Source: an uncultured Bacteroidales bacterium
GTDB taxonomy: Bacteria; Bacteroidota; Bacteroidia; Bacteroidales; Paludibacteraceae
NCBI GenBank assembly: GCA_902799185.1
Contig: CADBZO010000004.1
Coordinates: forward strand, 485-64,484
Reading direction: 5' to 3'
Length of the DNA: 64,000 bases
This document shows positions 1 to 64,000 of the stretch, in pieces. Made by a program: the position numbers and the translations under genes. The notes beneath the pieces are model-generated. The model was not told the origin of the DNA. It was given only the letters and a program-made list of their open reading frames with translations, and did no database searches. The stretch's first letter is position 1. Every line of letters begins with the position of its first letter.

Positions 1-378
1 GGCACGACCATTGATCAGATCCGCGAGGCGTGGCTCAGTATGCTGGACACGCTGCCGCAGGAGCGGCTGGACTATATCGCGTCCCTGCGGCGGAAAGGGT
101 ACAGGACCATCCTGCTCTCCAACTCCAACGAGCTCCATTGGAACCCGATATGGGAGCAGTACCGGCTGGGGGAGTATTTCGATGCGGTTTTTGCGTCCCA
201 CCATCTGCATATGGCGAAACCGAACCGGGAGATCTTCGGCCATGTGGTACGCGAGGCGCAGGTGGATAGCGCGCACACGGTCTATGTAGATGATCTGGAG
301 AAGAACCGCAAGGCGGGAGAGCAATATGCCGGATGGAAGACAGTCGCCTCTATTGAGGAATTGAGAATTGAGAATTGA
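1..378 (+). CDS. HAD-superfamily hydrolase, C-terminal part (5' end outside window)
   Basis: Frame 1 is open from base 1. Translation contains LLSNSN, MAKPN and VYVDDLEKN, resembling HAD motifs II-IV. The stop TGA (376-378) lies inside the TTGAGAA array. Confidence 0.7.
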   Translation, partial: GTTIDQIREAWLSMLDTLPQERLDYIASLRRKGYRTILLSNSNELHWNPIWEQYRLGEYFDAVFASHHLHMAKPNREIFGHVVREAQVDSAHTVYVDDLEKNRKAGEQYAGWKTVASIEELRIEN

Positions 379-425
379 GAATTGAGAATTGAGAATTGAG
401 AATTGAGAGTTGAGAATTGAGAATT
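353..425. repeat. Tandem heptamer array (TTGAGAA), about 10 copies
   Basis: Direct reading. Units at 353, 361, 368 ... 417, with two variant units (TTGAGGA, TTGAGAG). Fills the gap between the HAD gene and the next ATG (432). Confidence 0.95.
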
Positions 426-431
426 ATTACC

Positions 432-1559
432 ATGAAAGAGATACTTAGCCATTTTGCCATTCCCAACGAGACAGGCGAGCCGCAGCCTTTGCATATAGGT
501 TTTATCAACGACTCGTTCATCGTACCCGCCCGGCGCGTAGGCGAGAGGTCGTATTGCCTCCAGCGCATCAACCATCGTATCTTCAAAGACGTGAAGGGGC
601 TGATGCGCAATATAGAAACCGTCACAAACCATATCCGTGAGAAACTGCAGACCGCAGGCGTGCCGGACATTGACCGGAAGGTGCTACAACTGGTACCGAC
701 CAAAGAGGGGAAACTCGATTACCGTACAGCGGAAGGCAACTGCTGGCGGTTGTACGTACTGGTGGAACCCGCTACCTCGCAGGAGAAAGTGACCCCGCTC
801 TCCGCGGAACTGACAGGCGAAGCCTTCGGGCGGTTCCAGAAACAGTTAGCCGACCTGCCTTTCGACGCGCTATGTGAGAGTATCCCGAATTTCCATAACA
901 TGGAGTTCCGTTTGCAGCAGTTGGATGAAGCCATCATGAATGTACAAAGGGACGATGTACAATGTACAAGGGACGATGTACGATGTACGAAGGAGCGTGA
1001 ACGGTTAGAGGCGTGCGGGGAGATCATGGACGCCATCAACCAACGGCGGGAAGAGATGTGTCTTGCCGAGCGGCTCTTCCGCGAAGGAAAACTGCAGAAA
1101 CATATCAACCATTGCGACACCAAGGTCAACAATGTGCTCTTTGACGAAGCCGGCAGACCTATCTGTATCGTCGATCTGGATACCGTGATGCCGGGTTTTG
1201 TATTCTCCGACTTCGGCGATTTCATGCGTACCGCTGCGAATACGGGTCTGGAGGACGACCCCGTATTGGAGAATATACACGTGGATATGGCGGTCTTCGA
1301 GGCTTACACGCGCGGGTATTTGAAAGAGGCAACCTTCCTCACGGATCTGGAGAAAGAGCTCCTGCCCTATGGCTGCCGGCTGATGAGTTACATGCAGGCG
1401 GTGCGTTTCTTCACCGATTACATCAACGGGGACACGTATTACAAGATCGCGTACCCGGAGCATAACCTTGTGCGCACCAAGGCGCAGTTACGGCTTTTAG
1501 AAGAGCAGGAGAAGGTGGCGGAGGAGATGAAGGCGATTATCCACCGCTTAAGTAAATAA
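432..1559 (+). CDS. APH-fold phosphotransferase, N-acetylhexosamine-1-kinase (NahK)-like
   Basis: ORF with ATG at 432, after the repeat. Contains HCDTKVNNVLFD and IVDLDTV, resembling the catalytic-loop and DxD motifs of APH/NahK-type kinases. Amino-sugar gene context. Confidence 0.6.
   Translation: MKEILSHFAIPNETGEPQPLHIGFINDSFIVPARRVGERSYCLQRINHRIFKDVKGLMRNIETVTNHIREKLQTAGVPDIDRKVLQLVPTKEGKLDYRTAEGNCWRLYVLVEPATSQEKVTPLSAELTGEAFGRFQKQLADLPFDALCESIPNFHNMEFRLQQLDEAIMNVQRDDVQCTRDDVRCTKERERLEACGEIMDAINQRREEMCLAERLFREGKLQKHINHCDTKVNNVLFDEAGRPICIVDLDTVMPGFVFSDFGDFMRTAANTGLEDDPVLENIHVDMAVFEAYTRGYLKEATFLTDLEKELLPYGCRLMSYMQAVRFFTDYINGDTYYKIAYPEHNLVRTKAQLRLLEEQEKVAEEMKAIIHRLSK
939..994. repeat. In-frame heptamer array (ATGTACR / AAGGGAC units) inside the kinase CDS
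   Basis: aatgtacaaagggacgatgtacaatgtacaagggacgatgtacgatgtacgaaggag has period 7 and encodes NVQRDDVQCTRDDVRCTKE. Confidence 0.85.
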
Positions 1560-1572
1560 AAAAAGATAAAAG

Positions 1573-1697
1573 CTGAATAATAATCTTATCACTGCGTGAT
1601 TTTGAATCTTCTTTTGCCAAAATGCCCCTCCGAATAAATTCGATGACCATTTTAGCAAAAGAAGTTTCACCTCTTCGAGACCCAAATTATTATTCAG
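1573..1697. repeat. Long imperfect inverted repeat (MITE-like or structured RNA)
   Basis: Outer arms ctgaataataat (1573-1584) / attattattcag (1686-1697). Inner arms cttcttttgccaaaatg (1608-1624) / cattttagcaaaagaag (1648-1664) match 16 of 17. Confidence 0.6.
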
Positions 1698-1916
1698 AGA
1701 TAAATTAAGATAAATTCATTGCCGATGTATGCAAATAGCACTAAAACGTATTATATTTGGTTGATGGAGCGGCATGGGAACTTGCTCACACGGACGCTAC
1801 AGCAAACAAAGATACATTAGCCCAAAGGGCTTACAAACGGCAGAGGGGTTTATCTTGGTTTATTTTCTATAAAAATCAGCAACCGGGAAACTTTAATTTA
1901 TTTATAAAACTATACT

Positions 1917-2516
1917 ATGAAACTATATGTCAACCAAGTGAACTGGCGGGAGGCGTATCCAGAGAAGCCGGAGGTGCATGTGGAGGTGAGCAATGACCGG
2001 GAGGCGTTGTATCTGCACTGGCATGTGCAAGGCGGGCAGTTGCGCGCCGTGACGACGGAGGACCAGGGTCCGGTATGGGAGGACAGCTGCGTGGAGTTCT
2101 TCTGCCAAGTACCGGGTGAGAGGCATTACTGCAATTTCGAGTGCAACTGTATCGGAGCGATGGTAGGTTCGCGCCGGCTGAGCCGGAACGAAGAGGTAGT
2201 GCCTTTTTCCGCCTCGGAGATGAGCCGGATAGCACGGCGGTGCCGGATCAGGCGTGCAGGCGAGGAATGGGTGGCTGCCGGGCGCACCGCTTTCGAGGAG
2301 CAAGACGGTTGCTTTGAATGGGAGGCGGAGCTGCGTATTCCGCTGGATATGATTTTCAGGGAGAGCAAGCCGGTGTTCCCGCAGGTATTGCGGGCGAACT
2401 TCTACAAGTGTGCGGATAAGACAAAGAAACCGCATTTCCTGAGTTGGCAGCCGATCCGGACAGAGAAGCCTGATTTCCACCGCCCTGAGTTCTTCGGGGA
2501 TCTCATATTGAATTGA
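1917..2516 (+). CDS. CBM9-like / DOMON-like carbohydrate-binding domain protein
   Basis: 199-aa ORF. The WEDSCVEFF and ANFYKC pattern resembles the small CBM9_2-type proteins of Bacteroidota. Family call is from memory only. Confidence 0.45.
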   Translation: MKLYVNQVNWREAYPEKPEVHVEVSNDREALYLHWHVQGGQLRAVTTEDQGPVWEDSCVEFFCQVPGERHYCNFECNCIGAMVGSRRLSRNEEVVPFSASEMSRIARRCRIRRAGEEWVAAGRTAFEEQDGCFEWEAELRIPLDMIFRESKPVFPQVLRANFYKCADKTKKPHFLSWQPIRTEKPDFHRPEFFGDLILN

Positions 2517-2525
2517 CGATGAAGA

Positions 2526-5500
2526 TTATTTGACGATTTGTCCTATCGTAGTATATATATGTGAATTACGACGGACGAACAGATGACCATCCTGAAGGAA
2601 TTTCTGAGATTCAGAAGTTCCTTTTATATTTTCCAAACCGGTATTGTCAATCACGTTCTCTGATATCCACTGTGCGCCGGCTTCGGGAGCAGACCAGTTA
2701 TCGAGATCATCCGCAGCAAAAGCGCCGTAGTAATAGACCTGTCCTACCACCGCCGAAGCATCTGCGCAGGTTTCTTCCGTTCCGCGGTAGATCTCTATGC
2801 CATCGGTCGGCGAGGCAGGGAAAGCATTCTCCTTGCGCACAATAACCGTTTGTGCATAATCCGGAGCGGGATAGATGTCACCGCTCAGATGCAAGTCATC
2901 CAGATAGAACGTACCGGAAACGACCTCCCCGGTAGAGACGCTGAAGGAAAGGCGAACTATCCCTTCGCAGCGATTACGATCATCGGTATTAGTGTACCAG
3001 TCGAACGCCTGCAGCGTCCGCAGATCCAGCGTCACCTCCTGCCATTCGCTAACTGAGAGATTGACACGCTCGGTAAACCACCAATCTTCATGTCCATCGG
3101 ACATATTCTTGGTCACGATACGCAGATCGGTGGAAGAACCATTCCCTTTGAGTCGGAAGGTAAGGATCGGTGTTTGGTGTAAGTCCGTAGGGGCATCGAA
3201 CACATAATCTGCCGAAGCAGTCGCCCAGGCAGTTGCGATGCTATAATCACATTGGAGCGCACCATCTGATGCCTGAATCACCATCGATGCTCCATCGTCA
3301 TCTAATTGCTGCATGTTTCCTATTCCATCACTGAAGTCCGTGAGGGTTTCATCCAGATGGACAAGGTGAGTCGGGTTGAGCCACGAGAGCGAAATATATC
3401 CGTCCTGTTCTTTGCCGGAAAGGGCTGTCGGAGCCGGTGGAGGCGTAGTATCCGCCAGCAGGTTCACTACCGCCGTATTACCGCCCATATAGGTTTTACC
3501 GCCGGAAGAGATGACAGCGTAGATATAATACTTGCCTTTCGGGAAGATGTCCCGTGTACGCCATATGTATTTCTCTGTGGCGCCGGGCAAGCCGGTAACG
3601 ATGGGTGTCATGCCTTCGACAGAGGAAGCGCCCGGAGTCTGCGAGTAATAGAACGAGACAGACGCATCACCCGCCGGATCGAACGTGAACCAACGGAGTT
3701 GGATCGAGTCTTCCACATCCACTTCGTTTGCCGGAACGGTGAAACGGACCGCGGGAGAGATCACTTCGCCTTCTAAGAGGAAATCATAGTGATAGAACGG
3801 CGTTCCCACTGAGTCATAAGCGGTGAGGTATATATGCGAAGCGTCGGCAGACATGTCGAGCGTAGAGAAACACGACACACGGCAGTAGAACATAGAGTAC
3901 CGGAAGTCACCCAATTGTTTCTGCTGCTCATAGTTGGCATCCCTGCCGCAGCCTGGACGCACATAGTGGACACCGTCTTTATAGAGGTGCTCAAAGGAAT
4001 GATCATCGCCGGAGAGGGAAATGATATGTTTGCCAAGCGCTGCATGTTTCTCGAAGAGCGTACCCATCTGACGAGGTTCATCCGCCCACTGACCATGATA
4101 GCCGGTGGTGTGAACACCGACGTGGTGGCAGATGATAATCCACGGACGCGTGCAAGTGCCGAGAATAGAATCCGCCCATGCATACTGACGGCCACCCGGC
4201 AGGAAATGTGGAGAAGAAGGATCGCCGTTGAGGTTGAGCATAATCACATCTGCATTGCCATAGACAAAATGGAAATACGCTTCTCCGCGCGGATCGATGG
4301 TGTCTCCTTCGGATGCGCCTTCATGGCTGAACTGATGGAAATAATCGTAATAGGAGGACCAACGATAAGTAAACGGATCACCCGTCTCATGGTTACCGGA
4401 GGAAGACATCAGCGGCACTTGGCTGAGGAAGGGTGCACCGGGAGTGAAGAAATAATTATTCCAATTACGGTCGTTCCCTTTGCTACTAACGAAATCACCG
4501 TTCATGAGCGATATATCGCAGTTGAGATTGCAAATGAAGTCCTGCATGTTCGACCAGTTATTACGGGCGTTTCCGTGAATATCGCTAATGGTAAAGATAC
4601 GGAAAGCTGTGCCGGCTTCGGGCGCCGTTTTTGTGCTGCACACTTTATCAAAGCGGCGAGTGGCACTGGCGCCTACGGTGAAATAATAACGCGTATTAGG
4701 TTGGAGACCGGTGAGAGTGACAACATGTACAAATCCTTCATCCTCTACATTCCATCCGTCGTTCGTCAGAACCTGTTGGTCCAAGTTTTCGGCATTTGTA
4801 CCATAATAGACGAGTGCATCGGTCGGTTTGGCCTCATCATTCATCTGCCAGAGAATCTTGACAGAGGTAGTCGTCGGCGCCATAGAATACGGCTGTTTGT
4901 AGGGTACGTACGGATCATCATCTGTATCGTATTGCTCCGAAGAAACGCCCCACCTCGGGTCACCGAGTGTGCTGTTGTCTGTTCCTGCTTCTACCGCAGG
5001 ACTATTTGCAAAAAGTTGGAAATTGCCATTCGCTGCATCTACAAAGTAGGGATTTCTGCTGATACATTTCTTTTGTGAGCCACCTGTTCCTACTTTAACC
5101 GGCGCATTATACGCAAGGCAGTTATGCACGTACGAGTTGGAGCCATATACCGCAAAGCTATTGGCTCCTTCCCGCTCTTCGGGATTCATAAAAATGCAGT
5201 TGGTAATATGGCAGTTGTCGAGGTTGGCCGGATAGACGCCCCGGGTATCGGTGCTGTTATAGAACGTGCAGTGGTCGATCAGGGCGGAGCCAACCATCGG
5301 GACTAAAGAACTACCTCCATACAGATAGATGAAACGACCGGTACCGTTTGCGCCGCCATCGAAGGTGCAGTTGGTGATAGAAATGTTACGTAGTTGTTGT
5401 GGCACATCGGCGGCATATATCGTGCGTGCAGAGTTGGCTGTGCTTCCGAGAAGGAAGAGACAGTTATTAATGGTAACGTCGAAGAGCGCGTCACCGGTTA

Positions 5501-5810
5501 CCATTCGCAGCACATCGGCGGTACTCTGGATAATAAGTCCTTGGAGCGTGAAGTCCGTTTTTATCTCTATCCGGCTGGAGAGTTTGAGGACAGGTTGGGT
5601 CCCTTCTGCGGCTTGGATAGTAAGCGGTACTGTGGGTTTAATGGACGAAGACTCCGTGTACTCGCCGTCCGTGAGAACAAGGACATCACCGGAAGAGGCA
5701 GCGGTTACTGCTGTTCGGAGCGTACCTGATCCGGGCGCGACGTTGATTGTCGCGGCATGGAGAATGGCGCAGAGTGAAGCACCAAGAATGAGGATAGAGA
5801 TGCGTTTCAT
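2526..5810 (-). CDS. Secreted beta-helix / FN3 / calcineurin-like metallophosphoesterase fusion protein (1094 aa)
   Basis: Signal peptide MKRISILILGASLCAILHA. N-terminal region has repeated N/C/T-rich beta-helix-like segments ending GDPRWG. Metallophosphoesterase motifs ISDIHGN, NGDFVS, GNHE and GDDHSFEH. Paralog of 14648-17890. Confidence 0.8.
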   Translation of the reverse strand: MKRISILILGASLCAILHAATINVAPGSGTLRTAVTAASSGDVLVLTDGEYTESSSIKPTVPLTIQAAEGTQPVLKLSSRIEIKTDFTLQGLIIQSTADVLRMVTGDALFDVTINNCLFLLGSTANSARTIYAADVPQQLRNISITNCTFDGGANGTGRFIYLYGGSSLVPMVGSALIDHCTFYNSTDTRGVYPANLDNCHITNCIFMNPEEREGANSFAVYGSNSYVHNCLAYNAPVKVGTGGSQKKCISRNPYFVDAANGNFQLFANSPAVEAGTDNSTLGDPRWGVSSEQYDTDDDPYVPYKQPYSMAPTTTSVKILWQMNDEAKPTDALVYYGTNAENLDQQVLTNDGWNVEDEGFVHVVTLTGLQPNTRYYFTVGASATRRFDKVCSTKTAPEAGTAFRIFTISDIHGNARNNWSNMQDFICNLNCDISLMNGDFVSSKGNDRNWNNYFFTPGAPFLSQVPLMSSSGNHETGDPFTYRWSSYYDYFHQFSHEGASEGDTIDPRGEAYFHFVYGNADVIMLNLNGDPSSPHFLPGGRQYAWADSILGTCTRPWIIICHHVGVHTTGYHGQWADEPRQMGTLFEKHAALGKHIISLSGDDHSFEHLYKDGVHYVRPGCGRDANYEQQKQLGDFRYSMFYCRVSCFSTLDMSADASHIYLTAYDSVGTPFYHYDFLLEGEVISPAVRFTVPANEVDVEDSIQLRWFTFDPAGDASVSFYYSQTPGASSVEGMTPIVTGLPGATEKYIWRTRDIFPKGKYYIYAVISSGGKTYMGGNTAVVNLLADTTPPPAPTALSGKEQDGYISLSWLNPTHLVHLDETLTDFSDGIGNMQQLDDDGASMVIQASDGALQCDYSIATAWATASADYVFDAPTDLHQTPILTFRLKGNGSSTDLRIVTKNMSDGHEDWWFTERVNLSVSEWQEVTLDLRTLQAFDWYTNTDDRNRCEGIVRLSFSVSTGEVVSGTFYLDDLHLSGDIYPAPDYAQTVIVRKENAFPASPTDGIEIYRGTEETCADASAVVGQVYYYGAFAADDLDNWSAPEAGAQWISENVIDNTGLENIKGTSESQKFLQDGHLFVRRNSHIYTTIGQIVK

Positions 5811-5830
5811 GGGTATTTGGATTTTGATAC

Positions 5831-5861
5831 AATAGCAGCCCGAAATATTTCAGGCTGCTAT
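5831..5861. terminator. Intergenic hairpin
   Basis: aatagcagcc-cgaaatatttc-aggctgctatt gives an 11-bp stem. There is no clear T-run. Confidence 0.3.
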
Positions 5862-5885
5862 TGTGTTGATACGAATCACGATTCA

Positions 5886-6020
5886 TTAAATCGGATCACC
5901 ATCGATGTCGGTGAAATTCAAGTCTAAGTTACCTTGAACGGAACCAACAGCGGCTTGGCACAGATAAGCAGTGCGAAATGCCATTGAGGTCATGTTGGGG
6001 ATAATATATTGCTTTTTCAT
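5886..6020 (-). CDS. Candidate small ORF (44 aa) between two giant secreted-protein genes
   Basis: Hand-translated as MKKQYIIPNMTSMAFRTAYLCQAAVGSVQGNLDLNFTDIDGDPI. ATG at 6018-6020, stop at 5886-5888. Below the ORF-track length cutoff. Confidence 0.3.
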   Translation of the reverse strand: MKKQYIIPNMTSMAFRTAYLCQAAVGSVQGNLDLNFTDIDGDPI

Positions 6021-6070
6021 ATTCGTAATTTTTTAGAGTTTCAGTATTCTTATTAGTTGGTATTCTGGAA

Positions 6071-9019
6071 TTATTCAATCATAACGCCCATTGCATTGTA
6101 ACGAACACCGTCACGGATGATGATGAGTTGACCGTTTTCGATAGTCTTGATTATTCCATTGTTCTCTAATTCTACCAGATTAATCTCGGTCGGTACTTTG
6201 TTCGGAGTAATAATATTTGCACGACGGATAGGAGCAGAATTCGCGCCACCATTAATCTGGAAGTAAGCACGGAAGCCCTTGAGTGTTCTGTCTTGTTGCG
6301 GATAAGCCAGTTGGTTATTTGCCATCAATAACAGTACTTGGTCTCCATTATGGAAATCTTTCTGAACGAATGTACCTTGGAAAGTTACGAAACCACCATT
6401 GGTATGATCAGCAGTTTCGCTTTCAATGGTTACATTTTCAAATAATGGGTTAACAATATCCGATGATGTCTTAATAAGAATCGGTGTCCCATTCCAGATA
6501 TCGCTGGCTGTGTTAAATTGCAGGTTAAGGATATCTCCGCTGAGGGTTGCACTGCCCAGCGTGTACAGCTCTACATCGTTACCGAAGATAGCTTTGCATT
6601 TTGCGCTGGAAAGTTTGAACGGCAAGCAGATCGTATTGTACATGCCACCTAAGATAGTGCGAGTCATTTGTACATCAACCGTGTTGTTTAGATCTGCAAT
6701 CCATCTGGTATTGTCGGTGTCTGTGTCTTTCATAACAACGCCTGCCGGAGCTACATACGGAGCAATAGTTACGCTGTGAAGAACACATACAGAATATTGC
6801 TGTTTATTAATGAGTTTGAGAGTGTAATCACCTGCTGCCGGAATGTTTAAATGTTGCGTGAGGCTATAGTTGTTATCCCATTTTGTATCCTCTCCCTCTT
6901 CTGCACTTCTCTTGAGTGTGTTGCCTTCATATAATTCAAAGCGTAAGGTATGTCCTCCGTTTGGCGCGTTAACTGTAATTACCATTTCGCCGGCTTCTGT
7001 AGCATGGAGATTCCATAGAGCATATTCAGTTTCGTTATCCTCATTCGCGTCATATTTGATATCACCGTTTGCAAGATGGGTCATTTTTAGTGTACCGCCA
7101 TCTTCTTTGAGCAGTTTTGCATCTGTGGCAAGTATCTCACCAGGAGCATTCACTATAGCACCACCTTCATAAGAAGCTGCGATATACTCAATACGTCCGT
7201 GAGAATAATTGGTAGTATCTTTGATAAATAATACATAATTGCCTATAGCCAGATTTTCTACATCCAAAGCAAATTTCAGCGGAGTATTGGATGAACCCTT
7301 CTGCACTTTTGATGCGATGTCACTGGTCTCAGTACTATTTCGTAAAATTAATTGGTAAGCATGTGCATTATCACTATTTGCACTAACGGCGAATTTGTAA
7401 TTACCAGCCTTTGCTATACTGATTTTCCATTTACCGTACTGGTCGCGTACATAACCTGAGTGACTGTCATCGGTAAAGCGTAATTCGCCGGCTTCATTAA
7501 CAAAAGCTCTTTCACTCTTTAATGCATCAATAGCTCTCAAAGTATCAGGAATAGCAATAGTTCTACCACCTTCGTAAGTTGCATCAATGAAGAGAACTCT
7601 ACTCTTTGCCCAGTTGTAGAGAGTGCGGACTTTTACGACATAATTACCTGCCGTCAGCTCATATTTACCAGTACTGATAGTTTGTTCTCCAGTACTCATA
7701 CTAGTGTTAGTATTAGAGATCAACTCAGAGGTCTCATCGCTATTGAGGAGTTTAATCTCAAATTTTTGGCTACCATCAGCGCGGAATACGTGAGCAGTGA
7801 AGTTGTAATAACCTGCCTTGGTAACTGAAACTTTCCATTTTGCCCATTCTTTGTCTTCGTAGTCGTAATCTCCACCAGGGTAAAGTTTAAAGGATATAGA
7901 GTCCGGAGCGTCTACAACAGCAGCAGAAATAACACCTGCCGTATCACTTACGATAGCATCAACGGCATTTAATCTGGCAGGGATAGCAATTGTTTGAATT
8001 GCAGTTTCCCAACGCGGGTCACCCCAAATAGCACCATTTTCACGTCTTGCTACAGAAGCATTGTGCATTCTAAAGTTATTATTGGCTGCATCCACAAATA
8101 GCGGATTTCCAGTGAAGTTACCGGAAAGTGCCGGCTTTCCACCACTCTGACGGTGTGCGTGTCTACCTGAATCATATGTTAAGTTGTACGTCAAACAGTT
8201 ACTGATAGTTCCGCCATAGCAACTTGTTGCGCGACGGTCATATGCCACAGGATGAGCAAAGATACAATTGGAAATAGTAACATCACTTATATTGAGTGGG
8301 CGAATCGCCGAATAATCCGAGTTAATTGTCGGATTGTTGTAGAACGTACAATGGTCAACAATTACTTTTACGGCATCCGATGTAGCATCATTGTACGGAT
8401 GAATATCTATAGTGCTTGTATAATTTGCTAACGCGTCCGAATTGGCAATCGTAGTATTAGTTACAGCAAGTTTATCGCACGGGTGTTTGCCTTCAATAGT
8501 TCCTTTTGGAAAATATACAGCATTCTTTTTGTTGTTATGCAAGAAGCAATCTTTAATAATAAGAGAATCTGTATGGGTACTTCCGGCTCCGTAGAAAACG
8601 TAATTCTTTATGCTGTATAACTCGCAGTCTTCTATAACAAGGCTGGTCTTCGAATCGTCATAAAAACGGAAATAATAGTCATAGGAGGTGCCTTGTACAC
8701 TACCATCAAATTTCAAACCTTTTATTTTGATGTTTGCGCCACTTTTAATTTGAGCATACGTGGTCATTTTAATTACAGGATTAGCACCCTCTGCAGCCAA
8801 GATGACTAAATTTTTGTCCAAATAAAGATAATCATCGTACTCATCATAAATACCATCTGCCAAAACAATGGTATCATAATTTTGCTCTGCTGCATACCAA
8901 ATTGCTAAACGCAAATTGTCGTGCGTTTCGAACGGTGTTGTAGGAGTAATGTTTTTCACCGCAGCATTCATCATCATTGAGAGGATCAATGCGGGAAGGA
9001 GTAAGAAAATTTTTCTCAT
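6071..9019 (-). CDS. Secreted beta-helix protein with three CBM6/35-like repeats (982 aa)
   Basis: Signal peptide present. The N-terminal roughly 330 aa are paralogous to 17944-19728 (DGIYDE...NLVILAAEGANPVIK...GDPRWE). Three internal modules of about 130 aa (about 6787-7987) contain KWKVSVTKAGYYNF / KWKISIAKAGNYKF. Confidence 0.8.
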   Translation of the reverse strand: MRKIFLLLPALILSMMMNAAVKNITPTTPFETHDNLRLAIWYAAEQNYDTIVLADGIYDEYDDYLYLDKNLVILAAEGANPVIKMTTYAQIKSGANIKIKGLKFDGSVQGTSYDYYFRFYDDSKTSLVIEDCELYSIKNYVFYGAGSTHTDSLIIKDCFLHNNKKNAVYFPKGTIEGKHPCDKLAVTNTTIANSDALANYTSTIDIHPYNDATSDAVKVIVDHCTFYNNPTINSDYSAIRPLNISDVTISNCIFAHPVAYDRRATSCYGGTISNCLTYNLTYDSGRHAHRQSGGKPALSGNFTGNPLFVDAANNNFRMHNASVARRENGAIWGDPRWETAIQTIAIPARLNAVDAIVSDTAGVISAAVVDAPDSISFKLYPGGDYDYEDKEWAKWKVSVTKAGYYNFTAHVFRADGSQKFEIKLLNSDETSELISNTNTSMSTGEQTISTGKYELTAGNYVVKVRTLYNWAKSRVLFIDATYEGGRTIAIPDTLRAIDALKSERAFVNEAGELRFTDDSHSGYVRDQYGKWKISIAKAGNYKFAVSANSDNAHAYQLILRNSTETSDIASKVQKGSSNTPLKFALDVENLAIGNYVLFIKDTTNYSHGRIEYIAASYEGGAIVNAPGEILATDAKLLKEDGGTLKMTHLANGDIKYDANEDNETEYALWNLHATEAGEMVITVNAPNGGHTLRFELYEGNTLKRSAEEGEDTKWDNNYSLTQHLNIPAAGDYTLKLINKQQYSVCVLHSVTIAPYVAPAGVVMKDTDTDNTRWIADLNNTVDVQMTRTILGGMYNTICLPFKLSSAKCKAIFGNDVELYTLGSATLSGDILNLQFNTASDIWNGTPILIKTSSDIVNPLFENVTIESETADHTNGGFVTFQGTFVQKDFHNGDQVLLLMANNQLAYPQQDRTLKGFRAYFQINGGANSAPIRRANIITPNKVPTEINLVELENNGIIKTIENGQLIIIRDGVRYNAMGVMIE

Positions 9020-9218
9020 AGTATTGAAATTTTTAAGTTAATAGAGAACTATTTTTCAGAGGTTTGGTGTCTCAAAACCGGTGCAAAGTTAGTACTTTCG
9101 CGCGTTATATTTTATATATGGAGACGTGTTAAAAAACATAAATTCCGAGAAAATGCACCACAAGACCGCCAATAGCCACAATATGAGCCATTTATGCAGT
9201 AGATTAACCAAGAAAAAA

Positions 9219-9245
9219 GTTCTTTCGTAATCTTTCGAAACAAAA
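9219..9245. promoter_or_regulatory. Putative DeoR/AgaR-type operator (CTTTCG repeats)
   Basis: gttctttcgtaatctttcgaaacaaaag lies in the divergent intergenic region. The same TTTCGAAA core occurs at 9466-9500 and 20622-20684. Confidence 0.4.
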
Positions 9246-9315
9246 GACAGGCTGTTCATCGTCAGGAACAGTCCACAAGCCGCCTACATCTGCAGGGCTC
9301 TGAGCCTATTATGAT

Positions 9316-9370
9316 GCACTTATTGCGCACTTATGGCACACTTATCGCGCACTAATCACGCACTAATTTT
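9316..9370. repeat. Five tandem 11-bp units (GCACTWATNNC)
   Basis: Units read as gcacttattgc, gcacttatggc, acacttatcgc, gcactaatcac, gcactaatttt. Confidence 0.9.
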
Positions 9371-9465
9371 CGCATATTACCCTTTAGTATTATATACTAC
9401 GTATATAATACCGCCATGTTCGGTATCGGGCTTAGAAACAAAAGGCGGTACCAGCCCTCAGACAA

Positions 9466-9500
9466 ACCTTTTTCGAAAGGTTGCGAAAGAGGAAACGAAA
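9466..9500. promoter_or_regulatory. Putative AgaR-type operator shared with the regulator's own promoter
   Basis: tttttcgaaaggttgcgaaaga (9469-9490) nearly matches tttttcgaaaccttgcgaaaga (20661-20682). Confidence 0.5.
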
Positions 9501-9596
9501 GTTGTATGATGTTTATTTACAGCAAGTTGCGTTCGGAAGTTTCGGAAATGTGCTGTAGAGCATAAAAATAGTTATTAAAGTAAGGATAAAAAGTTG

Positions 9597-9604
9597 TAAT
9601 TTTG
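9597..9604 (+). promoter_or_regulatory. Bacteroidota -7 promoter box TAATTTTG
   Basis: Matches TAnnTTTG, 67 nt upstream of the agaS-like ATG. Confidence 0.5.
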
Positions 9605-9619
9605 CGGCGATTTAGACAG

Positions 9620-9649
9620 AGTCAAAAGTCAAAAGTCGAAAGTCAAAAG
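9620..9649. repeat. Tandem heptamer array (AGTCAAA), about 4 copies, in the agaS leader
   Basis: Reads agtcaaa agtcaaa agtcgaa agtcaaa ag. Confidence 0.9.
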
Positions 9650-9670
9650 AAAAATAACACATCTAAAGAT

Positions 9671-10813
9671 ATGAACAACACAGGATTTACCTTCAATGAG
9701 ATTCACCAGCAGCCGGCGATGTGGCGTAAAGAGCTAGAGGCGCTGCTGGCACAGAAAGCAGCCGTGAGTGCATTCATGCACCAGTACCTCACTTCCGAGA
9801 CCGACATCGTTCTGACCGGTGCCGGCACTTCGGCTTTCATCGGCGATGCGATAGAGCCGGTAATGCGCGGCATGTGGCGTAACGTCCGCGCCGTGCCGAC
9901 CACCGACCTGATTACTCACGCCGAGTATCTGTTAGACGCCGAGCGGCCGTTGTTGCTGATCAGTTTTGCACGTTCGGGCAACAGTCCGGAGAGCGTGGGG
10001 GCGGTGAAGCTCGCCAACAAGCTATGCAAGAACGTAGCGCATATCTATATCACCTGCAACAAGAACGGGAAACTGGCGCAGCAAGCAGTCGAAAGTCAAA
10101 AGTCTAAAGTCGAAAGCAATATTCTGCTACTCCTGTTGCCGGAGGAGACGGACGACAAGAGTCTGGCTATGACGAGCAGTTTCTCGACGATGCTGCTGAC
10201 CTGTCTCATGCTGGGGCATATTGACACGCTGGAGCAGGATAAGGAGATGATAGAGAAAGCGGTGAAGAACGCGGAAGCGGTGATAGCCGGCTATGAGGAG
10301 CAGCTCAAGGAGATAGCGAGCCGTCCGTTCGAGCGGGGTGTGTTCCTCGGGTCCGGAGCGTTGAAAGGTATCGCGGAGGAGTGCCACCTGAAGCTACAGG
10401 AGCTGACGGACGGCGCGGTAGTATGCAAGTACGACTCGTTCTTAGGTTTCCGCCACGGTCCGAAGGCCGTAGTGAACAGCAAGTCCATCGTGGTGTATCT
10501 GATGACGGACGAGGAGAAAGTGATGCGGTATGAGCGTGACTTGGTGCGTCAGGTGGACGCCAACAACAAGCCGGTGGCGCAGATCATCGTGATATCGGGC
10601 AGAAAGCCGGAGATGCCGGAGGTGAAGGCTGACTTGGTGGTGGAACTGCCGTACAGCAAGGCAGAGACCGACTTCTACGGTATCGTACCTTACGTGCTCG
10701 TAGGACAATTATTAGGATACTACGCGTCACTCGCGCACGGGCTGAATCCCGATGCACCGAGCGTGAGCGGAAACATACACCGCGTGGTGGAAGGAGTGAC
10801 CATTTACGATTGA
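9671..10813 (+). CDS. agaS: SIS-domain sugar isomerase/deaminase, AgaS-like (galactosamine-6-P to tagatose-6-P)
   Basis: The N-terminus FTFNEIHQQPAMW, LTGAGTS and SFARSGNSPES resemble the AgaS/GlmS-type double-SIS family. ATG at 9671 chosen because the longer ORF start runs through the heptamer array. Confidence 0.75.
   Translation: MNNTGFTFNEIHQQPAMWRKELEALLAQKAAVSAFMHQYLTSETDIVLTGAGTSAFIGDAIEPVMRGMWRNVRAVPTTDLITHAEYLLDAERPLLLISFARSGNSPESVGAVKLANKLCKNVAHIYITCNKNGKLAQQAVESQKSKVESNILLLLLPEETDDKSLAMTSSFSTMLLTCLMLGHIDTLEQDKEMIEKAVKNAEAVIAGYEEQLKEIASRPFERGVFLGSGALKGIAEECHLKLQELTDGAVVCKYDSFLGFRHGPKAVVNSKSIVVYLMTDEEKVMRYERDLVRQVDANNKPVAQIIVISGRKPEMPEVKADLVVELPYSKAETDFYGIVPYVLVGQLLGYYASLAHGLNPDAPSVSGNIHRVVEGVTIYD
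10087..10116. repeat. In-frame heptamer array (AGTCRAA), 4 copies, inside agaS
   Basis: agtcgaa agtcaaa agtctaa agtcgaa encodes VESQKSKVES. Same unit as the leader array at 9620-9649. Confidence 0.9.
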
Positions 10814-10829
10814 CGTCGACCGTCAATCG
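10807..10829. terminator. Perfect 9-bp-stem hairpin overlapping the agaS stop
   Basis: cgattgacg-tcgac-cgtcaatcg. No T-run follows. Confidence 0.3.
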
Positions 10830-10835
10830 TAAATG

Positions 10836-10872
10836 AATGTACGAAGGACAAATGTACGATGTACGAAGGAAA
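10836..10872. repeat. Heptamer array of the ATGTACG / AAGGAC family (intergenic)
   Basis: gaatgtacgaaggacaaatgtacgatgtacgaaggaa uses the same unit family as 939-994 and 23643-23677. Confidence 0.8.
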
Positions 10873-10922
10873 TCCGCCAAACTTGGCGGATAAAACAAAG
10901 ACAAACAAAAACAATACATTTT

Positions 10923-12161
10923 ATGGCAAAGACAGAAAATATCCTCCGTGTGATGGAGGAACGCAAAAAAGCAACAGGAGTACCGATGACGTTATTTGCG
11001 GCATGCCCGAACTCGCTGTCGGTTATCAAAGCGTCGTTCCGTGCGGCGAAACGTAATAACTCACCTATCTATTTTGCTACGACGCTGAACCAAGTGGACT
11101 GCGACGGCGGTTACACCGGCATGACACAGGCGGAGTTCACGAAGATCCTCGCCCGCGAGGCGGCAGCCGTTCATTACACGGGTCCGTACGTAGTAGCCAT
11201 CGACCACGGCGGTCCATGGCTCAAAGACAAACAGAGCATCGAGCGTTGGGACACCGAGCGCGCCATGCAGGGCGTGAAAGAGAGCTACGAGGCAGCCATT
11301 CTTGCCGGCTATGACCTGATACACGTGGACCCGACGGTAGATATTTTCCTGCCGAAAGGCGAAATCATAGACATCCACGTGGTAGTGAAACGCACGGTGG
11401 AGCTCATCAAGCACGCGGAGGATTTCCGCAAGGCGCACAACCTGCCTCCTATCTCCTATGAGGTAGGCACGGAAGAGGTACACGGCGGTCTGGCGGACGA
11501 GAAGACGTTCGACACCTTCCTGGAGGGACTGAAAGCCGGTCTGCACGAGGTGGGTCTGGACGACATATGGCCGTGCTTCATCGTCGGCAAGGTAGGCACC
11601 GACCTGCACACCACGTTCTTCGACGCCGAGGTGGCCCGCAAGCTGACGGCTAAGGTACGTCCGTACGGCAGTTATATCAAGGGTCACTATTCCGACGACG
11701 TGGACAACCCCGAGGACTACCCGAAGGCAGGCATGGGTGCTGCGAACGTAGGTCCGGAGTTCACGATGAACGAATACGAGGCATTGGCGGAACTCGAGGA
11801 AGAAGAGAAGAAACAGTTCGCGGAGGGCAAGGTTGCGCAGCTGAGCCATATGACCGAGGTGCTGTGGCAATGCGTATATGAGAGCAACCGCTGGAAGAAA
11901 TGGCTGCACGGCGAAGAGGTAGGCAAAGACCTGAAGGAGTGCACGCCGGAGCGGCAGTTATGGCTCGTGATGACCGGCTGCCGGTATATATGGCAGAAGC
12001 CGGAGGCGCTGGTAGCCCGCCAAAAGCTCTACGACAACCTGCAGCACTTAGGTATCAACGCCGAAGAGGTGGTGCTGATGCGTATCGAGCGGAACATGGA
12101 CAAATACTACCATGCGTTCAATATCGTTAATTTGAACGACTATTTGAAAGGTGAAAGGTGA
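10923..12161 (+). CDS. GatZ/KbaZ-family protein (tagatose-bisphosphate aldolase accessory subunit / tagatose-6-P 4-epimerase family)
   Basis: LFAACPNS...IYFATTLNQVD...AIDHGGPW...HVDPT pattern typical of GatZ/KbaZ. ATG at 10923 lies after the repeat. The stop TGA lies in the GAAAGGT array. Confidence 0.7.
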   Translation: MAKTENILRVMEERKKATGVPMTLFAACPNSLSVIKASFRAAKRNNSPIYFATTLNQVDCDGGYTGMTQAEFTKILAREAAAVHYTGPYVVAIDHGGPWLKDKQSIERWDTERAMQGVKESYEAAILAGYDLIHVDPTVDIFLPKGEIIDIHVVVKRTVELIKHAEDFRKAHNLPPISYEVGTEEVHGGLADEKTFDTFLEGLKAGLHEVGLDDIWPCFIVGKVGTDLHTTFFDAEVARKLTAKVRPYGSYIKGHYSDDVDNPEDYPKAGMGAANVGPEFTMNEYEALAELEEEEKKQFAEGKVAQLSHMTEVLWQCVYESNRWKKWLHGEEVGKDLKECTPERQLWLVMTGCRYIWQKPEALVARQKLYDNLQHLGINAEEVVLMRIERNMDKYYHAFNIVNLNDYLKGER

Positions 12162-12187
12162 AAGGTGAAAGGTGAAAGGTGAAAGCA
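12146..12187. repeat. Tandem heptamer array (GAAAGGT), 6 copies
   Basis: Direct reading. The array ends one base before the ATG at 12188. Confidence 0.95.
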
Positions 12188-13600
12188 ATGAAGAACACAC
12201 GGATATCCATATACGCGCTCGCGTTCCTGTTCCTCTTCGGTGCGTGCGGGTGCGAGAAGCCGAAGGCGGTAGAGGAGCCTCAGCCCAACGACTCCACCCG
12301 AGTGGAGCCGACCGAGGAGGTAATGAGCAACCCGGATCTGTCGCTCGTCAGTTATGAGATACTGGCGAACGACAACCGCGTGTGGAGCGGGAAGCCGCAG
12401 ATCACCATCCGTATCACGAACAGCAACCCGGGTGCCGTAAAATTAGGTCTGAAGGCAGTTATCACGACCGACAAGAAAGCGGCTGTGCTCACGATAGAGG
12501 ACCACGTGGTGGTGGGTTCCAAGAGTCCGAAGGATGCGGTACTGACGACCGCCGAAACGATGGAGCCCGGTATTTATCACGCCGCCTGTTCCGCTGAGGG
12601 CACCGCTCTGAGCGAGTTCAATTTTGCCATCGACCCGTTCCGGATTACCTCGGTGAATGACAAGCCGGGAGATTTCGACGCTTTCTGGCAGGCAGCGAAA
12701 GACCAGCTGGCGGGCATAGACATGCATGCGACGCTGACGGAGATCCCCGAGCGGAGCACTGCCCAATGCAAGGTCTATCTGGTGACGATGAACTCCATCC
12801 CGGACGGCACGGAAGGCGAGCCGGTGGTTATCCGCGGCTATTACTGCGAGCCGCAGGACGGCAAGAAACACCCGGTGGTCCTGCATTTCTACGGCTATGA
12901 CACCCAAGGCTATACGGGTGCTGTCGATTGTCCGTACGGCGGTACGAACGCCGAGCTGTATCTCTCCCACCGCGGCCAGTATCTCAACAACCGCCCTGCC
13001 GGCACGAACTTAGGCGTGGCGGAGGAGACGACCAATATCTACGGAGACTGGTTCCGGTATCATCTGGGCGAGAAGGAGAGTTATTACTACCGGGGTGCGT
13101 ACATGGACGCCGTGCAAGCAGTGCGGTTCATGGCCACGCGCGAGAGCAGCGACATGACGAAGCTGTTTGCCGAGGGTTCGAGCCAAGGCGGCGCGCTGAC
13201 CTACGCCTGCGCGGCACTGAGCGACTACCCCTTCACGGCTATCGCCGCCAACGTAGCGTTCATGGGCGATTTCGCAGACGCGAAAGACATCGAGAGTCTC
13301 GCCTATTGGGAGATCAGCGACCATTACTGGGTGGACGGAGTGGCTGTCGAACAGAGTCTGCAGTACCTGCCGTATTTCGACATCAAGCACCTGACACCGC
13401 GTATCTCGTGCCCCGTGCTGGCGTCAAGCGGTCTGGCGGACGACGTATGCCCGGCGAGACTGAACCTCGTGCCGTTCAACAACTTAGCCACACCGGCGGA
13501 CCAGAAGGAATACATCATCGAGCCGGAGATGGGACACAGTTTTCCCGCCGGGTGGTGGAACAAGATGAACCAATTGTTCCAATCAAAGATTGGGAGTTGA
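12188..13600 (+). CDS. Lipoprotein, acetyl-xylan-esterase/cephalosporin-C-deacetylase (CE7, AXE1)-like
   Basis: Lipobox LFLFGAC. GSSQGG nucleophile-elbow motif. YYCEP...HPVVLHFYGY resembles AXE1. Confidence 0.65.
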   Translation: MKNTRISIYALAFLFLFGACGCEKPKAVEEPQPNDSTRVEPTEEVMSNPDLSLVSYEILANDNRVWSGKPQITIRITNSNPGAVKLGLKAVITTDKKAAVLTIEDHVVVGSKSPKDAVLTTAETMEPGIYHAACSAEGTALSEFNFAIDPFRITSVNDKPGDFDAFWQAAKDQLAGIDMHATLTEIPERSTAQCKVYLVTMNSIPDGTEGEPVVIRGYYCEPQDGKKHPVVLHFYGYDTQGYTGAVDCPYGGTNAELYLSHRGQYLNNRPAGTNLGVAEETTNIYGDWFRYHLGEKESYYYRGAYMDAVQAVRFMATRESSDMTKLFAEGSSQGGALTYACAALSDYPFTAIAANVAFMGDFADAKDIESLAYWEISDHYWVDGVAVEQSLQYLPYFDIKHLTPRISCPVLASSGLADDVCPARLNLVPFNNLATPADQKEYIIEPEMGHSFPAGWWNKMNQLFQSKIGS

Positions 13601-13659
13601 TAGTTGAGAGTTGAGAGTAGTTGAAAGTTGATAGTTGATAGTTAATAGTTGATAGTTAT
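13594..13659. repeat. Tandem heptamer array (AGTTGAK), about 9 copies
   Basis: gagttga tagttga gagttga ... tagttga tagttat. Ends two bases before the ATG at 13661. Confidence 0.95.
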
Positions 13660-13660
13660 T

Positions 13661-14605
13661 ATGAAACAGTTTGATATCATAGCCTTGGGCGAGCTGAACG
13701 TGGATCTGATCCTCAACCAGATAGAGAGCGAGCCGGAGATAGGCAAGGAGAAGTTTGCCAAACAGATGACGCTGACATTGGGCAGTTCGACGGCTATCTT
13801 TGCCGCCAACGCCGCTGCGTTGGGAGCCAAAGTGGCGTTCTGCGGCATGATCGGCAATGACGCTTTCGGCGACCTGGTAGAGAGCAGTCTGAAAGCGAAA
13901 GGCGTGGACACGCGTTACCTCATCCGCCAGGACCGGTACGCCACCGGCGCGACTATCTGCATGAGTTACGACGAGGACCGCGCGAACCTGACCTACCAGG
14001 GGGCGATGGACTATATGTCCTTAGAGGACATCCATCCGGAGGTGTTCCAAGAGGCGAAGCATATCCATATATCCTCCATCTTCATGCAAAGCGGCGTGAA
14101 GCGCGACTTGATGAAGATTTTAGAGCTTTGCAAAGCCAACGGCGTGACGACCTCACTCGACACGCAGTGGGACCCCGTAGAGCAATGGGACCTGGATTAC
14201 AAACAGGTGCTGCCGCTGCTGACGGTGTTCATGCCCAACGAGACGGAGCTGAAATACCTGACGGGCAGTCAGACCCTGGAAGAGGCCATCGAGAAGATAC
14301 GTCCGTACGTCCACGCCGCCGTCATCAAATGCGGCAGCAGGGGCTCTCTGCTCCTCCGCAAAGGGCAGCCCGACCGGATGCAGGAGGCGCTGCTGAACAA
14401 GCACGTAGTCGATTGCATCGGTGCGGGTGACAGCTTCAACAGCGGTTTCATCACCCGTCTGGCGGCAGGCGACCCGTTGGACCGGTGCCAACAGTACGGC
14501 AACATGACCGGCGCGGTGAACACCACCGCTGCGGGAGGCACCACAGCGTTCACCAGCCGTGAGGACGTAGAGCGCATCGGACGCGAGCGCTTCGGATGGC
14601 AATAA
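13661..14605 (+). CDS. PfkB-family carbohydrate kinase (tagatose-6-P/ketohexose-P kinase-like)
   Basis: N-terminal IALGELNVDL and C-terminal DCIGAGDSFNSGF resemble the PfkB signatures. Confidence 0.75.
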   Translation: MKQFDIIALGELNVDLILNQIESEPEIGKEKFAKQMTLTLGSSTAIFAANAAALGAKVAFCGMIGNDAFGDLVESSLKAKGVDTRYLIRQDRYATGATICMSYDEDRANLTYQGAMDYMSLEDIHPEVFQEAKHIHISSIFMQSGVKRDLMKILELCKANGVTTSLDTQWDPVEQWDLDYKQVLPLLTVFMPNETELKYLTGSQTLEEAIEKIRPYVHAAVIKCGSRGSLLLRKGQPDRMQEALLNKHVVDCIGAGDSFNSGFITRLAAGDPLDRCQQYGNMTGAVNTTAAGGTTAFTSREDVERIGRERFGWQ

Positions 14606-14647
14606 CTATCGGGAAGCTCTATATAACTAACCTTAAAACATATACTT

Positions 14648-17600
14648 ATGAAACGATTCTTACTCCTTTGGACGGTCTGCACGGCGGTGCTGTGCGCGTC
14701 AGCAAGCAACCGTTATGTCTCCCCTACGGGCAGCGACGGCGACGGCAAGTCGTGGGCGAACGCCGTACACACGATAGCCCAGGCTATCTGGAACGTAGGG
14801 GCAGGCGACACGATGTTCATCGCCGAAGGCGTGTATAACGAGGCTATCTCCGCGCAGAGCGGTGCTACCTATTTAGGCGGTTACAATGCCGAGACGGGGC
14901 TTCGCGATCCGGAGCTGTACGAGAGTATCATTGACGGTACGGGGCGTACGTCGTGGTCGCTCGTCAAATATGACGGCGACCCGGAGTCACGCATCACCGT
15001 GGACGGTCTGGTATTCCAAAACGCCAACCATAGCGAGTGGGGCGGCGCAGCGATGTACCTGCGCGGCAACATGACCATCCACCACTGCGTCTTCCGCAAT
15101 AACACCAGCGGTTCGAAAGCCGGTGGGCTGTTTATTGATCCGTCCGGGAGTGAGCAGACCATCATCAGTAACTGTCTTTTTGAGAACTGTAACAACACCG
15201 CGGGAGACCAAGCGGCGGCTATCAGTTGTGAGGAGGCGAACCTGAATGTGCTGGTGGAGAACTGCATCATCCGCGGTTGTAGCGGCGATGTCATGATTTA
15301 TTCGAAACCCGGCATGGTAGTCCGCAACTGCGTGATTTACAACAATCATGCGAATAAGAACGGCTGTATCTACGGTGGCGGCAGTTTCTTCAACAACACC
15401 GTTTGCAACAACACCGGCACGCGTTATGCGGGCAGCCGTACGACAGGACGGGTGACGAACACCGTCTTCTGGGGCAATGTACGTACGGGAAGCGGTACGG
15501 AGTACGTCAATTATGTGGACGCTTCCTCCGGCGCAACGAATAATATCGCCGATGAAGGACAAGGCGTTCCCGTAGGGCTGGCTGCAGACAACAGCGACAC
15601 GGACGGCCCTAACTTCGTCAACCCGACGAATTTCGCAGGTCTGCCGAAGAACGATCTGGAGCGTGCGGCGATGCAGCAAGCCGACTTCTCGCTGACCGCG
15701 TTCTCCGCCAAGCTCATTGACCAAGGTGACAACGCCTCCGCACCGGTGCAAGACCTCCGCGGCGTGGCGCGTCCGAAAGGAACAGCTGCGGACATAGGCG
15801 CCTATGAGTATGACCCGAATGCGGTGAACATCCCCGTCACGGGCGTGAACATCCTCCAGGATACCCTCCGCGTCATCGTAGGCGAGTCGGGTTCGCTCAT
15901 TGCGCAGGTAGCCCCCGTGAACGCCACCAACAACCGCGTGGAATGGACTATCGACGACGCCACCGTGGCTACCATCAAGAACGGGAAGGTGACGGGCCTC
16001 CAGGTGGACACCACCATCGCCCGCGTGAAGACCCTCGACGGCGGTTTTGAGGACTACGCCGTAGTGATCGTCAAACCCGTTCCGCCCAAGTTCTACCCGC
16101 AGGAGGTGCTGGACGCCGATGTCCACTACCGCATCGAGGACTACACCATCCCGAGTTTCATTCCTTTCCTCGTAGCCAAGGAGGAGGCGCGTATCGACAG
16201 TCTGGAGACCAAGGACAATCCCGACATCGCCTTGATAGAGGGCAAGTTAGCGGTGATGCGTACGCGTATTACGGAGCTGCAGCCCAAGGAGAACCCCTAT
16301 AATCCGATAGCCACCATCCACGGCGACCCGGCTACGCATATGGGCTTCTGCTGGTTCACCAACGGCGGCATCCAAGAGGGCGAGGTGCAGCTGGTAGCCA
16401 AAGCCAATGCCACCGAGGGGGACTTCAACGGCGCGGACGTCATCTCCGTTCCCGCACAGACCTCCGACGCTACCCTCCACTACACGCCCATCCAGGCTTC
16501 CGAGAGTCCCAAATACGACATCTGTACGGCTGCCGGTCTGCCCCGCAACACAAAGTTTGACTACGTCAGCCATAAGGCACAGGCCACCACGCTCCAACCG
16601 GGTACCGTCTATAGTTGGCGCGTAGGCTTCAACGGCCACTGGAGCGAGATTGCACAGTTCGTCACCAAGGACGAGAAGCAGGGCAATTTCTCCTTCGTAT
16701 ATATGTCCGACAGCCATATCCAGGACGCCGAATATATCACCGAGGCACGGAAATGCGCCCAGGCGGTAGCCAAGAACGAGAGTGACGTGAAGTTCTGCGT
16801 CTTCCCCGGCGACTTTGTCGATACCGGCGGTGCCACCAACTCCGAGTGGCAGTGGGAGCAGTGGTTCGAAGGCTCTATGCGGGCTATGCTCAACAAGATG
16901 GCAGTAGTGCCTACCGACGGCAACCACGACGACAGCCCGTCGCTCAACTACGACTACCATTTCAACACCGACTGGGGTTTTGCCAATGCCGCCCAGACCA
17001 AGCCGCAGTTCAAAGGCATCACCTACAGCTTCGTCTATGGCGATGTGCTCTTCCTCGTCTATTCGATGCAGGACTGGTGGCGTGCTCCCGGCACCAGCGA
17101 GTCAGGCATGACCTCGCCGTATTTCACCCATGACCTGCGGAACTGGTTCCAGGAACAGATAGCCAAATACCCGGATACCAAATACCGCGTGACGCTGTGC
17201 CACAAGAACGTCTTCTCCGGTGCCGGGCACCACACCGATGACGAGTCGTCGCTCATCCGCGCGATGATGCTGCCTATCTTCAAGGAGTGCGGCATCGACC
17301 TGGCTATCCAGGGACATGACCACTGCTATGAGATCATCGGTCCGGTCAACCCCGACACCCGCGAACTGATTACATCCGCCGTCTCCGGCGTGAATACCGT
17401 GGCGGTGAACACCAACACGAACATGACCGGCAAAGAGGGCGGTACGTTTGTCACCGACGACGGTACGCTCTATTTCATCGGCGCTACCTGCGGACGCAAG
17501 CGTTACTATCCGTATTCACGCGAGAAGATGGAGGCGGAGTACACCACCGACCCGGCTATCCTCTTTGACTACAAGCACCACAACGTGAAGAACCTCTTCG

Positions 17601-17890
17601 ACCTGTTCTCGTCGAAGTTCGGCCAGCCGGGCAGCCCGAGTTACAGCCGCTTCAACGTCACCGGCGAGTATATCGAGATTGTCACCTACAAGACCGACGA
17701 CAACGGCAACAAAGAGGTGTTCAACACCATCCGCGTGAAGAACAGCCGGCCGAGCAATACCGGCAGCGGCATCCCGCAGACCCGGGACAACGACCTGAAC
17801 GCGTGCAGCAAATACCTCCGCGACGGCAAACTGTTCGTGGTAAAAAACGGAGTGACCTATAACGTTATCGGGCAGCGTATTGCCCGGTAA
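14648..17890 (+). CDS. Secreted beta-helix / Big_2 / FN3 / metallophosphoesterase fusion protein (1080 aa)
   Basis: Signal peptide present. Beta-helix-like N-terminus (GDGKSWANA...). Ig-like segment (VTGVNILQDTLRV...). Metallophosphoesterase motifs MSDSHIQD, PGDFVD, DGNHDD and QGHDHCYE. Confidence 0.8.
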   Translation: MKRFLLLWTVCTAVLCASASNRYVSPTGSDGDGKSWANAVHTIAQAIWNVGAGDTMFIAEGVYNEAISAQSGATYLGGYNAETGLRDPELYESIIDGTGRTSWSLVKYDGDPESRITVDGLVFQNANHSEWGGAAMYLRGNMTIHHCVFRNNTSGSKAGGLFIDPSGSEQTIISNCLFENCNNTAGDQAAAISCEEANLNVLVENCIIRGCSGDVMIYSKPGMVVRNCVIYNNHANKNGCIYGGGSFFNNTVCNNTGTRYAGSRTTGRVTNTVFWGNVRTGSGTEYVNYVDASSGATNNIADEGQGVPVGLAADNSDTDGPNFVNPTNFAGLPKNDLERAAMQQADFSLTAFSAKLIDQGDNASAPVQDLRGVARPKGTAADIGAYEYDPNAVNIPVTGVNILQDTLRVIVGESGSLIAQVAPVNATNNRVEWTIDDATVATIKNGKVTGLQVDTTIARVKTLDGGFEDYAVVIVKPVPPKFYPQEVLDADVHYRIEDYTIPSFIPFLVAKEEARIDSLETKDNPDIALIEGKLAVMRTRITELQPKENPYNPIATIHGDPATHMGFCWFTNGGIQEGEVQLVAKANATEGDFNGADVISVPAQTSDATLHYTPIQASESPKYDICTAAGLPRNTKFDYVSHKAQATTLQPGTVYSWRVGFNGHWSEIAQFVTKDEKQGNFSFVYMSDSHIQDAEYITEARKCAQAVAKNESDVKFCVFPGDFVDTGGATNSEWQWEQWFEGSMRAMLNKMAVVPTDGNHDDSPSLNYDYHFNTDWGFANAAQTKPQFKGITYSFVYGDVLFLVYSMQDWWRAPGTSESGMTSPYFTHDLRNWFQEQIAKYPDTKYRVTLCHKNVFSGAGHHTDDESSLIRAMMLPIFKECGIDLAIQGHDHCYEIIGPVNPDTRELITSAVSGVNTVAVNTNTNMTGKEGGTFVTDDGTLYFIGATCGRKRYYPYSREKMEAEYTTDPAILFDYKHHNVKNLFDLFSSKFGQPGSPSYSRFNVTGEYIEIVTYKTDDNGNKEVFNTIRVKNSRPSNTGSGIPQTRDNDLNACSKYLRDGKLFVVKNGVTYNVIGQRIAR

Positions 17891-17943
17891 CGTGCCCTCG
17901 GGCAAACCCACAAACATATATAAACCATTAAAATCTAATCATT

Positions 17944-19728
17944 ATGAGAAAAATCTTCTCTTTCCTCGCTGCGATGCTGGTAGCAGTAGTAGCGAATGCA
18001 GCGGTAGTAAACATCACCCCGGACGGAGCAACCGATCTTCGCCACGCAGTAAGGGATGTTGCCGTAGCCGGTGATACCGTCGTTCTGGCTGATGGTACTT
18101 ATACCCAAGGCGGAGACTACACGTATTTTGACAAGAACCTCGTAGTCATGGCTGCTGAGGGGGCTAACCCTGTGGTTAAGTTCACCGTTCCCGCGCAGAT
18201 CAAGGGCGGCGCAAGAGCTGAGTTTATAGGTATCAAGTTCGACATGGAGAATCTGCATGGCCAGAGTTGGTACGAACATCTGATTTACGCTACCGATGCA
18301 ACGGCTGGCAATGTGCTGGTTTTCGACGGCTGCGAGTTCTATAACGACACGTTGAACAACAGCGTCATCTATTGCAGCAGCTCAAATTTACTGGACTCTA
18401 TCATCGTCAGGGATTGTAAATTCCATGATATTATGAAGAGCTGCATCTTTGTAGAGAGTACAAGTTTCAAGGGGCTGCATATATCCAATTCTACTTTCTA
18501 CAATATATCCACCAACATCACAAGTTACTGGGCTGGTGTTGTGGACATCCGGGCTACTGGATGTGAGCTCCATGTAGATCATTGTACGTTCTATAATGTC
18601 ATCCCAATGAACACCGATTACTCCGCTGTCTCCAAAGTTGCAATCGCAAACGGTATTGTCTCCAACTGTATCTTCATGCTGCCCACAGCGCAGGACGGCA
18701 TTCGCGCTATGCGTGGCGTGACAGCGAATAACTGTATTACTTACAATTACCTGAAAGACAGCGGCACAGGTATCCATAGTTCGGTTACCAAGAACAACTG
18801 CACTCAGGTTGACCCGCTCTTCAAGGATGCTGCCAATGCTGATTTCACCCTTCTGGAGAACTCTCCGGCTTTGACGATGAATAATGGTGAGCCTATCGGA
18901 GACCTGAGATGGGTAGCATCAGAAGACCCCCAACCCGAAACCATGACCCTCTACCTCAAACTGAGTGCCGATTGGGCAGGATGGCCTGCTAAATATGCTA
19001 TCTACTATTTCAATGACGCTACCAACGGATGGTCCGATTTCATGACCGCTGTAGAGGGCGAGCAGAACGTCTATGTGGGTACTATTCCTGCTGAATATGC
19101 CGATGACAAGATCATCTTCGTTCGTCTGAACGGCGAGGCAACAGAAGCTAACTGGGATAACAAGTGGAGCCAAACGGTCGATCTGGAGATCCCGGAAGGC
19201 AAAGACTTCTTTACCGTTACTTCCGGAAGCACCGGCAGCGAGTGCAATGGTGTTTGGTCGAAGTATGGCGAGGAGTATGTTCCTGCTCTGGCTAACGGCT
19301 TCTATCTCGTAGGTACGTTCGGCGGTGTAGAGGCATGGAATTATGAAGCTTTGAGTGCTGCAAAACAGTTCAAGGAGAATGAAGAAAACGCTGGTGAGTA
19401 TAAGCTCGAATACACTTTGGCTGAAGGCGATAAGTTCAAAGTCGTTTATGTGGAGAATGATGCTATCAAGACCTGGTATCCGGATGGATCAGACAACGAC
19501 TATGTAGTAGATGCTGCTCATGCCGGCGAGAAGACTATCTATTTCAAGCCCGAATACCAAACAGACTGGAACGGATACGTGTATATTGAGGCGAATGCAG
19601 AGCCCCAACCTACCGCACTCACGAACACCACTTCTGAGACAAAGGCGGTGAAGACCCTCAAAAACGGTATCCTCGTCATCGAGAAAGCCGGGGTGAAATA
19701 CAACGTACTGGGACAAACCGTCCGCTAA
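17944..19728 (+). CDS. Secreted beta-helix protein (594 aa), paralog of the 6071-9019 N-terminal domain
   Basis: Signal peptide present. DGTYTQ...NLVVMAAEGANPVVK...DPLFKDAANADFTL...GDLRW. Shares the C-terminal tail motif. Confidence 0.75.
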   Translation: MRKIFSFLAAMLVAVVANAAVVNITPDGATDLRHAVRDVAVAGDTVVLADGTYTQGGDYTYFDKNLVVMAAEGANPVVKFTVPAQIKGGARAEFIGIKFDMENLHGQSWYEHLIYATDATAGNVLVFDGCEFYNDTLNNSVIYCSSSNLLDSIIVRDCKFHDIMKSCIFVESTSFKGLHISNSTFYNISTNITSYWAGVVDIRATGCELHVDHCTFYNVIPMNTDYSAVSKVAIANGIVSNCIFMLPTAQDGIRAMRGVTANNCITYNYLKDSGTGIHSSVTKNNCTQVDPLFKDAANADFTLLENSPALTMNNGEPIGDLRWVASEDPQPETMTLYLKLSADWAGWPAKYAIYYFNDATNGWSDFMTAVEGEQNVYVGTIPAEYADDKIIFVRLNGEATEANWDNKWSQTVDLEIPEGKDFFTVTSGSTGSECNGVWSKYGEEYVPALANGFYLVGTFGGVEAWNYEALSAAKQFKENEENAGEYKLEYTLAEGDKFKVVYVENDAIKTWYPDGSDNDYVVDAAHAGEKTIYFKPEYQTDWNGYVYIEANAEPQPTALTNTTSETKAVKTLKNGILVIEKAGVKYNVLGQTVR

Positions 19729-19771
19729 GACTGATACTCAGCATGTGCGCTGAGAGTTAAACGAAAAAAGA

Positions 19772-19802
19772 ACAGCCCGCACCTTTCTACGATGCGGGCT
19801 GT
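19772..19802. terminator. Bidirectional rho-independent-type terminator between convergent genes
   Basis: acagcccgca-N11-tgcgggctgt followed by ttatttt, with an A-run on the other side. Confidence 0.7.
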
Positions 19803-19808
19803 TTATTT

Positions 19809-20585
19809 TCAAACTATTCGAACCTCCACCCCAAGTGCCTTCAGTTTGGACGCCATGCCGGTCGGGATGGCGGAGTCGGTAATGATACAATCAAGGTCTT
19901 GGGCATTGGCTATGAACGAATAGCTGCGTTTGTTGAACTTCGACGAGTCAAAGACGGCAATTACTTTGTCCGCCTGCTGAATCATGAGTTGGTTGAGCAA
20001 AGCCTCCTCCAACGAAGGCGTGGATACACCGTTCTCGATAGAGAAGGAGTCCACTCCTAAAAAGAGCTTGTATTTACTGAAATTCCGCAGCACGTTCAGT
20101 GCCAGAGGTCCTACCGTCGAATGACTGTTGGAGCGCACATCCCCCCCGAGCATAACTACCGTGAAACGCTTATAGTTCAGCAACTCCTCCGCAATGTTCA
20201 TGGCATTGGTCAGAATATACAGATTCTGGAACTTATGCAGGTTCTTGGCTATCTCCAAGGTCGTGGTGCCCGAATCCAGCATGATATGGTCACCCTCCTT
20301 GATCAGTTTCACCGCCTCGGCACCTATCCGCTCTTTTTCGCGGAAGTTGAACATCTGTTTCTTGGAAATAGCCACCTCTTCGTTCTGGTTCTCTACGGGA
20401 CGCCGTATGGCACCTCCGCGGGTACGGAGAAGAAGATGCCGGTTCTGCAAGATGGTCAGGTCCTTACGGATAGTCACTTCCGAAATACCGGTTTGACGGC
20501 TCAACTCGGTGACCATCACTTCTTCATTGGTCTCCAAGAGCCTCAAAATCATGGCTCTGCGTTCTTTAGCGGATGAGGGATTCAT
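19809..20585 (-). CDS. DeoR/GlpR-family transcriptional regulator (AgaR-like)
   Basis: MNPSSAKERRAMILRLL...VTELSRQTGISEVTIRKDL forms the HTH, followed by a DeoR C-terminal sensor domain. ATG at 20585 preferred over the 20735 ORF start. Confidence 0.8.
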   Translation of the reverse strand: MNPSSAKERRAMILRLLETNEEVMVTELSRQTGISEVTIRKDLTILQNRHLLLRTRGGAIRRPVENQNEEVAISKKQMFNFREKERIGAEAVKLIKEGDHIMLDSGTTTLEIAKNLHKFQNLYILTNAMNIAEELLNYKRFTVVMLGGDVRSNSHSTVGPLALNVLRNFSKYKLFLGVDSFSIENGVSTPSLEEALLNQLMIQQADKVIAVFDSSKFNKRSYSFIANAQDLDCIITDSAIPTGMASKLKALGVEVRIV

Positions 20586-20609
20586 GGTATTCTTTTGCTT
20601 AATTCGCTG

Positions 20610-20617
20610 CAAAGTTA
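20610..20617 (-). promoter_or_regulatory. -7 box TAACTTTG for the DeoR-family gene
   Basis: The plus strand reads caaagtta. A TTTG -33 element lies 19 nt upstream on the minus strand (20637-20640). Confidence 0.5.
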
Positions 20618-20621
20618 CAAC

Positions 20622-20684
20622 AAATTTTCGAAACATGCAAATAAAAAGTTTCGATCCCTCTTTTTCGAAACCTTGCGAAAGAAC
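20622..20684. promoter_or_regulatory. Putative AgaR-type operator cluster in the divergent promoter
   Basis: Contains aaattttcgaaac, agtttcgat and tttttcgaaaccttgcgaaaga. One site lies between the -33 and -7 elements of the regulator promoter. Confidence 0.5.
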
Positions 20685-20799
20685 ATAATAATAGCCTGCC
20701 GAAAATACAAATAACTGTTTTATAACGTTTTGCAATGGACGAAATGAAGGATGTGCTTTTTAGCATAATAAAATATACTATATATTAAAATAAATGTAG

Positions 20800-20807
20800 T
20801 AAATTTG
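20800..20807 (+). promoter_or_regulatory. -7 box TAAATTTG upstream of the amidohydrolase gene
   Basis: Matches TAnnTTTG, 25 nt before the ATG at 20832. Confidence 0.45.
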
Positions 20808-20831
20808 CACCCGAATTAAAACAATGATACA

Positions 20832-21923
20832 ATGAAACACACCTTTCCCTTTTATCTGACCGTATTGCTGGCATTCGTGGCTTGCGCTCCGAAAGAAACA
20901 GCCCAATCACCGGCGGACCATATTCTCTTGAAGGAATTCGCACCCGTGGTAATCAATAACATTCCGGTGACCCAGGTGGCGCGTGCCAAATATGACATCA
21001 TCGACATGCACGCCCATGACTATGCCGGCTCGGAGGAGGAGATAGCCCAATGGTGCCGGACGATGGACGAGGTAGGCGTGCTCCACACCGCTGTCATGCA
21101 CTGCTCGTGGATAGGCCGCCCGTTCGAGGAGTACGTAGCCGCCTATGCGCCGTACAAAGACCATTTCCGCTTCTGGTGCTGCTTCGATTACACCGATATA
21201 GACACCCCTGAAGGTATCGCCAAAGCCTGCGAGACTCTGGAGCGCTACCATGAGATGGGCGCGGTAGGCGTAGGTGAGTTAGGCGACAAAGGCGAAGGGG
21301 ACACCTACGCCCGGCCGGCAGACGGCAAGGACATCCATATCGACGACCCGCGCCTGAAACCCCTCATTGCCAAATGCGCGGAACTGAAGATGCCCATCAG
21401 CATCCATATCGCCGAGCCGTACTGGATGTATCTGCCTATGGATGAGACGAATGACGGACTCGTCAACGCCGTTACATGGCATGTGGACACCGCTCACTGT
21501 TACGGCTACGACAAACTCATGGAGACTTTTGAGAACGCCGTGCGCGAGAACCCCGGGACCATCTTCATCGCCTGCCATTATCTCAACATGACGCATGACC
21601 TACCGAGGCTGGGAGCGCTTCTGGACCAATACCCCAACCTCTATCTCGACATCTCGGCGCGCGTAGCCGAATCGGCACACACCCCGCGTGCCACACGGGC
21701 GTTCCTTATCAAATACCAGGACCGCGTCCTCTTCGGTACTGACAACGGCATGGATGCGGCGATGTACCAAAACATCTTCCGCGTCCTGGAGACCGACGAC
21801 GAACACTTCTACGTCCCCGAGTACGGCTACCACTGGGCGCTCTCGGGCTTCCACCTGCCGGACGAGGTATTGAAGAAGATTTACCACGATAACGCAGAGC
21901 GGATTTTGACGGAGTATAAGTAG
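20832..21923 (+). CDS. Lipoprotein, metal-dependent amidohydrolase-fold (TIM barrel) protein
   Basis: Lipobox LLAFVAC. IIDMHAHD (HxH-like) and downstream SIHIAEP / GTDN motifs. Confidence 0.55.
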   Translation: MKHTFPFYLTVLLAFVACAPKETAQSPADHILLKEFAPVVINNIPVTQVARAKYDIIDMHAHDYAGSEEEIAQWCRTMDEVGVLHTAVMHCSWIGRPFEEYVAAYAPYKDHFRFWCCFDYTDIDTPEGIAKACETLERYHEMGAVGVGELGDKGEGDTYARPADGKDIHIDDPRLKPLIAKCAELKMPISIHIAEPYWMYLPMDETNDGLVNAVTWHVDTAHCYGYDKLMETFENAVRENPGTIFIACHYLNMTHDLPRLGALLDQYPNLYLDISARVAESAHTPRATRAFLIKYQDRVLFGTDNGMDAAMYQNIFRVLETDDEHFYVPEYGYHWALSGFHLPDEVLKKIYHDNAERILTEYK

Positions 21924-21981
21924 ACCGCTTCGTTCAAAGACAAAAGACCGCACCTTAGGTGCTCAAAGATAAAAGAAAATT

Positions 21982-23874
21982 ATGAAACGTAATTTATTAT
22001 ATATTCTTGCGGTGGTGGCATTGATGGGATGCACGAAGCCGGAGAGTGAGCGCTTGATCTGCGCGGAAGCGGAGATGCGTGCTTTCCCGTATAACGAGAA
22101 TGGCCTGAGAGTAAGCAAATACCAGACCGTGACGGGGGTGGAGGGAGTCGAAGGGATGGAGGTCATCGAGACGTATTTCGTGAACCACGGCAAGCCGGTA
22201 ACCGTCAAGGCCTATGAGCTCTGCCGCACGGAGGTGGAGGCCCAAGACACGGTTGTCTGGTCGCTCCAGCCCTCCAGCACGAATGCCCGTCTGGACTGGG
22301 TGCTGCCCGTGACAGAAGGCTTTGCGCAACAGAACTATCTGGGCATGAACAATTCCGACTACGGCGGCGGTATCCCGCTGGTCGATCTGTGGCAGAAAGA
22401 CGGCGGCGTGGCGATAGGTCTGTTGGAACCGGTGCTGCGTATGATCTCCATGCCCGTGGAGTGGAAACGGTACGGACGGACGGTGACGATGGCGCTGAGG
22501 TACGACCTGCCCGAGCCTCGCGAACTGGCTACGGGAGACACGCTCTTCTGCTATCGCGCTTTCCGATATACCCATAAGGGCGACTATTTCAATGCCCTGC
22601 GCGCTTTCTCAGACTATATGCAGGTCCACGCAGGCATCGCGATGAAGCCCTCGGAGCCGGAGGCGTTTGAGCCGGTCTGGTGCGCCTGGGGATACGGGCG
22701 GCCGTTTAAGATGGATATGGTATTAGGCACCCTGGACAAGGTGGCGGAACTCGGGTTTACATGGGTGGATATCGACGACGGCTACCAGATAGCCGAGGGC
22801 GACTGGAACACCAACGCGTATTTCCCGGGCGGAGATGCAGACATGCGGCATATCACGGACGAGGTGCACCAACGCGGCATGAAAGCCAAGTTATGGTGGG
22901 CACCCCTGGCTGCTGACCCGGACACGAAGCTCGTGAAGGAACATCCGGAGATGTTGCTCAAAACAGCAGAACGGGCGCACGAATATATCACGTGGTGGGA
23001 CAGTTGGTATCTCTCCCCCGTCAATCCTGCGGTGGATGCCTATACGTCCGAGTTGCTGAAGATGTTCCTCGGGCGGTGGAATTTCGACGGACTGAAGATT
23101 GACGGCCAGCATCTGAACTGCTGTATGCCGGATTACAACGAAGCTTCCTGTCTGGAGAGCGCCTATGACGCGCCGGAGCAGATGCCGGGGTATTTCGGCA
23201 AGATCTATGACCAAGCCCGTGCGATGAAGCCGGATGCCGTCATTCAGGTTTGTCCGTGCGGTTGTGCGGTGAACTATTTCCTCCTTCCTCAAATCAACCA
23301 GGCGGTGGCATCCGACCCGACGAGCTCCCGGCAGGTACGTATGAAACGCAAAGCCTATGCCGCCATGGCTCCCGGTCTGGCGTATTACGGAGACCATATC
23401 GAGTTGACCGACGGAGGCGATGACTATGCTTCGCAGATCGGTACCGGTTCGGTCATCGGCACGAAATTCACCTGGCCGAAAGACAACCCCGACTGGAACG
23501 AAGGACCGTTCCTGCTGACGGAGGAGAAAGAGGCGTTGCTCCGCAAATGGATGAAGATTTATAAGGAGCACCACCTCGCCCGCGGAGAGTATCTGAACCT
23601 CTACACCTGGGGGTACGACTACCCCGAGGGCCACGTCATTAAGGTACAAGGGGACCATGTACAATGTACAAAGGACGCGCTCTATTACGCTTTCTATGCC
23701 GACGAGCCTTTTGACGGAGAGATAGAGCTGCGCGGACTGGACAAAGAGGCAACCTATACGGCGGTGGAATATACGGCGGACGTACCGCGGGAGTTTGTGG
23801 TGAAAGGTAACGCACCTGTGATACAAGTCTCCTTTGAGAAGAATTACCTTGTCAAACTAACGAAAAACAATTAA
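21982..23874 (+). CDS. Clan GH-D glycoside hydrolase (GH36/GH27-like alpha-galactosidase / alpha-N-acetylgalactosaminidase candidate)
   Basis: WCAWGYG...GFTWVDIDDGYQIAEGDWN...RGMKAKLWWAP...FDGLKIDGQ follows the melibiase-type layout. Lipoprotein-like N-terminus (VALMGC). Confidence 0.6.
   Translation: MKRNLLYILAVVALMGCTKPESERLICAEAEMRAFPYNENGLRVSKYQTVTGVEGVEGMEVIETYFVNHGKPVTVKAYELCRTEVEAQDTVVWSLQPSSTNARLDWVLPVTEGFAQQNYLGMNNSDYGGGIPLVDLWQKDGGVAIGLLEPVLRMISMPVEWKRYGRTVTMALRYDLPEPRELATGDTLFCYRAFRYTHKGDYFNALRAFSDYMQVHAGIAMKPSEPEAFEPVWCAWGYGRPFKMDMVLGTLDKVAELGFTWVDIDDGYQIAEGDWNTNAYFPGGDADMRHITDEVHQRGMKAKLWWAPLAADPDTKLVKEHPEMLLKTAERAHEYITWWDSWYLSPVNPAVDAYTSELLKMFLGRWNFDGLKIDGQHLNCCMPDYNEASCLESAYDAPEQMPGYFGKIYDQARAMKPDAVIQVCPCGCAVNYFLLPQINQAVASDPTSSRQVRMKRKAYAAMAPGLAYYGDHIELTDGGDDYASQIGTGSVIGTKFTWPKDNPDWNEGPFLLTEEKEALLRKWMKIYKEHHLARGEYLNLYTWGYDYPEGHVIKVQGDHVQCTKDALYYAFYADEPFDGEIELRGLDKEATYTAVEYTADVPREFVVKGNAPVIQVSFEKNYLVKLTKNN
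23643..23677. repeat. In-frame heptamer array (ATGTACA / AAGGGAC family) inside the GH gene
   Basis: ggtacaa ggggacc atgtaca atgtaca aaggacg encodes VQGDHVQCTKD. Confidence 0.75.
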
Positions 23875-23879
23875 TACCC

Positions 23880-26800
23880 ATGAAAAAGTTTCTATTTATC
23901 TTTTTCTGCCTGATGCTGAGTGCGAGCGCGTTCGCCGACGTCCGGGTAAAGGGCAGTGTGATGGATGCGGACAACGCCGAACCCATGATCGGTGTCAGCA
24001 TCCTGGTCAAAGGTACCACTACCGGTACCGTCACGGATTTTGACGGCCATTTCGAACTATCCGTACCCGAGAAAGCGACCTTACAGCTCTCCTATATGGG
24101 CTATAAGACGATAGAGGTACGTGCCGTGGATGGTATGAAAATAATCATGGAGACCGATGCGCAGCAACTCGAAGAAGTGGTCTCGCTCGGTTATTCGGCG
24201 GTGAAGAAAGCCGAACTGTCTTCCGCCGTCGTGACCGTAGATGCCGAGAAACTGACCGACGTCACCACCGCCGATGTGGGTAACATGCTCCAGGGTAAGA
24301 TCGCCGGTGTGCAGGTCACCAATGCCGGCGGACAGCCGGGTGACGCGGCGCAGATACGTATCCGCGGTACCGGTTCCATCACCGCCTCCTCCGCGCCCGT
24401 CTATGTCGTCGATGGCGTGATGGGCGGTTCGTTCAACCCCAATGACGTAGAGACTATCTCTGTCCTCAAAGATGCCGGTTCGACCGGTATCTACGGAGCC
24501 GCAGCCGCCGGTGGTGTCATCGTAGTCACTACCAAATCCGGCAAGAAAGGCTCCAAGGTCTCCGTGGACCTCAAAGGTACGGTCGGCGGCAAACAGGCGC
24601 TGTTCGGCAATTTCCGGATGATGGACTCCGAGGAACTGTATAACTACCATAAGACGCTGTACGATCCGTATCTGTTCGCCGACGAGCGACCCAAATCGCT
24701 GCTCCAACAGGACTGGAACTGGCAGAACGAGTTCTTCCGCACGGGGCTTATCCAGAACTACAACGTAGCTGTCAAGGGCGGTTCGGAACACGTAGGCTAC
24801 TACGCTTCGCTGGACTATTTCGGCGAGCAGGGTACGCTCATCGGCACCGGCATGCAGAAAGTGTCCGGACACGCTTCCATCAAAGCCGACATAGCCAAAT
24901 GGCTGGACATGAACGTCAAAGTCGATTTCTCCAAGTCCTCCGTCAGCTATGCTCCCTCGTGGATGATGATGGATGACGCGTTCTACAAGATGCCGTGGGA
25001 CTGCCCGTACGTGCTGGACGCACAAGGCAACCCCACCTCCGAGTATATCTATATCGACCCGCAGCACACCATCCGCTCCGACAACGGAGAACCTTGGTAC
25101 AGCCATATGCAGTGGAACTCCCTCCAGTCGGCGCAGTATAACTACGCCCGGTCCAACAGCTTCGATTTCTCGGGCGTGCTGCAACTCAACGTCCATTTCA
25201 CCGACTGGCTCCATTTCACTACCACCAACACCTTCAATACCGGCTACTCCAAAGGCACCGAGTCCACCGACCGCCGCACCTATCACGACACCTACAAGAC
25301 CGGCCATCTGAGCGAAGGGACCGGGTTGAACCGGTCGTTTGGTACCACCAACATCCTCAAGGGCGGCAACCAGTGGGGCGCACATAGTTTCAACGCCATG
25401 GCGGGTTTTGAGTACGGCGTATGGAGATCCGAGACCTCCTCTGCCGCCGGTACCGGTCTGCCTGCCGGGATAGACGTACTGAACGCTTCCGTTCCCTACT
25501 CCGTAGGCGGTTATCACACACCCGGAGCCTCCTGGTCGGCTTTCGTTCAGGCGAGCTACGACTACGGCAAACGTTATTTCGTTACTGCAACCTACCGCGC
25601 TGAGGCCAGTTCTATCTTCGCCCCGAAGCACCGCGTGGGACATTTCCCCTCGGTAGCCGCCAGCTGGCTCATCTCCAACGAGCAGTTTATGAAAGACCAG
25701 AAGGTAGTCTCCTTCTTCAAACTCCGCGCCTCCTATGGTATCACGGGTAACAACAACATACCGCCATACCAGTATCTGGCTACCTATAAGCTCAACAACC
25801 TCTACCAGAACAGCGTCTCGGCTACCTCCAGCCGCCTCGCCAGTCCCGACCTCCGTTGGGAGACAGCGTATATGGCGTCGGTGGGTATAGACCTGACGTT
25901 CATCAAACGCATCGACATGTCTATCGACCTCTACCAGACCGATAACACCGACTTGCTTCTGGACGTACCGGTAGCGCCCTCCACGGGATTCTTCAAGGTT
26001 ACCCAGAACGCCGGATCGGTACGTAACAGAGGTATCGAGTACCGCATTGACGCGAACATCATCGACATGCGCAAATGGCGGTGGGATATAGGTTTCAATA
26101 TCGGCTTCAACCAGAACCGCGTCACCAAGACGCCCGATCACCTGCCGTTCCTCCAGACTGCTATCAACGTCAGCCAGCAGGTGAAGGAAGGACAGGATAT
26201 CTACTCCTGGTACATGAAAGAGTGGGCGGGAGTCGATCCCGCCAACGGAGACCCGCTGTGGTACGTGGTGGATAAGGACGGCAACTACGTCCTTGATGCG
26301 GCCGGCAACAAACAGACCACCAATGACTATAACGCTACCTACGCCCGCGTAGTAGGTTCTGCGAGTCCCGTCTTCTCCGGTGGTCTGAACACCCAGCTCA
26401 GCTGGAACGGCATCTTCATCCATGTCAACACCAACTTCACCTACGGCAACAAGATTTACAACAGCACCCGTGAGTTCACCGACGCCGACGGAGCGTATAT
26501 AGATATCAACCAGATGTCGCTCCTCCACTCCGCCCAGGGCTGGACACGGTGGCAGCAACCCGGAGACGTAGCTACCCACCCCAGAGCGGAACTGCCTAAC
26601 AACACCCACTCCAACGACGTCTCTTCGCGTTACTTGGAAGACGGTTCGTTCTTCCGGCTGAGGAACATCACCGTCGGGTATGACTTCCCCGCCGCTCTTA
26701 TCAAAAAGGCGCATATGACCAAATGCCGCATCTATTTCACGGCGGACAACTTGGCTACGGCTACGAAGTTCTCCGGCATGGACCCGGAGATCAACCTCAC

Positions 26801-26888
26801 CTCCGGTGCTAACACATTAGCCGGACTCTATAGTTCCAACTACCCCGTAGGAAGAACCTTTCAGGGAGGTATAGAGATTTCGTTCTAA
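23880..26888 (+). CDS. SusC/RagA-family TonB-dependent outer-membrane transporter
   Basis: N-terminal CarboxypepD_reg-like segment VKGSVMDADNAEPMIGVSILVKGTTTGTVTDFDGHFEL. About 1000 aa, ends with F, and is followed directly by a SusD gene. Confidence 0.9.
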   Translation: MKKFLFIFFCLMLSASAFADVRVKGSVMDADNAEPMIGVSILVKGTTTGTVTDFDGHFELSVPEKATLQLSYMGYKTIEVRAVDGMKIIMETDAQQLEEVVSLGYSAVKKAELSSAVVTVDAEKLTDVTTADVGNMLQGKIAGVQVTNAGGQPGDAAQIRIRGTGSITASSAPVYVVDGVMGGSFNPNDVETISVLKDAGSTGIYGAAAAGGVIVVTTKSGKKGSKVSVDLKGTVGGKQALFGNFRMMDSEELYNYHKTLYDPYLFADERPKSLLQQDWNWQNEFFRTGLIQNYNVAVKGGSEHVGYYASLDYFGEQGTLIGTGMQKVSGHASIKADIAKWLDMNVKVDFSKSSVSYAPSWMMMDDAFYKMPWDCPYVLDAQGNPTSEYIYIDPQHTIRSDNGEPWYSHMQWNSLQSAQYNYARSNSFDFSGVLQLNVHFTDWLHFTTTNTFNTGYSKGTESTDRRTYHDTYKTGHLSEGTGLNRSFGTTNILKGGNQWGAHSFNAMAGFEYGVWRSETSSAAGTGLPAGIDVLNASVPYSVGGYHTPGASWSAFVQASYDYGKRYFVTATYRAEASSIFAPKHRVGHFPSVAASWLISNEQFMKDQKVVSFFKLRASYGITGNNNIPPYQYLATYKLNNLYQNSVSATSSRLASPDLRWETAYMASVGIDLTFIKRIDMSIDLYQTDNTDLLLDVPVAPSTGFFKVTQNAGSVRNRGIEYRIDANIIDMRKWRWDIGFNIGFNQNRVTKTPDHLPFLQTAINVSQQVKEGQDIYSWYMKEWAGVDPANGDPLWYVVDKDGNYVLDAAGNKQTTNDYNATYARVVGSASPVFSGGLNTQLSWNGIFIHVNTNFTYGNKIYNSTREFTDADGAYIDINQMSLLHSAQGWTRWQQPGDVATHPRAELPNNTHSNDVSSRYLEDGSFFRLRNITVGYDFPAALIKKAHMTKCRIYFTADNLATATKFSGMDPEINLTSGANTLAGLYSSNYPVGRTFQGGIEISF

Positions 26889-26890
26889 TG

Positions 26891-26916
26891 GAAAGTTGAA
26901 AATTGAAAGTTGAAAG
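26891..26916. repeat. Short heptamer array (AAGTTGA / AAATTGA)
   Basis: Lies between the SusC stop and the SusD ATG. Confidence 0.8.
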
Positions 26917-26924
26917 GAGTTATT

Positions 26925-28649
26925 ATGAAAACGACTTTTGAAAATAGATTCTTTCGTACCTTGGTACTTGGTACTTTGTCCCTTTGTACTTTTTCCTGTA
27001 ATCTGGATTATTATCCCTCCGACGAGCAGAGCAGCGAGGCGATTATGAAAGACGCCTCCTCCACTATCATGGACGGCTGCTACGCGCTGATGAAGGATGA
27101 GATAGAATACCTCGGTTATCCCAGCGGAAACACTTATTGCCGTCATTGGTTCCAGATGGCGGAGTTTCCCGCCGATAACATCTGCGTCTCCGGCAAGAGT
27201 ACCGACCCCCTCTTCCAAGCCGCTACCTATACCATGACCGATAACCTCCAGAACGTAGGTACGCTCTGGATGGTAGGGTATAAAATCATCTACATGACCA
27301 ACACCCTCATCGAGTCCCTGAATGCCGTTACCCCCGAGGAACAGCAGATCTTGGGCGAAGCCTATTTCGTACGGGCGCTGGTGCACCTGAACATGGTATC
27401 GCTCTATGCCAAACCTTACTCCATGGGACGGAACAACCCGGGCGTACCACTGCGTACCTCCTCCACTTCTACGGAGGTCAAGCGTAATACCGTAGGAGAG
27501 GTCTATGACCAGATTGTCAAAGACCTGCAGCAAGCCTCTTCCCTGCTCTCTGTCGCAGGACGGACTACCAACGGCAACAAGGGCTATCCCTCCAAAGACG
27601 CAGCCCTCGGTCTTCTCTCCCGCGTGTATCTCTATATGGAGAACTACACGGAGTGCTACAAGACAGTAGAGACCATGCTCAACGGAGCGGACCCGGCTAC
27701 TAAACTGGAGGCGAACTACGCCAAGTATTTCGCAAACGCCAAATCCTCCGTGGAGACCCTCTTCTGTATCGCCCATGAGCCTACCGAAGACCGCGGACAG
27801 TCGTCCATCGGATCGATGTACAACGCCGACGGAGGCGGATGGGGAGAGATCTATCCTTCTGCGCCGTTGCTCAACCTCTACGAGCGGTATCCCTCCGATA
27901 TCCGTTACACCGAGTTCATCCGGCCGCAATACAAAGGCGACGGACCGTCCGAACGGCTCAGCGTCTATTTCCCTGCCGGCGAACCCGGCTCCGAAGAGAT
28001 GCGTAACCAGAAAGCACTGGCTGTCACCTATGACGACGCTACCGGTACCTATTCCTACAACGACGGAGGCAAACAGACCGTGGAGAAACGTATCATCAAC
28101 GGTGCCGGAGAGGCGGATCCGGACGGCGAGTATTACGAATACCACGTAACCGTGAAAGGCGAAGACCTCGTGGCGCGTATTATGCCTTCGAACATGGCTG
28201 TCCGTAACTCCCATCCGAAATATTTCATTACGAAATTCGGTTACCAGGACGGCAGCGCCACGCTCTCCTCGCCTGTCGTACTCCGCTGGGCGGAGGTGCT
28301 GCTGAACGCCGCCGAGGCGTACGCCCGCACCGGTAATGACACCAAGGCGCTGGCGCTCGTCAATGCGATCCGTACACGTGCCGGCATTCCTGACGAGGGA
28401 CTCTTCTCCGCGGCGAACATGCACGGCTATCCTTCGGCGATAGAGGTGGTCATGGACGAGAGAAGGCTCGAACTCGCTTTTGAGGGACATCGGATGTTCG
28501 ATGTTTACCGCAACAAACAAGACATGAACCGCCAATACCCGGGCTTCCAGCCATGGAAGATTATCCGCTATACCGATCCCCTCACCCAATACCCCATCCC
28601 GAATGGCGAATGGACGGTGAGCCATATAGAGCAAAACCCCGGCTATTAA
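26925..28649 (+). CDS. SusD/RagB-family nutrient-binding outer-membrane lipoprotein
   Basis: Lipobox LSLCTFSC. C-terminal ERRLELAFEGHRMFD...IPNGEW...NPGY is typical of SusD. Confidence 0.9.
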   Translation: MKTTFENRFFRTLVLGTLSLCTFSCNLDYYPSDEQSSEAIMKDASSTIMDGCYALMKDEIEYLGYPSGNTYCRHWFQMAEFPADNICVSGKSTDPLFQAATYTMTDNLQNVGTLWMVGYKIIYMTNTLIESLNAVTPEEQQILGEAYFVRALVHLNMVSLYAKPYSMGRNNPGVPLRTSSTSTEVKRNTVGEVYDQIVKDLQQASSLLSVAGRTTNGNKGYPSKDAALGLLSRVYLYMENYTECYKTVETMLNGADPATKLEANYAKYFANAKSSVETLFCIAHEPTEDRGQSSIGSMYNADGGGWGEIYPSAPLLNLYERYPSDIRYTEFIRPQYKGDGPSERLSVYFPAGEPGSEEMRNQKALAVTYDDATGTYSYNDGGKQTVEKRIINGAGEADPDGEYYEYHVTVKGEDLVARIMPSNMAVRNSHPKYFITKFGYQDGSATLSSPVVLRWAEVLLNAAEAYARTGNDTKALALVNAIRTRAGIPDEGLFSAANMHGYPSAIEVVMDERRLELAFEGHRMFDVYRNKQDMNRQYPGFQPWKIIRYTDPLTQYPIPNGEWTVSHIEQNPGY

Positions 28650-28668
28650 ATCACAAATCATAAATCAC
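28648..28668. repeat. Short heptamer array (AAATCAY), 3 copies
   Basis: aaatcac aaatcat aaatcac overlaps the SusD stop codon. Confidence 0.75.
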
Positions 28669-28687
28669 CCATTAAAATCTTACCATT

Positions 28688-29458
28688 ATGAAACTGAATT
28701 GGAAAATTGCACTCTGTGCACTGGCAACCGTAGTAATGGTTGCATGTAAAGACAAAAAGGAAGTAACCGACCCGGGTACTGACCCCGGCACACAAACGGA
28801 GGACACCACCAAACAGCAGCCTACCGACTACACCAGTCCGATCAAGATCAACGACAAGTCCATCGCCGACTGGGACAAGCTCGATCAGTCGAAAGTGGCT
28901 GTAGCCAAACTGCCCAACGACCCGCTCTACACGGCTTTGAAAGAGATCCGTGTCTATGCCGACCAGGTCTATATCAACTACATCGTGATCTTTAATCCGG
29001 AGGAGATGACAAGCCACACGCCGCTTGATGTCATGCACATCTACATGAATGCAGACAACAACGATGAGACCGGCGGTTATTTCGACCAGTTCGATGCTAT
29101 TGGACAAGGCAACACCGATCTTATGTTCGAAGGTCCGATCTGGGATGACATGGGTCTGCAGATTTCCTACAATCCTGCTGTCTCGCTTTGGGCTGGTGAG
29201 ACCAAAGGAGAAGGATGGCTCTGGGAGGAAGTGGACGCTGCCGGTACACTCGGCGCCAGCCAGTTCGTAGAGGATGGCATCATCGAGGGTCGTCTCATCA
29301 AACAGTATATCCCTTGGAAGAACTGGACGGACGCTTTCGAAATCGGCTTCGATATCCAGCAGAACTACGAGTCTGTAGGACTCCTCCCGCAAGGCAACAC
29401 CCCGGATGGAGAACTGATTGGCCGCGCCAGAAAGTTATACGTCACCTTTGACAAATAA
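28688..29458 (+). CDS. PUL-encoded surface lipoprotein of unknown function (SGBP-position)
   Basis: Lipobox VVMVAC followed by a T/D/P-rich linker. Sits directly downstream of SusD. Confidence 0.6.
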   Translation: MKLNWKIALCALATVVMVACKDKKEVTDPGTDPGTQTEDTTKQQPTDYTSPIKINDKSIADWDKLDQSKVAVAKLPNDPLYTALKEIRVYADQVYINYIVIFNPEEMTSHTPLDVMHIYMNADNNDETGGYFDQFDAIGQGNTDLMFEGPIWDDMGLQISYNPAVSLWAGETKGEGWLWEEVDAAGTLGASQFVEDGIIEGRLIKQYIPWKNWTDAFEIGFDIQQNYESVGLLPQGNTPDGELIGRARKLYVTFDK

Positions 29459-29485
29459 CAGCGTTTAATCTAATCTGCGCTTTGT

Positions 29486-30937
29486 ATGAGAAAGCTATTC
29501 CTTTTCATGGCTCTGCCCTTGCTCATGATTGCGTGCAAGGGCAATGAGCCTACCCCTGTGGAGCCGAAACCGGAAGACACCACCGCTGTCATCGTACCCG
29601 ATCCCGAAGGAACACTCTATTTCACCGAGACGGAAGAACAGATAGCCAACCCCGAACGAGGGTTGTATGTACAGAAATATTACACCACCGCGAACCTCGA
29701 AGAGGTGGCTTCCGTCGATGCCATCAATACCAGCAGGGAGATCTCGCAGACCACCCTCTGTCTCCATTCCTATTATATGGCGGACTCCGTATCAGGCTCC
29801 GCCAACTACATGGAGAGCGACATTGCGCCGGAGTTTCTCGACCGTCTGGACAGGAACATGGACATCGTGCGCCAAGCCGGAGCGAAAGTAATCTTGCGTT
29901 TCTCATACGCCTATCATCATAACACCAAGAAAAAACCATGGGACGCATCGCCCGAATGGGCGTTGCGCCACATGGAGCAGATAGCCCCGTACCTCAAGAA
30001 ACACGCGGATATCATCTTCTGCGTCCAAGCTGGTTTCATCGGATCCTGGGGAGAGTGGTATTACACCACCAACTACCCGCAGAACCCCGCCAAAGACGAG
30101 GGCTACGAGACTCGCTGGCCCATCGCCGAGAAACTCATGGAAATCGTGCCGGAGGACAGGCAGATATGTTTCCGTCAGCCGCAGTTCAAGATGCGGTATC
30201 TCCGTACCCACGGCATGGAGGAGGCACCGCTGACTGCCGACGAAGCCTACCTGCCTACCGTCAAAGCACGCTGGGCGGGACATAACGACTGTTTCGTTTC
30301 CGGAGAAGGGGACGTAGGTACCTACCACAACGACGAGGAGCGGGCTTTCTGGGCTAAAGACACGAAATACACCCTCATGGGTGGCGAGACGTGCAAACTG
30401 TGCGAGTACTCCGCCGGAGAGAACGCCGTACGGGAGATGGAGACCTACCATTGGACCTACCTCTGCAACTCCTACCATCCTGACATCTTGAAGTCGTGGA
30501 AAGCCTCCGGCCATTACGAGACGATCAAACGCCGCCTCGGCTACCGTTTCGTGCTGGACAAAGCGACCCTCACACAGGCCCCCAAAGGCGGCGAAGTTTT
30601 CCAGGCGGAGATCACGCTTCATAACGCAGGATTTGCCGCGCCGGCGAACAAACGCGACGTGGAACTCGTCTTTGTCTCTGCCACCAACCCGAAAGAGAAA
30701 TATATCTTCCCCCAGACGGCTGACCCGCGGTTCTGGATGGCGGGCGAGAAACGTATCGTGACCCTCTCCTGTACCCTCAACGAGGCGATGCACGGTGCTT
30801 ACAAACTGTATCTCAACCTGCCCGACCCCTACCCCTCACTGCATGACGACCCGCGCTACTCGATACGCCTCGCCAACGAGAACGTGTGGGAACCCGAGAC
30901 CGGTTATAATCTACTTACCACTATAAATATTAACTGA
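29486..30937 (+). CDS. Lipoprotein, DUF4874/DUF4832-like putative glycoside hydrolase
   Basis: Lipobox LLMIAC. NPERGLY and AGFIGSWGEWYY resemble that family. Call is from memory. Confidence 0.5.
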   Translation: MRKLFLFMALPLLMIACKGNEPTPVEPKPEDTTAVIVPDPEGTLYFTETEEQIANPERGLYVQKYYTTANLEEVASVDAINTSREISQTTLCLHSYYMADSVSGSANYMESDIAPEFLDRLDRNMDIVRQAGAKVILRFSYAYHHNTKKKPWDASPEWALRHMEQIAPYLKKHADIIFCVQAGFIGSWGEWYYTTNYPQNPAKDEGYETRWPIAEKLMEIVPEDRQICFRQPQFKMRYLRTHGMEEAPLTADEAYLPTVKARWAGHNDCFVSGEGDVGTYHNDEERAFWAKDTKYTLMGGETCKLCEYSAGENAVREMETYHWTYLCNSYHPDILKSWKASGHYETIKRRLGYRFVLDKATLTQAPKGGEVFQAEITLHNAGFAAPANKRDVELVFVSATNPKEKYIFPQTADPRFWMAGEKRIVTLSCTLNEAMHGAYKLYLNLPDPYPSLHDDPRYSIRLANENVWEPETGYNLLTTININ

Positions 30938-30938
30938 T

Positions 30939-31811
30939 ATGAAAGATAAATTGTGGTTGCTTTTCATCCTCATCACCGTCGTCACATGGGGGGTATGGGG
31001 TGCTTTCTCCGGATACCAGATTCAGAATGGTATTCCCGATACCGTGGTCTATATCCTCTGGGCGCTGTCGATGATCCCGTGCGCCCTCGTGGCACTGGCT
31101 ATCAACAAGGGTAAGTTCCTCTGCGACGCACGTTCCGCGTTGCTCGGCTGCACCGTAGGACTCCTCGGCGCAGGAGGACAACTCGTGCTCTTCAAGGCGC
31201 TCACCCTCGGACCCAGTTATATCATCTATCCGTTTATCTCCATGTCGCCGGTAATCGTCATCACCCTCGCCGCCGTCTTCCTCAAGGAGAAAGCTACACG
31301 CTGGCAGATAGCCGGTATCGTCGTGGCGCTCATCGCAATCCTGCTCCTCTCTCTGGAGACCGGACAGGAAGGCAGCCCCGTCTCCGGATGGCTGTGGATA
31401 GTCCTCGCCGTGCTCGTGCTCTTTGCATGGGGTATTCAGGGTTTCTTCATGAAGTTTGCCAACAACTCCATGGATGCGGAGTCGATCTTCATCTGGATGG
31501 CACTCTCCGGTCTGGTACTCATCCCCGTAGCGTGGTATATGAACGGCGACGCGGCGGCTTTCTTCGCTGCCCAGGAATCGACATCCACCAGCCTCGGCTG
31601 TTTCGGTATCCAGCTCCTCAACTCCATCGGCGCACTCACCCTCGTCTATGCCTACCGTTATGGCAAGGCGGTCATCGTCTCGCCCATGGAAGGCCTCTCG
31701 CCGATGGTCACTGTACTGCTCTCGCTTGTCATTTTGGCGGTGATACCGAATCCCCTCCAGATAGCCGGCATCGCTTGCGCCGCCTTCGCCATGTACGCCC
31801 TCTCCAAATAA
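30939..31811 (+). CDS. DMT-superfamily (EamA/GRP sugar-porter-like) membrane transporter
   Basis: 290 aa with about 10 hydrophobic segments. The start is 1 nt after the upstream stop. Confidence 0.55.
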   Translation: MKDKLWLLFILITVVTWGVWGAFSGYQIQNGIPDTVVYILWALSMIPCALVALAINKGKFLCDARSALLGCTVGLLGAGGQLVLFKALTLGPSYIIYPFISMSPVIVITLAAVFLKEKATRWQIAGIVVALIAILLLSLETGQEGSPVSGWLWIVLAVLVLFAWGIQGFFMKFANNSMDAESIFIWMALSGLVLIPVAWYMNGDAAAFFAAQESTSTSLGCFGIQLLNSIGALTLVYAYRYGKAVIVSPMEGLSPMVTVLLSLVILAVIPNPLQIAGIACAAFAMYALSK

Positions 31812-31812
31812 C

Positions 31813-31860
31813 CCCCGCATCGACCATGCATAAACCCCGCATCGACCATGCATGGTCGAT
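31813..31860. repeat. 22-bp direct duplication ending in a perfect 20-bp palindrome
   Basis: ccccgcatcgaccatgcat occurs twice. atcgaccatg/catggtcgat lies at 31841-31860. Confidence 0.85.
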
Positions 31861-31878
31861 CTTAATACCCCTACTATC

Positions 31879-33483
31879 ATGAAAACAACTACCCTTTTAG
31901 CTACTGCCCTCTGCGCAGCCTTAAACCTGCAAGCCGCAGTAGTTGAACTCGACCTGAGCAAAGCGCAGGCAACCTCCTCTGCCGGCTCCGCTACGCTGGC
32001 GTATGACGCCGCCAATGGTGAACTGACCGTCAACTGGACCGTCAACACCGGATGGGAAGTGTCCGGCATCAATATCCCGTTGAGAAGCATCACGGGAATC
32101 ACCGGGCTGCTGTTCGATTACCAAGGAGATGGCTCTGCCGTAGCCCTCCTGCATTATTTCGTGGATGAACAAGGCACGTACTGGTGGGACGAAAACGGAG
32201 CGTTTGACCACGCATCCACGGAATGGCAATCCGCTTCGCTCACTCCCTCTAAAGCGCTATGGAGTACCCCTGCCTATGAGTTTGGTGCCTCTCCGATGCT
32301 GGGACTGCGTTTCGTTGCCAACCCTGCCGACCCCGCTTCAGGTACCTTCAAACTGCGTAACGTCAAACTCGTTACCTCCGGCGAGGGAGGAGACCCCGTC
32401 AATCCCGAAGGACAATCGTTGCCGTTGACCTATAACGGAGAGGTTCTGCCGATAAACACCGACTTTACACGCACCATGAGCGGACAGATTGGCAAAAACA
32501 TCGGCATACCCGAAGTCTCCGGCATCGCCTGCTCACGTGTCACACCCGGATATATATGGATGCAGAGTGATGAGACCGACAAGAACACCAACCCTTTCAT
32601 CATCGCTACGGACGAGACCGGTTCGGTACTCGGAGCCAAGGTCACTTTTGACAATGTCTATCGCTGGGACTGGGAAGACATGTGCGGGGGCGTCTATGAC
32701 AACAAGAACTACCTCTTCATCGGCGGCTTCGGCGACAATAACCACACCGATGGAGAATATTGTATCATCTATTTCGAGGAACCGGCTATCGACCCCGCCA
32801 ACCCCGATGTCTCCGTTAAGGCCAAACGCATCAAGTTCGCCTACCCCGACGGACAGAAACACAACTGCGAGTCCATGATGTACGACAATATAGAACAGAA
32901 ATTGTATATTGTCACGAAAGTCTATGATGACGTCAATCAGGTCTATTCACTGCCTTTCTCCCTCGACTACGGCGACACGCAGCAGACCCTCACCTACGTC
33001 TGTGACCTCGGCGTCAAGTCCGACATAGGCGAAGGAGAGTTCCAAGGGGCTACCCACCGCTACAAAGGATTCCATCTCGCTACCGCAGCAGACATCTCAC
33101 CTGACGGCAAATATATCCTCATCAAGAACCATAACAACTACGTAGCCATCTATTCGTGGATTCTCTATTGGGAGCGCGTGGGTAACGAAAGCATCTCCGA
33201 GACCCTCAAGAACCGCCGGCCGCAGGTCATCGACTGCTATGAGTACGAATGGCAGGGAGAAGCCATCGCCTGGCGTGACAACAACACCTTCTACACCACC
33301 TCCGACTCCGACATAGACAGCGAACCGCCTATCTACAAATATGTCCGCGAAGGGAAAGAAGAAGGCTTCGCCTCAGCCCGTCCGGAGAAAAACAGCCGGA
33401 ACACGCTCGTGCTCATCAACGGAGTGACCTATATCCGCACCCCGCGCGGTCTCTACTCCTTGGACGGCAGAAAAGCGGAATAA
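31879..33483 (+). CDS. Secreted protein of unknown function (535 aa) with the shared C-terminal tail
   Basis: Signal peptide MKTTTLLATALCAALNLQA. No recognisable family. The ATG at 31879 is preferred. Confidence 0.6.
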   Translation: MKTTTLLATALCAALNLQAAVVELDLSKAQATSSAGSATLAYDAANGELTVNWTVNTGWEVSGINIPLRSITGITGLLFDYQGDGSAVALLHYFVDEQGTYWWDENGAFDHASTEWQSASLTPSKALWSTPAYEFGASPMLGLRFVANPADPASGTFKLRNVKLVTSGEGGDPVNPEGQSLPLTYNGEVLPINTDFTRTMSGQIGKNIGIPEVSGIACSRVTPGYIWMQSDETDKNTNPFIIATDETGSVLGAKVTFDNVYRWDWEDMCGGVYDNKNYLFIGGFGDNNHTDGEYCIIYFEEPAIDPANPDVSVKAKRIKFAYPDGQKHNCESMMYDNIEQKLYIVTKVYDDVNQVYSLPFSLDYGDTQQTLTYVCDLGVKSDIGEGEFQGATHRYKGFHLATAADISPDGKYILIKNHNNYVAIYSWILYWERVGNESISETLKNRRPQVIDCYEYEWQGEAIAWRDNNTFYTTSDSDIDSEPPIYKYVREGKEEGFASARPEKNSRNTLVLINGVTYIRTPRGLYSLDGRKAE

Positions 33484-33548
33484 CACGTTTGAGTGCCTTT
33501 TGAACTCCACCGGGGCTCTTTTTGAACTCCATTGGGCACAATAATGAG

Positions 33549-33595
33549 GACATACGCAAGAATTTTTCAAAAAAACTTGCGTATGTCATTTTTTT
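33549..33595 (+). terminator. Rho-independent terminator
   Basis: 12-bp stem gacatacgcaag / cttgcgtatgtc followed by attttttt. Confidence 0.75.
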
Positions 33596-33607
33596 GTTGT
33601 ACCTTTG
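33577..33607 (+). promoter_or_regulatory. Strong Bacteroidota promoter (TTG-N20-TACCTTTG) for ssrA
   Basis: One of four near-identical copies of TTGCRTAT...GTACCTTTGCAC (also 34689, 35401, 57307). Confidence 0.65.
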
Positions 33608-33632
33608 CACCCGCTTTTATTTCAACCATTCA

Positions 33633-33668
33633 CTCGGGACGTAAAACTTGTTTTGCGGACCGAAGAGC
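33633..33668 (+). repeat. CTCGGGACG-hairpin-ACCGAAGAGC motif, copy 1 (tmRNA leader)
   Basis: ctcgggacgtaaaacttgttttgcggaccgaagagc. Confidence 0.8.
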
Positions 33669-33670
33669 AA

Positions 33671-34059
33671 GGGGCTATTTGGTTTTGACAGCAGGTAGAA
33701 TGGTTGTGTAAGCACGCCGGGCAATGAGGCAACGCCCGTTAATCTCGCTTCAAAATATAACTGGCAACACTTCTTATGCTCTCGCTGCCTGATCGAAGTA
33801 TAGTAGATCGGCTTATTCGGGCGCAAGGCGCTTGAACGGGACATCGCTCCAAGCCGAGTCTGTGGGCTGAAGGATTAAGCGGTGCAGAAATTCACAGAAT
33901 AGGTGTCGCAGGCTGCGATGCGGCGCCGAAAATCAAGCAGATAAGACGGTAGTTGGTGGCTTGGGTCTTGCTACCGGACGAAAATCAAGGCCAAGATAAG
34001 CGTGTAGAAAGCACAAGTATTCCTTGTTTGGACACGGGTTCGACTCCCGTTAGCTCCAC
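33671..34059 (+). ncRNA. ssrA: tmRNA (SsrA)
   Basis: 5' ggggctatttggttttgacagc pairs with 3' ...gggttcgactcccgttagctccac (tRNA-like T-arm and acceptor). Internal tag ORF ggc aac act tct tat gct ctc gct gcc tga = GNTSYALAA-stop at 33763-33792. Confidence 0.9.
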
Positions 34060-34086
34060 TCGGTAAAAACGATTAAATTCTTCTTC

Positions 34087-34131
34087 CTCGGGATGTAAAC
34101 CAAGCCATAGGCTGTTTGCAGACCGAAGAGC
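34087..34131 (+). repeat. CTCGGGA-hairpin-ACCGAAGAGC motif, copy 2
   Basis: ctcgggatgtaaaccaagccataggctgtttgcagaccgaagagc. Confidence 0.75.
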
Positions 34132-34176
34132 GGAGGCACAAGTTGCCCGTCCATTAAGCGGAGGCATCTGTTCTCC

Positions 34177-34212
34177 CTCGGGACGTAAAACGTGTTTTAC
34201 GAACCGAAGAGC
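34177..34212 (+). repeat. CTCGGGACG-hairpin-ACCGAAGAGC motif, copy 3
   Basis: ctcgggacgtaaaacgtgttttacgaaccgaagagc, with a perfect 8-bp stem. Confidence 0.8.
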
Positions 34213-34276
34213 GCAGCATAACACGTAGCGTAATCGAGCGGCGCTGCCGCGAGTCACGCGAGTGTTAATGCAAGCA

Positions 34277-34349
34277 GGGGTATTAGCTCAGTTGGTAGAG
34301 CGCAACGTTCGCAATGTTGAGGTCAGGGGTTCGACTCCCCTATGCTCCA
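34277..34349 (+). tRNA. tRNA-Ala: tRNA-Ala (anticodon CGC)
   Basis: Hand-folded cloverleaf. Acceptor ggggtat/atgctcc with G3:U70, D arm gctcagttggtagagc, anticodon loop ttCGCaa, T arm ggggttcgactcccc. Confidence 0.9.
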
Positions 34350-34352
34350 CGA

Positions 34353-34378
34353 AAATCCGGCACACACCGGATTTTTTT
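34353..34378 (+). terminator. Rho-independent terminator after tRNA-Ala
   Basis: aaatccgg-cacaca-ccggattt followed by tttt. Confidence 0.8.
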
Positions 34379-34688
34379 ATGGCTATTTTCTATTGGGCGT
34401 CAACTTTTTCTGCCATTTCTGTATAATATTGAGAAATAACGCATTACGAGAATTATATTATTATTTATTTAAATCAACAATGTTTTTTATGTTTATGTCT
34501 TTGAGTGCTTTTTACTCGTAGAGTTGTACAAATTGGTAGTAAAAGCTGTCTGGAAACTTGCTTACAGGCAGATTTTAGTAGCATTTTGTGCAAGAAGCAA
34601 AGCTTCTAAAGCACTCAAAGGGTTTTATCGGTTTTTGTTTATTTTTTAGTGGACAGTAGTGATATTGAGAAATTTTTTGCAGAAAAAC

Positions 34689-34719
34689 TTGCATATATCA
34701 GGAAAAAGCAGTACCTTTG
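34689..34719 (+). promoter_or_regulatory. Promoter TTG-N20-TACCTTTG (copy 2 of the conserved promoter)
   Basis: acttgcatatatcaggaaaaagcagtacctttgcac. Confidence 0.6.
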
Positions 34720-34740
34720 CACTGAATTACGTGTCAATCC

Positions 34741-34773
34741 CGACGGTCAACCGACAGTCAACCGACAGTCAAC
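34741..34773. repeat. Three tandem 11-bp units (CGACRGTCAAC) in a 5' leader
   Basis: Reads cgacggtcaac cgacagtcaac cgacagtcaac. Confidence 0.9.
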
Positions 34774-34850
34774 TATAACGTATAAATACCGAATAAGGCC
34801 CCTATACCGCCAAACAAAACCCAATTTAACCCTTTAAAACCTATCTTATT

Positions 34851-35201
34851 ATGTCCGAAATTATAACATCATCCGGAATCGACTATGTCCGCGGAAAATT
34901 CAAGAAAAGAGACGCCGGCTATTTCTATGTCCGTAATGGTAAACAGTTCTACCGCGACCGCGAAGAGACCTACCAAAAGAACCAGTCTCCCCGCCAGAAA
35001 TGGAACTCCGAGGCTTTTGCTTATGCCAACCGTGAATTAGCCCGTCTCCGTGCCACGCCCGAACTGGAGGCGCAGCTCCGTTCGGAATACGAAACCGCGG
35101 ACCACCTCGCCTCAAACGGCAAAACCTACTCCACCGTCTGGGCATGGAAATTCAATTCCCTCCTCTACGACTACAAGCAATCCCACCCCTTTGTTTCTTA
35201 G
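34851..35201 (+). CDS. Hypothetical protein (116 aa), paralog family with 57446-57757 and 57821-58201
   Basis: Shared N-terminal I-x-x-(V/I)-(R/S)-G-K-(F/I) motif and later P-x-S/Q...F segments. Preceded by the conserved promoter. Confidence 0.55.
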   Translation: MSEIITSSGIDYVRGKFKKRDAGYFYVRNGKQFYRDREETYQKNQSPRQKWNSEAFAYANRELARLRATPELEAQLRSEYETADHLASNGKTYSTVWAWKFNSLLYDYKQSHPFVS

Positions 35202-35275
35202 CAAATCGCGCCCCTTTGTGTCTTAGTAAAGCGCCCCTCGTCCATTAGTATACCGCGCCCCTTCGTTCATTAGCC
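35180..35275. repeat. Four degenerate tandem units of about 23 bp (GCGCCCCTTYGTNNNTTAG)
   Basis: ccacccctttgtttcttagcaaat / cgcgcccctttgtgtcttagtaaa / gcgcccctcgtccattagtatac / cgcgccccttcgttcattagccc. The first unit is the 3' end of the CDS. Confidence 0.8.
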
Positions 35276-35400
35276 CGGCATCCGATGCCGGTTGTTTCGT
35301 CTTTGTTTATCATGCCTATTTTTATCTCCCCCTGCTTTCCTGCCCAGCCTTGCTTATCCCTGCTTATTCCTGCCTAAAATGGCCTATTCATGCAAATAAA

Positions 35401-35432
35401 TTTGCATATGTCCGAAAAATATTGTACCTTTG
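35401..35432 (+). promoter_or_regulatory. Promoter TTTG-N20-TACCTTTG (copy 3)
   Basis: tttgcatatgtccgaaaaatattgtacctttgcac, about 40 nt before the ATG at 35473. Confidence 0.6.
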
Positions 35433-35472
35433 CACCCGAATAGATAACCAGAAAGAAAAGAAAACTACTACA

Positions 35473-36834
35473 ATGAATAACGAGAACCAAAACATTGAGT
35501 ACAAAGAGTCTTGGCGCGATGAGTATGTCAAGTGGCTATGCGGCTTTGCCAATGCACAAGGCGGCAAACTCTATATCGGCATAAACGACAAAGGCGAAGT
35601 GTGCGGTGTGGAGAATGCTCACAAGTTGTCTGAAGATATTCCTAACAAAGTAGTTTCTTTCTTGGGTATTGTGGCCGATGTGAACGTTCTCCATAAAGAC
35701 GGAAAGGATTATATAGAAATCGACGTGGCTCCGAGCGATGTGCCCATCAGCTACAAGGGAAAGTACTATTTCCGTTCCGGCAGCACATTGCAGGAACTGA
35801 ATGGTGCAGCTCTGCAGAACTTTGTTCTCAGGAAGATGGGACGCTCGTGGGACGAGGTGACGAATGACCGTGCAGCACTCAAAGACATTGACCGTGAGGC
35901 GGTTGATTATTTTATCCGCAAAGGAATAGAGGCCGAGCGTGTTCCCGAGGACCTCCGCAAAGCCTCAACGGAAGAAGTGTTAACGAGCTTGGGCTTGATT
36001 GACGACAACGGCGGACTGACCAATGCGGCTGTTCTGCTTTTCGGCAAGAACCCTCAGCGCTATTATCCGAGTGCTGTCTTCAAGATAGGTCGTTTTGGCA
36101 TCGACGAAGCGGATCTGAGGTTTCAAGATGTAATTGAGGGCAATATCCTGCAAATGGCTGAGCGCGTGATGGATGTGCTCAAAGCCAAATATCTGATTTC
36201 TCCGGTTCGTTTCGAAGGAATGCAGCGATACGAAAAACTGGAACTACCCAAAGAGGCTTTACGAGAGATTCTTTATAATGCCCTTGCGCATAAGGATTAT
36301 ACAGGGCCGGACATCCAGATGCATGTCTATGACAGCAGTATTGAGATTTGGAACGAAGGAGAATTGCCGGAGGGTTATACTCAAGAGACTCTTTTTGCCA
36401 GCCACTCATCCAAACCGCGCAATCATAAGATTGCTAATGTCTTCTTCAAATCCGGTTTTATCGACACATGGGGACGAGGCTTCCAGAAGATCCGTGATGG
36501 TTTTGCGGCAGACGGGATCCCGATGCCCAAGGTCGAGAATTTCTGCGGCGGTGTACGAGTGACTATTGAACGAACCGTATTCGTAAAACTGTCGGTCAGT
36601 GGTCAGACAGGTGGTCAGACAGGTGGTCTGACAAGTGGTCAGACTGGTGGTCAGACGAGAGAACGTGTATATGAATTAATAAAGACTAATCCCTATATAA
36701 CACGAGATGAATTAAGTAAGGTTCTCGGAATATCTCCTTCTGCAATACAAAAGCACATTGACAAACTAAAAGAAGTTCGTATTAGAAGAATAGGAGGTGA
36801 TTTTGGTGGTCATTGGGAAATAATTGAAAAATAG
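35473..36834 (+). CDS. AlbA_2 (Schlafen-like) + HATPase_c_4-like + C-terminal wHTH protein
   Basis: NIEYKESW...GFANAQGGKLYIGINDKGEVCGV is the classic AlbA_2 N-terminus. The C-terminus RERVYELIKTNPYITRDELSKVLGISPSAIQKHI is HTH-like. Confidence 0.7.
   Translation: MNNENQNIEYKESWRDEYVKWLCGFANAQGGKLYIGINDKGEVCGVENAHKLSEDIPNKVVSFLGIVADVNVLHKDGKDYIEIDVAPSDVPISYKGKYYFRSGSTLQELNGAALQNFVLRKMGRSWDEVTNDRAALKDIDREAVDYFIRKGIEAERVPEDLRKASTEEVLTSLGLIDDNGGLTNAAVLLFGKNPQRYYPSAVFKIGRFGIDEADLRFQDVIEGNILQMAERVMDVLKAKYLISPVRFEGMQRYEKLELPKEALREILYNALAHKDYTGPDIQMHVYDSSIEIWNEGELPEGYTQETLFASHSSKPRNHKIANVFFKSGFIDTWGRGFQKIRDGFAADGIPMPKVENFCGGVRVTIERTVFVKLSVSGQTGGQTGGLTSGQTGGQTRERVYELIKTNPYITRDELSKVLGISPSAIQKHIDKLKEVRIRRIGGDFGGHWEIIEK
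36598..36657 (+). repeat. Coding 12-nt tandem repeat (GGTCAGACAGGT x5) encoding an SGQTGGQTGGLTSGQTGGQT linker
   Basis: Direct reading. Confidence 0.9.
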
Positions 36835-36870
36835 AATCGGCTGTCACCGCCCATCCATCCACCGAGCGAT

Positions 36871-36903
36871 GAGCGGGAGAAGAGCGGGAGAAGAGCGAGA
36901 GAT
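36871..36903. repeat. Three tandem 11-bp units (GAGCGGGAGAA)
   Basis: Reads gagcgggagaa gagcgggagaa gagcgagagat. Intergenic. Confidence 0.9.
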
Positions 36904-36950
36904 GACCGAGACACAAAACCGCCGAAAAAAGAAAAAATTGGCAAAAAGAA

Positions 36951-37790
36951 ATGGGGAGAACATTGTATAAATATTTGGATGTAACGGGAGCGAAATGTAT
37001 GGTAGCATATTCTAACCTGCAATTTACAAACGCATCCCAATTGAACGATCCTTTCGATTGCTCCCCATCCCTTATGGACTATTCCGATATTCCGGATTCC
37101 ATGACGCATGGATGGATACCCAAAGAGTGGTTAATGGAGAAAGAAGAAAGTGATGCTCTAAATTTACGAGACGCCACTTGGCTGTGCAGCCTGTCGAAAG
37201 TCAACGATTCTATGCTGATGTGGAGTCATTATTGCGCCAACCATCGCGGGATTTGTATAGGTCTGAACATGGATGAAGTTAAGAAGAATTATCCTCCGAT
37301 GTTTGGCACAATATATCTGGAACCGTTGGAATTTGAGGTAAAATACCAAGATATTGCGGAACGTCGGCCGTGTAACCAAGCATCATGGTACTTTCAATGG
37401 GAAACGAAAGACAAAAAATGGGAGTATGAGCAAGAGGTGAGATTAGTAGTCAAAGATCCTTCTGGCATGTATGCCGAACTAACGATGGAGCAAGCAGACC
37501 GAAAAGGAGAGATAGATTGGAGAGAGGTGCGCCACTACATGCCATTGAAAGGCGAATGTTTTGAATCTATCTATTTCGGCATACATGTAGATACGGAACT
37601 GAAGGAAAAAATCACCAATTATGCTCTTGTCAAACTAAATCCGAATATTAAAATCTACCAAATGAGTATAGATGAAAATGCTCTTCGTCTAAAACCAATT
37701 CTTGAGGAGATACAGATAGACAAGAACGCTCATCTCCCAATGCTCAAACCGGCAAAGAAAAAGTTTGTTTATAAAACATTTAGAATGTAA
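36951..37790 (+). CDS. DUF2971-family protein
   Basis: The N-terminus LYKYLDVTGAKCMVAYSNLQFTNASQLNDPFDC matches the DUF2971 hallmark (Y.Y......l....l.f.....fNDPfE). Confidence 0.65.
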   Translation: MGRTLYKYLDVTGAKCMVAYSNLQFTNASQLNDPFDCSPSLMDYSDIPDSMTHGWIPKEWLMEKEESDALNLRDATWLCSLSKVNDSMLMWSHYCANHRGICIGLNMDEVKKNYPPMFGTIYLEPLEFEVKYQDIAERRPCNQASWYFQWETKDKKWEYEQEVRLVVKDPSGMYAELTMEQADRKGEIDWREVRHYMPLKGECFESIYFGIHVDTELKEKITNYALVKLNPNIKIYQMSIDENALRLKPILEEIQIDKNAHLPMLKPAKKKFVYKTFRM

Positions 37791-37804
37791 ATAATATACC
37801 CAAA

Positions 37805-39352
37805 ATGGCAAAAAATACAACGACAAACACAGCCGACATCGGCTTTGAAAAACAAATCTGGGAGGCAGCTGACAAATTACGAGGCAATATAGATGCTTCC
37901 GAGTATAAATCCGTTATACTGGGACTCATCTTCCTGAAGTATCTTTCCGATCGCTTTGAGGAAGTATATAACAAGTTGCTGCTTGATCCATTGGCGGATT
38001 TTGAGGATAAAGACGAGTACTATGCCAATGAAGATGAAGAAGGCAATAGTGATCCTGTTTTTTATGTTCCCCAAGAAGCTCGTTGGTCAGTTATCTCGGA
38101 AGCTGCACATACACCGGAAATCGGAACGGTCATTGACAATGCCATGCGCCTGATAGAAAAAGAGAATGCCCGTCTAAAAGGTATTCTTCCTAAAAATTTT
38201 GCACGGCCGGAGTTGGATAAGCGCCGTTTGGGGGATGTGGTGGATATTTTCACTAATATCCGCATGAAGGAGCATGGCGATAGCAAGGATATTTTAGGGC
38301 GAACCTATGAATATTGCCTTTCCAAATTTGCAGAGGCAGAGGGTAAACTTGCAGGAGAATTCTATACCCCTGCCTGCATCGTCCGTACCTTGGTCGAGGT
38401 TTTGCAGCCTTTTAATGGGCGTGTTTATGATCCGGCTTGCGGTTCAGGCGGCATGTTTGTGCAATCTGCGCGTTTCATAAAGAACCATCAAGGTAATATA
38501 AAGAATATTTCTGTATTTGGTCAAGATAGCAACCCAACGACATGGAAGATGGCTCAAATGAATCTTGCCATTCGCGGAATAGAGGCTGATTTAGGGAAAT
38601 ACAATGCTGATACATTCTTTGATGACCAGCATCCTTTCTTAAAAGCAGATTATATAATGGCTAACCCTCCTTTCAATCTTAGTGATTGGGGTGCTGACAA
38701 ACTACAGGATGACCCAAGATGGAAATATGGAATTCCGCCTGCTGGAAATGCCAACTTCGCATGGCTACAGCATATGATTTATCACTTGTCTCCAGATGGG
38801 AAAATTGGTATGGTTTTAGCCAATGGTTCTTTATCTTCTCAAATAGGAGGTGAAGGGGATATACGTGCTAATATCGTCAAAGCAGATTTGATAGAGGGAA
38901 TAGTAGCATTACCATCTCAATTGTTTTACACTACAGGTATCCCTGTTTCATTATGGTTCCTTAACCGTCAGAAAAAACAAAAAGGAAAGGTTCTTTTTGT
39001 TGACGCCCGTAACTTAGGATCAATGGTAACTCGTAAACTGCGCGAACTTTCAGATGGGGAAGATGGAGATATCAACCGCATAGCCAAAACATTCCGAGAA
39101 TTTGAAGCTGGTACATTAGAAAATGAAAAAGGCTTCTGCGCTGTAGTAAATCTGGAGAGAATAGCAAAAGAAGATTACATTCTAACACCGGGACGCTATG
39201 TGGGAATTGCAGAGCAAAAGGATGATGGAATACCGTTTGAAGAGAAAATGGGAAAACTGACAAATGAACTTTCCGAATTGTTCGCTAAGTCACATGATTT
39301 AGAGGATGAGATACGGAAACAATTGGGCAATATCGGTTTTCCCTTTAAATAA
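37805..39352 (+). CDS. hsdM: Type I restriction-modification system methyltransferase subunit
   Basis: N-terminal HsdM_N-like LRGNIDASEYKSVILGLIFLKYLSD. AdoMet motif DPACGSGGMF. Catalytic NPPF. Confidence 0.9.
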   Translation: MAKNTTTNTADIGFEKQIWEAADKLRGNIDASEYKSVILGLIFLKYLSDRFEEVYNKLLLDPLADFEDKDEYYANEDEEGNSDPVFYVPQEARWSVISEAAHTPEIGTVIDNAMRLIEKENARLKGILPKNFARPELDKRRLGDVVDIFTNIRMKEHGDSKDILGRTYEYCLSKFAEAEGKLAGEFYTPACIVRTLVEVLQPFNGRVYDPACGSGGMFVQSARFIKNHQGNIKNISVFGQDSNPTTWKMAQMNLAIRGIEADLGKYNADTFFDDQHPFLKADYIMANPPFNLSDWGADKLQDDPRWKYGIPPAGNANFAWLQHMIYHLSPDGKIGMVLANGSLSSQIGGEGDIRANIVKADLIEGIVALPSQLFYTTGIPVSLWFLNRQKKQKGKVLFVDARNLGSMVTRKLRELSDGEDGDINRIAKTFREFEAGTLENEKGFCAVVNLERIAKEDYILTPGRYVGIAEQKDDGIPFEEKMGKLTNELSELFAKSHDLEDEIRKQLGNIGFPFK

Positions 39353-39378
39353 AATGCAGGCTGGTTCTTCAATGAGAG

Positions 39379-40404
39379 ATGATTTATTCACCCATAAAAA
39401 CATTGAAGAATATGAAAGAGAAACTAATTTTTGAAATCAGTAATGCAATGACGGATGTCTTGAGTGTTGAACAGATGGCGCAATTGAATGGTGTTCTTTT
39501 GCAGATCATTAGTCGCTATAATATAAGCGATGATTCCGCCTTTGTACAAGAAAACACAACATCCAACGACCGATTACTTGACATTTTCCTGTCAGCCAAA
39601 CAAGTGGAAGGATGCACAACTCCTACTATCCGTTACTATGGAGCAACTATCCGTCATTTCTTCCGTAAGATGCCAAAGAAAGTCACCAACTATACAACGG
39701 AAGACATCCGTGCCTATTTGGCGGTTTTCCAGCGGAAGCATAAATCAAGCAAAGTAACTATAGATAATATTCGCCGTATATTCTCTTCCTTTTTTGCTTG
39801 GTTGGAAGAAGAGGATTATATTATCAAAAGTCCGGTGCGACGCATCCATAAAGTAAAGACAGGAGCGCAAGTAAAAGAGGTGCTGACAGACGAGAATCTG
39901 GAAAACTTGAGAGACTCATGCGTCCAATTACGTGATATAGCCATGATAGACCTGCTTGCATCCACAGGAATGCGTGTTGGAGAGTTGGTAAAACTGAACA
40001 GGGAAGATATAAATTTTGCAGAGCGTGAATGTATAGTGTTTGGGAAGGGAAATAAAGAAAGAATTGTATATTTCAACGCCCGAGCCAAAATACATTTGCA
40101 ACAATATCTTACAACACGGCGTGATCGTAACAAAGCCTTATTTGTCTCGTTGGCACGTCCTCATTACCGTTTACAAATATCCGGTGTGGAAACTCGCTTA
40201 CGTAAAATCGGACAAGAGGCAAAAATAATGAGAGTGCATCCGCATAAATTTCGGCGTACATTGGCGACGATGGCAATAGACAAGGGAATGCCAGTTGAGC
40301 AGGTTCAGCGCTTATTAGGGCATGTCAAAATAGATACAACCATGCACTACGCTATGGTAAACCAGAATAATGTGAAACAATCACACCGCAAATATCTCAG
40401 TTAA
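39379..40404 (+). CDS. Tyrosine site-specific recombinase (XerC/D-like) embedded in the R-M locus
   Basis: STGMRVGELVKL (catalytic R box), HPHKFRRTLAT, and LLGHVKIDTTMHY (the H-x-x-x-x-x-Y end). An alternative ATG lies at 39412. Confidence 0.85.
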   Translation: MIYSPIKTLKNMKEKLIFEISNAMTDVLSVEQMAQLNGVLLQIISRYNISDDSAFVQENTTSNDRLLDIFLSAKQVEGCTTPTIRYYGATIRHFFRKMPKKVTNYTTEDIRAYLAVFQRKHKSSKVTIDNIRRIFSSFFAWLEEEDYIIKSPVRRIHKVKTGAQVKEVLTDENLENLRDSCVQLRDIAMIDLLASTGMRVGELVKLNREDINFAERECIVFGKGNKERIVYFNARAKIHLQQYLTTRRDRNKALFVSLARPHYRLQISGVETRLRKIGQEAKIMRVHPHKFRRTLATMAIDKGMPVEQVQRLLGHVKIDTTMHYAMVNQNNVKQSHRKYLS

Positions 40405-40407
40405 ATA

Positions 40408-41049
40408 ATGCGAACGCACCTTACATATCGCTTATGTTATCGACCTCGTAGAAAAAATACGCGGATAAATGATAATTTAGAACAACAAGCAATAGATCTT
40501 TTCGATTACATGTTTCCTTCTATAACAACTGGAAACTATAAAATTGGTGATTGGCTGAAACCAAAACGAGGAATAGGACTGTTAACAAAAGATACTATAT
40601 TGGGTGATGTGCCCGTTGTAGCAGGAGGATTGCGGCCTGCTGCATATCATAATAAGGCCAATACATTAAGTCCGGTCGTTACCATTTCTGCATCTGGAGC
40701 AAATGCAGGATATGTTGCATTATGGAATAAACCAGTTTGGTCTTCGGACTCATCCTATATAGATCCTTCACTAACACCTGATGTGTATTTTTGGTATGTG
40801 ATGTTAAAAAAACGACAAAAAGAAATATTTGATGCTCAAACAGGATCTGCACAACCTCATATATACCCGCAACACATTGCAGAACTGCCTATAAAGCAAT
40901 TGGAAAATGAGCAGATAATTAAATATACAGAACAAGTAACGCCATTATTTAAAATGATAGGCGATACAACAGAAGAAAATGTCAAATTAGCCCAACTTCG
41001 TGACACCTTATTACCCAAATTGATGTCAGGAGAACTCAAAATATCGTAA
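40408..41049 (+). pseudogene. hsdS: Half hsdS cassette (central conserved region + one TRD + C-terminal conserved region)
   Basis: Begins inside the central repeat (RINDNLEQQA) and ends LAQLRDTLLPKLMSGELKIS. It lacks the first target-recognition domain. Confidence 0.7.
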
Positions 41050-41086
41050 AACAGACTTATAAATTCTCATTTATGGAAGAGTGGAA
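40984..41086 (+). repeat. 103-bp direct repeat (hsdS 3' conserved region + spacer + MEEWK start), copy 1
   Basis: Identical to 42102-42204 except for one base. Confidence 0.9.
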
Positions 41087-42167
41087 GAAAGTAAAATTAG
41101 GCGAAATTACCAACATGAAGAATGGAAGGAAACGCCCACAAAGCAATGGTGTATTCCCTGTATATGGTGGCAATGGTATCATGGACTATACTGATTCTTA
41201 TAATGCAGAAAATGTAATCATAGTTGGACGTGTAGGTGCGTATTGTGGATGTGTCTATAAGTGTGAGAGTAAATGCTGGGTGTCGGATAATGCAATTTCG
41301 ATATCTGCAAAAGAAGTTGTTGATCCACTGTTCCTTTATTATCTCATGTCGACACTTGATTTACATCATCATCACATTGGCGGAGCACAACCTTTGATGA
41401 CACAAGATATTGTCGGTGATTTTGTAGTGTCAATACCTCCATTGTCAGTCCAGGATCAGATAGTGCAGATCCTTTCTTCTTTAGACGACAAAATCGAACT
41501 CAACCGACGGATAAATGATAATTTAGAACAACAAGCACAGGCATTATTTAAGTCATGGTTCGTAGATTTTGAGCCGTGGGGTGGCAAAATGCCAAACGAT
41601 TGGAAAGAGGGAACATTACTAGATATAGCAGATTATCTAAATGGACTTGCAATGCAGAAATATCCTTCAAAAGAAGGCTTTGTGTCTTTGCCAGTTCTTA
41701 AAATAAAGGAATTGAGACAAGGTTATTGTGACGACGCTAGTGACAGATGCACTTCTACTATATCTTCACAATACATCGTAAATGATGGGGACGTTATTTT
41801 TTCTTGGTCAGGAACATTGTTGGTTGATATTTGGTGCGGTGGGGTATGTGGATTAAATCAGCATTTGTATAAAGTAACCTCAAAAAGTTATCCGAAATGG
41901 TTTTATTTATATTGGACCATATCTCATTTAGAGAAATTTCGGCGGATAGCATCAGATAAAGCTGTTACGATGGGGCATATAAAACGAGGCGATTTGGAGA
42001 AAGCCAAAGTATTAATACCTCCTATTACCACCATAGTTACTCTTTCTAATCAAATTACTCCAATGATAGAAAATATTATTAATGTCAGGAAAGAAAATAC
42101 AAAATTAGCCCAACTTCGTGACACCTTATTACCCAAATTGATGTCAGGAGAACTTAAAATATCGTAA
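41073..42167 (+). CDS. hsdS: Type I R-M specificity subunit, complete (two TRDs)
   Basis: Layout is TRD1, central LDDKIELNRRINDNLEQQA, TRD2, then LAQLRDTLLPKLMSGELKIS. Confidence 0.85.
   Translation: MEEWKKVKLGEITNMKNGRKRPQSNGVFPVYGGNGIMDYTDSYNAENVIIVGRVGAYCGCVYKCESKCWVSDNAISISAKEVVDPLFLYYLMSTLDLHHHHIGGAQPLMTQDIVGDFVVSIPPLSVQDQIVQILSSLDDKIELNRRINDNLEQQAQALFKSWFVDFEPWGGKMPNDWKEGTLLDIADYLNGLAMQKYPSKEGFVSLPVLKIKELRQGYCDDASDRCTSTISSQYIVNDGDVIFSWSGTLLVDIWCGGVCGLNQHLYKVTSKSYPKWFYLYWTISHLEKFRRIASDKAVTMGHIKRGDLEKAKVLIPPITTIVTLSNQITPMIENIINVRKENTKLAQLRDTLLPKLMSGELKIS
41473..41537 (+). repeat. hsdS central conserved repeat
   Basis: A 52-bp stretch matches 42677-42729 with one mismatch. A 30-bp stretch is identical to 40462-40491. 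Confidence 0.9.
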
Positions 42168-42204
42168 AACAGACTTATAAATTCTCATTTATGGAAGAGT
42201 GGAA
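42102..42204 (+). repeat. 103-bp direct repeat, copy 2
   Basis: See 40984-41086. Confidence 0.9.
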
Positions 42205-42742
42205 AGAATACAGATTAGAAGAATTATGCAAAGGGAGAGGAACCTATGGTATAGGGGCTTCAGCAGTTCCTTATGATAAAAGTAAATATACTTATCTACG
42301 CATTACTGATATCAATGATGATGGAACTATAAATAAGAAAGGACTCTTATCTGTAGATTCACCCGAAGCATGTAATTATGTTCTTAGCAAAAACGATATT
42401 GTGTTTGCAAGAACAGGAAATAGCACAGGACGCTCTTATTTTTATGATGGAACAGATGGAGTATTAGTATATGCAGGGTTCTTAATCAAGTTTTCTTTGG
42501 ACGAAAAGAAAGTTAATCCGCGTATTTTGAAATATTACACGCATTCAAATAAATATTATGATTGGGTCAATTCTTTTAATACGGGTAGTACAAGAGGAAA
42601 CATAAATGCACAAACTTATGGAAATATGCCCATATTGCTACCTTCTAGAGCTATTCAAGATAAGATTGTATCTGTTCTTTCTTCTTTAGACAACAAAATC
42701 GAACTCAACCGACGGATAAATGATAATTTGATAGCTGCATAA
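42191..42742 (+). pseudogene. hsdS: Truncated hsdS cassette (one TRD + central conserved region)
   Basis: Starts MEEWKEY, ends LDNKIELNRRINDNLIAA-stop. There is no second TRD. Confidence 0.7.
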
Positions 42743-42743
42743 T

Positions 42744-43937
42744 ATGGAAGAGAATAATCATATGCAAGACGAAGAATACAAGGTTCAAACAGTTACTGAC
42801 TATTTGAACCAGATCACAGGTATTCGTAATAAGTTGATTGCAGAAGGTCGTTCGGATAACTTGTTTTTCCGAGGGCAAAGCAATTCAACGTGGGAAATAC
42901 GACCAAGTGTTTTCCGAGATTCTCTATTAAGTGTAGAAGATCTTATTATTCAACGAGCCATTGCACGTGCTCCCTATGAATTTGCAAATAGCAGCGCTAT
43001 AGAAGAATTAACAAAATTACAACATTATGGTTTACCTACGCGCTTGTTGGATGTTACAATGAATCCGTTAGTCGCGCTGTATTTTGCATGTGCGACTGAA
43101 AATAATAATAGCGCAACAGATGAGGAAATTCCCGATGGAGTCGTTTTCTATTGTACTGGATATGGAGAGTATAGTAATGCTGAGGATATAAAAATTCTTG
43201 CTTCGTTAGCTAAAATTAAAATTGATGGAAATATTACATTACAACAGCTTGCAGAAAATTTAGGAATTAAGGATCAAAAGAATGCTTTAAATTTTATTTC
43301 TCAATTACAAAGGCATGTGTTTGTAATGCCACATTACAGCAACAGCCGTATAATTAGTCAGAGTGGCGCATTTTTATTAACAGGAGCTATCAATGTTACA
43401 GAAAACGAGACGGATTTGTGGCAAAGTAAGGTGCAAAAAAGCGTTTGTAATTTGAACTCCATTTTTGCAGAACCCATACTGATTGACGGAAAAGAAAAGC
43501 AGAATATATTAAATGAGTTGGATTTCTTAAATATAAATGAAGGCTCTTTATTCCCAGAATTAGAACATCAAATGTCACACATCAAGCACACCGGTATTAA
43601 AGGTATTCAAGAATCAATTCCAGAATTCATTAAATTTGAAGTGTTAAAGCAAATGAACGTTGTCGAAGATACTGAAAAAGAAGACTTATATTTTACACCA
43701 TCAAAACAAGAAATACATAAAATTATTGAAAGATATATCAAAAACAAAGAACTTGAGGAACAGGTATACCAAATTATTGAAAGGAATACAATTTACCCTG
43801 ATTGGAATATAAAAGCTGCCGTATTGAGTTCAATGCAACTTTCTATAAGGAAACTCCTACAGAAGCAAGAAATAGGAATGGCAAAGGAAATAGCTCATAG
43901 TATTGTTAGAAAAGTAGCCGAAATGGATTATATATGA
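42744..43937 (+). CDS. FRG-domain protein
   Basis: LFFRGQSNSTWEIRPSVFR...LQHYGLPTRLLDVT matches the FRG-domain hallmark. The stop overlaps the hsdR start (ATGA). Confidence 0.7.
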   Translation: MEENNHMQDEEYKVQTVTDYLNQITGIRNKLIAEGRSDNLFFRGQSNSTWEIRPSVFRDSLLSVEDLIIQRAIARAPYEFANSSAIEELTKLQHYGLPTRLLDVTMNPLVALYFACATENNNSATDEEIPDGVVFYCTGYGEYSNAEDIKILASLAKIKIDGNITLQQLAENLGIKDQKNALNFISQLQRHVFVMPHYSNSRIISQSGAFLLTGAINVTENETDLWQSKVQKSVCNLNSIFAEPILIDGKEKQNILNELDFLNINEGSLFPELEHQMSHIKHTGIKGIQESIPEFIKFEVLKQMNVVEDTEKEDLYFTPSKQEIHKIIERYIKNKELEEQVYQIIERNTIYPDWNIKAAVLSSMQLSIRKLLQKQEIGMAKEIAHSIVRKVAEMDYI

Positions 43938-46900
43938 TGACATATAACGAAAATAACTACGAATATGCTGTGATAGCTTTATTTCAAGGAATGGGCTATC
44001 AACATCTCTATGGACCGGACATAGAGAGAGATTATTATGTTCCTTACTATGCAAAACAGTTGCAGCAAAGTTTGGAAACCATTAATCCCGATAAACCTTC
44101 TGCTGCAATACAGGAAGCAATTAGTAAGTTAAAGGATATTGATTCTCGTAATTTGGTTTTAGCCAATGAAACTTTTATGGATTATCTGCAACACGGAATA
44201 GAAGTTAGTTGGTTTGATGGTAAAGAACAAAAAAATGATCTGGTCTATTTAGTCGAATATGATCCGGAATTGATAAATAGAAACTCTTTTCTTGTTGTCA
44301 ATCAGTGGACCTTTGTAGAGAATGAAACGGAGAAACGCGCGGATATAGTGGTATTCATCAACGGACTACCTTTGGTCGTTATCGAACTAAAATCTCCATC
44401 AAGAGAAGAGACGGACGCTTCGGAGGCATATTTACAACTGCGGAATTATATAACCCAGATTCCATCATTATTCGTGTATAACGCGTTCTGCGTAATGAGC
44501 GACATGGCAATCTCCAAAGCCGGAACAATCACCAGTTCGGAAGACCGATACATGGAATGGAAAACGAAAACAGGAGAGTACGAAAGCAAAGCCCATGCCG
44601 ATTTTGATACTTTTTTTGAAGGAATGTTCCGCCGTGATTGGTTGCTTGACATCCTAAAGAATTTTATTTGTTTCTCTAAAGACGAAGCAGGCTCTGCCAA
44701 GATATTAGCGGGATACCATCAGTTCTTCGCCGTGCGTAAAGCCGTAGAGCGAACAAAATATGCCACACAGACAGAGAAGAAAGAGCATAAAGGGAAGATT
44801 GGCGTTTTCTGGCATACACAAGGTTCCGGCAAATCGTTATCTATGGTGTTCTATGCCCATCTACTACAGGCAGAGTTATCTCAACCAACCATTATTGTCA
44901 TTACCGACCGAAACGATTTGGATGATCAGTTGTATACGCAATTCTCCAAGTGTCAACATTTTCTTCGTCAAAAACCGGAGCAAGCCAGCAGCCGTGAACA
45001 TCTGAAACGGTTGCTTGCCGGGCGTGAAGCAAATGGCATCATCTTTACAACGATGCAGAAATTTGAAGAGTCTTCAGAAGCCTTGTCGATGAGACGCAAT
45101 ATAGTGGTCATGACAGACGAGGCTCATCGCGGGCAATATGGTTTTGAAGAGAAAGTGGATGCTAAAACCGGCAAGATATCTGTAGGTATTGCGAGAGTCA
45201 TCCATAATTCATTACCTAATGCTTCGTATATAGGCTTTACTGGTACTCCTATCTCCTTGAAGGATCGCGATACACAAGAGGTTTTCGGTGATTATATTGA
45301 TGTTTATGATATGACCCAGGCCGTTCTTGATAATGCGACCTGCCCGGTATTCTATGAATCAAGAGTTATCAACCTAAGATTGGACGAGAAAACCCTGAAA
45401 GCGATAGATGATGCATATGATCAATTAGAAGAAGAGGGCGCAACAACGGAACAGATAGAAAAGAGCAAAAAGGAAATGTCGCATCTGGAGGAACTATTGG
45501 GGGCTCCGGAAACGATAGACTCATTATGCCAGGATATAATACAACATTATGAAGAAAATCGTCAGTATGAGCTGACGGGAAAGGCAATGATTGTTGCCTA
45601 TTCGCGTCCAATAGCAATGAAGATTTATCACCGTATGTTGGAATTACGCCCCAATTGGACAGAAAAAGTTAAAGTGGTTATGACTTCGGGTAATCAGGAT
45701 CCCGAAGATTGGCATAAAATTATTGGCAACAGCCAATATAAGAAAGAACTCGCAAAACGCTTCAAAGACAATAGCGACCCGATGAAAATAGCCATTGTTG
45801 TTAATATGTGGTTGACGGGTTTTGATGTTCCTTCGTTGGCTACAATGTATGTATACAAACCGATGAAAGGGCATAATCTGATGCAGGCCATAGCACGAGT
45901 AAATCGTGTGTTCCAAGACAAATCAGGCGGTTTGGTGGTGGATTATATCGGTATTGCAAAGGCTCTCAAAGAAGCCATGCACGATTATACCAAACGCGAC
46001 AAAGACAATTATGGCGATACGGATATCAAAAAGACGGCATTGGTTAAATTTAGAGAGAAACTGGAGATATGCCGTGATATATTTCATGGGTTTGACTATA
46101 GTGATTTCCAAACAGGCACAGATGCAGATCGGGCTCTTATTATAAAGGGGGGTGTCAATTTTATGATGTGTCCCGAAAAGGGAGATGTGCTTCGAGTTTA
46201 CTTAAAAGAATCCTCTTTGTTGCATAGCGCGGTAACATTGTGCCGTAGCCTATTAGAGGAAGATGAACGATATGAAGCAGCCTTCTTTGAAACAGTGCGA
46301 ACATTGTTAAACCGTTTGAAAGGTAAAGGAAAAGTCTCCAAAAAGGAGATTAATGCCCACATAGGAGAACTCTTAAAACAAAGTGTTCATAGCGACGGAG
46401 TAGTAAATCTATTCTCTGATATAAAAGCGGAGTTCTCATTATTTGACGCTGCGTTCTTGGAAGAAATATCCAAGATGAAAGAAAAGAATATTGCCATTGA
46501 GTTGTTAAAACGGTTGTTGGCAGAAAGAGTACATCTGTATCAGAAAACCAATGTAATTCAGGCAGAGAAATTCTCGGATATGCTCAATGCATCACTCTCC
46601 AACTATTTGAAAGGGCTTTTGACGAACGAAGAAGTCATTCAAGAATTATTAAAACTGGCGAAGGAGATAGCAACATCCGAGGCACAGGGAAACGAATTGG
46701 GTTTGACGATGGAAGAAAAGGCATTTTATGATGCCCTGACACGTCCACAGGCCGTAAAAGATGTATATACCAATGAGCAACTGGTAGAAATGACGCATGA
46801 ATTGACTGACCAATTGCGTAAGAATAGAACCATAGATTGGCAAAAGAAAGAAACAGCACGCGCAGGTATGCGTAGAATGATAAAACGTCTTTTAAAGAAA

Positions 46901-47500
46901 TATAAATATCCGCCTGAGGAAGCTGACAATGCAATGGATATTGTTCTTCGGCAATGTGAACAATGGACTGATAATATTAGTCTATCAACCTCATCACAAC
47001 ATATTACACCTGATCAAAATCAAGAAAATCCCCAAATAAGACCTCTTTATCCTGACTATCGGGAAGGCAGCCTTCCGCTTTATTCCATCCGTGCAGCGTG
47101 TGGTTATTTTGGAGAAGGCGAGGAAGTGGAAGTGCAAGGATGGATTTCCGCAGAAGGTATCGGGCGGCTTAACGAAGATATGTTCGTTGTGCAAGCCGCA
47201 GGCAATTCCATGGAACCGCGTATCCATGATGGCGACTACTGCGTCTTTGAGCGATATAAAGGCGGCTCACGAAACGGGAAGATTGTCCTTGCGCAACACC
47301 GTGGATACTATGACGATGACAATGCCGGAGCCTTCTCCATCAAGGAGTATAATAGTACCAAATCTGCAGATGAGTACGGCAATTGGCAGCATGAGTCTAT
47401 AGAACTCCGTCCGCTAAATCCTGCCTATAATCCCATCGTTCTCACGCCGGATGATATAGAAGATTTCCGCATCATCGGAGAGTTTGTAGCAACACTTTGA
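43934..47500 (+). CDS. hsdR: Type I restriction enzyme R subunit with a C-terminal S24/LexA-like peptidase domain (1188 aa)
   Basis: N-terminal nuclease region (ADIVVFINGLPLVVIELK). Helicase motifs HTQGSGKS, DEAH and TGTP. A DUF3387-like tail. Then GNSMEPRIHDGDYCVF (47201-) ... AFSIKEY ... LRPLNPAYNPIVL ... IIGEFVATL. Confidence 0.85.
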   Translation: MMTYNENNYEYAVIALFQGMGYQHLYGPDIERDYYVPYYAKQLQQSLETINPDKPSAAIQEAISKLKDIDSRNLVLANETFMDYLQHGIEVSWFDGKEQKNDLVYLVEYDPELINRNSFLVVNQWTFVENETEKRADIVVFINGLPLVVIELKSPSREETDASEAYLQLRNYITQIPSLFVYNAFCVMSDMAISKAGTITSSEDRYMEWKTKTGEYESKAHADFDTFFEGMFRRDWLLDILKNFICFSKDEAGSAKILAGYHQFFAVRKAVERTKYATQTEKKEHKGKIGVFWHTQGSGKSLSMVFYAHLLQAELSQPTIIVITDRNDLDDQLYTQFSKCQHFLRQKPEQASSREHLKRLLAGREANGIIFTTMQKFEESSEALSMRRNIVVMTDEAHRGQYGFEEKVDAKTGKISVGIARVIHNSLPNASYIGFTGTPISLKDRDTQEVFGDYIDVYDMTQAVLDNATCPVFYESRVINLRLDEKTLKAIDDAYDQLEEEGATTEQIEKSKKEMSHLEELLGAPETIDSLCQDIIQHYEENRQYELTGKAMIVAYSRPIAMKIYHRMLELRPNWTEKVKVVMTSGNQDPEDWHKIIGNSQYKKELAKRFKDNSDPMKIAIVVNMWLTGFDVPSLATMYVYKPMKGHNLMQAIARVNRVFQDKSGGLVVDYIGIAKALKEAMHDYTKRDKDNYGDTDIKKTALVKFREKLEICRDIFHGFDYSDFQTGTDADRALIIKGGVNFMMCPEKGDVLRVYLKESSLLHSAVTLCRSLLEEDERYEAAFFETVRTLLNRLKGKGKVSKKEINAHIGELLKQSVHSDGVVNLFSDIKAEFSLFDAAFLEEISKMKEKNIAIELLKRLLAERVHLYQKTNVIQAEKFSDMLNASLSNYLKGLLTNEEVIQELLKLAKEIATSEAQGNELGLTMEEKAFYDALTRPQAVKDVYTNEQLVEMTHELTDQLRKNRTIDWQKKETARAGMRRMIKRLLKKYKYPPEEADNAMDIVLRQCEQWTDNISLSTSSQHITPDQNQENPQIRPLYPDYREGSLPLYSIRAACGYFGEGEEVEVQGWISAEGIGRLNEDMFVVQAAGNSMEPRIHDGDYCVFERYKGGSRNGKIVLAQHRGYYDDDNAGAFSIKEYNSTKSADEYGNWQHESIELRPLNPAYNPIVLTPDDIEDFRIIGEFVATL

Positions 47501-47675
47501 CTTTTTATCTCCTAAAATAGTAGACCCCTTTTAACCATGCCCTGTCCGCGTAATTCTGCAAAAAAAAGTTGCTTTCAGGTGATAGATTTTAGGTCTTTTT
47601 TGACTTATATATGGAGGGGTATATAAATACGAATCTATTAACACAAAACACAACGGATAAAATATTATTAGATAT

Positions 47676-48710
47676 ATGTCCAAACAACTACAAATACGCA
47701 ACTCCACGGCTGAGTTCTTGATCTTCCAAGCCGAAGACAAGGCGCAAGGCGTGCAGGTGTTCTACCAAGATGAGACCATCTGGGCTTCGCAAAAAGCCAT
47801 CGCCGCTTTGTTTGATTGCTCAACAGACAACGTAAGTCTGCACTTGAAAAACATCTTTGAGAGCGGAGAATTACAAACGGAGGCAACAACCGAGAAATTC
47901 TCGGTAGTTCAAAAAGAGGGTAATAGAGAAGTTACTCGCTCAGTTCTCTTCTACAATCTTGATGCTATTATTGCTGTCGGCTATCGCGTTAATTCCCGGC
48001 GAGCTACGCAGTTCAGGCAGTGGTGTACGGCTGTGTTAAGGCAGTTTGCCATCCGTGGATATGTCATAGACAAGAAACGCATGGAGAACGGAGCTTTCAT
48101 CAGCGAGGATTACTTCGAGCACCTGTTAGCAGAAATTCGTGAGATTAGGCTCTCCGAACGACGCTTCTATCAGAAACTGACAGATATATATGCAACGGCT
48201 ATCGACTATAACCGTGATGCACCCACCACGCGGGAGTTTTTCGCCAAAGTGCAGAACAAAATGCACTACGCCGTACACGGACAGACGGCTGCGGAACTGA
48301 TTGTATCGCGCGCCAATGCTCAGAAAGAGCACATGGGACTTACCACTTGGGAGAATGCTCCGCATGGGAAGATTGTCAAACCCGATGTGAGCATTGCCAA
48401 GAACTATCTCAACGAAGCCGAATTGGAAGACATGGGACAATTGGTCAACTCTGTTTTGGACGCCGCCGAACGTATGGCCAAACGGCATATCCCGATGACC
48501 ATGGAGGATTGGGCGAAACGTATCGACATCATTCTGGAAGCCACTGACGACAGAATACTGACCGATGCCGGCTCAGTCTCGCATGAGTTTGCACAAGCTT
48601 TTGCAGAGACAGAATTTGAGAAATACCGCGTCATCCAGGACCGTCTGTTTGAGTCAGATTTTGACAAGTTCACTCTGCCGACATTGCCTTTTGAAGATCA
48701 AGAAGATTAA
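47676..48710 (+). CDS. rhuM: RhuM-family protein
   Basis: LFYNLDAIIAVGYRVNSRRATQFRQWCTAVLRQFAIRGYVIDKKRME is characteristic of RhuM. Confidence 0.8.
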   Translation: MSKQLQIRNSTAEFLIFQAEDKAQGVQVFYQDETIWASQKAIAALFDCSTDNVSLHLKNIFESGELQTEATTEKFSVVQKEGNREVTRSVLFYNLDAIIAVGYRVNSRRATQFRQWCTAVLRQFAIRGYVIDKKRMENGAFISEDYFEHLLAEIREIRLSERRFYQKLTDIYATAIDYNRDAPTTREFFAKVQNKMHYAVHGQTAAELIVSRANAQKEHMGLTTWENAPHGKIVKPDVSIAKNYLNEAELEDMGQLVNSVLDAAERMAKRHIPMTMEDWAKRIDIILEATDDRILTDAGSVSHEFAQAFAETEFEKYRVIQDRLFESDFDKFTLPTLPFEDQED

Positions 48711-48730
48711 CCCTACCCTGTCCGCATAAC

Positions 48731-48764
48731 AAAAGTGAGCCGCCTTTCTGGGCGACTCACTTTT
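48731..48764 (+). terminator. Terminator hairpin after rhuM
   Basis: aaaagtgagccgcc-tttctg-ggcgactcactttt. The A/T-rich flanks suggest it is bidirectional. Confidence 0.6.
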
Positions 48765-48765
48765 A

Positions 48766-48803
48766 TCTCCCCCTCTCTTGAGGAGAGGGACGGGGTGAGG
48801 TTA
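48766..48803. repeat. REP-like palindromic unit (CCCTCTC..GGAGAGGG..CGGGGTGAGG)
   Basis: Reverse-orientation copy of unit 1 of the element inserted in mutA (62181-62215). Confidence 0.7.
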
Positions 48804-49099
48804 TTACTCTTGCATCAGCAGTTGCATAACCACTTTCGCAGAGTATGCAACCGGGGTGCCGGGGCCGAAGATGGCGGCAACGCCGGCTTTGTAGAGGAAG
48901 TCATAGTCCTGCGCGGGGATGACACCACCGGCGGTGACCATGATATCCGGACGGCCGAGTTTCTTGAGCTCCTCGATGACCTGCGGGATGAGGGTCTTGT
49001 GACCTGCCGCGAGGCTGGAGACACCCAGTACATGGACGTCGTTCTCCACTGCCTGTTTAGCTGCCTCTGCCGGAGTCTGGAACAACGGTCCCATATCGA
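48804..49099 (-). pseudogene. mutB: Displaced 3' fragment of methylmalonyl-CoA mutase large subunit (B12-binding domain C-terminus)
   Basis: Encodes the same 96 residues (...[14 protein letters not shown]...VVMQLLMQE) as 58821-59116. My hand alignment gives about 18 synonymous differences. Homology stops abruptly at 49099. Confidence 0.85.
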
Positions 49100-49106
49100 T
49101 CGTCAA

Positions 49107-49590
49107 ACGCTGCGTTTAAGCGAGGGCAGAGGATATGCACTTGTATATATCCTATGCCGAGCGTAGCAGGGTCTCTAAGCCGTCATGCCGACAACTTGTT
49201 TGGCGGCTTTAATAAAAAGGCTTAGAGGTATATGGGAAAGGTACAGACTCCGTGCAGAGGCAGCCACAAACAGGCGGGACGATGGACATGGCCGGGGTGT
49301 ATGCGTGGGAGCAGGGCACAAAAGAGACTCAGACCGCGCAAGGGCATAGAAGGAGCACAAAAGAAATTCGGGCGTCCGTACGGATAGCAGGGTCACGGTG
49401 GAGGCAGCCCCGCGCGCAAGGACTACAGACTTCGGCTAAGTCGGTGTCGCCGCTCAGATTCGGGCACAGGGCACACAAGGTTGGCTACGGAAAGGTGGGT
49501 AATGGAAAGGATGCAGGGAATGATCCAGAAAATCTATTGCTAACGAAAGGGAGGATATAACGCAGTTCAATATCCGCAATTTTTATGCTC
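49107..49590 (+). ncRNA. ORF-free purine-rich region with many hairpins (unclassified structured-RNA candidate)
   Basis: Hairpins at 49130-49153, 49177-49209 and 49553-49575, the last followed by a T-run. GGAAAGG / GCAAGG / GGGAA-type segments. The only ORF (49252-49560) is low-complexity. Confidence 0.3.
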
Positions 49591-49646
49591 ACTCCACGCG
49601 CAGAAGAACTATCCCCTCGCACAATATATCTTCTTCTTGCTCAATA

Positions 49647-49745
49647 AACAAAGCCCTGAGCGAAGCGATGACCTTATTAAAAAGGGAAAGAAAATCAACA
49701 AACAAAGCCGTGAGCAGAGCGAACACCTTATTGGGGAAAGAAAAT
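49647..49745. repeat. Two tandem imperfect units of about 48 bp
   Basis: aaacaaagccctgagcgaagcgatgaccttattaaaaagggaaagaaaat / aaacaaagccgtgagcagagcgaacaccttattggggaaagaaaat. Confidence 0.8.
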
Positions 49746-49853
49746 AAAAAACGATACCAAGTTACGATAGTTTTTTGACATAGGCAAAAATATTCCGATT
49801 TAGACGGAAACGCAAAAAACTTACGCATATATCATTGCAAAATCAAAACATTA

Positions 49854-49885
49854 TTTGCTTATCTCGAAAAATTATTGTATCTTTG
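49854..49885 (+). promoter_or_regulatory. Well-formed Bacteroidota promoter TTTG-N20-TATCTTTG with no downstream CDS
   Basis: tttgcttatctcgaaaaattattgtatctttg. The next roughly 240 nt on this strand are non-coding. Confidence 0.5.
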
Positions 49886-49894
49886 TGCTATCGG

Positions 49895-50135
49895 ATACCG
49901 ATTGACAATCGGCGGAATACGAAGAAAAATATAGTAGTGATACAATCACCGCGAAATGGACAAACATTTTGAACCAGAATAGAATTTCTGGAAACGAACA
50001 AAGGTGGGATGTCCGAATAGTATTCGGACGCAATGGACAAACGGCAGTTATTAATTGCGGATGTAAATGAGTGGCGGATTAAATCCATCTGAAACACGAA
50101 GAAAGAAAAACGCGGCACGGGTGTGTCGCGTTGTG
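49895..50135 (+). ncRNA. Candidate small RNA downstream of the orphan promoter
   Basis: Hairpins at 49898-49912, 50011-50029 and 50109-50132 (aacgcg-N12-cgcgtt). AATGGACAAAC occurs twice (49956 and 50032). Confidence 0.25.
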
Positions 50136-50137
50136 GA

Positions 50138-50902
50138 TTATTTAAACCAACCGTCTTCTTTGTTGCGAGCGCGGTAATAGTCGTTGCGCTCTTGCTTGGA
50201 CATGCCTTTGGTATCTTTGTTGTACTGAGACATGCGCTCATAGTAATCAGCAGAAGCGTCTATGCCGCTCTGCCATGCTTCTTTCATGCCTTCCGCTGTA
50301 TATTCGAATACCCTATAGTTATCTATGTGTAAAGAAGCCGCTGTTTGCGCTACATTCTGGTTCGTCCCCATAAATACAAACATAACTCCATGCTCTTTTA
50401 AGGCATCTATGCGGTCTATTACTGCGAAAATTGAATAGCGTTTAGAAGCATTTTCGAGACCATCGCTGATAATGGTAACAACTGCCGTGGCATTTTCAAG
50501 ACTATCCAATTTGATTTTGAGAGAATCTAGTGAAATACCTATGGCATCCAATAACGCAGTGTTGCCTATTGGTCTATAATCATCGAGCAATAAATCAGGA
50601 ATATTCCGAATAGTATCGCAGTCAAAGACATTCGTTACAGAATCGTTAAAAAACGATAAAGTGATATAATTCTGTTGCACAAGAGCATTTTGTTCCTGTG
50701 CGTTACGAACTACTTCCAAAATGCCATTATAACCTTGCACCGCAGCATCTCGAAGAGGATACATGGAAGCACTCCGATCTAAGATCACGATATTATAAAT
50801 CTTAACAACATCGACATTTTCGTCGGTAGTTTGAGCATGTTGCTTGGCACAACCGAATAGAACGAAAACAGAAAAAATCAATAATAGAAATCTACTTTTC
50901 AT
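50138..50902 (-). CDS. Lipoprotein with von Willebrand factor A (vWA) domain
   Basis: Lipobox VLFGC. MIDAS-like ILDRSASM. ATG at 50902 preferred over 50935. Confidence 0.65.
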   Translation of the reverse strand: MKSRFLLLIFSVFVLFGCAKQHAQTTDENVDVVKIYNIVILDRSASMYPLRDAAVQGYNGILEVVRNAQEQNALVQQNYITLSFFNDSVTNVFDCDTIRNIPDLLLDDYRPIGNTALLDAIGISLDSLKIKLDSLENATAVVTIISDGLENASKRYSIFAVIDRIDALKEHGVMFVFMGTNQNVAQTAASLHIDNYRVFEYTAEGMKEAWQSGIDASADYYERMSQYNKDTKGMSKQERNDYYRARNKEDGWFK

Positions 50903-51623
50903 GTGCGCAAGGTTTAATAATTTCATACGGAACAAAGCTCATAAAGGTATCAGCGGCAAAGCATGCGATGTCGTATTGATTATATACAAAAGTCAAACCT
51001 CTATCGGAAATAATGAAGTTGTTATTTGGCAGAATCGTGTCTACCAAAATTCCCCATGCCTTGTCGGATTGACGGATATGACTATCTAAATACGCAGAGA
51101 CGGATGAAACATCACTCGCTAGGTTTTCTATAGAAATCGGTTCGCCAGTGTGCGTATCGAAGTAGCGATAGTAATAACCCTCTGTACCATGTGCGCCTAA
51201 GTCGTACCATTTTGTGTGACAATAATATCCGTAAATCGAATCGTCCAGATGATACGTACGCAGACTGATATAGTCGTTGTGCTGATACGCGTATATAGAT
51301 TCAGTATCTTTTACGACCACAGCCGGATACTCATACAGCTTCTGCAAATCTGCGGTATCAAACCTTGCACGATTGCTTGTGGTGTCGTTCAAGAACTCTG
51401 CTACAATATGGTCGTGAATCTTTGTCCATGCTTCATTTGTTGGTAACGGACATTCTATGTCGCGATAGATCTGAGATGACATTTCAGGCATATCATCAGA
51501 TGCAGGGAGTGTGATTGCACTATTGTAATAATAGCACACAAGCTGAGGGGTGTTATCTGCTTTATTGCACGCCACAAGTGCGAATGCTAATAGAGCTATT
51601 GAGAATATTTTAGATGTTTTCAT
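50892..51623 (-). CDS. Lipoprotein, DUF3298/DUF4163-like
   Basis: Lipobox ALVAC. The C-terminal GLTFVYNQYDIACFAADTF resembles the DUF3298 end. Call is from memory. Confidence 0.5.
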   Translation of the reverse strand: MKTSKIFSIALLAFALVACNKADNTPQLVCYYYNSAITLPASDDMPEMSSQIYRDIECPLPTNEAWTKIHDHIVAEFLNDTTSNRARFDTADLQKLYEYPAVVVKDTESIYAYQHNDYISLRTYHLDDSIYGYYCHTKWYDLGAHGTEGYYYRYFDTHTGEPISIENLASDVSSVSAYLDSHIRQSDKAWGILVDTILPNNNFIISDRGLTFVYNQYDIACFAADTFMSFVPYEIIKPCAHEK

Positions 51624-52273
51624 TAGTCGCGATATTTCAAGGGTTTCCAGATATCTTCTCTTGCGTTTAACTCTTTAAGTGCTCGTTTGACGCGGTTAAG
51701 CATTTTGCCGTTCCAAAGAATCTCTTTGTAGGGATATATAAAACGCACACGGCACTTGTCTCCGTGACGATATACATTAAACTTTTCTATAGTTTCATTC
51801 CACAGAACCGGCATGTGAAACCGCAAGATGTGATTCGGATTCGCACGCTTGTTCGCCATCTCCTCGCATTGTTCCAAATAGGTTATAGGATCATCCGTCA
51901 AATCCGTATAGGGATATACCACGTGCACCTTATATTGACCATCGCGAATAACCAGTATACCCAAAGGTTTATCTCCTTCATTAAGGGAATATATTTCAAA
52001 CTCTTTAGAATCCTTATCTTCAGCACGAACCTTTTGAAACTCCTCAAAGAGCAAATCAAGCAACCATCTTGTTTTCTCCTCGGTCGTCAACTCCGGATCT
52101 ACAATAGAGCCGACCTGCTCGTGCAGAAAGCCTTTGATTGTAAAGCGCTTCTCTTTGCGGTTCTTATATAGGAAGCACGCCTCAATTAAATCCAAATTAG
52201 CAGGAACATCTTGCTCGTGATATTCCATTGTGCTTGTCTCTATGAAATGATATTTAATCATACACTTATCCAA
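51623..52273 (-). CDS. Hypothetical protein (216 aa)
   Basis: ORF whose start and stop overlap both neighbours. No recognisable family. Confidence 0.55.
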   Translation of the reverse strand: MDKCMIKYHFIETSTMEYHEQDVPANLDLIEACFLYKNRKEKRFTIKGFLHEQVGSIVDPELTTEEKTRWLLDLLFEEFQKVRAEDKDSKEFEIYSLNEGDKPLGILVIRDGQYKVHVVYPYTDLTDDPITYLEQCEEMANKRANPNHILRFHMPVLWNETIEKFNVYRHGDKCRVRFIYPYKEILWNGKMLNRVKRALKELNAREDIWKPLKYRD

Positions 52274-53351
52274 AAAGTTTTTGAGTTTTTATTTTGATTT
52301 CATTCTCACGTCTCTTAATTTCGCCATCCAACCACTTCAATGCCTCATCGGGAAAAGGAGACTCAGATGAAGAAAGATTTGCCCCAGACTGAAACTCTAC
52401 TGACCATTGGGAATTGGAGTCTACAGCATTATTATATCTTATTCGGCAGCGCGACAATTCAGCCCGAAGTTCATCAAGCTCCTTGCGCCTCGACCAATTC
52501 AACCAATCTATTGCATAGCGACTATCTCTTAATTCACACCGTTTTATTAAAATAGTATCTCCGAGAAAAATATTATCCGGTTGACTATTCTTCAAAGAAT
52601 GACGATAAAACATTATTTCCTCTGCAACAAAATCATCAGTCTCTTTCGCAGAATAAAAAGCTCCAATTATATCCTCATATAGATAGACTACCTTGTAAAA
52701 CCCTGGCGCATAATAGTTATACCTATAGCCCTGCAATAATGGTCTATGTTCCCAAGAATTATCATCTTCCAAATTGTAATCACAATTCTCCCTAAGTCTC
52801 CAATCTAGCATTATGTCATATGCAATCTTTCCGCTCCAAGAATATGCCTTAATATCATCTAGATTATAGTTGTTTTTCCTATAAAACGCATATTCTTTTG
52901 CTGGCAAATAAGTACCGCATTGAAAAGGATGATGCATCACTACCGATGAACGAGAAGACGATATGAACTCACTCCATTTACATTTATATTCTTCCCATTT
53001 ACCACGCATTCTTTCCGAATCAAAATCAAACTTGTCATCGAAGAAGTGGATATAGTCTACCAGTGCAGAAGCAGAAGAAAACGGGCGCACTCGTCCTTCA
53101 TGTACTTTCTGATGGCACGACTCACACAACGTAATTAAGGTGTCATCTGGATATTCCCACGGCAACAATGAAGAAACATACCCTTTGTGATGTACATGCA
53201 AAAATTCATCAGCGGCTTCTGCTCCACATTCCTGACAAGTATAATTATCCCTACGAAGTATCTCATGTCTGCGCGATTGCCATTCATTAGTAAGCAATTG
53301 CTCTTGATAAAAATTACTATACTCTGCGCTATATTTATCTGCTGATGCCAC
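52266..53351 (-). CDS. HNH nuclease domain protein with an unknown roughly 270-aa C-terminal region
   Basis: RRDNYTCQECG...HVHHKGY...LITLCESCHQKVH forms an HNH zinc-finger pattern. Confidence 0.7.
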   Translation of the reverse strand: MASADKYSAEYSNFYQEQLLTNEWQSRRHEILRRDNYTCQECGAEAADEFLHVHHKGYVSSLLPWEYPDDTLITLCESCHQKVHEGRVRPFSSASALVDYIHFFDDKFDFDSERMRGKWEEYKCKWSEFISSSRSSVVMHHPFQCGTYLPAKEYAFYRKNNYNLDDIKAYSWSGKIAYDIMLDWRLRENCDYNLEDDNSWEHRPLLQGYRYNYYAPGFYKVVYLYEDIIGAFYSAKETDDFVAEEIMFYRHSLKNSQPDNIFLGDTILIKRCELRDSRYAIDWLNWSRRKELDELRAELSRCRIRYNNAVDSNSQWSVEFQSGANLSSSESPFPDEALKWLDGEIKRRENEIKIKTQKLFG

Positions 53352-53363
53352 AGTATTTGGTGT

Positions 53364-53624
53364 TTATAAAGGCATTAATTTATACACAAGTTTTAAATCC
53401 TCAAGGAAACGTTCCGCTAAAGGAATATACATATAAGATTGTCTTCTGAAATCTATAAAAGCATTCACTTGCTGCTCTATTTCCTCCCATACATACGGGG
53501 TGTGTAATTCTTCTCTGTAGAGTTCCGTAAAATGACTAAGCAACTTACCATCATTAGAAATGGAATCAATTGCGAAATATTTACCCAATATCTCGTTCAA
53601 ACTATCTGATAATGCTTCGCTCAT
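53364..53624 (-). CDS. Hypothetical protein (86 aa), first gene of the five-gene operon
   Basis: ORF 12 nt upstream of the HNH gene, with a promoter-like palindrome just upstream. Confidence 0.5.
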   Translation of the reverse strand: MSEALSDSLNEILGKYFAIDSISNDGKLLSHFTELYREELHTPYVWEEIEQQVNAFIDFRRQSYMYIPLAERFLEDLKLVYKLMPL

Positions 53625-53642
53625 GTTGTATGTGCTTTAAAT

Positions 53643-53666
53643 GTAATTTTGCGACTGCAAAATTAC
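53643..53666. promoter_or_regulatory. Palindrome carrying TAATTTTG -7 boxes on both strands
   Basis: gtaattttgc-gact-gcaaaattac. The minus-strand box lies 33 nt upstream of the ATG at 53624. Confidence 0.45.
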
Positions 53667-53826
53667 TAAAAAGATTTGACATGTACAAGTTTTCGGGCGA
53701 GAAAGTGCGGAGAAAGTATATTTTGCAGGGAAAATACGAAAAAACTCGCAGTTAGAGGCTGCGAGTTTGGGAAAACCCGGGGGCTTCACCGACACTACGT
53801 TCGGGAGAGGACTTTCCGGGACAGGA

Positions 53827-54718
53827 TTATTGCCAAAGGGTTTCTTTGTCCCAATCTGTAGGGAAACCCATAGCACTTATATCAGCATCGGGAAACTCTG
53901 CAAAGAGGGCTTTCAGTCGAGCAGGGAACGTTGTGTTAGGATTGACCTTCAGCAACAGATATTGGATGATGCACAATACATAGTACAATCGATCACTGCG
54001 TACCGGAGTTGATATGAACATGCCATTAACCTTACGCGGGAATAATGGACGGATACGGAGCGTTTTATTCCAAAGACGGCTATGGTGCGCGCATATATTT
54101 CGCACGTACACAATACTATGCAACCATGACTCAAACACACTATCGCTCACTCCATAGTAATTTGCAATCCTCCGTTTCGTGAGACTCGGTTTGAGCAACT
54201 TATAAAGCATTGAAAGCGTGCCAAAAGAAGTGACTTCCATCGTCATCCATGCCGGTGGAAATGCATCATCATACTTGCGTTTGAAAAGCAAGATTTGGTC
54301 ATCGTCCGTTCTGTCTAACTCTGATTGCAGACTGACTGGCAATGAGTCCCGCGTGCTTGGTCGTACTGACAAAATTGGCAGCATCAGCAAACCAATAGAT
54401 ATCCACTTCATCCGAAAGCGTATAAGCCATTTGCGTACGGATGGAGACCTCAATCTTTTCCAACTCTCCGGCAATCAACTTGCGGAGGCGACTATCAAAC
54501 TTATACAACGTATAAGCTTGCTCAAAGGTTGCATCGTTCTTGAAAGTATGCAGCACTTTGTCGCTCATCAACGGCATTAGGTAACTCTTCAATCGGAAAT
54601 AACTAATCTGTTGCAATGTATGCAACGCTTTGGACTCATCCGCGAACGAAAGTCCATTGCCTTTGAGCAACGCTATCTGCTGCTGAAAGGATAGTGGTTT
54701 GTCGGTATAATTAGCCAT
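53827..54718 (-). pseudogene. Abi_2 (AbiD/AbiF-like) abortive-infection gene, frameshifted
   Basis: The N-terminal 139-aa ORF (54299-54718) and the C-terminal ORF (53827-54474) overlap in different frames. Together they give the Abi_2 layout (ISYFRLKSY...RNICAHHSRLWN). Confidence 0.7.
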
Positions 54719-54870
54719 ATTTACAAAAAAGACTTACCCTAAGCGCGCTGATCTTACGGGAAGCGGGGTAAGTTTGTTGGTGCAAAAGTACTGCTTTTTT
54801 CTGACATGTGCAAATATTTGAAGCAGAAAATGCAGAAAAAGTGTAAAATTTAATAAAAAATTAACAAAAA

Positions 54871-55191
54871 ATGGCAATTATGAACGAAAAACAAATGAGT
54901 TTGGAGCAAATGTGTGCGATGATTGAGAAAATGCACGCGAGTTTAGAAGATTTGGAAAAAGCCTTAAATGAGGGAGTTTTGGAAGGGGATGAGAAATGGA
55001 TGTTTCCGGAAGGTAATTACACGGTCTTAGCGATATGGCTGCTGTATGATCCAAAGGCGCGGAGATTGTTTGCGGTGAACGAGCGGAAGAGTTGGGTTGA
55101 ATTAGCGGAGAGACTGACAAAATACGTAGAATGGATGGTGGATTGGGATTGTTTACGAAGGAATTACACGCGAAAAAGCTTTCGAAAATAA
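54871..55191 (+). CDS. Hypothetical protein (106 aa)
   Basis: ORF followed by the hairpin ttgtccg-N7-cggacaa (55205-55226). Confidence 0.5.
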   Translation: MAIMNEKQMSLEQMCAMIEKMHASLEDLEKALNEGVLEGDEKWMFPEGNYTVLAIWLLYDPKARRLFAVNERKSWVELAERLTKYVEWMVDWDCLRRNYTRKSFRK

Positions 55192-55255
55192 AAATACAGC
55201 CAAGTTGTCCGCTAAAAACGGACAAGTTGTCCTCGCACAGGTCAAGGAAAAGCAG

Positions 55256-55263
55256 TAATTTTG
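55256..55263 (+). promoter_or_regulatory. -7 box TAATTTTG
   Basis: Matches TAnnTTTG upstream of the ATG at 55328. Confidence 0.4.
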
Positions 55264-55327
55264 CGGCGGAATTTCACAGCTAACGGCTGGCGCCAGCCAT
55301 TTTAGTAACCAATAAAACAGTATTAAA

Positions 55328-55867
55328 ATGGCAAAAGAGTATTATTGCTACCCCCGTGAGGGGTTTGTGCCGGAGGTTTGCACGCATGAAGGGCTTTATC
55401 TCGCACATGCACAAGGCACTCCATTCTGGCTGTCTGAAAAGGGCGATGTATTCATTCGTTACGCCAACGGGCGTTGGCACAGGCGTATCGTAGATACATG
55501 TGCCCGAAAAAGTTACAACACACGCACACCGAATGGTGTCATTAGAGGCAGGATATACCCGGGTGTGACGTACAAAGGCGTACACTACCGCGTGCATATC
55601 CTCATGGCACTGGCTTGGATCGGTTCCATTCCCGCAGGTTGGGAGGTGGATCATATCAACGGCGACATCAACAACTGGACGCGCGACAACATCCGTATCG
55701 TGACCGTGGCGGAGAACTACCGATGCGCGGTTATACTGCGGGCAAGGCGCATGGTGGCACGGCAAGACAATGATCCAAGCAAACTGCCGGAGAACATGTC
55801 TTCCGAAGAATTACTCCAATTGTTTAACATGTACAACGTAGCCGGTGACGTTTACGCCGGAGAATAA
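55328..55867 (+). CDS. Phage-type HNH (HNH_3) endonuclease
   Basis: HILMALAWIG...WEVDHINGDINNWTRDNIRIVTVAEN. Confidence 0.7.
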   Translation: MAKEYYCYPREGFVPEVCTHEGLYLAHAQGTPFWLSEKGDVFIRYANGRWHRRIVDTCARKSYNTRTPNGVIRGRIYPGVTYKGVHYRVHILMALAWIGSIPAGWEVDHINGDINNWTRDNIRIVTVAENYRCAVILRARRMVARQDNDPSKLPENMSSEELLQLFNMYNVAGDVYAGE

Positions 55868-55868
55868 T

Positions 55869-56255
55869 ATGAACACAACGAATTTGAAAGAGTTGCGTGA
55901 GTTGCGCAACCAAGAAAAAGCTATTAAAGCACGTATTGACGAGATTTCTACCGAGGCGACCAACGAAGCCGTTGCCATCCTTGCTGAAAAGGGGTTGGAG
56001 AAAGGCGAATTTGAGGTGGAAGGCGTTGGTAAGTTCCAACTCCAGCGCACCGAGGTTTTCGACTTTGCCGATTACCACAAGTACCAACAGGAACAGGCGG
56101 TAAAATGGCGCGAGAATGCCAAGGAGAAAGTCAAAGAGCAAAATCTGGTCAAAGCCCGTACCGCTGTCATGAACGGATACGTGAAGACGTTCGTGGAGTT
56201 GTACCCAGACCAAGAGCCGGACGAGATCAAGCTGAAGGTGAAAGTGATAGAGTAA
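55869..56255 (+). CDS. Hypothetical protein (128 aa)
   Basis: The ATG lies directly after the HNH stop. Charged, coiled-coil-like sequence. Confidence 0.5.
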   Translation: MNTTNLKELRELRNQEKAIKARIDEISTEATNEAVAILAEKGLEKGEFEVEGVGKFQLQRTEVFDFADYHKYQQEQAVKWRENAKEKVKEQNLVKARTAVMNGYVKTFVELYPDQEPDEIKLKVKVIE

Positions 56256-56364
56256 AGACAAAAAAGAAAAGTAGCAAAAGAATAAAAAGAAAATCGTAGT
56301 GGGGAGACTCTCTGCATAGAAAATACTCTCTCTGTAGTCCCCCTCGCTATTTTTAAGAAAATTT

Positions 56365-56778
56365 ATGGAAGCTTTAGACGACATTTTGAGGAAACGTAGA
56401 AGCTGGGCGGTGATGGTGGACTTGCTGACACCCAACATCGCTCCGCAGTATGCACACATGGTGAAGCCGGCACAGGAGCAATGGAACGCTATTCCGTTGC
56501 AACGGCAGAGGCAGATTTATGTCACGCTTTGGGAGCAGAAACTACGCGGAGTGGCCATCAAAAATCATCCGTACTATGCTATCAAAGACTGTGTGCCGAT
56601 GCCGTTCAACTGGAACGGTACGGACCACCTCAACAGTATGATGAAGCATTTTAAGATGGTCAGTGCCCGGTACTATGACCGCTACGGCATCTACACCGCC
56701 CAAGCCGCTGAAGCGTTCCAGTTGAATGATGTTAAACCTTTAAATTTCAAAGCAAATGGCAAGCAAAGAAACGAATGA
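56365..56778 (+). CDS. Hypothetical protein (137 aa)
   Basis: ORF in a same-strand overlapping series. Confidence 0.5.
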   Translation: MEALDDILRKRRSWAVMVDLLTPNIAPQYAHMVKPAQEQWNAIPLQRQRQIYVTLWEQKLRGVAIKNHPYYAIKDCVPMPFNWNGTDHLNSMMKHFKMVSARYYDRYGIYTAQAAEAFQLNDVKPLNFKANGKQRNE

Positions 56779-57055
56779 AGCGTTTATGGAACGCATAATT
56801 AACGAGATTGATTTATGGCAAGAAGGAAACCGGAAACATCGAGCCGCTATGGTGGTATTCATGGACGAGAACGGGAAGAACCGGTTCCAAGCATTCTCGG
56901 ACAACAAGGGCAAGAACCCGTGGCTGCGGTTCATCGGCATCATGTCAGGCGGTTTGGCGAGTTGTGAGGCTCTGTATAACAGCGCGGTGCTAATGGTGAA
57001 ATTAGCAACGAAAATTCGTAACAGAAAGGAAAAAGAAAATGCTGCGGATAAGTAA
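56756..57055 (+). CDS. Hypothetical protein (99 aa)
   Basis: ORF that overlaps its neighbours at both ends. Confidence 0.5.
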   Translation: MASKETNEAFMERIINEIDLWQEGNRKHRAAMVVFMDENGKNRFQAFSDNKGKNPWLRFIGIMSGGLASCEALYNSAVLMVKLATKIRNRKEKENAADK

Positions 57056-57263
57056 AGAACAGGTGGCGCGGAACTTGGCAAACAAAGTGCCGATAGCCGA
57101 TGACAAGACACCGATACAGGCATTGAACATACTTGTACACGGTTGGCTCAAATACCGGAAATACGGGAAGAAGTACTACTTTGCGATACACAACAGAGAT
57201 TTCTTGTATATCACCGAAATACATGATTTAAGCAGTTATGCAGGGTGCGATTTAAGCCAATAA
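57039..57263 (+). CDS. Hypothetical protein (74 aa)
   Basis: ORF overlapping the upstream stop. Confidence 0.4.
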   Translation: MLRISKEQVARNLANKVPIADDKTPIQALNILVHGWLKYRKYGKKYYFAIHNRDFLYITEIHDLSSYAGCDLSQ

Positions 57264-57306
57264 AATCGTTTTTTCAATCGTGATTAAATTTGCGGGTTCA
57301 CATTTT

Positions 57307-57336
57307 TTGCGGGCTCGCATTTTTGTTGTACCTTTG
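57307..57336 (+). promoter_or_regulatory. Promoter TTG-N19-TACCTTTG (copy 4 of the conserved promoter)
   Basis: ttgcgggctcgcatttttgttgtacctttgcac. Confidence 0.6.
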
Positions 57337-57445
57337 CACCGTCGTTTGAGAGAAGGACAAAATCCGAGGTCTTGAACACGTATGAGATACGTATGAGAGA
57401 CGGATAAAAAATATTTATTGTTAAACACTTAAAACCTAAACTATT

Positions 57446-57757
57446 ATGGCAAAGTACAAACCTATTGACATGGTAAAAGAGTACCGTGGGAAGATTTGCG
57501 AACATTCGGACACGTATTTCCAGAAACGCGGACGCACGCTGTGCACCGGTCGCATCTGTGAACCGCGTGACTTGGCAAAAAAGCCGTACTCCGAGAAAGA
57601 GATTGTAACTCACACCAAGTTCCAGCAGACCTATGCTGCTATCAAAGCACTGACACCGGAACAAAAAGCGGAGTACAAAACCGCGTTCGAGGCGCAGAGC
57701 AAGTACACCTCATTGCGAGGATATATCTTCGCGAAAGAGTATGCGAAATTAGCGTAA
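57446..57757 (+). CDS. Hypothetical protein (103 aa), same family as 34851-35201
   Basis: Shares the N-terminal ..V.EYRGKI motif. The leader contains the duplicated 11-mer acgtatgagat/acgtatgagag. Confidence 0.55.
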   Translation: MAKYKPIDMVKEYRGKICEHSDTYFQKRGRTLCTGRICEPRDLAKKPYSEKEIVTHTKFQQTYAAIKALTPEQKAEYKTAFEAQSKYTSLRGYIFAKEYAKLA

Positions 57758-57820
57758 TACAAGCGGGATGCCATCCCGCGCAAAGAAAGATCATTAACCT
57801 AAACTTTAACTATTTTTATT

Positions 57821-58201
57821 ATGGCAGATGTAGTTTTTGAGGACCCGATTCACCACATTTCGGGCAAGATTTCAAGAAAGTACCGGACCTGTTACAACTA
57901 CCGCCGTTGGAGCGGGCGTAAGTACACGAGCATTCACGGAGACCGGACTACGCCGGTGAGTGCCGAGGAGAAAGCACGACAGGAGCGGTTCAAGGTAGTG
58001 CGTCTGGCGGCACGGAGCCGTGCGATGGATCTGAGCAAGCTGACCTACGACCAGATGGATTTCGTCGAGGAGCGCAAGACCAAAGGCACAGCGTTCAAGT
58101 ACACGACCTACAAGGGTTGGCTGTTCGGAAAGGCGTGGAAATGCTACGACGAGAGTACGGGGCAAGTGAACATGCCGGAGCGGTTGAACACCGTGGGGTA
58201 A
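57821..58201 (+). CDS. Hypothetical protein (126 aa), same family
   Basis: IHHISGKISRK...TPVSAEEKARQERF. Confidence 0.55.
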   Translation: MADVVFEDPIHHISGKISRKYRTCYNYRRWSGRKYTSIHGDRTTPVSAEEKARQERFKVVRLAARSRAMDLSKLTYDQMDFVEERKTKGTAFKYTTYKGWLFGKAWKCYDESTGQVNMPERLNTVG

Positions 58202-58232
58202 ATTGTTAAACCGTTAAACCGTTAAATTGTTA
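58201..58232. repeat. Four tandem 8-bp units (AAYYGTTA)
   Basis: aattgtta aaccgtta aaccgtta aattgtta lies immediately before the ATG at 58232. Confidence 0.9.
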
Positions 58233-58435
58233 TGACTAAACAGCAGATTTATAAAATGGTAGCAACAGTGGCTACCGCTATCGTGACGTGTGTGGCGATT
58301 GCGCTGGGGCTGAGTTCGTGCAACGTGACAAGGACAATCACCACCCGAAGCGAGGCATGGCAGAAAGGCGACACAAGCGTGGTTATTCAAACCAAGACGG
58401 TGGAGACCTACGATGCGTCGAAAAAGGGGTTGTAA
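58232..58435 (+). CDS. Small lipoprotein (67 aa)
   Basis: Lipobox LGLSSC. The C-terminus QTKTVETYDASKK recurs in the partial gene at 63958-64000. Confidence 0.55.
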   Translation: MTKQQIYKMVATVATAIVTCVAIALGLSSCNVTRTITTRSEAWQKGDTSVVIQTKTVETYDASKKGL

Positions 58436-58478
58436 CTCGCGGAAACAGCCGCGAGAACTAAACGGCAAAGAGCGGAGG

Positions 58479-58505
58479 GGAGCGGCAGAGATGCCGCTCC
58501 TTTTT
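58479..58505 (+). terminator. Rho-independent terminator
   Basis: ggagcggc-agagat-gccgctcc followed by ttttt. Confidence 0.7.
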
Positions 58506-58820
58506 CCGATAGACCGATAGATCGGGTTATCGAGAGATCGAAGGAAAAGACGAACCGGCATCAAATGCCGGGCTAATTGACGAAGAAAAACGCGCATGGA
58601 TACGCGGAGCATAAACGCTACATCCGACCGATGGTAATTATAAATACGCGAAGCGTTGCTTTTCCCCCTTTAAATTTTTCGCGAAGCGAGTAAATAAAAT
58701 AATAAAGAGCAAGAAGAAGATATATTGTGCAAAGAGGGGTATTATTCTGAGCGAGGAGAGAGTATAAAAAAAGCGGGCAACTATGAAATAGAAGCCCGCC
58801 TTTCGTTAGCAAGAGATGGA

Positions 58821-59294
58821 TCATTCCTGCATCAATAATTGCATAACCACTTTGGCGGAGTAGGCAACCGGGGTGCCGGGGCCAAAGATGGCGGCAACAC
58901 CGGCTTTGTAGAGGAAGTCATAGTCCTGCGCGGGGATGACACCACCAGCGGTGACCATGATATCCGGACGGCCGAGTTTCTTGAGCTCCTCGATGACCTG
59001 CGGGATGAGGGTCTTGTGACCTGCCGCAAGAGAGGAGACACCCAGTACATGGACATCGTTCTCCACCGCCTGTTTAGCTGCCTCTGCCGGAGTCTGGAAC
59101 AACGGTCCCATATCGACATCAAAGCCGCAATCGGCATAACCGGTGGCTACCACTTTGGCGCCACGATCATGGCCATCCTGTCCCATCTTGGCAATCATGA
59201 TACGGGGTTGACGACCTTCTTTCTTGGCAAACTCTGCCGTGAGACGACAAGCTTCCTGGAAGTTATCGTCGTTCTTAGTACCTGAAGCGTACAC
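58821..59294 (-). CDS. mutB: Methylmalonyl-CoA mutase large subunit, B12-binding domain portion (separate frame)
   Basis: [18 protein letters not shown] (DxHxxG B12 motif) ...GVSSLAAGH... The frame stays open upstream to 59336 and reads [26 protein letters not shown]. Confidence 0.85.
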
Positions 59295-59329
59295 GCCTGA
59301 AATAGTTCTGATGGTTGCTTTATAACGTC

Positions 59330-60904
59330 CTACGACTTTCTCGCAGGCATCGGAGATCTCGCCGAGCCGTCAGCCCATTTCTGTACGGACTCGGTGATCT
59401 CTGCAAGGGCAGCCTGCACGGCTTTCTCGTCACGGTTAGCACGGAGTTCAGCGAGGCGTGCTACCTGTTGCTCACGCACGGCGGTGTTATCAATCTCAAG
59501 GATATCAATCGGGTCTTCGTGCTCCAGACGATACTCGTTGATACCGATGATCTTCTGTTTGCCGGAGTCGATACGCGCCTGTGTACGAGCGGCGGCTTCC
59601 TCGATACGCATCTTAGGAATACCGGTCTCGATAGCTGCTGCCATACCGCCCAGTTTCTCGATCTCCTGGATATGTGCCCACGCTTTCTCCATGAGTTCCT
59701 GGGTCAGCGACTCTACGTAGTAGGAACCGCCCCACGGGTCGATCTCCTTGCAGATCTTGGTCTCCTCCTGGATGTAGATCTGGGTGTTACGAGCGATACG
59801 AGCGGAGAAGTCCGTCGGCAGCGCGATGGCCTCGTCGAGTGCGTTGGTGTGGAGCGACTGGGTGTGACCGAGTGCAGCTCCCATCGCCTCGATACAGGTA
59901 CGGCCTACGTTGTTGAACGGGTCCTGCTCGGTGAGCGACCAACCGGAGGTCTGACAGTGAGTACGGAGCGCCATGGATTTCGGGTTCTTGGCACCGAAAG
60001 ACTTGACGATCTTCGCCCAGAGCATACGTCCTGCACGCATCTTGGCAATCTCCATGAAATGGTTCATACCGATTGCCCAGAAGAAGGACAGACGCGGAGC
60101 GAAAGTGTCCACATCCATGCCGGCGTTGACACCTGCGCGGAGGTACTCCATACCATCGGCAAGCGTGTAAGCCAACTCGATATCCGCCGTAGCACCGGCT
60201 TCCTGCATGTGGTAACCGGAGATGGAGATGGAGTTGAACTTAGGCATGTTCTGCGAGGTATATTCGAAGATATCAGCGATGATCTTCATGGAGAACTTAG
60301 GCGGATAGATATAGGTGTTACGCACCATGAACTCCTTGAGGATATCGTTCTGGATGGTACCTGCCATCTCCTCGAGTTTGGCACCCTGCTCGAGTCCGGC
60401 GTTGATATAGAACGCGAGGATAGGCAGCACGGCGCCGTTCATGGTCATGGAGACGGACATCTTATTCAACGGAATACCGGCGAAGAGGACTTTCATGTCC
60501 TCCAGCGAGCAGATGGACACACCTGCTTTGCCGACGTCACCTACGACGCGCATGTTATCGGCGTTGTAGCCGCGGTGGGTCGGGAGGTCGAAGGCTACGG
60601 ACAGACCTTTCTGACCGGAAGCGAGGTTACGGCGGTAGAAAGCGTTGGACTCCTCTGCGGTGGAGAATCCGGCGTACTGGCGGATGGTCCAGGGACGCAG
60701 CGGATACATGGCGCTGTACGGGCCACGGAGGAACGGAGGGATACCGGAGACGTAGTCGAGGTGCTCCATGCCTTTGAGGTCCTCTTTGGTATAGATCGGC
60801 TTGACGTCGATGAGCTCCGGCGTCTGCCAGTCGGCGGTGTTCGGGCCAACTACTTTGCTGGCCGAAACCTGTGTAATGTCAATATCTTTAAAATTCGGCT
60901 TCAT
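59330..60904 (-). CDS. mutB: Methylmalonyl-CoA mutase large subunit, catalytic barrel portion
   Basis: [18 protein letters not shown]...[11 protein letters not shown]... is typical MCM. It ends prematurely after ...[13 protein letters not shown]. Confidence 0.85.
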
Positions 60905-60945
60905 AACTTTTCAATTTTGAGTCAACAATTTTAGTTTTTCTTTTA

Positions 60946-61110
60946 GGTCAACAATTAAAGACAATTAAAGACAATTTCTTTTCATTGCTGGCTTGTCTCT
61001 TGAGTCGACTATTAAAAACAATTTAAGACAATTTTGATAATTGTTGGTAATTGTGGATAATTGTTGACTTATCTTTTGTGGTCAACAATTAAAGACAATT
61101 TAAGACAATT
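60946..61110. repeat. Decamer-phased ACAATT arrays (direct and inverted) flanking the GxxExxY gene, left side
   Basis: ggtcaacaattaaagacaattaaagacaatt (60946-60976, and again at 61080-61110) with the inverted partner taattgttggtaattgtggataattgttgac (61038-61068). Confidence 0.85.
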
Positions 61111-61111
61111 T

Positions 61112-61588
61112 CTATCTTCTCATCTCGGCGATGAGATGATGAATATCGGATAATTTAATATTATCTGGAATCTTGTATCTGAAGAATGAAACATCATTGG
61201 TTTCTGCATCGTAAAAATACTTCTCCACATAAACACTTCTGCCAAAGTTAATCAACAGACCTATCGGCTTTTGAGTAATCCTAAGGTAGTTGAATAACTG
61301 CGCCCTGTGCTCGGGAATAACTTCTTCTACGGCTTTCAGTTCAATGATAATATCCTCCTCTACAACAATATCCAAACGATAGTGCTTCTCCAACAACTGA
61401 CCTTTGTAGAACACAGGAAACTCCACTTGGTTCTCTGCTCGCAGACCGAGCGCTTTGAGTTCCAAGCAAAGACATTCCTCATAAATAGCTTCCGAGAGGC
61501 CATAATGTAACTCCCGATGAACCTCATGTGCTGCGCCAATAATGGCGTATATCAGGTTCGCGTATGCTATTTGTTCTAATTCGGTCAT
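61112..61588 (-). CDS. GxxExxY-family protein (PD-(D/E)xK-like)
   Basis: GLSEAIYEECL (the GxxExxY motif), DIVVEEDIIIELKAV, and IGLLINFG at the end. Confidence 0.75.
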   Translation of the reverse strand: MTELEQIAYANLIYAIIGAAHEVHRELHYGLSEAIYEECLCLELKALGLRAENQVEFPVFYKGQLLEKHYRLDIVVEEDIIIELKAVEEVIPEHRAQLFNYLRITQKPIGLLINFGRSVYVEKYFYDAETNDVSFFRYKIPDNIKLSDIHHLIAEMRR

Positions 61589-61620
61589 AAATTAATTGTT
61601 CTTTTTTAGTTTTTATATGT

Positions 61621-61697
61621 GGTCAACAATTAAAGACAATTAAAGACAATTCGAGTCATTTTTTTTAATTGTTGGTAATTGTTGATAATTGTTGACT
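61621..61697. repeat. Decamer-phased ACAATT arrays, right side
   Basis: ggtcaacaattaaagacaattaaagacaatt (61621-61651) and taattgttggtaattgttgataattgttgac (61667-61697). Confidence 0.85.
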
Positions 61698-61727
61698 AAA
61701 AAAACTATAATATTGTTGACTTGTTAG

Positions 61728-63701
61728 TTATTTGTTTAATAGTTGGCTATTCAGTTGTTTTAACGTCTCCAATACGTTGCAGCGGACGTGGATGAAGTTC
61801 TGGATGCCGAGCTTCTGGAGATCCTCCATGCAAGCCGGAGCACCGGCGACGATGAAGAGCTCTTTGGCGTTCTGGAGCTTCTTCCATGCCTTCGGCGCGA
61901 GGGTTGCGTACTCGTCGTCGGACGAACAGAGGACGATGATGTCCGCTTTCGCCTTGCGAGCCGCCTTGATACCTTCGGCGATAGTGGCAAAACCGTTGTT
62001 GTCGATGACCTTGTATCCTGCGCACGCGAGGAAGTTACAACTGAATTGCGCACGCGCAATACGCATAGCGAGGTTACCGATGGTCAGCATGAACGCAACC
62101 GGCTGTTTCTTAGCGGCTTCGGTCTCCAAACGGAGTTGTTCGAACTCCTCGGCAGCACGAGCCACAGGCAAGGTGGGCAACACCTCACCCCGACCCTCTC
62201 CCAAGGAGAGGGAGGAAGAATTACCACACGAGGAACCGCAGCCCTCTCCCCTTAGGGGAGAGTTGGAGAGAGGTGTTTTGCACGTACAAATACTACTGCA
62301 AGCACCGGCGTCGGCTTTGATCTTCTTGCCGGCTTTCTCGGTGAAGTTCGGGAACTGGTTGGAACCGAGCAGCACCTCTTTGCGTTTGGCTACGTCGTTG
62401 AGACGCGCTTTGAGGTTTGCCGCCATGTGCTCCTGCACCTTACCTTCGGCTACCATCTGGTACATACCGCCCTGCTCCTGGATAGCGAGGAACTGCTTCC
62501 ATGCCTCGGCAGCGATGGAGGCGGTCAGGTTCTCCAGATAATACGAACCGGCAGCCGGGTCCACAATCTTGTCGAAGTGTGCCTCCTCTTTGAGAAGCAG
62601 CTGCTGGTTGCGGGCGATACGCTCGGAGAAGTCGGTCGGACGCTCGTAGGTGATATCGAACGGCGTGACGGTGATCTCATCCACGCCTGCCAGAGCAGCA
62701 GACATCGTCTCGGTCTGCGTGCGGAGGAGGTTCACATACGCGTCGAAGATGGTCATATTGAAACGGCTGGTCTCGGCACTGACATTCATCTTAGCCGCAT
62801 TGCGGAGAGCGGTGGTGAAGATAGGCGCTTTGTATGCCTCTACAATCTTTGCCCACAGCAGACGCGCCGCACGGAACTTAGCCAGCTCCATGAAGTAGTT
62901 GCCGCCGATACCCATGTTGAAACGGATAGCGTTGGCAGCGCGGTAGTTAGGCACACCGGCTTCGGTGAGCATCGTCATGTACTCGGCACCCCAAGCGAGG
63001 GCGTAAGCGAGTTCCTGCGTAGCATATGCGCCGGAGTTGTTGAGGACAACAGAGTTCACACCCACTACGCGGTAACCCGGCAGCGCTTTGGCGGCTTTCA
63101 CCACCTCGGCGATCTTAGCCGATACCTGCTCACGGGTCAGCGGTTTGCCCTTGACGAGCATGTTCTTGATCGGGTCCACGTTGATGGAACCTACCATGTG
63201 CTTCACATCGTAGCCCATGCGGCCGTAGTAGCGCACGAGGATGTTCGCGAGCTTCGGCGCAGCGCAGGCGCAGATGGAGAAGTTGATGGCGATGCAGTCA
63301 GCGGCGATACCGTTGAGCAGCGTCTTGATGAAATGGTAGGTCAACTTCTCTTTGTCCAGACAAAAACCGAGGGAGTTGATACCCTTGTTGAGCACCTCGA
63401 GGGCTTTCTCGTTCGCCTTGCGTGCGTTCTTGCAGGCGCAGATGTTCTGACGGATAGCCCAGTCGTTGTTTGTACGCGTACCGCGGACGTAGGGGAACTG
63501 ACCGGGGGCGGAGACGGTGGTCTTGAGCCCTTTCAGGTCCTCACGGCGGTAGAACGGCTGCACGTTGAATCCTTCCGGCGTGCGCCATACCAGCTTCTTG
63601 TCGAAGTCGGCACCTTTCAGGTCAGCGATGATCTTGTCCTTCCATACTTGCGTGGAGACCGGCGCAAAATCCGCCAACATGTTTACTTTGTTTTCTGCCA
63701 T
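61728..63701 (-). CDS. mutA: Methylmalonyl-CoA mutase small (beta) subunit
   Basis: MCM-family fold without the DxHxxG motif. Lies immediately upstream of mutB on the same strand. Confidence 0.8.
   Translation of the reverse strand: MAENKVNMLADFAPVSTQVWKDKIIADLKGADFDKKLVWRTPEGFNVQPFYRREDLKGLKTTVSAPGQFPYVRGTRTNNDWAIRQNICACKNARKANEKALEVLNKGINSLGFCLDKEKLTYHFIKTLLNGIAADCIAINFSICACAAPKLANILVRYYGRMGYDVKHMVGSINVDPIKNMLVKGKPLTREQVSAKIAEVVKAAKALPGYRVVGVNSVVLNNSGAYATQELAYALAWGAEYMTMLTEAGVPNYRAANAIRFNMGIGGNYFMELAKFRAARLLWAKIVEAYKAPIFTTALRNAAKMNVSAETSRFNMTIFDAYVNLLRTQTETMSAALAGVDEITVTPFDITYERPTDFSERIARNQQLLLKEEAHFDKIVDPAAGSYYLENLTASIAAEAWKQFLAIQEQGGMYQMVAEGKVQEHMAANLKARLNDVAKRKEVLLGSNQFPNFTEKAGKKIKADAGACSSICTCKTPLSNSPLRGEGCGSSCGNSSSLSLGEGRGEVLPTLPVARAAEEFEQLRLETEAAKKQPVAFMLTIGNLAMRIARAQFSCNFLACAGYKVIDNNGFATIAEGIKAARKAKADIIVLCSSDDEYATLAPKAWKKLQNAKELFIVAGAPACMEDLQKLGIQNFIHVRCNVLETLKQLNSQLLNK
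62181..62276. repeat. 96-bp composite palindromic REP/MITE-like element inserted in frame in mutA
   Basis: Hairpins ccctctcc-caa-ggagaggg (62194-62212) and ctctcccc-tta-ggggagag (62244-62262). Outer inverted cacctc/gaggtg. Encodes ...PLSNSPLRGEGCGSS...SLSLGEGRGEV... Confidence 0.8.
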
Positions 63702-63772
63702 GCTATTAGTTAATTTAATGATTAATTAATAATGAATATCTTGTTTTTCGGGTGTTCTTCATAAAAACCGCA

Positions 63773-63780
63773 CAAAGTTA
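63773..63780 (-). promoter_or_regulatory. -7 box TAACTTTG upstream of mutA
   Basis: The plus strand reads caaagtta, about 72 nt upstream of the start at 63701. Confidence 0.4.
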
Positions 63781-63892
63781 CAATAAGTTTCGCATATATG
63801 CAAGAATTTTCGCCAAATTCTGCTCAAAAACTTTATTTTTATCCGTTTTCAACGCATTGCGAGCCATTTTTCTTGATTTTTGCGTCCCAAAA

Positions 63893-63926
63893 CAAAGAGA
63901 AGCGCCCGAAAGCACTTCTCTTTTTC
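63893..63926. terminator. Bidirectional terminator hairpin
   Basis: aaagagaagcgc-ccgaa-agcacttctcttttt. Confidence 0.6.
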
Positions 63927-63957
63927 ACAATTTCTTATCTCACATACGTTCAAACGG

Positions 63958-64000
63958 CTATTTCTTGCTCGCGTCGTAGGTCTCGACGGTTTTTGTTTGG
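63958..64000 (-). CDS. 3' end of a small gene (partial at window edge) homologous to the island lipoprotein 58232-58435
   Basis: The reverse strand reads ...QTKTVETYDASKK-stop, with the stop at 63958-63960. Confidence 0.4.
   Translation of the reverse strand, partial: QTKTVETYDASKK

Follow-up and report, generated by a model that had tools for sequence, protein, structure and literature searches.

The last 142 codons of the type I restriction gene hsdR are predicted, from sequence and from structural modeling, to encode a LexA/UmuD-type S24 autopeptidase module which carries its own substrate loop and appears to be catalytically intact. The gene lies in the 64,000-nucleotide stretch of DNA analyzed here, called the window, which comes from an uncultured Bacteroidales bacterium of the Paludibacteraceae. 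Comparison with homologues indicates that the module is one instance of a widespread mobile S24 clade found on many types of restriction enzymes. We suggest, with a probability of roughly 0.45, that this tail is a one-shot switch which acts by autoproteolysis in cis, is triggered by RecA*, and shuts off restriction upon DNA damage. The features are listed in Table 1.

Table 1. Coordinates of hsdR-S24, its parts and predicted catalytic residues, and the neighboring genes in the window
Feature	Position	Strand	Description and evidence
hsdM, methyltransferase subunit of the same type I system	37805..39352	+	515 aa; HsdM_N and N6_Mtase (annotated on the identical locus L084/L085)
Tyrosine recombinase within the R-M operon (hsdS rearrangement)	39379..40404	+	Phage_integrase, 121 bits; Phage_int_SAM_4
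Three hsdS cassettes	40408..42742	+	213 aa (partial), 364 aa (full length), 183 aa (partial); shared direct repeats
FRG-domain accessory gene, PADLOC candidate PDC-S15	42744..43937	+	PDLC04927, 389 bits; PF08867 (FRG)
hsdR-S24 ORF	43934..47500	+	1188 aa; stop codon 47498-47500
HsdR body, aa 1-1016	43934..46981	+	PD-(D/E)xK nuclease, SF2 motor, C-terminal helical domain
Variable linker, aa 1017-1046	46982..47071	+	About 30 aa; joins the HsdR body to the S24 module
S24 module, aa 1047-1188	47072..47497	+	142 aa; Pfam PF00717, AF2, Foldseek
Predicted scissile bond Cys1056-Gly1057	47099..47104	+	Aligns with UmuD Cys24-Gly25
Ser1092, predicted nucleophile	47207..47209	+	GNSMEP; aligns with UmuD Ser60
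Lys1137, predicted general base	47342..47344	+	FSIKEY; aligns with UmuD Lys97
RhuM-family gene downstream of hsdR	47676..48710	+	PDC-S05, 509 bits; PF13310

A complete HsdR with an S24 module at its C-terminus

The HsdR body contains the Pfam domains HSDR_N (aa 4-202), SWI2_SNF2 (aa 262-504), T1R_D3-like (aa 581-671), and T1RH-like_C (aa 699-1013), and the protein scores 570 bits against TIGR00348 (cutoff, 284.55) and 964 bits against the PADLOC model REase_I. Its translation shows the motifs ADIVVF...VIELK, GSGKS, and DEAH. Nuclease, SF2 ATPase motor, and helical C-terminus of a type I HsdR are all found, and hsdM and hsdS are co-encoded; by these features, aa 1-1016 is a complete type I restriction subunit. 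S24-less HsdR proteins of Bacteroides (1043-1052 aa) are 79% identical, with the homology stopping at aa 1016. The linker that follows has no homology to the S24-less HsdR or to the other module-bearing hsdR locus described below (L008), and at least two different versions of it exist inside the 90% cluster of HsdR-S24 itself. It is probably disordered, the AlphaFold2 (AF2) pLDDT being about 49 over model residues 1-10, which belong to the linker.

The original prediction held that HsdR is fused in frame to an S24 domain of the LexA/UmuD kind, and Pfam, AF2, Foldseek, and the profile alignment all agree with it. Peptidase_S24 (PF00717; gathering cutoff, 23.3 bits) matched aa 1053-1185: the full-length protein scored 45.3 bits (E = 8e-12) and the isolated tail 51.7 bits (E = 9e-14). 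The AF2 model of aa 1033-1188 (pLDDT, 83.7; pTM, 0.79) has the S24 fold. Its best Foldseek matches in the PDB were LexA (1jhe_A; E = 2e-7, probability 1.0), LexA-RecA (8trg), lambda cI, and UmuD', and each of the top 35 matches was LexA, cI, or UmuD', at an identity of no more than 25% to any solved structure. With profile, predicted structure, and fold search in agreement, a chance match of the motifs can be discarded. The tail was also considered as a LexA or UmuD proper and rejected: it scored 21.2 bits with TIGR00498 and 21 to 25.5 bits with NF007621, NCBIfam models for which the cutoffs are 110, it has no HTH, and its N-terminal partner is HsdR. PADLOC models gave no match to the S24 tail.

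The nucleophile and the general base had been assigned from the letters alone to Ser1092 and Lys1137, and both codons proved to be correct in an alignment with UmuD through a profile built from 43 tail homologues. Lys1137 is on the strand that corresponds to VTVKRL of LexA and TVKKL of UmuD. The conserved Np-y-p segment was likewise recognized correctly, PLNPAYNPI in the tail matching PMNSAYSPI in UmuD. Ser1092 is invariant in alignments of 43 close (A1) and 76 more distant (A4) homologues; Lys1137 is invariant in the latter and at least 90% conserved in the former, across fusion partners that are otherwise unrelated. The putative scissile site was overlooked in the original prediction and strengthens the structural reading: LPLYSIRAAC/GYFG of the tail aligns with FPLFSDLVQC/GF of UmuD (the slash marks the bond), and the A-A-(C/A)-G motif is at least 90% conserved in the 43 and in the 76 homologues. 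In the AF2 model, this site lies in a loop between two strands (model residues 14-23 and 35-40), and the loop is modeled with low confidence (pLDDT below 50 at residues 25-28). The tail therefore has what characterizes an S24 peptidase, namely, the core fold, a Ser in G-x-S-M, a Lys base, and a scissile Cys-Gly, as far as sequence and model tell, and autocleavage is a prediction from them. Relative to UmuD, it has a hairpin insertion of 11 residues, and Trp1070, Asp1127, Tyr1139, and Ser1141 are conserved specifically in its clade.

Reality of the fusion and selection on the module

The original prediction had raised an error merging two genes as a possible source of the fusion. This is excluded, as four independent assemblies encode exactly the same protein of 1188 aa, and its 90% cluster comprises 42 sequences, 1180-1191 aa in length, drawn from ENA, Logan, JGI, and NCBI. 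The scissile, Ser, and Lys motifs were retained in 15 of the 15 cluster members inspected; the linker and the extreme C-terminus vary in the cluster, while the catalytic motifs are constant. When the modules of two unrelated hsdR hosts were compared, dN was 0.026, dS was 0.273, and dN/dS was 0.095, a ratio indicating that the S24 module is under strong purifying selection.

A mobile module on many restriction enzymes

The fusion had been treated as a one-off, and this view is not upheld by the search for homologous fusions. The 429-bp module (47072-47500) has 93% DNA identity with positions 10094-10522 of locus L008, where it forms the tail of an unrelated hsdR, and the boundaries of the identity are sharp; the HsdR bodies of the window and of L008 share only 23% protein identity. 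Because a near-identical module sits on an unrelated hsdR with sharp edges, it behaves as an autonomous cassette. Six other Paludibacteraceae MAGs have an orthologous HsdR (66% identity) whose tail is of another version (58% identity). Altogether, HsdR-S24 falls into three or more distinct lineages, and further in-frame S24 fusions number in the dozens.

A census of the fusion partners was taken from an index-free search of representatives and covers the 76 longest of the 150 best. A word-indexed search with the tail was unfit for counting long fusions, as it returned only proteins shorter than 325 aa and missed the query's own 1190-aa cluster. Almost all partners among the 76 representatives are restriction components: 14 are Nhi-like SLFN-g3 helicases, 14 are HsdS, 11 are ResIII, and the others include T1RH-like_C, EcoEI_R_C, Type_ISP_C, AlwI, Eco57I, MmeI, McrBC, DUF3427, GIY-YIG, and HNH. 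The module is nearly always found at the extreme C-terminus. The HTH_3-S24 proteins P0070, P0075, and P0082 fall inside the same S24 clade; a role of HTH-S24 members of the clade as regulators of neighboring R-M systems was considered and is not supported, since those examined lie in housekeeping neighborhoods and not beside R-M genes. A phage origin was rejected, as 2.9 million viral contigs hold only relatives with 38% identity or less. In the PLSDB plasmid collection, a single distant case was found, in Halomonas.

Among the carriers of the tail that can be identified, the Nhi and Nhi-like nuclease-helicases (DUF2075, PF09848) and HsdS are the most frequent; the Nhi-like carriers are about 785 aa long and occur in many Bacteroidales, including cultured strains such as Bacteroides oleiciplenus YIT 12058 (L032) and Phocaeicola barnesiae DSM 18169 (L034). 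The nuclease-helicases are a different enzyme, however, and the Nhi that has been described consists of a nuclease and DUF2075, with no S24 tail reported (bioRxiv 10.1101/2022.05.11.491447). No published description of S24 fused to restriction proteins was found in the literature searched, and a 2025 review of R-M biology mentions neither S24 nor LexA, which agrees with the earlier statement that no characterized HsdR-S24 fusion is known. S24 tails on restriction enzymes are thus apparently undescribed.

A proposed damage-triggered switch for restriction

The conservation of the module and its near-exclusive pairing with restriction proteins make a role as a regulatory autoprotease likely. We infer that autocleavage occurs, that RecA* is its trigger, and that its outcome is shut-off, which is the direction that we favor. 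The module would meet a co-protease signal, most likely the RecA-ssDNA filament arising from DNA damage or double-strand-break repair, would cut the Cys1056-Gly1057 bond, and would thereby separate from HsdR. Cleavage would turn restriction down as an intrinsic form of restriction alleviation, and the chromosome would be protected when repair synthesis or a switch of hsdS specificity makes unmodified sites. A scissile Ala/Cys-Gly together with a Ser-Lys dyad defines the S24 proteins whose self-cleavage is stimulated by RecA*, and Bacteroidetes have LexA-like S24 regulators of the SOS response (PMC8565304). In E. coli, type I restriction is alleviated after DNA damage via the proteolysis of HsdR (PMC12707154, PMC4231737).

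Two routes from cleavage to shut-off may be considered. The first is a loss of S24-mediated dimerization, in analogy with LexA and cI, which are inactivated by cleavage. In the second, the new C-terminus (...RAAC here and ...AAA in relatives) would mark the HsdR body for degradation of the ClpXP type, as happens with the N-terminal fragment of LexA, in which ClpX signals are unmasked by cleavage (PMC10584840). The predicted end -RAAC resembles the -LAA/-VAA signals of ClpX without matching them, and since the new end is -AAC rather than of the -LAA/-VAA type, this route is weak here; the tmRNA tag of the host ends in ALAA. Moreover, because aa 1-1056 form a structurally complete HsdR and the relatives with 79% identity are complete without S24, cleavage alone need not inactivate the enzyme. 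The existence of S24 regulators that are independent of RecA, such as IrvR (PMC7101444), counts against a RecA trigger, and the hairpin and the clade-specific residues could point to a different partner.

The tail shares with the C-terminal domains of LexA, UmuD, and lambda cI (MEROPS S24, PF00717) the fold, the dyad of Ser and Lys, a Cys/Ala-Gly scissile loop shortly before the core, and the motifs RNG(Q/K)xVxA and P-x-N-x-x-(Y/F)-x-P-I. It differs from them in the hairpin and the extra conserved residues described above and in its partner, which is a 1016-aa restriction nuclease-motor and not an HTH or a Pol V subunit. The noncanonical LexA proteins of Bacteroidetes (HTH_3 and S24; PMC8565304) come from the same phylum and have S24 chemistry that is presumed to respond to RecA*, but they are transcription factors, not restriction subunits. 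The ClpXP-mediated alleviation of EcoKI and EcoAI (type IA/IB) is similar in that HsdR itself undergoes damage-linked proteolysis, the outcome being alike only as proposed here (PMC12707154, PMC4231737). However, the protease in E. coli is a separate housekeeping machine that recognizes translocating HsdR, whereas here it is built into HsdR and would sense the signal directly.

The means by which restriction enzymes spare their own cell after DNA damage, in a new host, or upon a change of specificity are mechanistically understood only for a few type I systems of E. coli, in which ClpXP proteolysis and the control of assembly are involved. If the proposed shut-off holds, a damage-sensing protease fused to the restriction subunit would solve this problem in a new and simple way. 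Several phyla have the module on HsdS, Res, type IIG/ISP, AlwI, McrBC, and Nhi-like proteins, and we tentatively extend the proposal to the whole clade: it may be a dedicated mobile clade of LexA-like self-cleaving cassettes that serves restriction enzymes of types I, II, IIG/ISP, III, and IV and Nhi-like nucleases as a general regulatory tail, that is, a damage switch triggered by the RecA filament with no external protease. It would then be a previously unrecognized and widespread solution to the problem of autoimmunity and restriction alleviation. What HsdR-S24 does could account for an entire class of tails in defense islands that go unannotated as "S24 family peptidase", and the module could yield a portable damage-responsive protein switch.

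Other readings of the tail

The completeness of the cleaved product, which is equivalent to functional S24-less relatives, also favors the opposite direction, an on-switch, which we consider rather unlikely. Uncleaved HsdR-S24 would be a pro-enzyme held back by a steric block or a nonproductive dimer, and autocleavage, set off by RecA* at intermediates of phage replication or recombination or by some other sign of infection, would release a fully active nuclease, as the conversion of UmuD to UmuD' activates Pol V. Controls of the CapH/CapP type provide a precedent for the proteolytic induction of defense by DNA damage and are similar to what is proposed for HsdR-S24 in that damage-triggered proteolysis modulates an anti-phage system; CapP, however, is a metallopeptidase in its own right whose substrate is a transcriptional repressor, whereas HsdR-S24 is an S24 serine autopeptidase fused to the effector. 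Nhi-like nuclease-helicases are among the commonest partners, and a licensing step would limit autoimmunity if they work without a methyltransferase. Within the family itself, UmuD is the precedent for activation by cleavage (PMC8565304). On the other hand, damage is known to lower and not to raise restriction in R-M systems that rely on protection by methylation (PMC12707154), and a dependence on RecA* would delay the restriction of incoming DNA. The HsdS fusions (14/76) do not fit the model of a caged nuclease and are also harder to reconcile with an off-switch for a nuclease.

It is improbable that the tail acts without proteolysis, by dimerizing or tethering two restriction complexes or by docking on RecA filaments or DNA ends, with cleavage being incidental. 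The C-terminal domains of LexA, cI, and UmuD dimerize, and type I, III, ISP, McrBC, AlwI, and MmeI/Eco57I enzymes cut via collision or transient dimerization; many of the partner enzymes require two cooperating molecules for cutting. The conserved clade-specific surface residues and the hairpin insertion would also suit a binding function. However, pure binding would require neither the dyad nor the A-A-(C/A)-G loop, yet the Ser and the Lys, and most notably the loop, are retained in fusions of great diversity; the dN/dS of the module argues in the same direction.

Cleavage of another protein in trans, be it a phage anti-restriction protein, HsdM or HsdS, or a neighboring product of the island, seems very improbable. 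The dyad is predicted to be intact, and UmuD can be cleaved intermolecularly within dimers, but whatever the architecture, the module brings along a conserved substrate loop of its own directly upstream, and no conserved partner gene was found across the contexts compared. Finally, a functionless accident of recombination in a defense-island hot spot, or an assembly or frameshift artifact, is effectively refuted by the identical ORF in independent assemblies and in the cluster, the purifying selection on the tail, and the number of distinct lineages and in-frame fusions, although the closest HsdR relatives lack the tail and the module lies at a recombination boundary.

Genetic neighborhood of hsdR-S24

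The hsdM of the window is 75 to 77% identical to the hsdM genes adjoining other HsdR-S24 genes of Paludibacteraceae. The full-length hsdS ORF matched Methylase_S with 111 bits, direct repeats D1, D3, and D7 were found at the hsdS cassettes, and the assemblies L084 and L085 differ in the 364-aa cassette. A tie between the fusion and the phase variation of hsdS was considered and rejected: in BLASTP, nothing at L004-L009, the other loci with HsdR-S24, matched the recombinase of the window, and the presence of the fusion therefore does not depend on specificity switching. No site resembling a terminator was detected downstream of the hsdR-S24 ORF. The RhuM-family gene further downstream is regarded as context of the island. 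On the upstream side, the stop codon of the FRG-domain gene overlaps the start of hsdR.

Identification of an S24 module on HsdR

The longest gene in a type I restriction-modification (R-M) operon of an uncultured Paludibacteraceae bacterium encodes an HsdR of 1188 aa. By its sequence, residues 1-1016 are a complete HsdR: Pfam recognized HSDR_N, SWI2_SNF2, T1R_D3-like, and T1RH-like_C, NCBIfam TIGR00348 and PADLOC REase_I scored 570 and 964 bits, and the translation shows the nuclease motif D...ELK, the Walker A motif GSGKS, and a DEAH motif. The operon sits in a low-GC island that begins just past a tmRNA gene and a tRNA-Ala gene, a site of the kind classically favored as a hot spot for integration, and the GC content drops from 51-57% to 33-49% beyond ~34 kb of the window. 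The operon is interspersed with, and closely flanked by, accessory genes that are candidates for defence, and in its relatives L001-L003 other inserts (Fic, DUF1016, Abi_C, and GmrSD) occupy the same positions.

Features of the R-M operon and the surrounding island
Feature	Position	Strand	Remark
tmRNA	33671-34059		tag GNTSYALAA; left edge of low-GC defence island
tRNA-Ala(CGC)	34277-34350		left edge of low-GC defence island
SLFN_AlbA_2/HATPase_c_4/HTH gene	35350-36834		candidate defence
DUF2971 gene (PDC-S31)	36951-37790		candidate defence
hsdM	37805-39352	+	R-M operon
Tyrosine recombinase	39379-40404	+	inside R-M operon
Three hsdS cassettes	40408-42742	+	R-M operon
hsdS direct repeat	40462-40491 with 41508-41537		
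hsdS direct repeat	40973-41105 with 42091-42223		91%
hsdS direct repeat	41451-41524 with 42656-42729		
FRG-domain accessory gene (PDC-S15)	42744-43937	+	R-M operon, followed by hsdR
hsdR	43934-47500	+	last of the operon genes enumerated
Predicted scissile bond	47099-47104		Cys1056-Gly1057
Intergenic element	47562-47678		upstream of RhuM gene
RhuM gene (PDC-S05)	47676-48710	+	candidate defence
B12-binding-domain fragment	48804-49106	-	99 aa
Abi_2 gene	53827-54718	-	two overlapping ORFs

The original prediction that the C-terminus has an S24 fold with a Ser/Lys dyad was upheld by profile search and structure prediction, and its coordinates and both catalytic codons agree with the ORF translation, Pfam, and the UmuD alignment. 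Peptidase_S24 (cutoff, 23.3 bits) matched aa 1053-1185 with 45.3 bits when the whole protein was scanned and with 51.7 bits for the tail by itself. In a profile of 43 tail homologues, Ser1092 (GNSMEP) and Lys1137 (FSIKEY) align with Ser60 and Lys97 of UmuD, and PLNPAYNPI aligns with PMNSAYSPI. LPLYSIRAAC|GYFG also falls on FPLFSDLVQC|GF of UmuD in both pairwise and profile alignments, and Cys1056-Gly1057, a site absent from that prediction, is therefore the predicted scissile bond. The AlphaFold2 model of aa 1033-1188 (pLDDT 83.7, pTM 0.79) has a strand-loop-strand cleavage-site region preceding the beta core, the loop itself being of low confidence, and all 35 Foldseek PDB matches with E ≤ 0.001 were LexA, LexA-RecA complexes, lambda cI, or UmuD'. 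The dyad, scissile loop, and fold are the defining features of self-cleaving S24 proteins (PMC8565304). The tail is not LexA or UmuD proper, as it lacks an HTH and the NCBIfam models, whose cutoffs are 110, gave scores of 21-25 bits.

The fusion is real. The identical protein was found in four independent assemblies, and the 90% cluster to which it belongs comprises 42 proteins of 1180-1191 aa drawn from four data sources, which excludes a sequencing error that merges two genes. All 15 members inspected keep LPLYSIRAACG, GNSMEP, and FSIKEYNS(T/I)K, whereas the linker and a few residues at the very end vary.

Mobility and distribution of the module

The closest HsdR relatives, from Bacteroides spp. 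(77-79% identity, 1022-1072 aa), have no S24, and homology to them ends at aa 1016. In six other Paludibacteraceae MAGs, hsdM-hsdS-hsdR operons encode an HsdR orthologue (66% identity) whose tail is another version of the module (58% identity). In a seventh MAG (L008), the HsdR belongs to another family (23% identity, without T1RH-like_C), whereas the last 429 bp of its gene are 93% identical to 47072-47500 of the window, the identity starting exactly at the LPLYS codons and stopping at the stop codon (dN 0.026, dS 0.273, ratio 0.095). Together, these findings indicate that the S24 module is an autonomous, selected, mobile unit. The DUF2971 gene is also conserved (94% DNA identity, 36949-37790 versus 1641-2482 of L008), and the intervening R-M genes, up to the cassette, are unrelated; with a conserved left flank on one side and the S24 cassette on the other, whole R-M cores appear, from these comparisons, to have been swapped. 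Ahead of the RhuM gene lies an intergenic element that has two copies downstream of the L008 hsdR-S24 (11058-11152 and 11815-11932, 85-88% identity); island cassettes may share it as a promoter or junction.

When 1.84 billion representative proteins were searched with the tail by an index-free method, 1568 relatives were returned (857 with E ≤ 1e-10, 117 with E ≤ 1e-30). The carriers are 150-1878 aa long, and nearly all have the module at their very C-terminal end. Homologous fusions are numerous, and HsdR is not the sole partner. Pfam scans of the 76 longest proteins among the top 150 relatives found SLFN-g3/DUF2075 helicases (Nhi-like, some with GIY-YIG) and HsdS (Methylase_S) in 14 each and ResIII in 11, as well as T1RH-like_C, EcoEI_R_C, Type_ISP_C, RE_AlwI, Eco57I, MmeI, McrBC, DUF3427, and HNH; additional HsdR C-terminal fragments bearing the tail were identified by phmmer. 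One relative, P0004, is a type II-REase-like protein with the tail; its gene follows that of a 1333-aa ResIII-Eco57I protein at a distance of 3 bp, and DUF2971 and RhuM genes lie in the same island. Nhi-like-S24 proteins of ~785 aa occur in ~25 Bacteroidales genomes, some of them from cultured type strains. In Halomonas sp. PA16-9 (NZ_CP040452.1, 4968-7438), where PLSDB gives no annotation, an SLFN-g3 helicase ORF (686 aa) overlaps an S24 ORF (159 aa) in a different frame, which is either a natural split form of the fusion or a frameshift. The clade also includes a few proteins built like classical HTH_3-S24 repressors, and these lie among housekeeping genes. Close relatives of the tail were not found among 2.9 million viral contigs, where the best matches were 34-38% identical. 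HsdR and S24 are each well known, and the parts of the full-text literature covered, including a 2025 review of R-M biology, describe no S24 module on HsdR or another restriction protein; the combination and its generality appear to be undescribed.

Proposed function of the S24 tail

The GxSM serine and SIK lysine are invariant in the 76 proteins, and conservation of the A-A-x-G site is 90% or higher; this pattern strongly implies cis-cleavage at Cys-Gly by the dyad. The trigger is most plausibly the RecA-ssDNA filament, by analogy, since this is the rule for the S24 family and LexA-like S24 SOS regulators are described from Bacteroidetes (PMC8565304); RecA-independent S24 regulators, such as IrvR, also exist (PMC7101444).

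The consequence of cleavage is the least certain step. Cleavage of the predicted bond would leave a complete HsdR, so either the uncleaved form is restrained or the cleaved form loses something. We tentatively favor autocleavage shutting restriction off (probability about 0.45), the cleaved form either becoming less stable or, as in LexA and cI, no longer dimerising through S24. Cleavage would expose -RAAC as the new C-terminus (-AAA in relatives); LexA cleavage unmasks ClpX signals (PMC10584840), and the tmRNA tag of the host ends in -ALAA. Three considerations favor shut-off: type I restriction is alleviated upon DNA damage through HsdR proteolysis (PMC12707154, PMC4231737); local self-inactivation would benefit a nuclease that can encounter repair intermediates coated with RecA in the chromosome of its own cell; and the operon rearranges its specificity genes, which would create unmodified self sites. 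As to the last, the hsdS cassettes contain direct repeats and adjoin the tyrosine recombinase, and of two assemblies with the identical hsdR (L084 and L085) only one has a 364-aa hsdS, indicating that the specificity locus rearranges in nature.

That a complete HsdR would remain also suits the opposite outcome, in which cleavage activates a restrained HsdR-S24, as in the conversion of UmuD to UmuD'; we regard this as rather unlikely. A mainly non-proteolytic role of the tail in dimerisation or docking is less probable still, given the conservation that implies cis-cleavage. Little weight attaches to the tail being a trans-protease, or to the fusion being a functionless accident when the module is under selection. 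The prediction of autocleavage is directly testable by standard LexA-type assays.

The orphan B12-binding-domain fragment (PF02310, 41 bits), located inside the island where GC is locally high (48-49 kb), looks like the remnant of a truncated mutase-type gene. The Abi_2 gene, whose 139-aa and 215-aa ORFs correspond to the N- and C-terminal halves of the profile, is probably a frameshifted pseudogene; at this position in L084 only one 248-aa Abi_2 gene is called.

Follow-up and report, generated by a model that had tools for sequence, protein, structure and literature searches.

Two direct copies of the mutB end

We analysed a window of 64,000 nucleotides, the whole stretch taken from contig CADBZO010000004.1 of an uncultured Bacteroidales bacterium. 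The gene mutB encodes the large subunit of methylmalonyl-CoA mutase, a vitamin-B12 enzyme, and lies on the reverse strand (60904 to 58821), where it is interrupted by a 58-nt deletion at 59366/59367. According to the initial annotation, the final 296 bp of mutB occur twice in direct orientation, with identical protein sequence and about 18 synonymous differences. The repeat search of the window recovered one 297-nt family (48803-49099 and 58820-59116; 94% identity, far above chance), and a base-by-base count of 48804-49099 against 58821-59116 gave exactly 18 differences, all synonymous. These include the AGC/TCT serine switch already reported, two leucine codons that differ in their first base, and different stop codons (TAA and TGA). 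Both copies encode the same 96 residues, starting with MGPLFQ.

Copy B (58821-59116, reverse strand) is contiguous with the gene and is the mutB end in present use. Copy A (48804-49110, reverse strand) is an orphan comprising the last ~300 nt of mutB, with an intact 96-codon open reading frame starting at the methionine of FDVD-MGPLF; its homology to the mutB of other species reaches ~8-11 nt further than the repeat, to ~49107-49110. In 12 genomes, codon positions 1 and 2 of copy A are conserved at 0.96-0.99 and position 3 at 0.69-0.85, and conservation drops with distance from the upstream boundary, hereafter the junction. In island-bearing lineages, copy B is less conserved (0.92-0.96) than mutB just upstream (0.97-1.0); its variability exceeds that of both neighbours, and the excess is limited to the repeat. 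Compared with the island-free locus L001, copy B is a mosaic: identity falls from 99.4% upstream of the boundary to 86.6% directly within it, and the tails of A and B are not resolved into two clades. The proposal that the two copies come from two different lineages is too simple, as both copies are mosaics. The first 49 nt in gene sense are indeed identical (49051-49099 and 59068-59116). As an 80-nt run in the middle of the repeat is also identical, this 49-mer is nothing special, and the inferred crossover positions in A vary among hosts, so its suggested role as the crossover core was not upheld.

The flank of copy A (48731-48803) is of native type and consists of a bidirectional terminator hairpin and a REP-like unit. 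The hairpin (~48733-48762) is common to copy A and the RhuM gene. The terminator, GAGCCGCC..GGCGGCTC, also follows copy A in L112, L117 and L121, and is unlike the terminator after copy B. The REP-like unit (48771-48801) is present again, inverted, in mutA at 62182-62212, as had been noticed initially. On the other side, the intergenic region next to mutB (58436-58820) contains a terminator of the p67 gene (~58478-58504) and a segment, d' (58707-58820), which holds the terminator of the resident mutB and one partner of a 24-nt inverted repeat, and is 100% identical in L085-L093.

A third, inverted copy and an invariant junction

A third copy of the mutB end, overlooked in the initial annotation, lies inverted at 49219-49642 together with 112 nt of downstream DNA (~70% identity). 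Copy C itself (49219-49530, forward strand) is a degenerate mutB end, ~70% identical to copy B, with many indels, purine-enriched and non-coding. It stands head-to-head with copy A across a 108-nt spacer (49111-49218) between the 5' boundaries of the two copies, which begin at the same mutB position. The adjoining segment d (49531-49642, forward strand) is homologous, in inverted orientation, to the 114 nt downstream of the mutB stop codon. It is weakly conserved among species (0.43-0.59) and terminates in the perfect 24-nt inverted repeat (49619-49642; partner at 58707-58730). Two tandem 54-nt units of repeat family D5 follow (49641-49748, forward strand); units of this type mark the outer end of p126/DUF5675 modules elsewhere, with matches in L093, L101, L104 and L107.

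Copy A, the spacer and copy C form a 710-nt cassette that is present in at least 30 other contigs, with housekeeping genes on the A side and cargo on the C side. Although degenerate, copy C is 93-97% conserved in 12 genomes, whereas synonymous sites of A diverge; between genomes, C shows 1-2-nt indels and lacks a third-position bias. Hosts with A tails and flanks of ~78% identity have spacers and C copies that are 95-100% identical, which requires horizontal spread.

The most constant part is the junction core (~49083-49181), which comprises the first ~17 nt of A, the junction and hairpin 1 (49125-49158), a 12-10-12 palindrome (GGCAGAGGATAT-GCACTTGTAT-ATATCCTATGCC). This core shows 100% identity across 12 species-level genomes; in an alignment of 16 intact cassettes, the only departures are one base each in L128 and L146. 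It is single-copy in the window, is not derived from mutB, and has a DNA fold z of -5.0. No variable site was found in 120 nt at the junction, versus 55 in 325 nt in the adjoining region, which is mostly copy C. The right part of the spacer forms hairpin 2 (49173-49227) with a replaceable interior, which is exchanged for unrelated sequence in L131, L136, L137 and L146 and has a 19-nt deletion in L114.

Gene content of the island

Between the copies lie a variable cargo arm and a conserved small-ORF module, and the 710-nt cassette, common to several species, forms the far border. The cargo arm (49589-54718, reverse strand) is transcribed towards copy C and encodes a VWA-like lipoprotein, a DUF3298 lipoprotein, proteins of 216 and 86 residues of unknown function, a 361-residue HNH protein and a frameshifted Abi_2. 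The cargo is not the same in L093, L142, L144-L149 and L147. The module (54871-58435, forward strand) is transcribed towards mutB and encodes p106, an HNH_3 endonuclease (55328-55867), p136, p137, p99, p74, p103, p126 and the lipoprotein-like p67. The p126 family comprises ~620 uncharacterised proteins, with several copies per genome. Among five lineages, p99 to p67 are 98-100% identical, and this block, which extends through the last ~520 nt of mutB, is set within surroundings of 84-95% identity.

The HNH_3 gene could suggest a homing-like spread, in which the endonuclease cuts an island-free mutB, or the ends of rRNA operons, near the boundary, and repair templated by an island-bearing copy transfers the island and co-converts nearby sequence. 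All mutB-linked modules and most of the others contain the gene, PADLOC labels it as a homing endonuclease, and modules adjoin very conserved genes (mutB, 23S-5S rRNA and PFOR). The conservation gradient around the junction and the 98-100% block over the module and the mutB end also fit. However, the most conserved block does not include the HNH_3 gene. The 3' end of this gene is the least conserved part (0.71), and L104-type modules next to copy C lack the gene. Homing in its simple form would overwrite the native end, not displace it, the resident junction of mutB with copy B retains an intact target, so self-cleavage would have to be avoided, and no cleavage site can be inferred. We consider this explanation improbable.

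Recurrence and empty sites

The layout of flank, copy A, ~9.9 kb and copy B joined to mutB recurs with other cargo and flanks in L093, L142, L144, L146 and L149, and dozens of Bacteroidales genomes from rumen and gut contain an island of the same design. The segment of L133 and L137 that runs from copy A through its terminator into the adjacent gene is collinear with the corresponding mutB end, terminator and adjacent gene of L003, an island-free relative; these loci are an occupied-site/empty-site pair. Similar flank orthology is seen in L130, L132 and L136 against L001, L002 and L038. From this collinearity in related lineages, we interpret copy A as the displaced native end and copy B as the end supplied by the island, which completes the gene. 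Copy B and the island's own terminator in d' keep mutB whole, while A, the original terminator and the flank are orphaned beyond. The initial proposal of foreign DNA in the 3' end of mutB, bringing a substitute end, is thus borne out by the recurrent layout and by the empty-site alleles in relatives; neither an empty site nor an excision product or circle was found for the lineage of the window itself.

These comparisons also bear on an origin that involves no mobile DNA, either by local duplication of the mutB end followed by a build-up of genes, or as an invertible switch that swaps ends B and C. Short local tail duplications do exist in L007, L095 and L124, B with d' and C with d are inverted repeats around 9 kb with the perfect 24-nt inner end, and modules adjoin C in some genomes and B in others. 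Such an origin is nevertheless highly unlikely and largely refuted: empty sites exist, the spacer and C have spread horizontally, the degenerate, non-coding C would inactivate mutB if the ends were swapped, and the mutB body is joined to C in none of ~50 loci.

No recombinase in the island

Profile searches with Pfam, PHROGs and PADLOC found no recombinase, transposase, relaxase or capsid families in 49100-58820, in agreement with the absence of a recognisable integrase noted initially. Similarly, no integrase, transposase, relaxase or capsid gene was found in ~10 other annotated islands of the same design, no recombinase family appears in the precomputed Pfam annotation of ~20 related loci, and no recurrent recombinase occurs among 118 flanking open reading frames. 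The largest non-coding gap in 49100-58820 is 489 nt, which is too short for a decayed integrase. The sole candidate enzyme near any cassette is a serine recombinase 9 kb from the cassette in L126.

An element without its own recombinase could resemble the CTX phage, an IMEX (Xer-exploiting element) with opposed target-like sites at one end and a functional target restored at the other (PMC3089051). In such a mechanism, the element would travel as single-stranded DNA, in which its mutB end and copy C pair across the spacer of 108 nt; the resulting forked hairpin would imitate the mutB target and be used by a host recombinase. The island matches this geometry, with two opposed target-like sequences ~90-110 nt apart at one end (~90 nt in the CTX arrangement), and, as for CTX after integration, there is one functional site with two non-functional copies (PMC3089051). 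In contrast to CTX, the target is the end of a protein-coding gene rather than dif, and the arms measure ~300 nt, against ~28 nt, with 70% identity and many indels. Arm pairing is not kept: 40 of the 46 variable positions change on one side only, and variants break 30 pairs and keep 11, with a single change of the compensatory type. Rolling-circle Rep or filamentous-phage genes are absent from the island, as is a dif-like site, and p126 was not found in viral contigs. The arm-pairing test has weakened this mechanism, to which we attach very little probability.

Site-specific integration by a tyrosine or serine recombinase supplied in trans, for example by a conjugative element, deserves more weight, although we consider it rather unlikely. 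The island would then behave like a cis-mobilizable element, with the core at mutB position GTC|GATATGGGACC and the invariant ~100 nt with the palindrome as an arm or core site at the right junction. The palindrome in the invariant core has the geometry of a recombinase site, A and C share their mutB start, the same junction is found in >30 cassettes with unrelated flanks, insertion hotspots occur at position ~49074 and hairpin 2, and att-flanked elements without an integrase have a precedent in CIMEs (PMC5704250). On the other hand, the L126 enzyme is an isolated candidate, and the window contains no other copy of the palindrome, the vicinity of the hsdS recombinase included. The B junction shows no partner site beyond the shared mutB sequence. 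As all cassettes inherit the junction by descent, its identity is not independent evidence either way.

Proposed homology-driven exchange

With moderate confidence, we regard 49111-59116 as a genomic island without its own recombinase, located at a fixed point ~300 nt before the end of mutB, and exchanged by homologous recombination. Island gain, loss and reshuffling would occur mainly by ordinary homologous recombination, with the duplicated mutB end and the mutB body (or the module) serving as homology arms. Incoming DNA could enter any naive mutB without damage to the gene, either through a double crossover or as a circle that integrates in the Campbell manner. Recombination of A with B would delete the island again, and exchange between carriers would swap cargo between the conserved anchors.

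The change from cassette-type to host-type sequence in copy A occurs, depending on the host, at ~133-141, 204, 228 and 246-264 nt from the junction, in a consensus dominated by related sequences, and copy A of L137 has an internal patch. A switch point inside A that varies among hosts favours homology-driven exchange through the duplicated gene end and argues against a trans-acting recombinase, although the same variation could arise if A and B underwent gene conversion following a site-specific event. Extra mutB-tail fragments with other boundaries, present in L007, L095, L124, L093 and L144, count in the same direction. The gradient within A, the excess variability of B, the patchwork relative to L001, the unseparated A and B tails and the 98-100% block likewise favour homologous exchange.

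However, homologous recombination does not explain the origin of the A-spacer-C structure, the ~100 invariant junction nucleotides beside a varying C, or the shared mutB start of A and C, all of which are better accounted for by a defined recombination site. In our reading, the invariant palindromic junction has a further, sequence-specific role; it could be the site of a recombinase or another protein supplied in trans. In L150 and L151 (24 contigs), the module lies beside mutB and the orphan copy is absent, which requires a later deletion or a different history.

Comparison with known systems

The e14 and phage 21 elements lie within the 3' end of Escherichia coli icd, so that the gene runs into the element; the substitute end differs mainly at synonymous sites, the icdC fragment is orphaned on the far side, and excision rejoins icd with this C-terminal fragment (PMC13626634). 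The mutB island shares the position in the 3' end of a metabolic enzyme gene, the synonymous substitute end and the far-side orphan. Unlike these prophages, which have their own integrase, it has no integrase, capsid or transfer genes, its orphan end continues into an invariant hairpin spacer with a third, inverted copy beyond, and its inferred crossover points vary.

Streptococcal CIMEs, such as those at the 3' end of fda with ICESt1/ICESt3, have repeats from the gene's 3' end and can be recognised as derived by deletion from known ICEs or IMEs that use the same site. They are att-repeat-flanked cargo islands that lack recombination and transfer genes and are thought to depend on another element (PMC5704250, PMC6323972). 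Like them, the mutB island is flanked by repeats of a gene's 3' end and carries cargo but no such genes. In contrast, no integrase-bearing relative was found at mutB among ~150 loci, and the repeat is a 300-nt coding sequence rather than a short core.

The defence-type cargo between conserved anchors (Abi_2, HNH, ATPases, TIR and Schlafen), with turnover and no integrase, recalls defence-island hotspots. These integrase-less hotspots hold variable cargo between core-gene anchors, with content turnover among close relatives. Here, however, one anchor is a duplicated gene end inside a gene, with a dedicated conserved cassette, instead of two neighbouring core genes. We regard the mutB island as a variation on the e14/icd and CIME theme; what is most unusual about the locus is the inverted copy C together with the invariant spacer, both of which a picture of two att copies leaves out.

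The mutB end is duplicated, and the orphan copy is probably the native one

The gene mutB, encoding the methylmalonyl-CoA mutase large subunit, is located on the minus strand (60904 to 58821), downstream of mutA (63701-61728). Its last 296-297 nt (58820-59116, contiguous with the gene and hereafter copy B) are also found in direct orientation as an orphan copy at 48803-49099 (copy A). Together they form a 297-nt direct repeat with 94% identity, and the same arrangement is observed in L093, L142, and L146 (L-numbers designate contigs or loci of related genomes and of other assemblies). In a base-by-base comparison, the 18 base differences between the copies were synonymous without exception, including AGC/TCT at one serine; the stop codons are TAA versus TGA. 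The same comparison agrees with the initial annotation that the first 49 nt, in the sense of the gene, are identical in both copies. As an 80-nt identical run is also present in the middle of the repeat, the 49-mer is not distinctive, and its designation as a special core is not retained. The homology of copy A to the mutB of other species reaches 8-11 nt beyond the repeat, to about 49107-49110.

Judging from its flanks, copy A is apparently the displaced native end of mutB. The gene beside it in L133 and L137 is the orthologue (89.6% and 78.7% amino acid identity, respectively), in matching orientation, of the gene directly after mutB in the island-free L003. Moreover, copy A, the terminator, and the next gene are collinear with L003 at the nucleotide level, unbroken across the stop codon, which bears out the earlier proposal that 48804-49099 is the displaced native end. 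The same flank result was obtained for L130, L132, and L136 with regard to L001, L002, and L038. The flanks on the side of copy A are mostly housekeeping genes (dapA-ligA, glyA, gyrA, gcvT, and others), and those on the other side of the island junction, next to copy C (see below), are cargo or module genes. In the window, the terminator after copy A is common to L112, L117, and L121, and a different one follows copy B, within d', the segment after the mutB stop codon (58707-58820). An empty site, which the initial annotation had proposed to look for, is thus available as L003 for L133 and L137; none was found for the window's own lineage among 80 species-level relatives, which show no synteny with the window downstream of mutB at the nucleotide or protein level, or by an exact look-up of RhuM, which returned the same strain only.

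Several smaller features were noted in this region. The mutA linker has an in-frame insertion (62168-62275), absent from relatives, with a REP-like unit (CCCTCTCC..GGAGAGGG..GGGGTGAGG) inside it; this unit recurs inverted beside copy A (48771-48801). Between mutA and mutB, about 820 nt (60905-61727) contain a PD-(D/E)XK_3 nuclease-family gene (61112-61588) bordered by direct and inverted arrays of ~10-nt periodic repeats (GTCAACAATTAAAGACAATT); this insertion is absent in L004, L142, L143, and L150, where mutA and mutB are adjacent. The mutB of the window lacks, at 59366-59367, 58 nt that are present in all relatives. This deletion, bounded by short CCG repeats, removes GKGENLLALAVKAAGLRAS of the interdomain linker and shifts the frame, dividing mutB into ORFs 59330-60904 and 58821-59294. 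In L083, from the same strain, mutB is intact (713 aa), and contig L088 stops exactly at the deletion point; the deletion may have arisen in assembly or may vary within the population.

The island encodes no recognisable recombinase

All ORFs between copies A and B (49100-58820) were scanned with Pfam, PHROGs, and PADLOC. They encode a VWA-like lipoprotein, a DUF3298 lipoprotein, a 361-aa HNH protein, a frameshifted Abi_2 gene, an HNH_3 endonuclease, and about ten small proteins without family. HNH and HNH_3 were the only nuclease families identified, and no integrase, transposase, relaxase, capsid, terminase, or type IV secretion gene was detected, so that the absence of a recognisable integrase between the repeats, first noted by eye, holds after profile searches. 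As the longest non-coding gap between the repeats is 489 nt, no decayed integrase is concealed in non-coding DNA. Recombinase families were likewise absent from the precomputed annotation of about 20 related loci, and no integrase-bearing island at mutB was found in 80 mutB loci, 30 cassette loci, and 20 module loci.

To the left of copy A, a shufflon-type tyrosine recombinase (39379-40404) is situated amid three hsdS genes belonging to a type I restriction system. It belongs to a defence cluster (33671-48710) between tmRNA/tRNA-Ala and copy A, which also holds a Schlafen/AlbA_2 ATPase, DUF2971, an FRG protein, RhuM, and an HsdR with a C-terminal S24 (LexA-like) peptidase domain. The hsdS gene at 41087-42090 is missing from L081.

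The island (49111-59116) comprises a cargo arm on the minus strand (49589-54718) and a module of small ORFs on the plus strand (54871-58435), the latter including HNH_3 (55328-55867), p99, p74, p103, p126, and p67. This module adjoins mutB, and other modules adjoin rRNA operons. The most conserved module protein is p126, whose family comprises about 620 uncharacterised proteins. A profile search against the PDB gave no match below E = 0.1, its AlphaFold2 model (mean pLDDT 48) is too poor for a fold search, and no p126 was found on viral contigs (IMG/VR). Promoter-like sequences of the GTACnnTTTGCAC type are present where cargo arm and module diverge (54782-54811 and 55235-55264) and are 85% identical to a sequence near tRNA-Ala (34683-34722). 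Their position suggests that the island may be transcribed outward from its middle.

An inverted third copy and a folded spacer form a cassette

When related contigs were compared with the window by BLAST, 49219-49642 proved to be an inverted copy, about 70% identical, of 58707-59120, a segment comprising the mutB end and the 114 nt beyond its stop codon (d'). The part corresponding to mutB (49219-49530, copy C) exhibits numerous indels and is enriched in purines; the part next to it (49531-49642, d) corresponds to d'. A perfect 24-nt inverted repeat is found at the inner ends of d and d' (49619-49642 and 58707-58730). Copies A, B, and C begin at one common mutB position, GGCTTTGATGTC|GATATGGG. 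Copies A and C are arranged head-to-head across a 108-nt spacer (49111-49218), and the three elements form a cassette of 710 nt. The DNA fold of the spacer is strong (z = -5.0) and comprises two hairpins, the first of which is a 12-10-12 palindrome (49125-49158).

Several identities were considered for these elements and rejected. The spacer is not degenerate mutB sequence, its alignment scores of 11 and 9 being within the range of shuffles, and its palindrome is not tied to the hsdS recombinase region, as no second copy of the palindrome exists in the window. An ORF starting at ATG 49176 and crossing the spacer and copy C is open for 119-195 aa in five genomes and for 54 aa in the window; 1-2-nt indels and the absence of a third-position bias show that it is not coding. 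Nor does the GC-rich non-coding stretch correspond to a known RNA, since no Rfam match at E <= 1 was obtained in 48000-61800. A diversity-generating retroelement was rejected because there is no reverse transcriptase and the mismatches are not adenine-specific: copy C differs from copy B by indels and by pyrimidine-to-purine changes of all kinds. Finally, an invertible switch of the shufflon type exchanging B and C is excluded, because copy C is degenerate, non-coding, and, in about 50 loci, never joined to the mutB body; no invertase gene is present in the island.

Conservation was computed over 12 genomes in which the sequences flanking the cassette are unrelated. The spacer region (49090-49209) is 100% identical, and copy C is 93-97% identical. 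In copy A, conservation is 96-99% at the first two codon positions; at the third, it is 85% over the 5' half and 69% over the 3' half. When 16 intact cassettes are compared, strict invariance is confined to about 49083-49181, and four of these cassettes have an unrelated sequence in place of the interior of hairpin 2. From the spacer ATG (49176) through copy C, 55 sites vary in 325 nt, compared with none in 120 nt of spacer, which speaks for a probable constraint on the spacer. As copy C travels in a fixed degenerate form, it is not decaying in place.

Some cassettes carry small insertions of two sorts, at differing positions: a 110-180-nt unit (GCGGCGATC..GATTAAGTT..AACAAATGTA..TCCTCTCAAATCAA) and a 143-nt AT-rich unit with a Bacteroidetes-type promoter motif (TAATTTTG) directed into copy A. 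The insertion sites correspond to window positions ~49047-49084 in L113, L120, L133, and L142, to 49073/49074 in L114, L121, and L124, and to hairpin 2 in L146.

The island recurs in related genomes with changing cargo

The source organism groups with Paludibacteraceae-like Bacteroidales of rumen or gut. Other assemblies of the same strain show a matching structure, and in one sample the contigs break precisely at the repeat (L081-L083, L088). The initial annotation had raised the occurrence of the same element at mutB in other Bacteroidales, and complete islands of about 9.9 kb are indeed present in L093, L142, L144, L146, and L149. All have the order flank, A, spacer, C, cargo, module, d', and B-mutB; the cargo (ATPase_2 with Flg_new, lipoproteins, Schlafen) and the flanks (RhuM, PIF1 helicase, Y4jQ) vary. 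With an exact 28-mer of the spacer (GGATATGCACTTGTATATATCCTATGCC), the cassette was found in 11 species-level genomes and 19 metagenome contigs, and on no viral contig. Its homology always ends at the stop codon of copy A on one side and near the end of copy C on the other.

Two further arrangements were observed. In L150 and L151 (7044-10990), the module adjoins mutB and directly abuts a TetR/efflux operon, with cargo, orphan copy, and cassette all absent; this layout is common (24 contigs), and mutB encodes 740 aa there, with an extra ~80 nt in the linker. In other species, extra copies of the mutB tail (63-210 nt) sit just past, or a few kb past, the mutB stop codon, with 5' boundaries unlike that of the cassette (L007, 10587-10646; L095, 1676-1885; L124, 2663-2801; L060, 16129-16218).

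The duplicated end may serve as a homology arm

Several observations point to probable homologous exchange inside the repeated gene end. The A/spacer junction is constant in all cassettes, possibly by descent, and the switch of copy A from cassette-type to host-type sequence varies in its distance from this junction: ~133-141 nt (L137, with an internal patch, and L136), 204 nt (L104), 228 nt (three loci), and 246-264 nt (eight loci). Copy B is less conserved (0.92-0.96) than mutB just upstream (0.97-1.0) and d' (1.0). Identity to the island-free L001 falls from 99.4% immediately upstream of the boundary to 86.6%, in patches, immediately inside it. The tails of copies A and B do not form separate clades, and a clean split between a host clade and an element clade was not obtained. 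Tail fragments with other boundaries occur in L007, L095, L124, L093, and L144. Lastly, lineages that share 84-92% identity in mutA are 98-100% identical over the block from p99 through the final ~520 nt of mutB. On the basis of these observations, we favour the duplicated mutB end acting as a portable homology arm. The duplicated end would provide one arm and the mutB body the other, and a double crossover or Campbell-type integration would bring island DNA into a naive mutB. The island would leave again when copies A and B recombine, and cargo would be swapped in the interval from the cassette to the conserved module.

Three features are not accounted for by this model: the invariance of the junction, the way in which the head-to-head arms arose, and the module-only layout of L150 and L151. 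A site-specific enzyme supplied in trans is a serious rival, against which stands the observation that no recombinase recurs among the 118 ORFs flanking the cassettes. A folded single-strand attachment site of the CTX-phage kind was also considered. CTX phage has two inverted target-like sites about 90 nt apart and no recombinase of its own (PMC3089051), and the geometry of the cassette agrees, with A and C inverted, target-like, and head-to-head across 108 nt. However, the arms have not kept their pairing: 40 of the 46 variable pairs differ on one side only, and the variants disrupt 30 pairs as against 11 left intact. Moreover, the target of IMEX/CTX is the dif site of XerC/XerD, whereas the island targets the coding sequence of mutB, and its spacer shows no dif-like 11-6-11 site. 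The folded site was therefore set aside, and exchange through homology arms is retained as the preferred reading.

Related modules lie at the ends of other conserved genes

In three species (L094, L096, and L100, in the order module, 5S, 23S), relatives of the p103-p126 module converge with rRNA operons at their 3' end, and in a further species with PFOR at its 3' end (L106, 10001-14401). This accounts for the multi-copy state of the module and for the ending of contigs just beyond it. In L097, head-to-head copies of the last ~54 nt of the 5S rRNA and its terminator, 94-100% identical, are found at 11475-11627 and 12695-12849; a module faces each, in a geometry matching that of mutB copies A and C. 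No flanking repeats were found around the module copies at other loci. These arrangements hint that the design may extend to other conserved genes. A bolder reading, which we consider improbable, is that the HNH_3/p99/p74/p103/p126/p67 module and the invariant palindromic junction constitute a new integrase-free mobility system that is directed at strongly conserved genes (mutB, rRNA operons, PFOR) at their 3' ends, carries a replacement end, and leaves head-to-head inverted target fragments; the paired 5S fragments of L097 would then be its second case.

Relation to described systems

For gene-end replacement, e14/phage 21 at icd comes closest: icd continues into the prophage, and an icdC fragment remains (PMC13626634). 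As in that case, the 3' end supplied by the island is a substitute with synonymous differences, and the native fragment persists; in contrast to the island, e14 and phage 21 encode an integrase. Like a prophage, ICE, or IME, the island has direct repeats of its target at both ends, but it has no recombinase of its own and no phage or transfer genes. The CIME class is the closest precedent for att-flanked islands without recombination genes: the island is likewise bounded by att-type repeats and lacks recombination and transfer genes, but no autonomous integrase-bearing relative was found among the mutB, cassette, and module loci. As in a homing endonuclease locus, an endonuclease gene (HNH_3) is carried beside a conserved target gene. 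Unusual here are the absence of a recombinase across many islands, a cassette shared between species in which the palindromic junction is invariant and the inverted arm fixed, and the indications of exchange driven by homology.

Known islands that enter gene ends with a substitute end bring an integrase; here, a design without one is found across many rumen and gut Bacteroidales species, with changing sets of defence-type genes. The cassette is an easy metagenome marker for these islands and accounts for the breaking of assemblies at mutB. The invariant hairpin junction is a testable candidate site of DNA-protein interaction. If the gene end is indeed a portable homology arm, accessory DNA would move between related species by host recombination alone, leaving an important metabolic gene unharmed.
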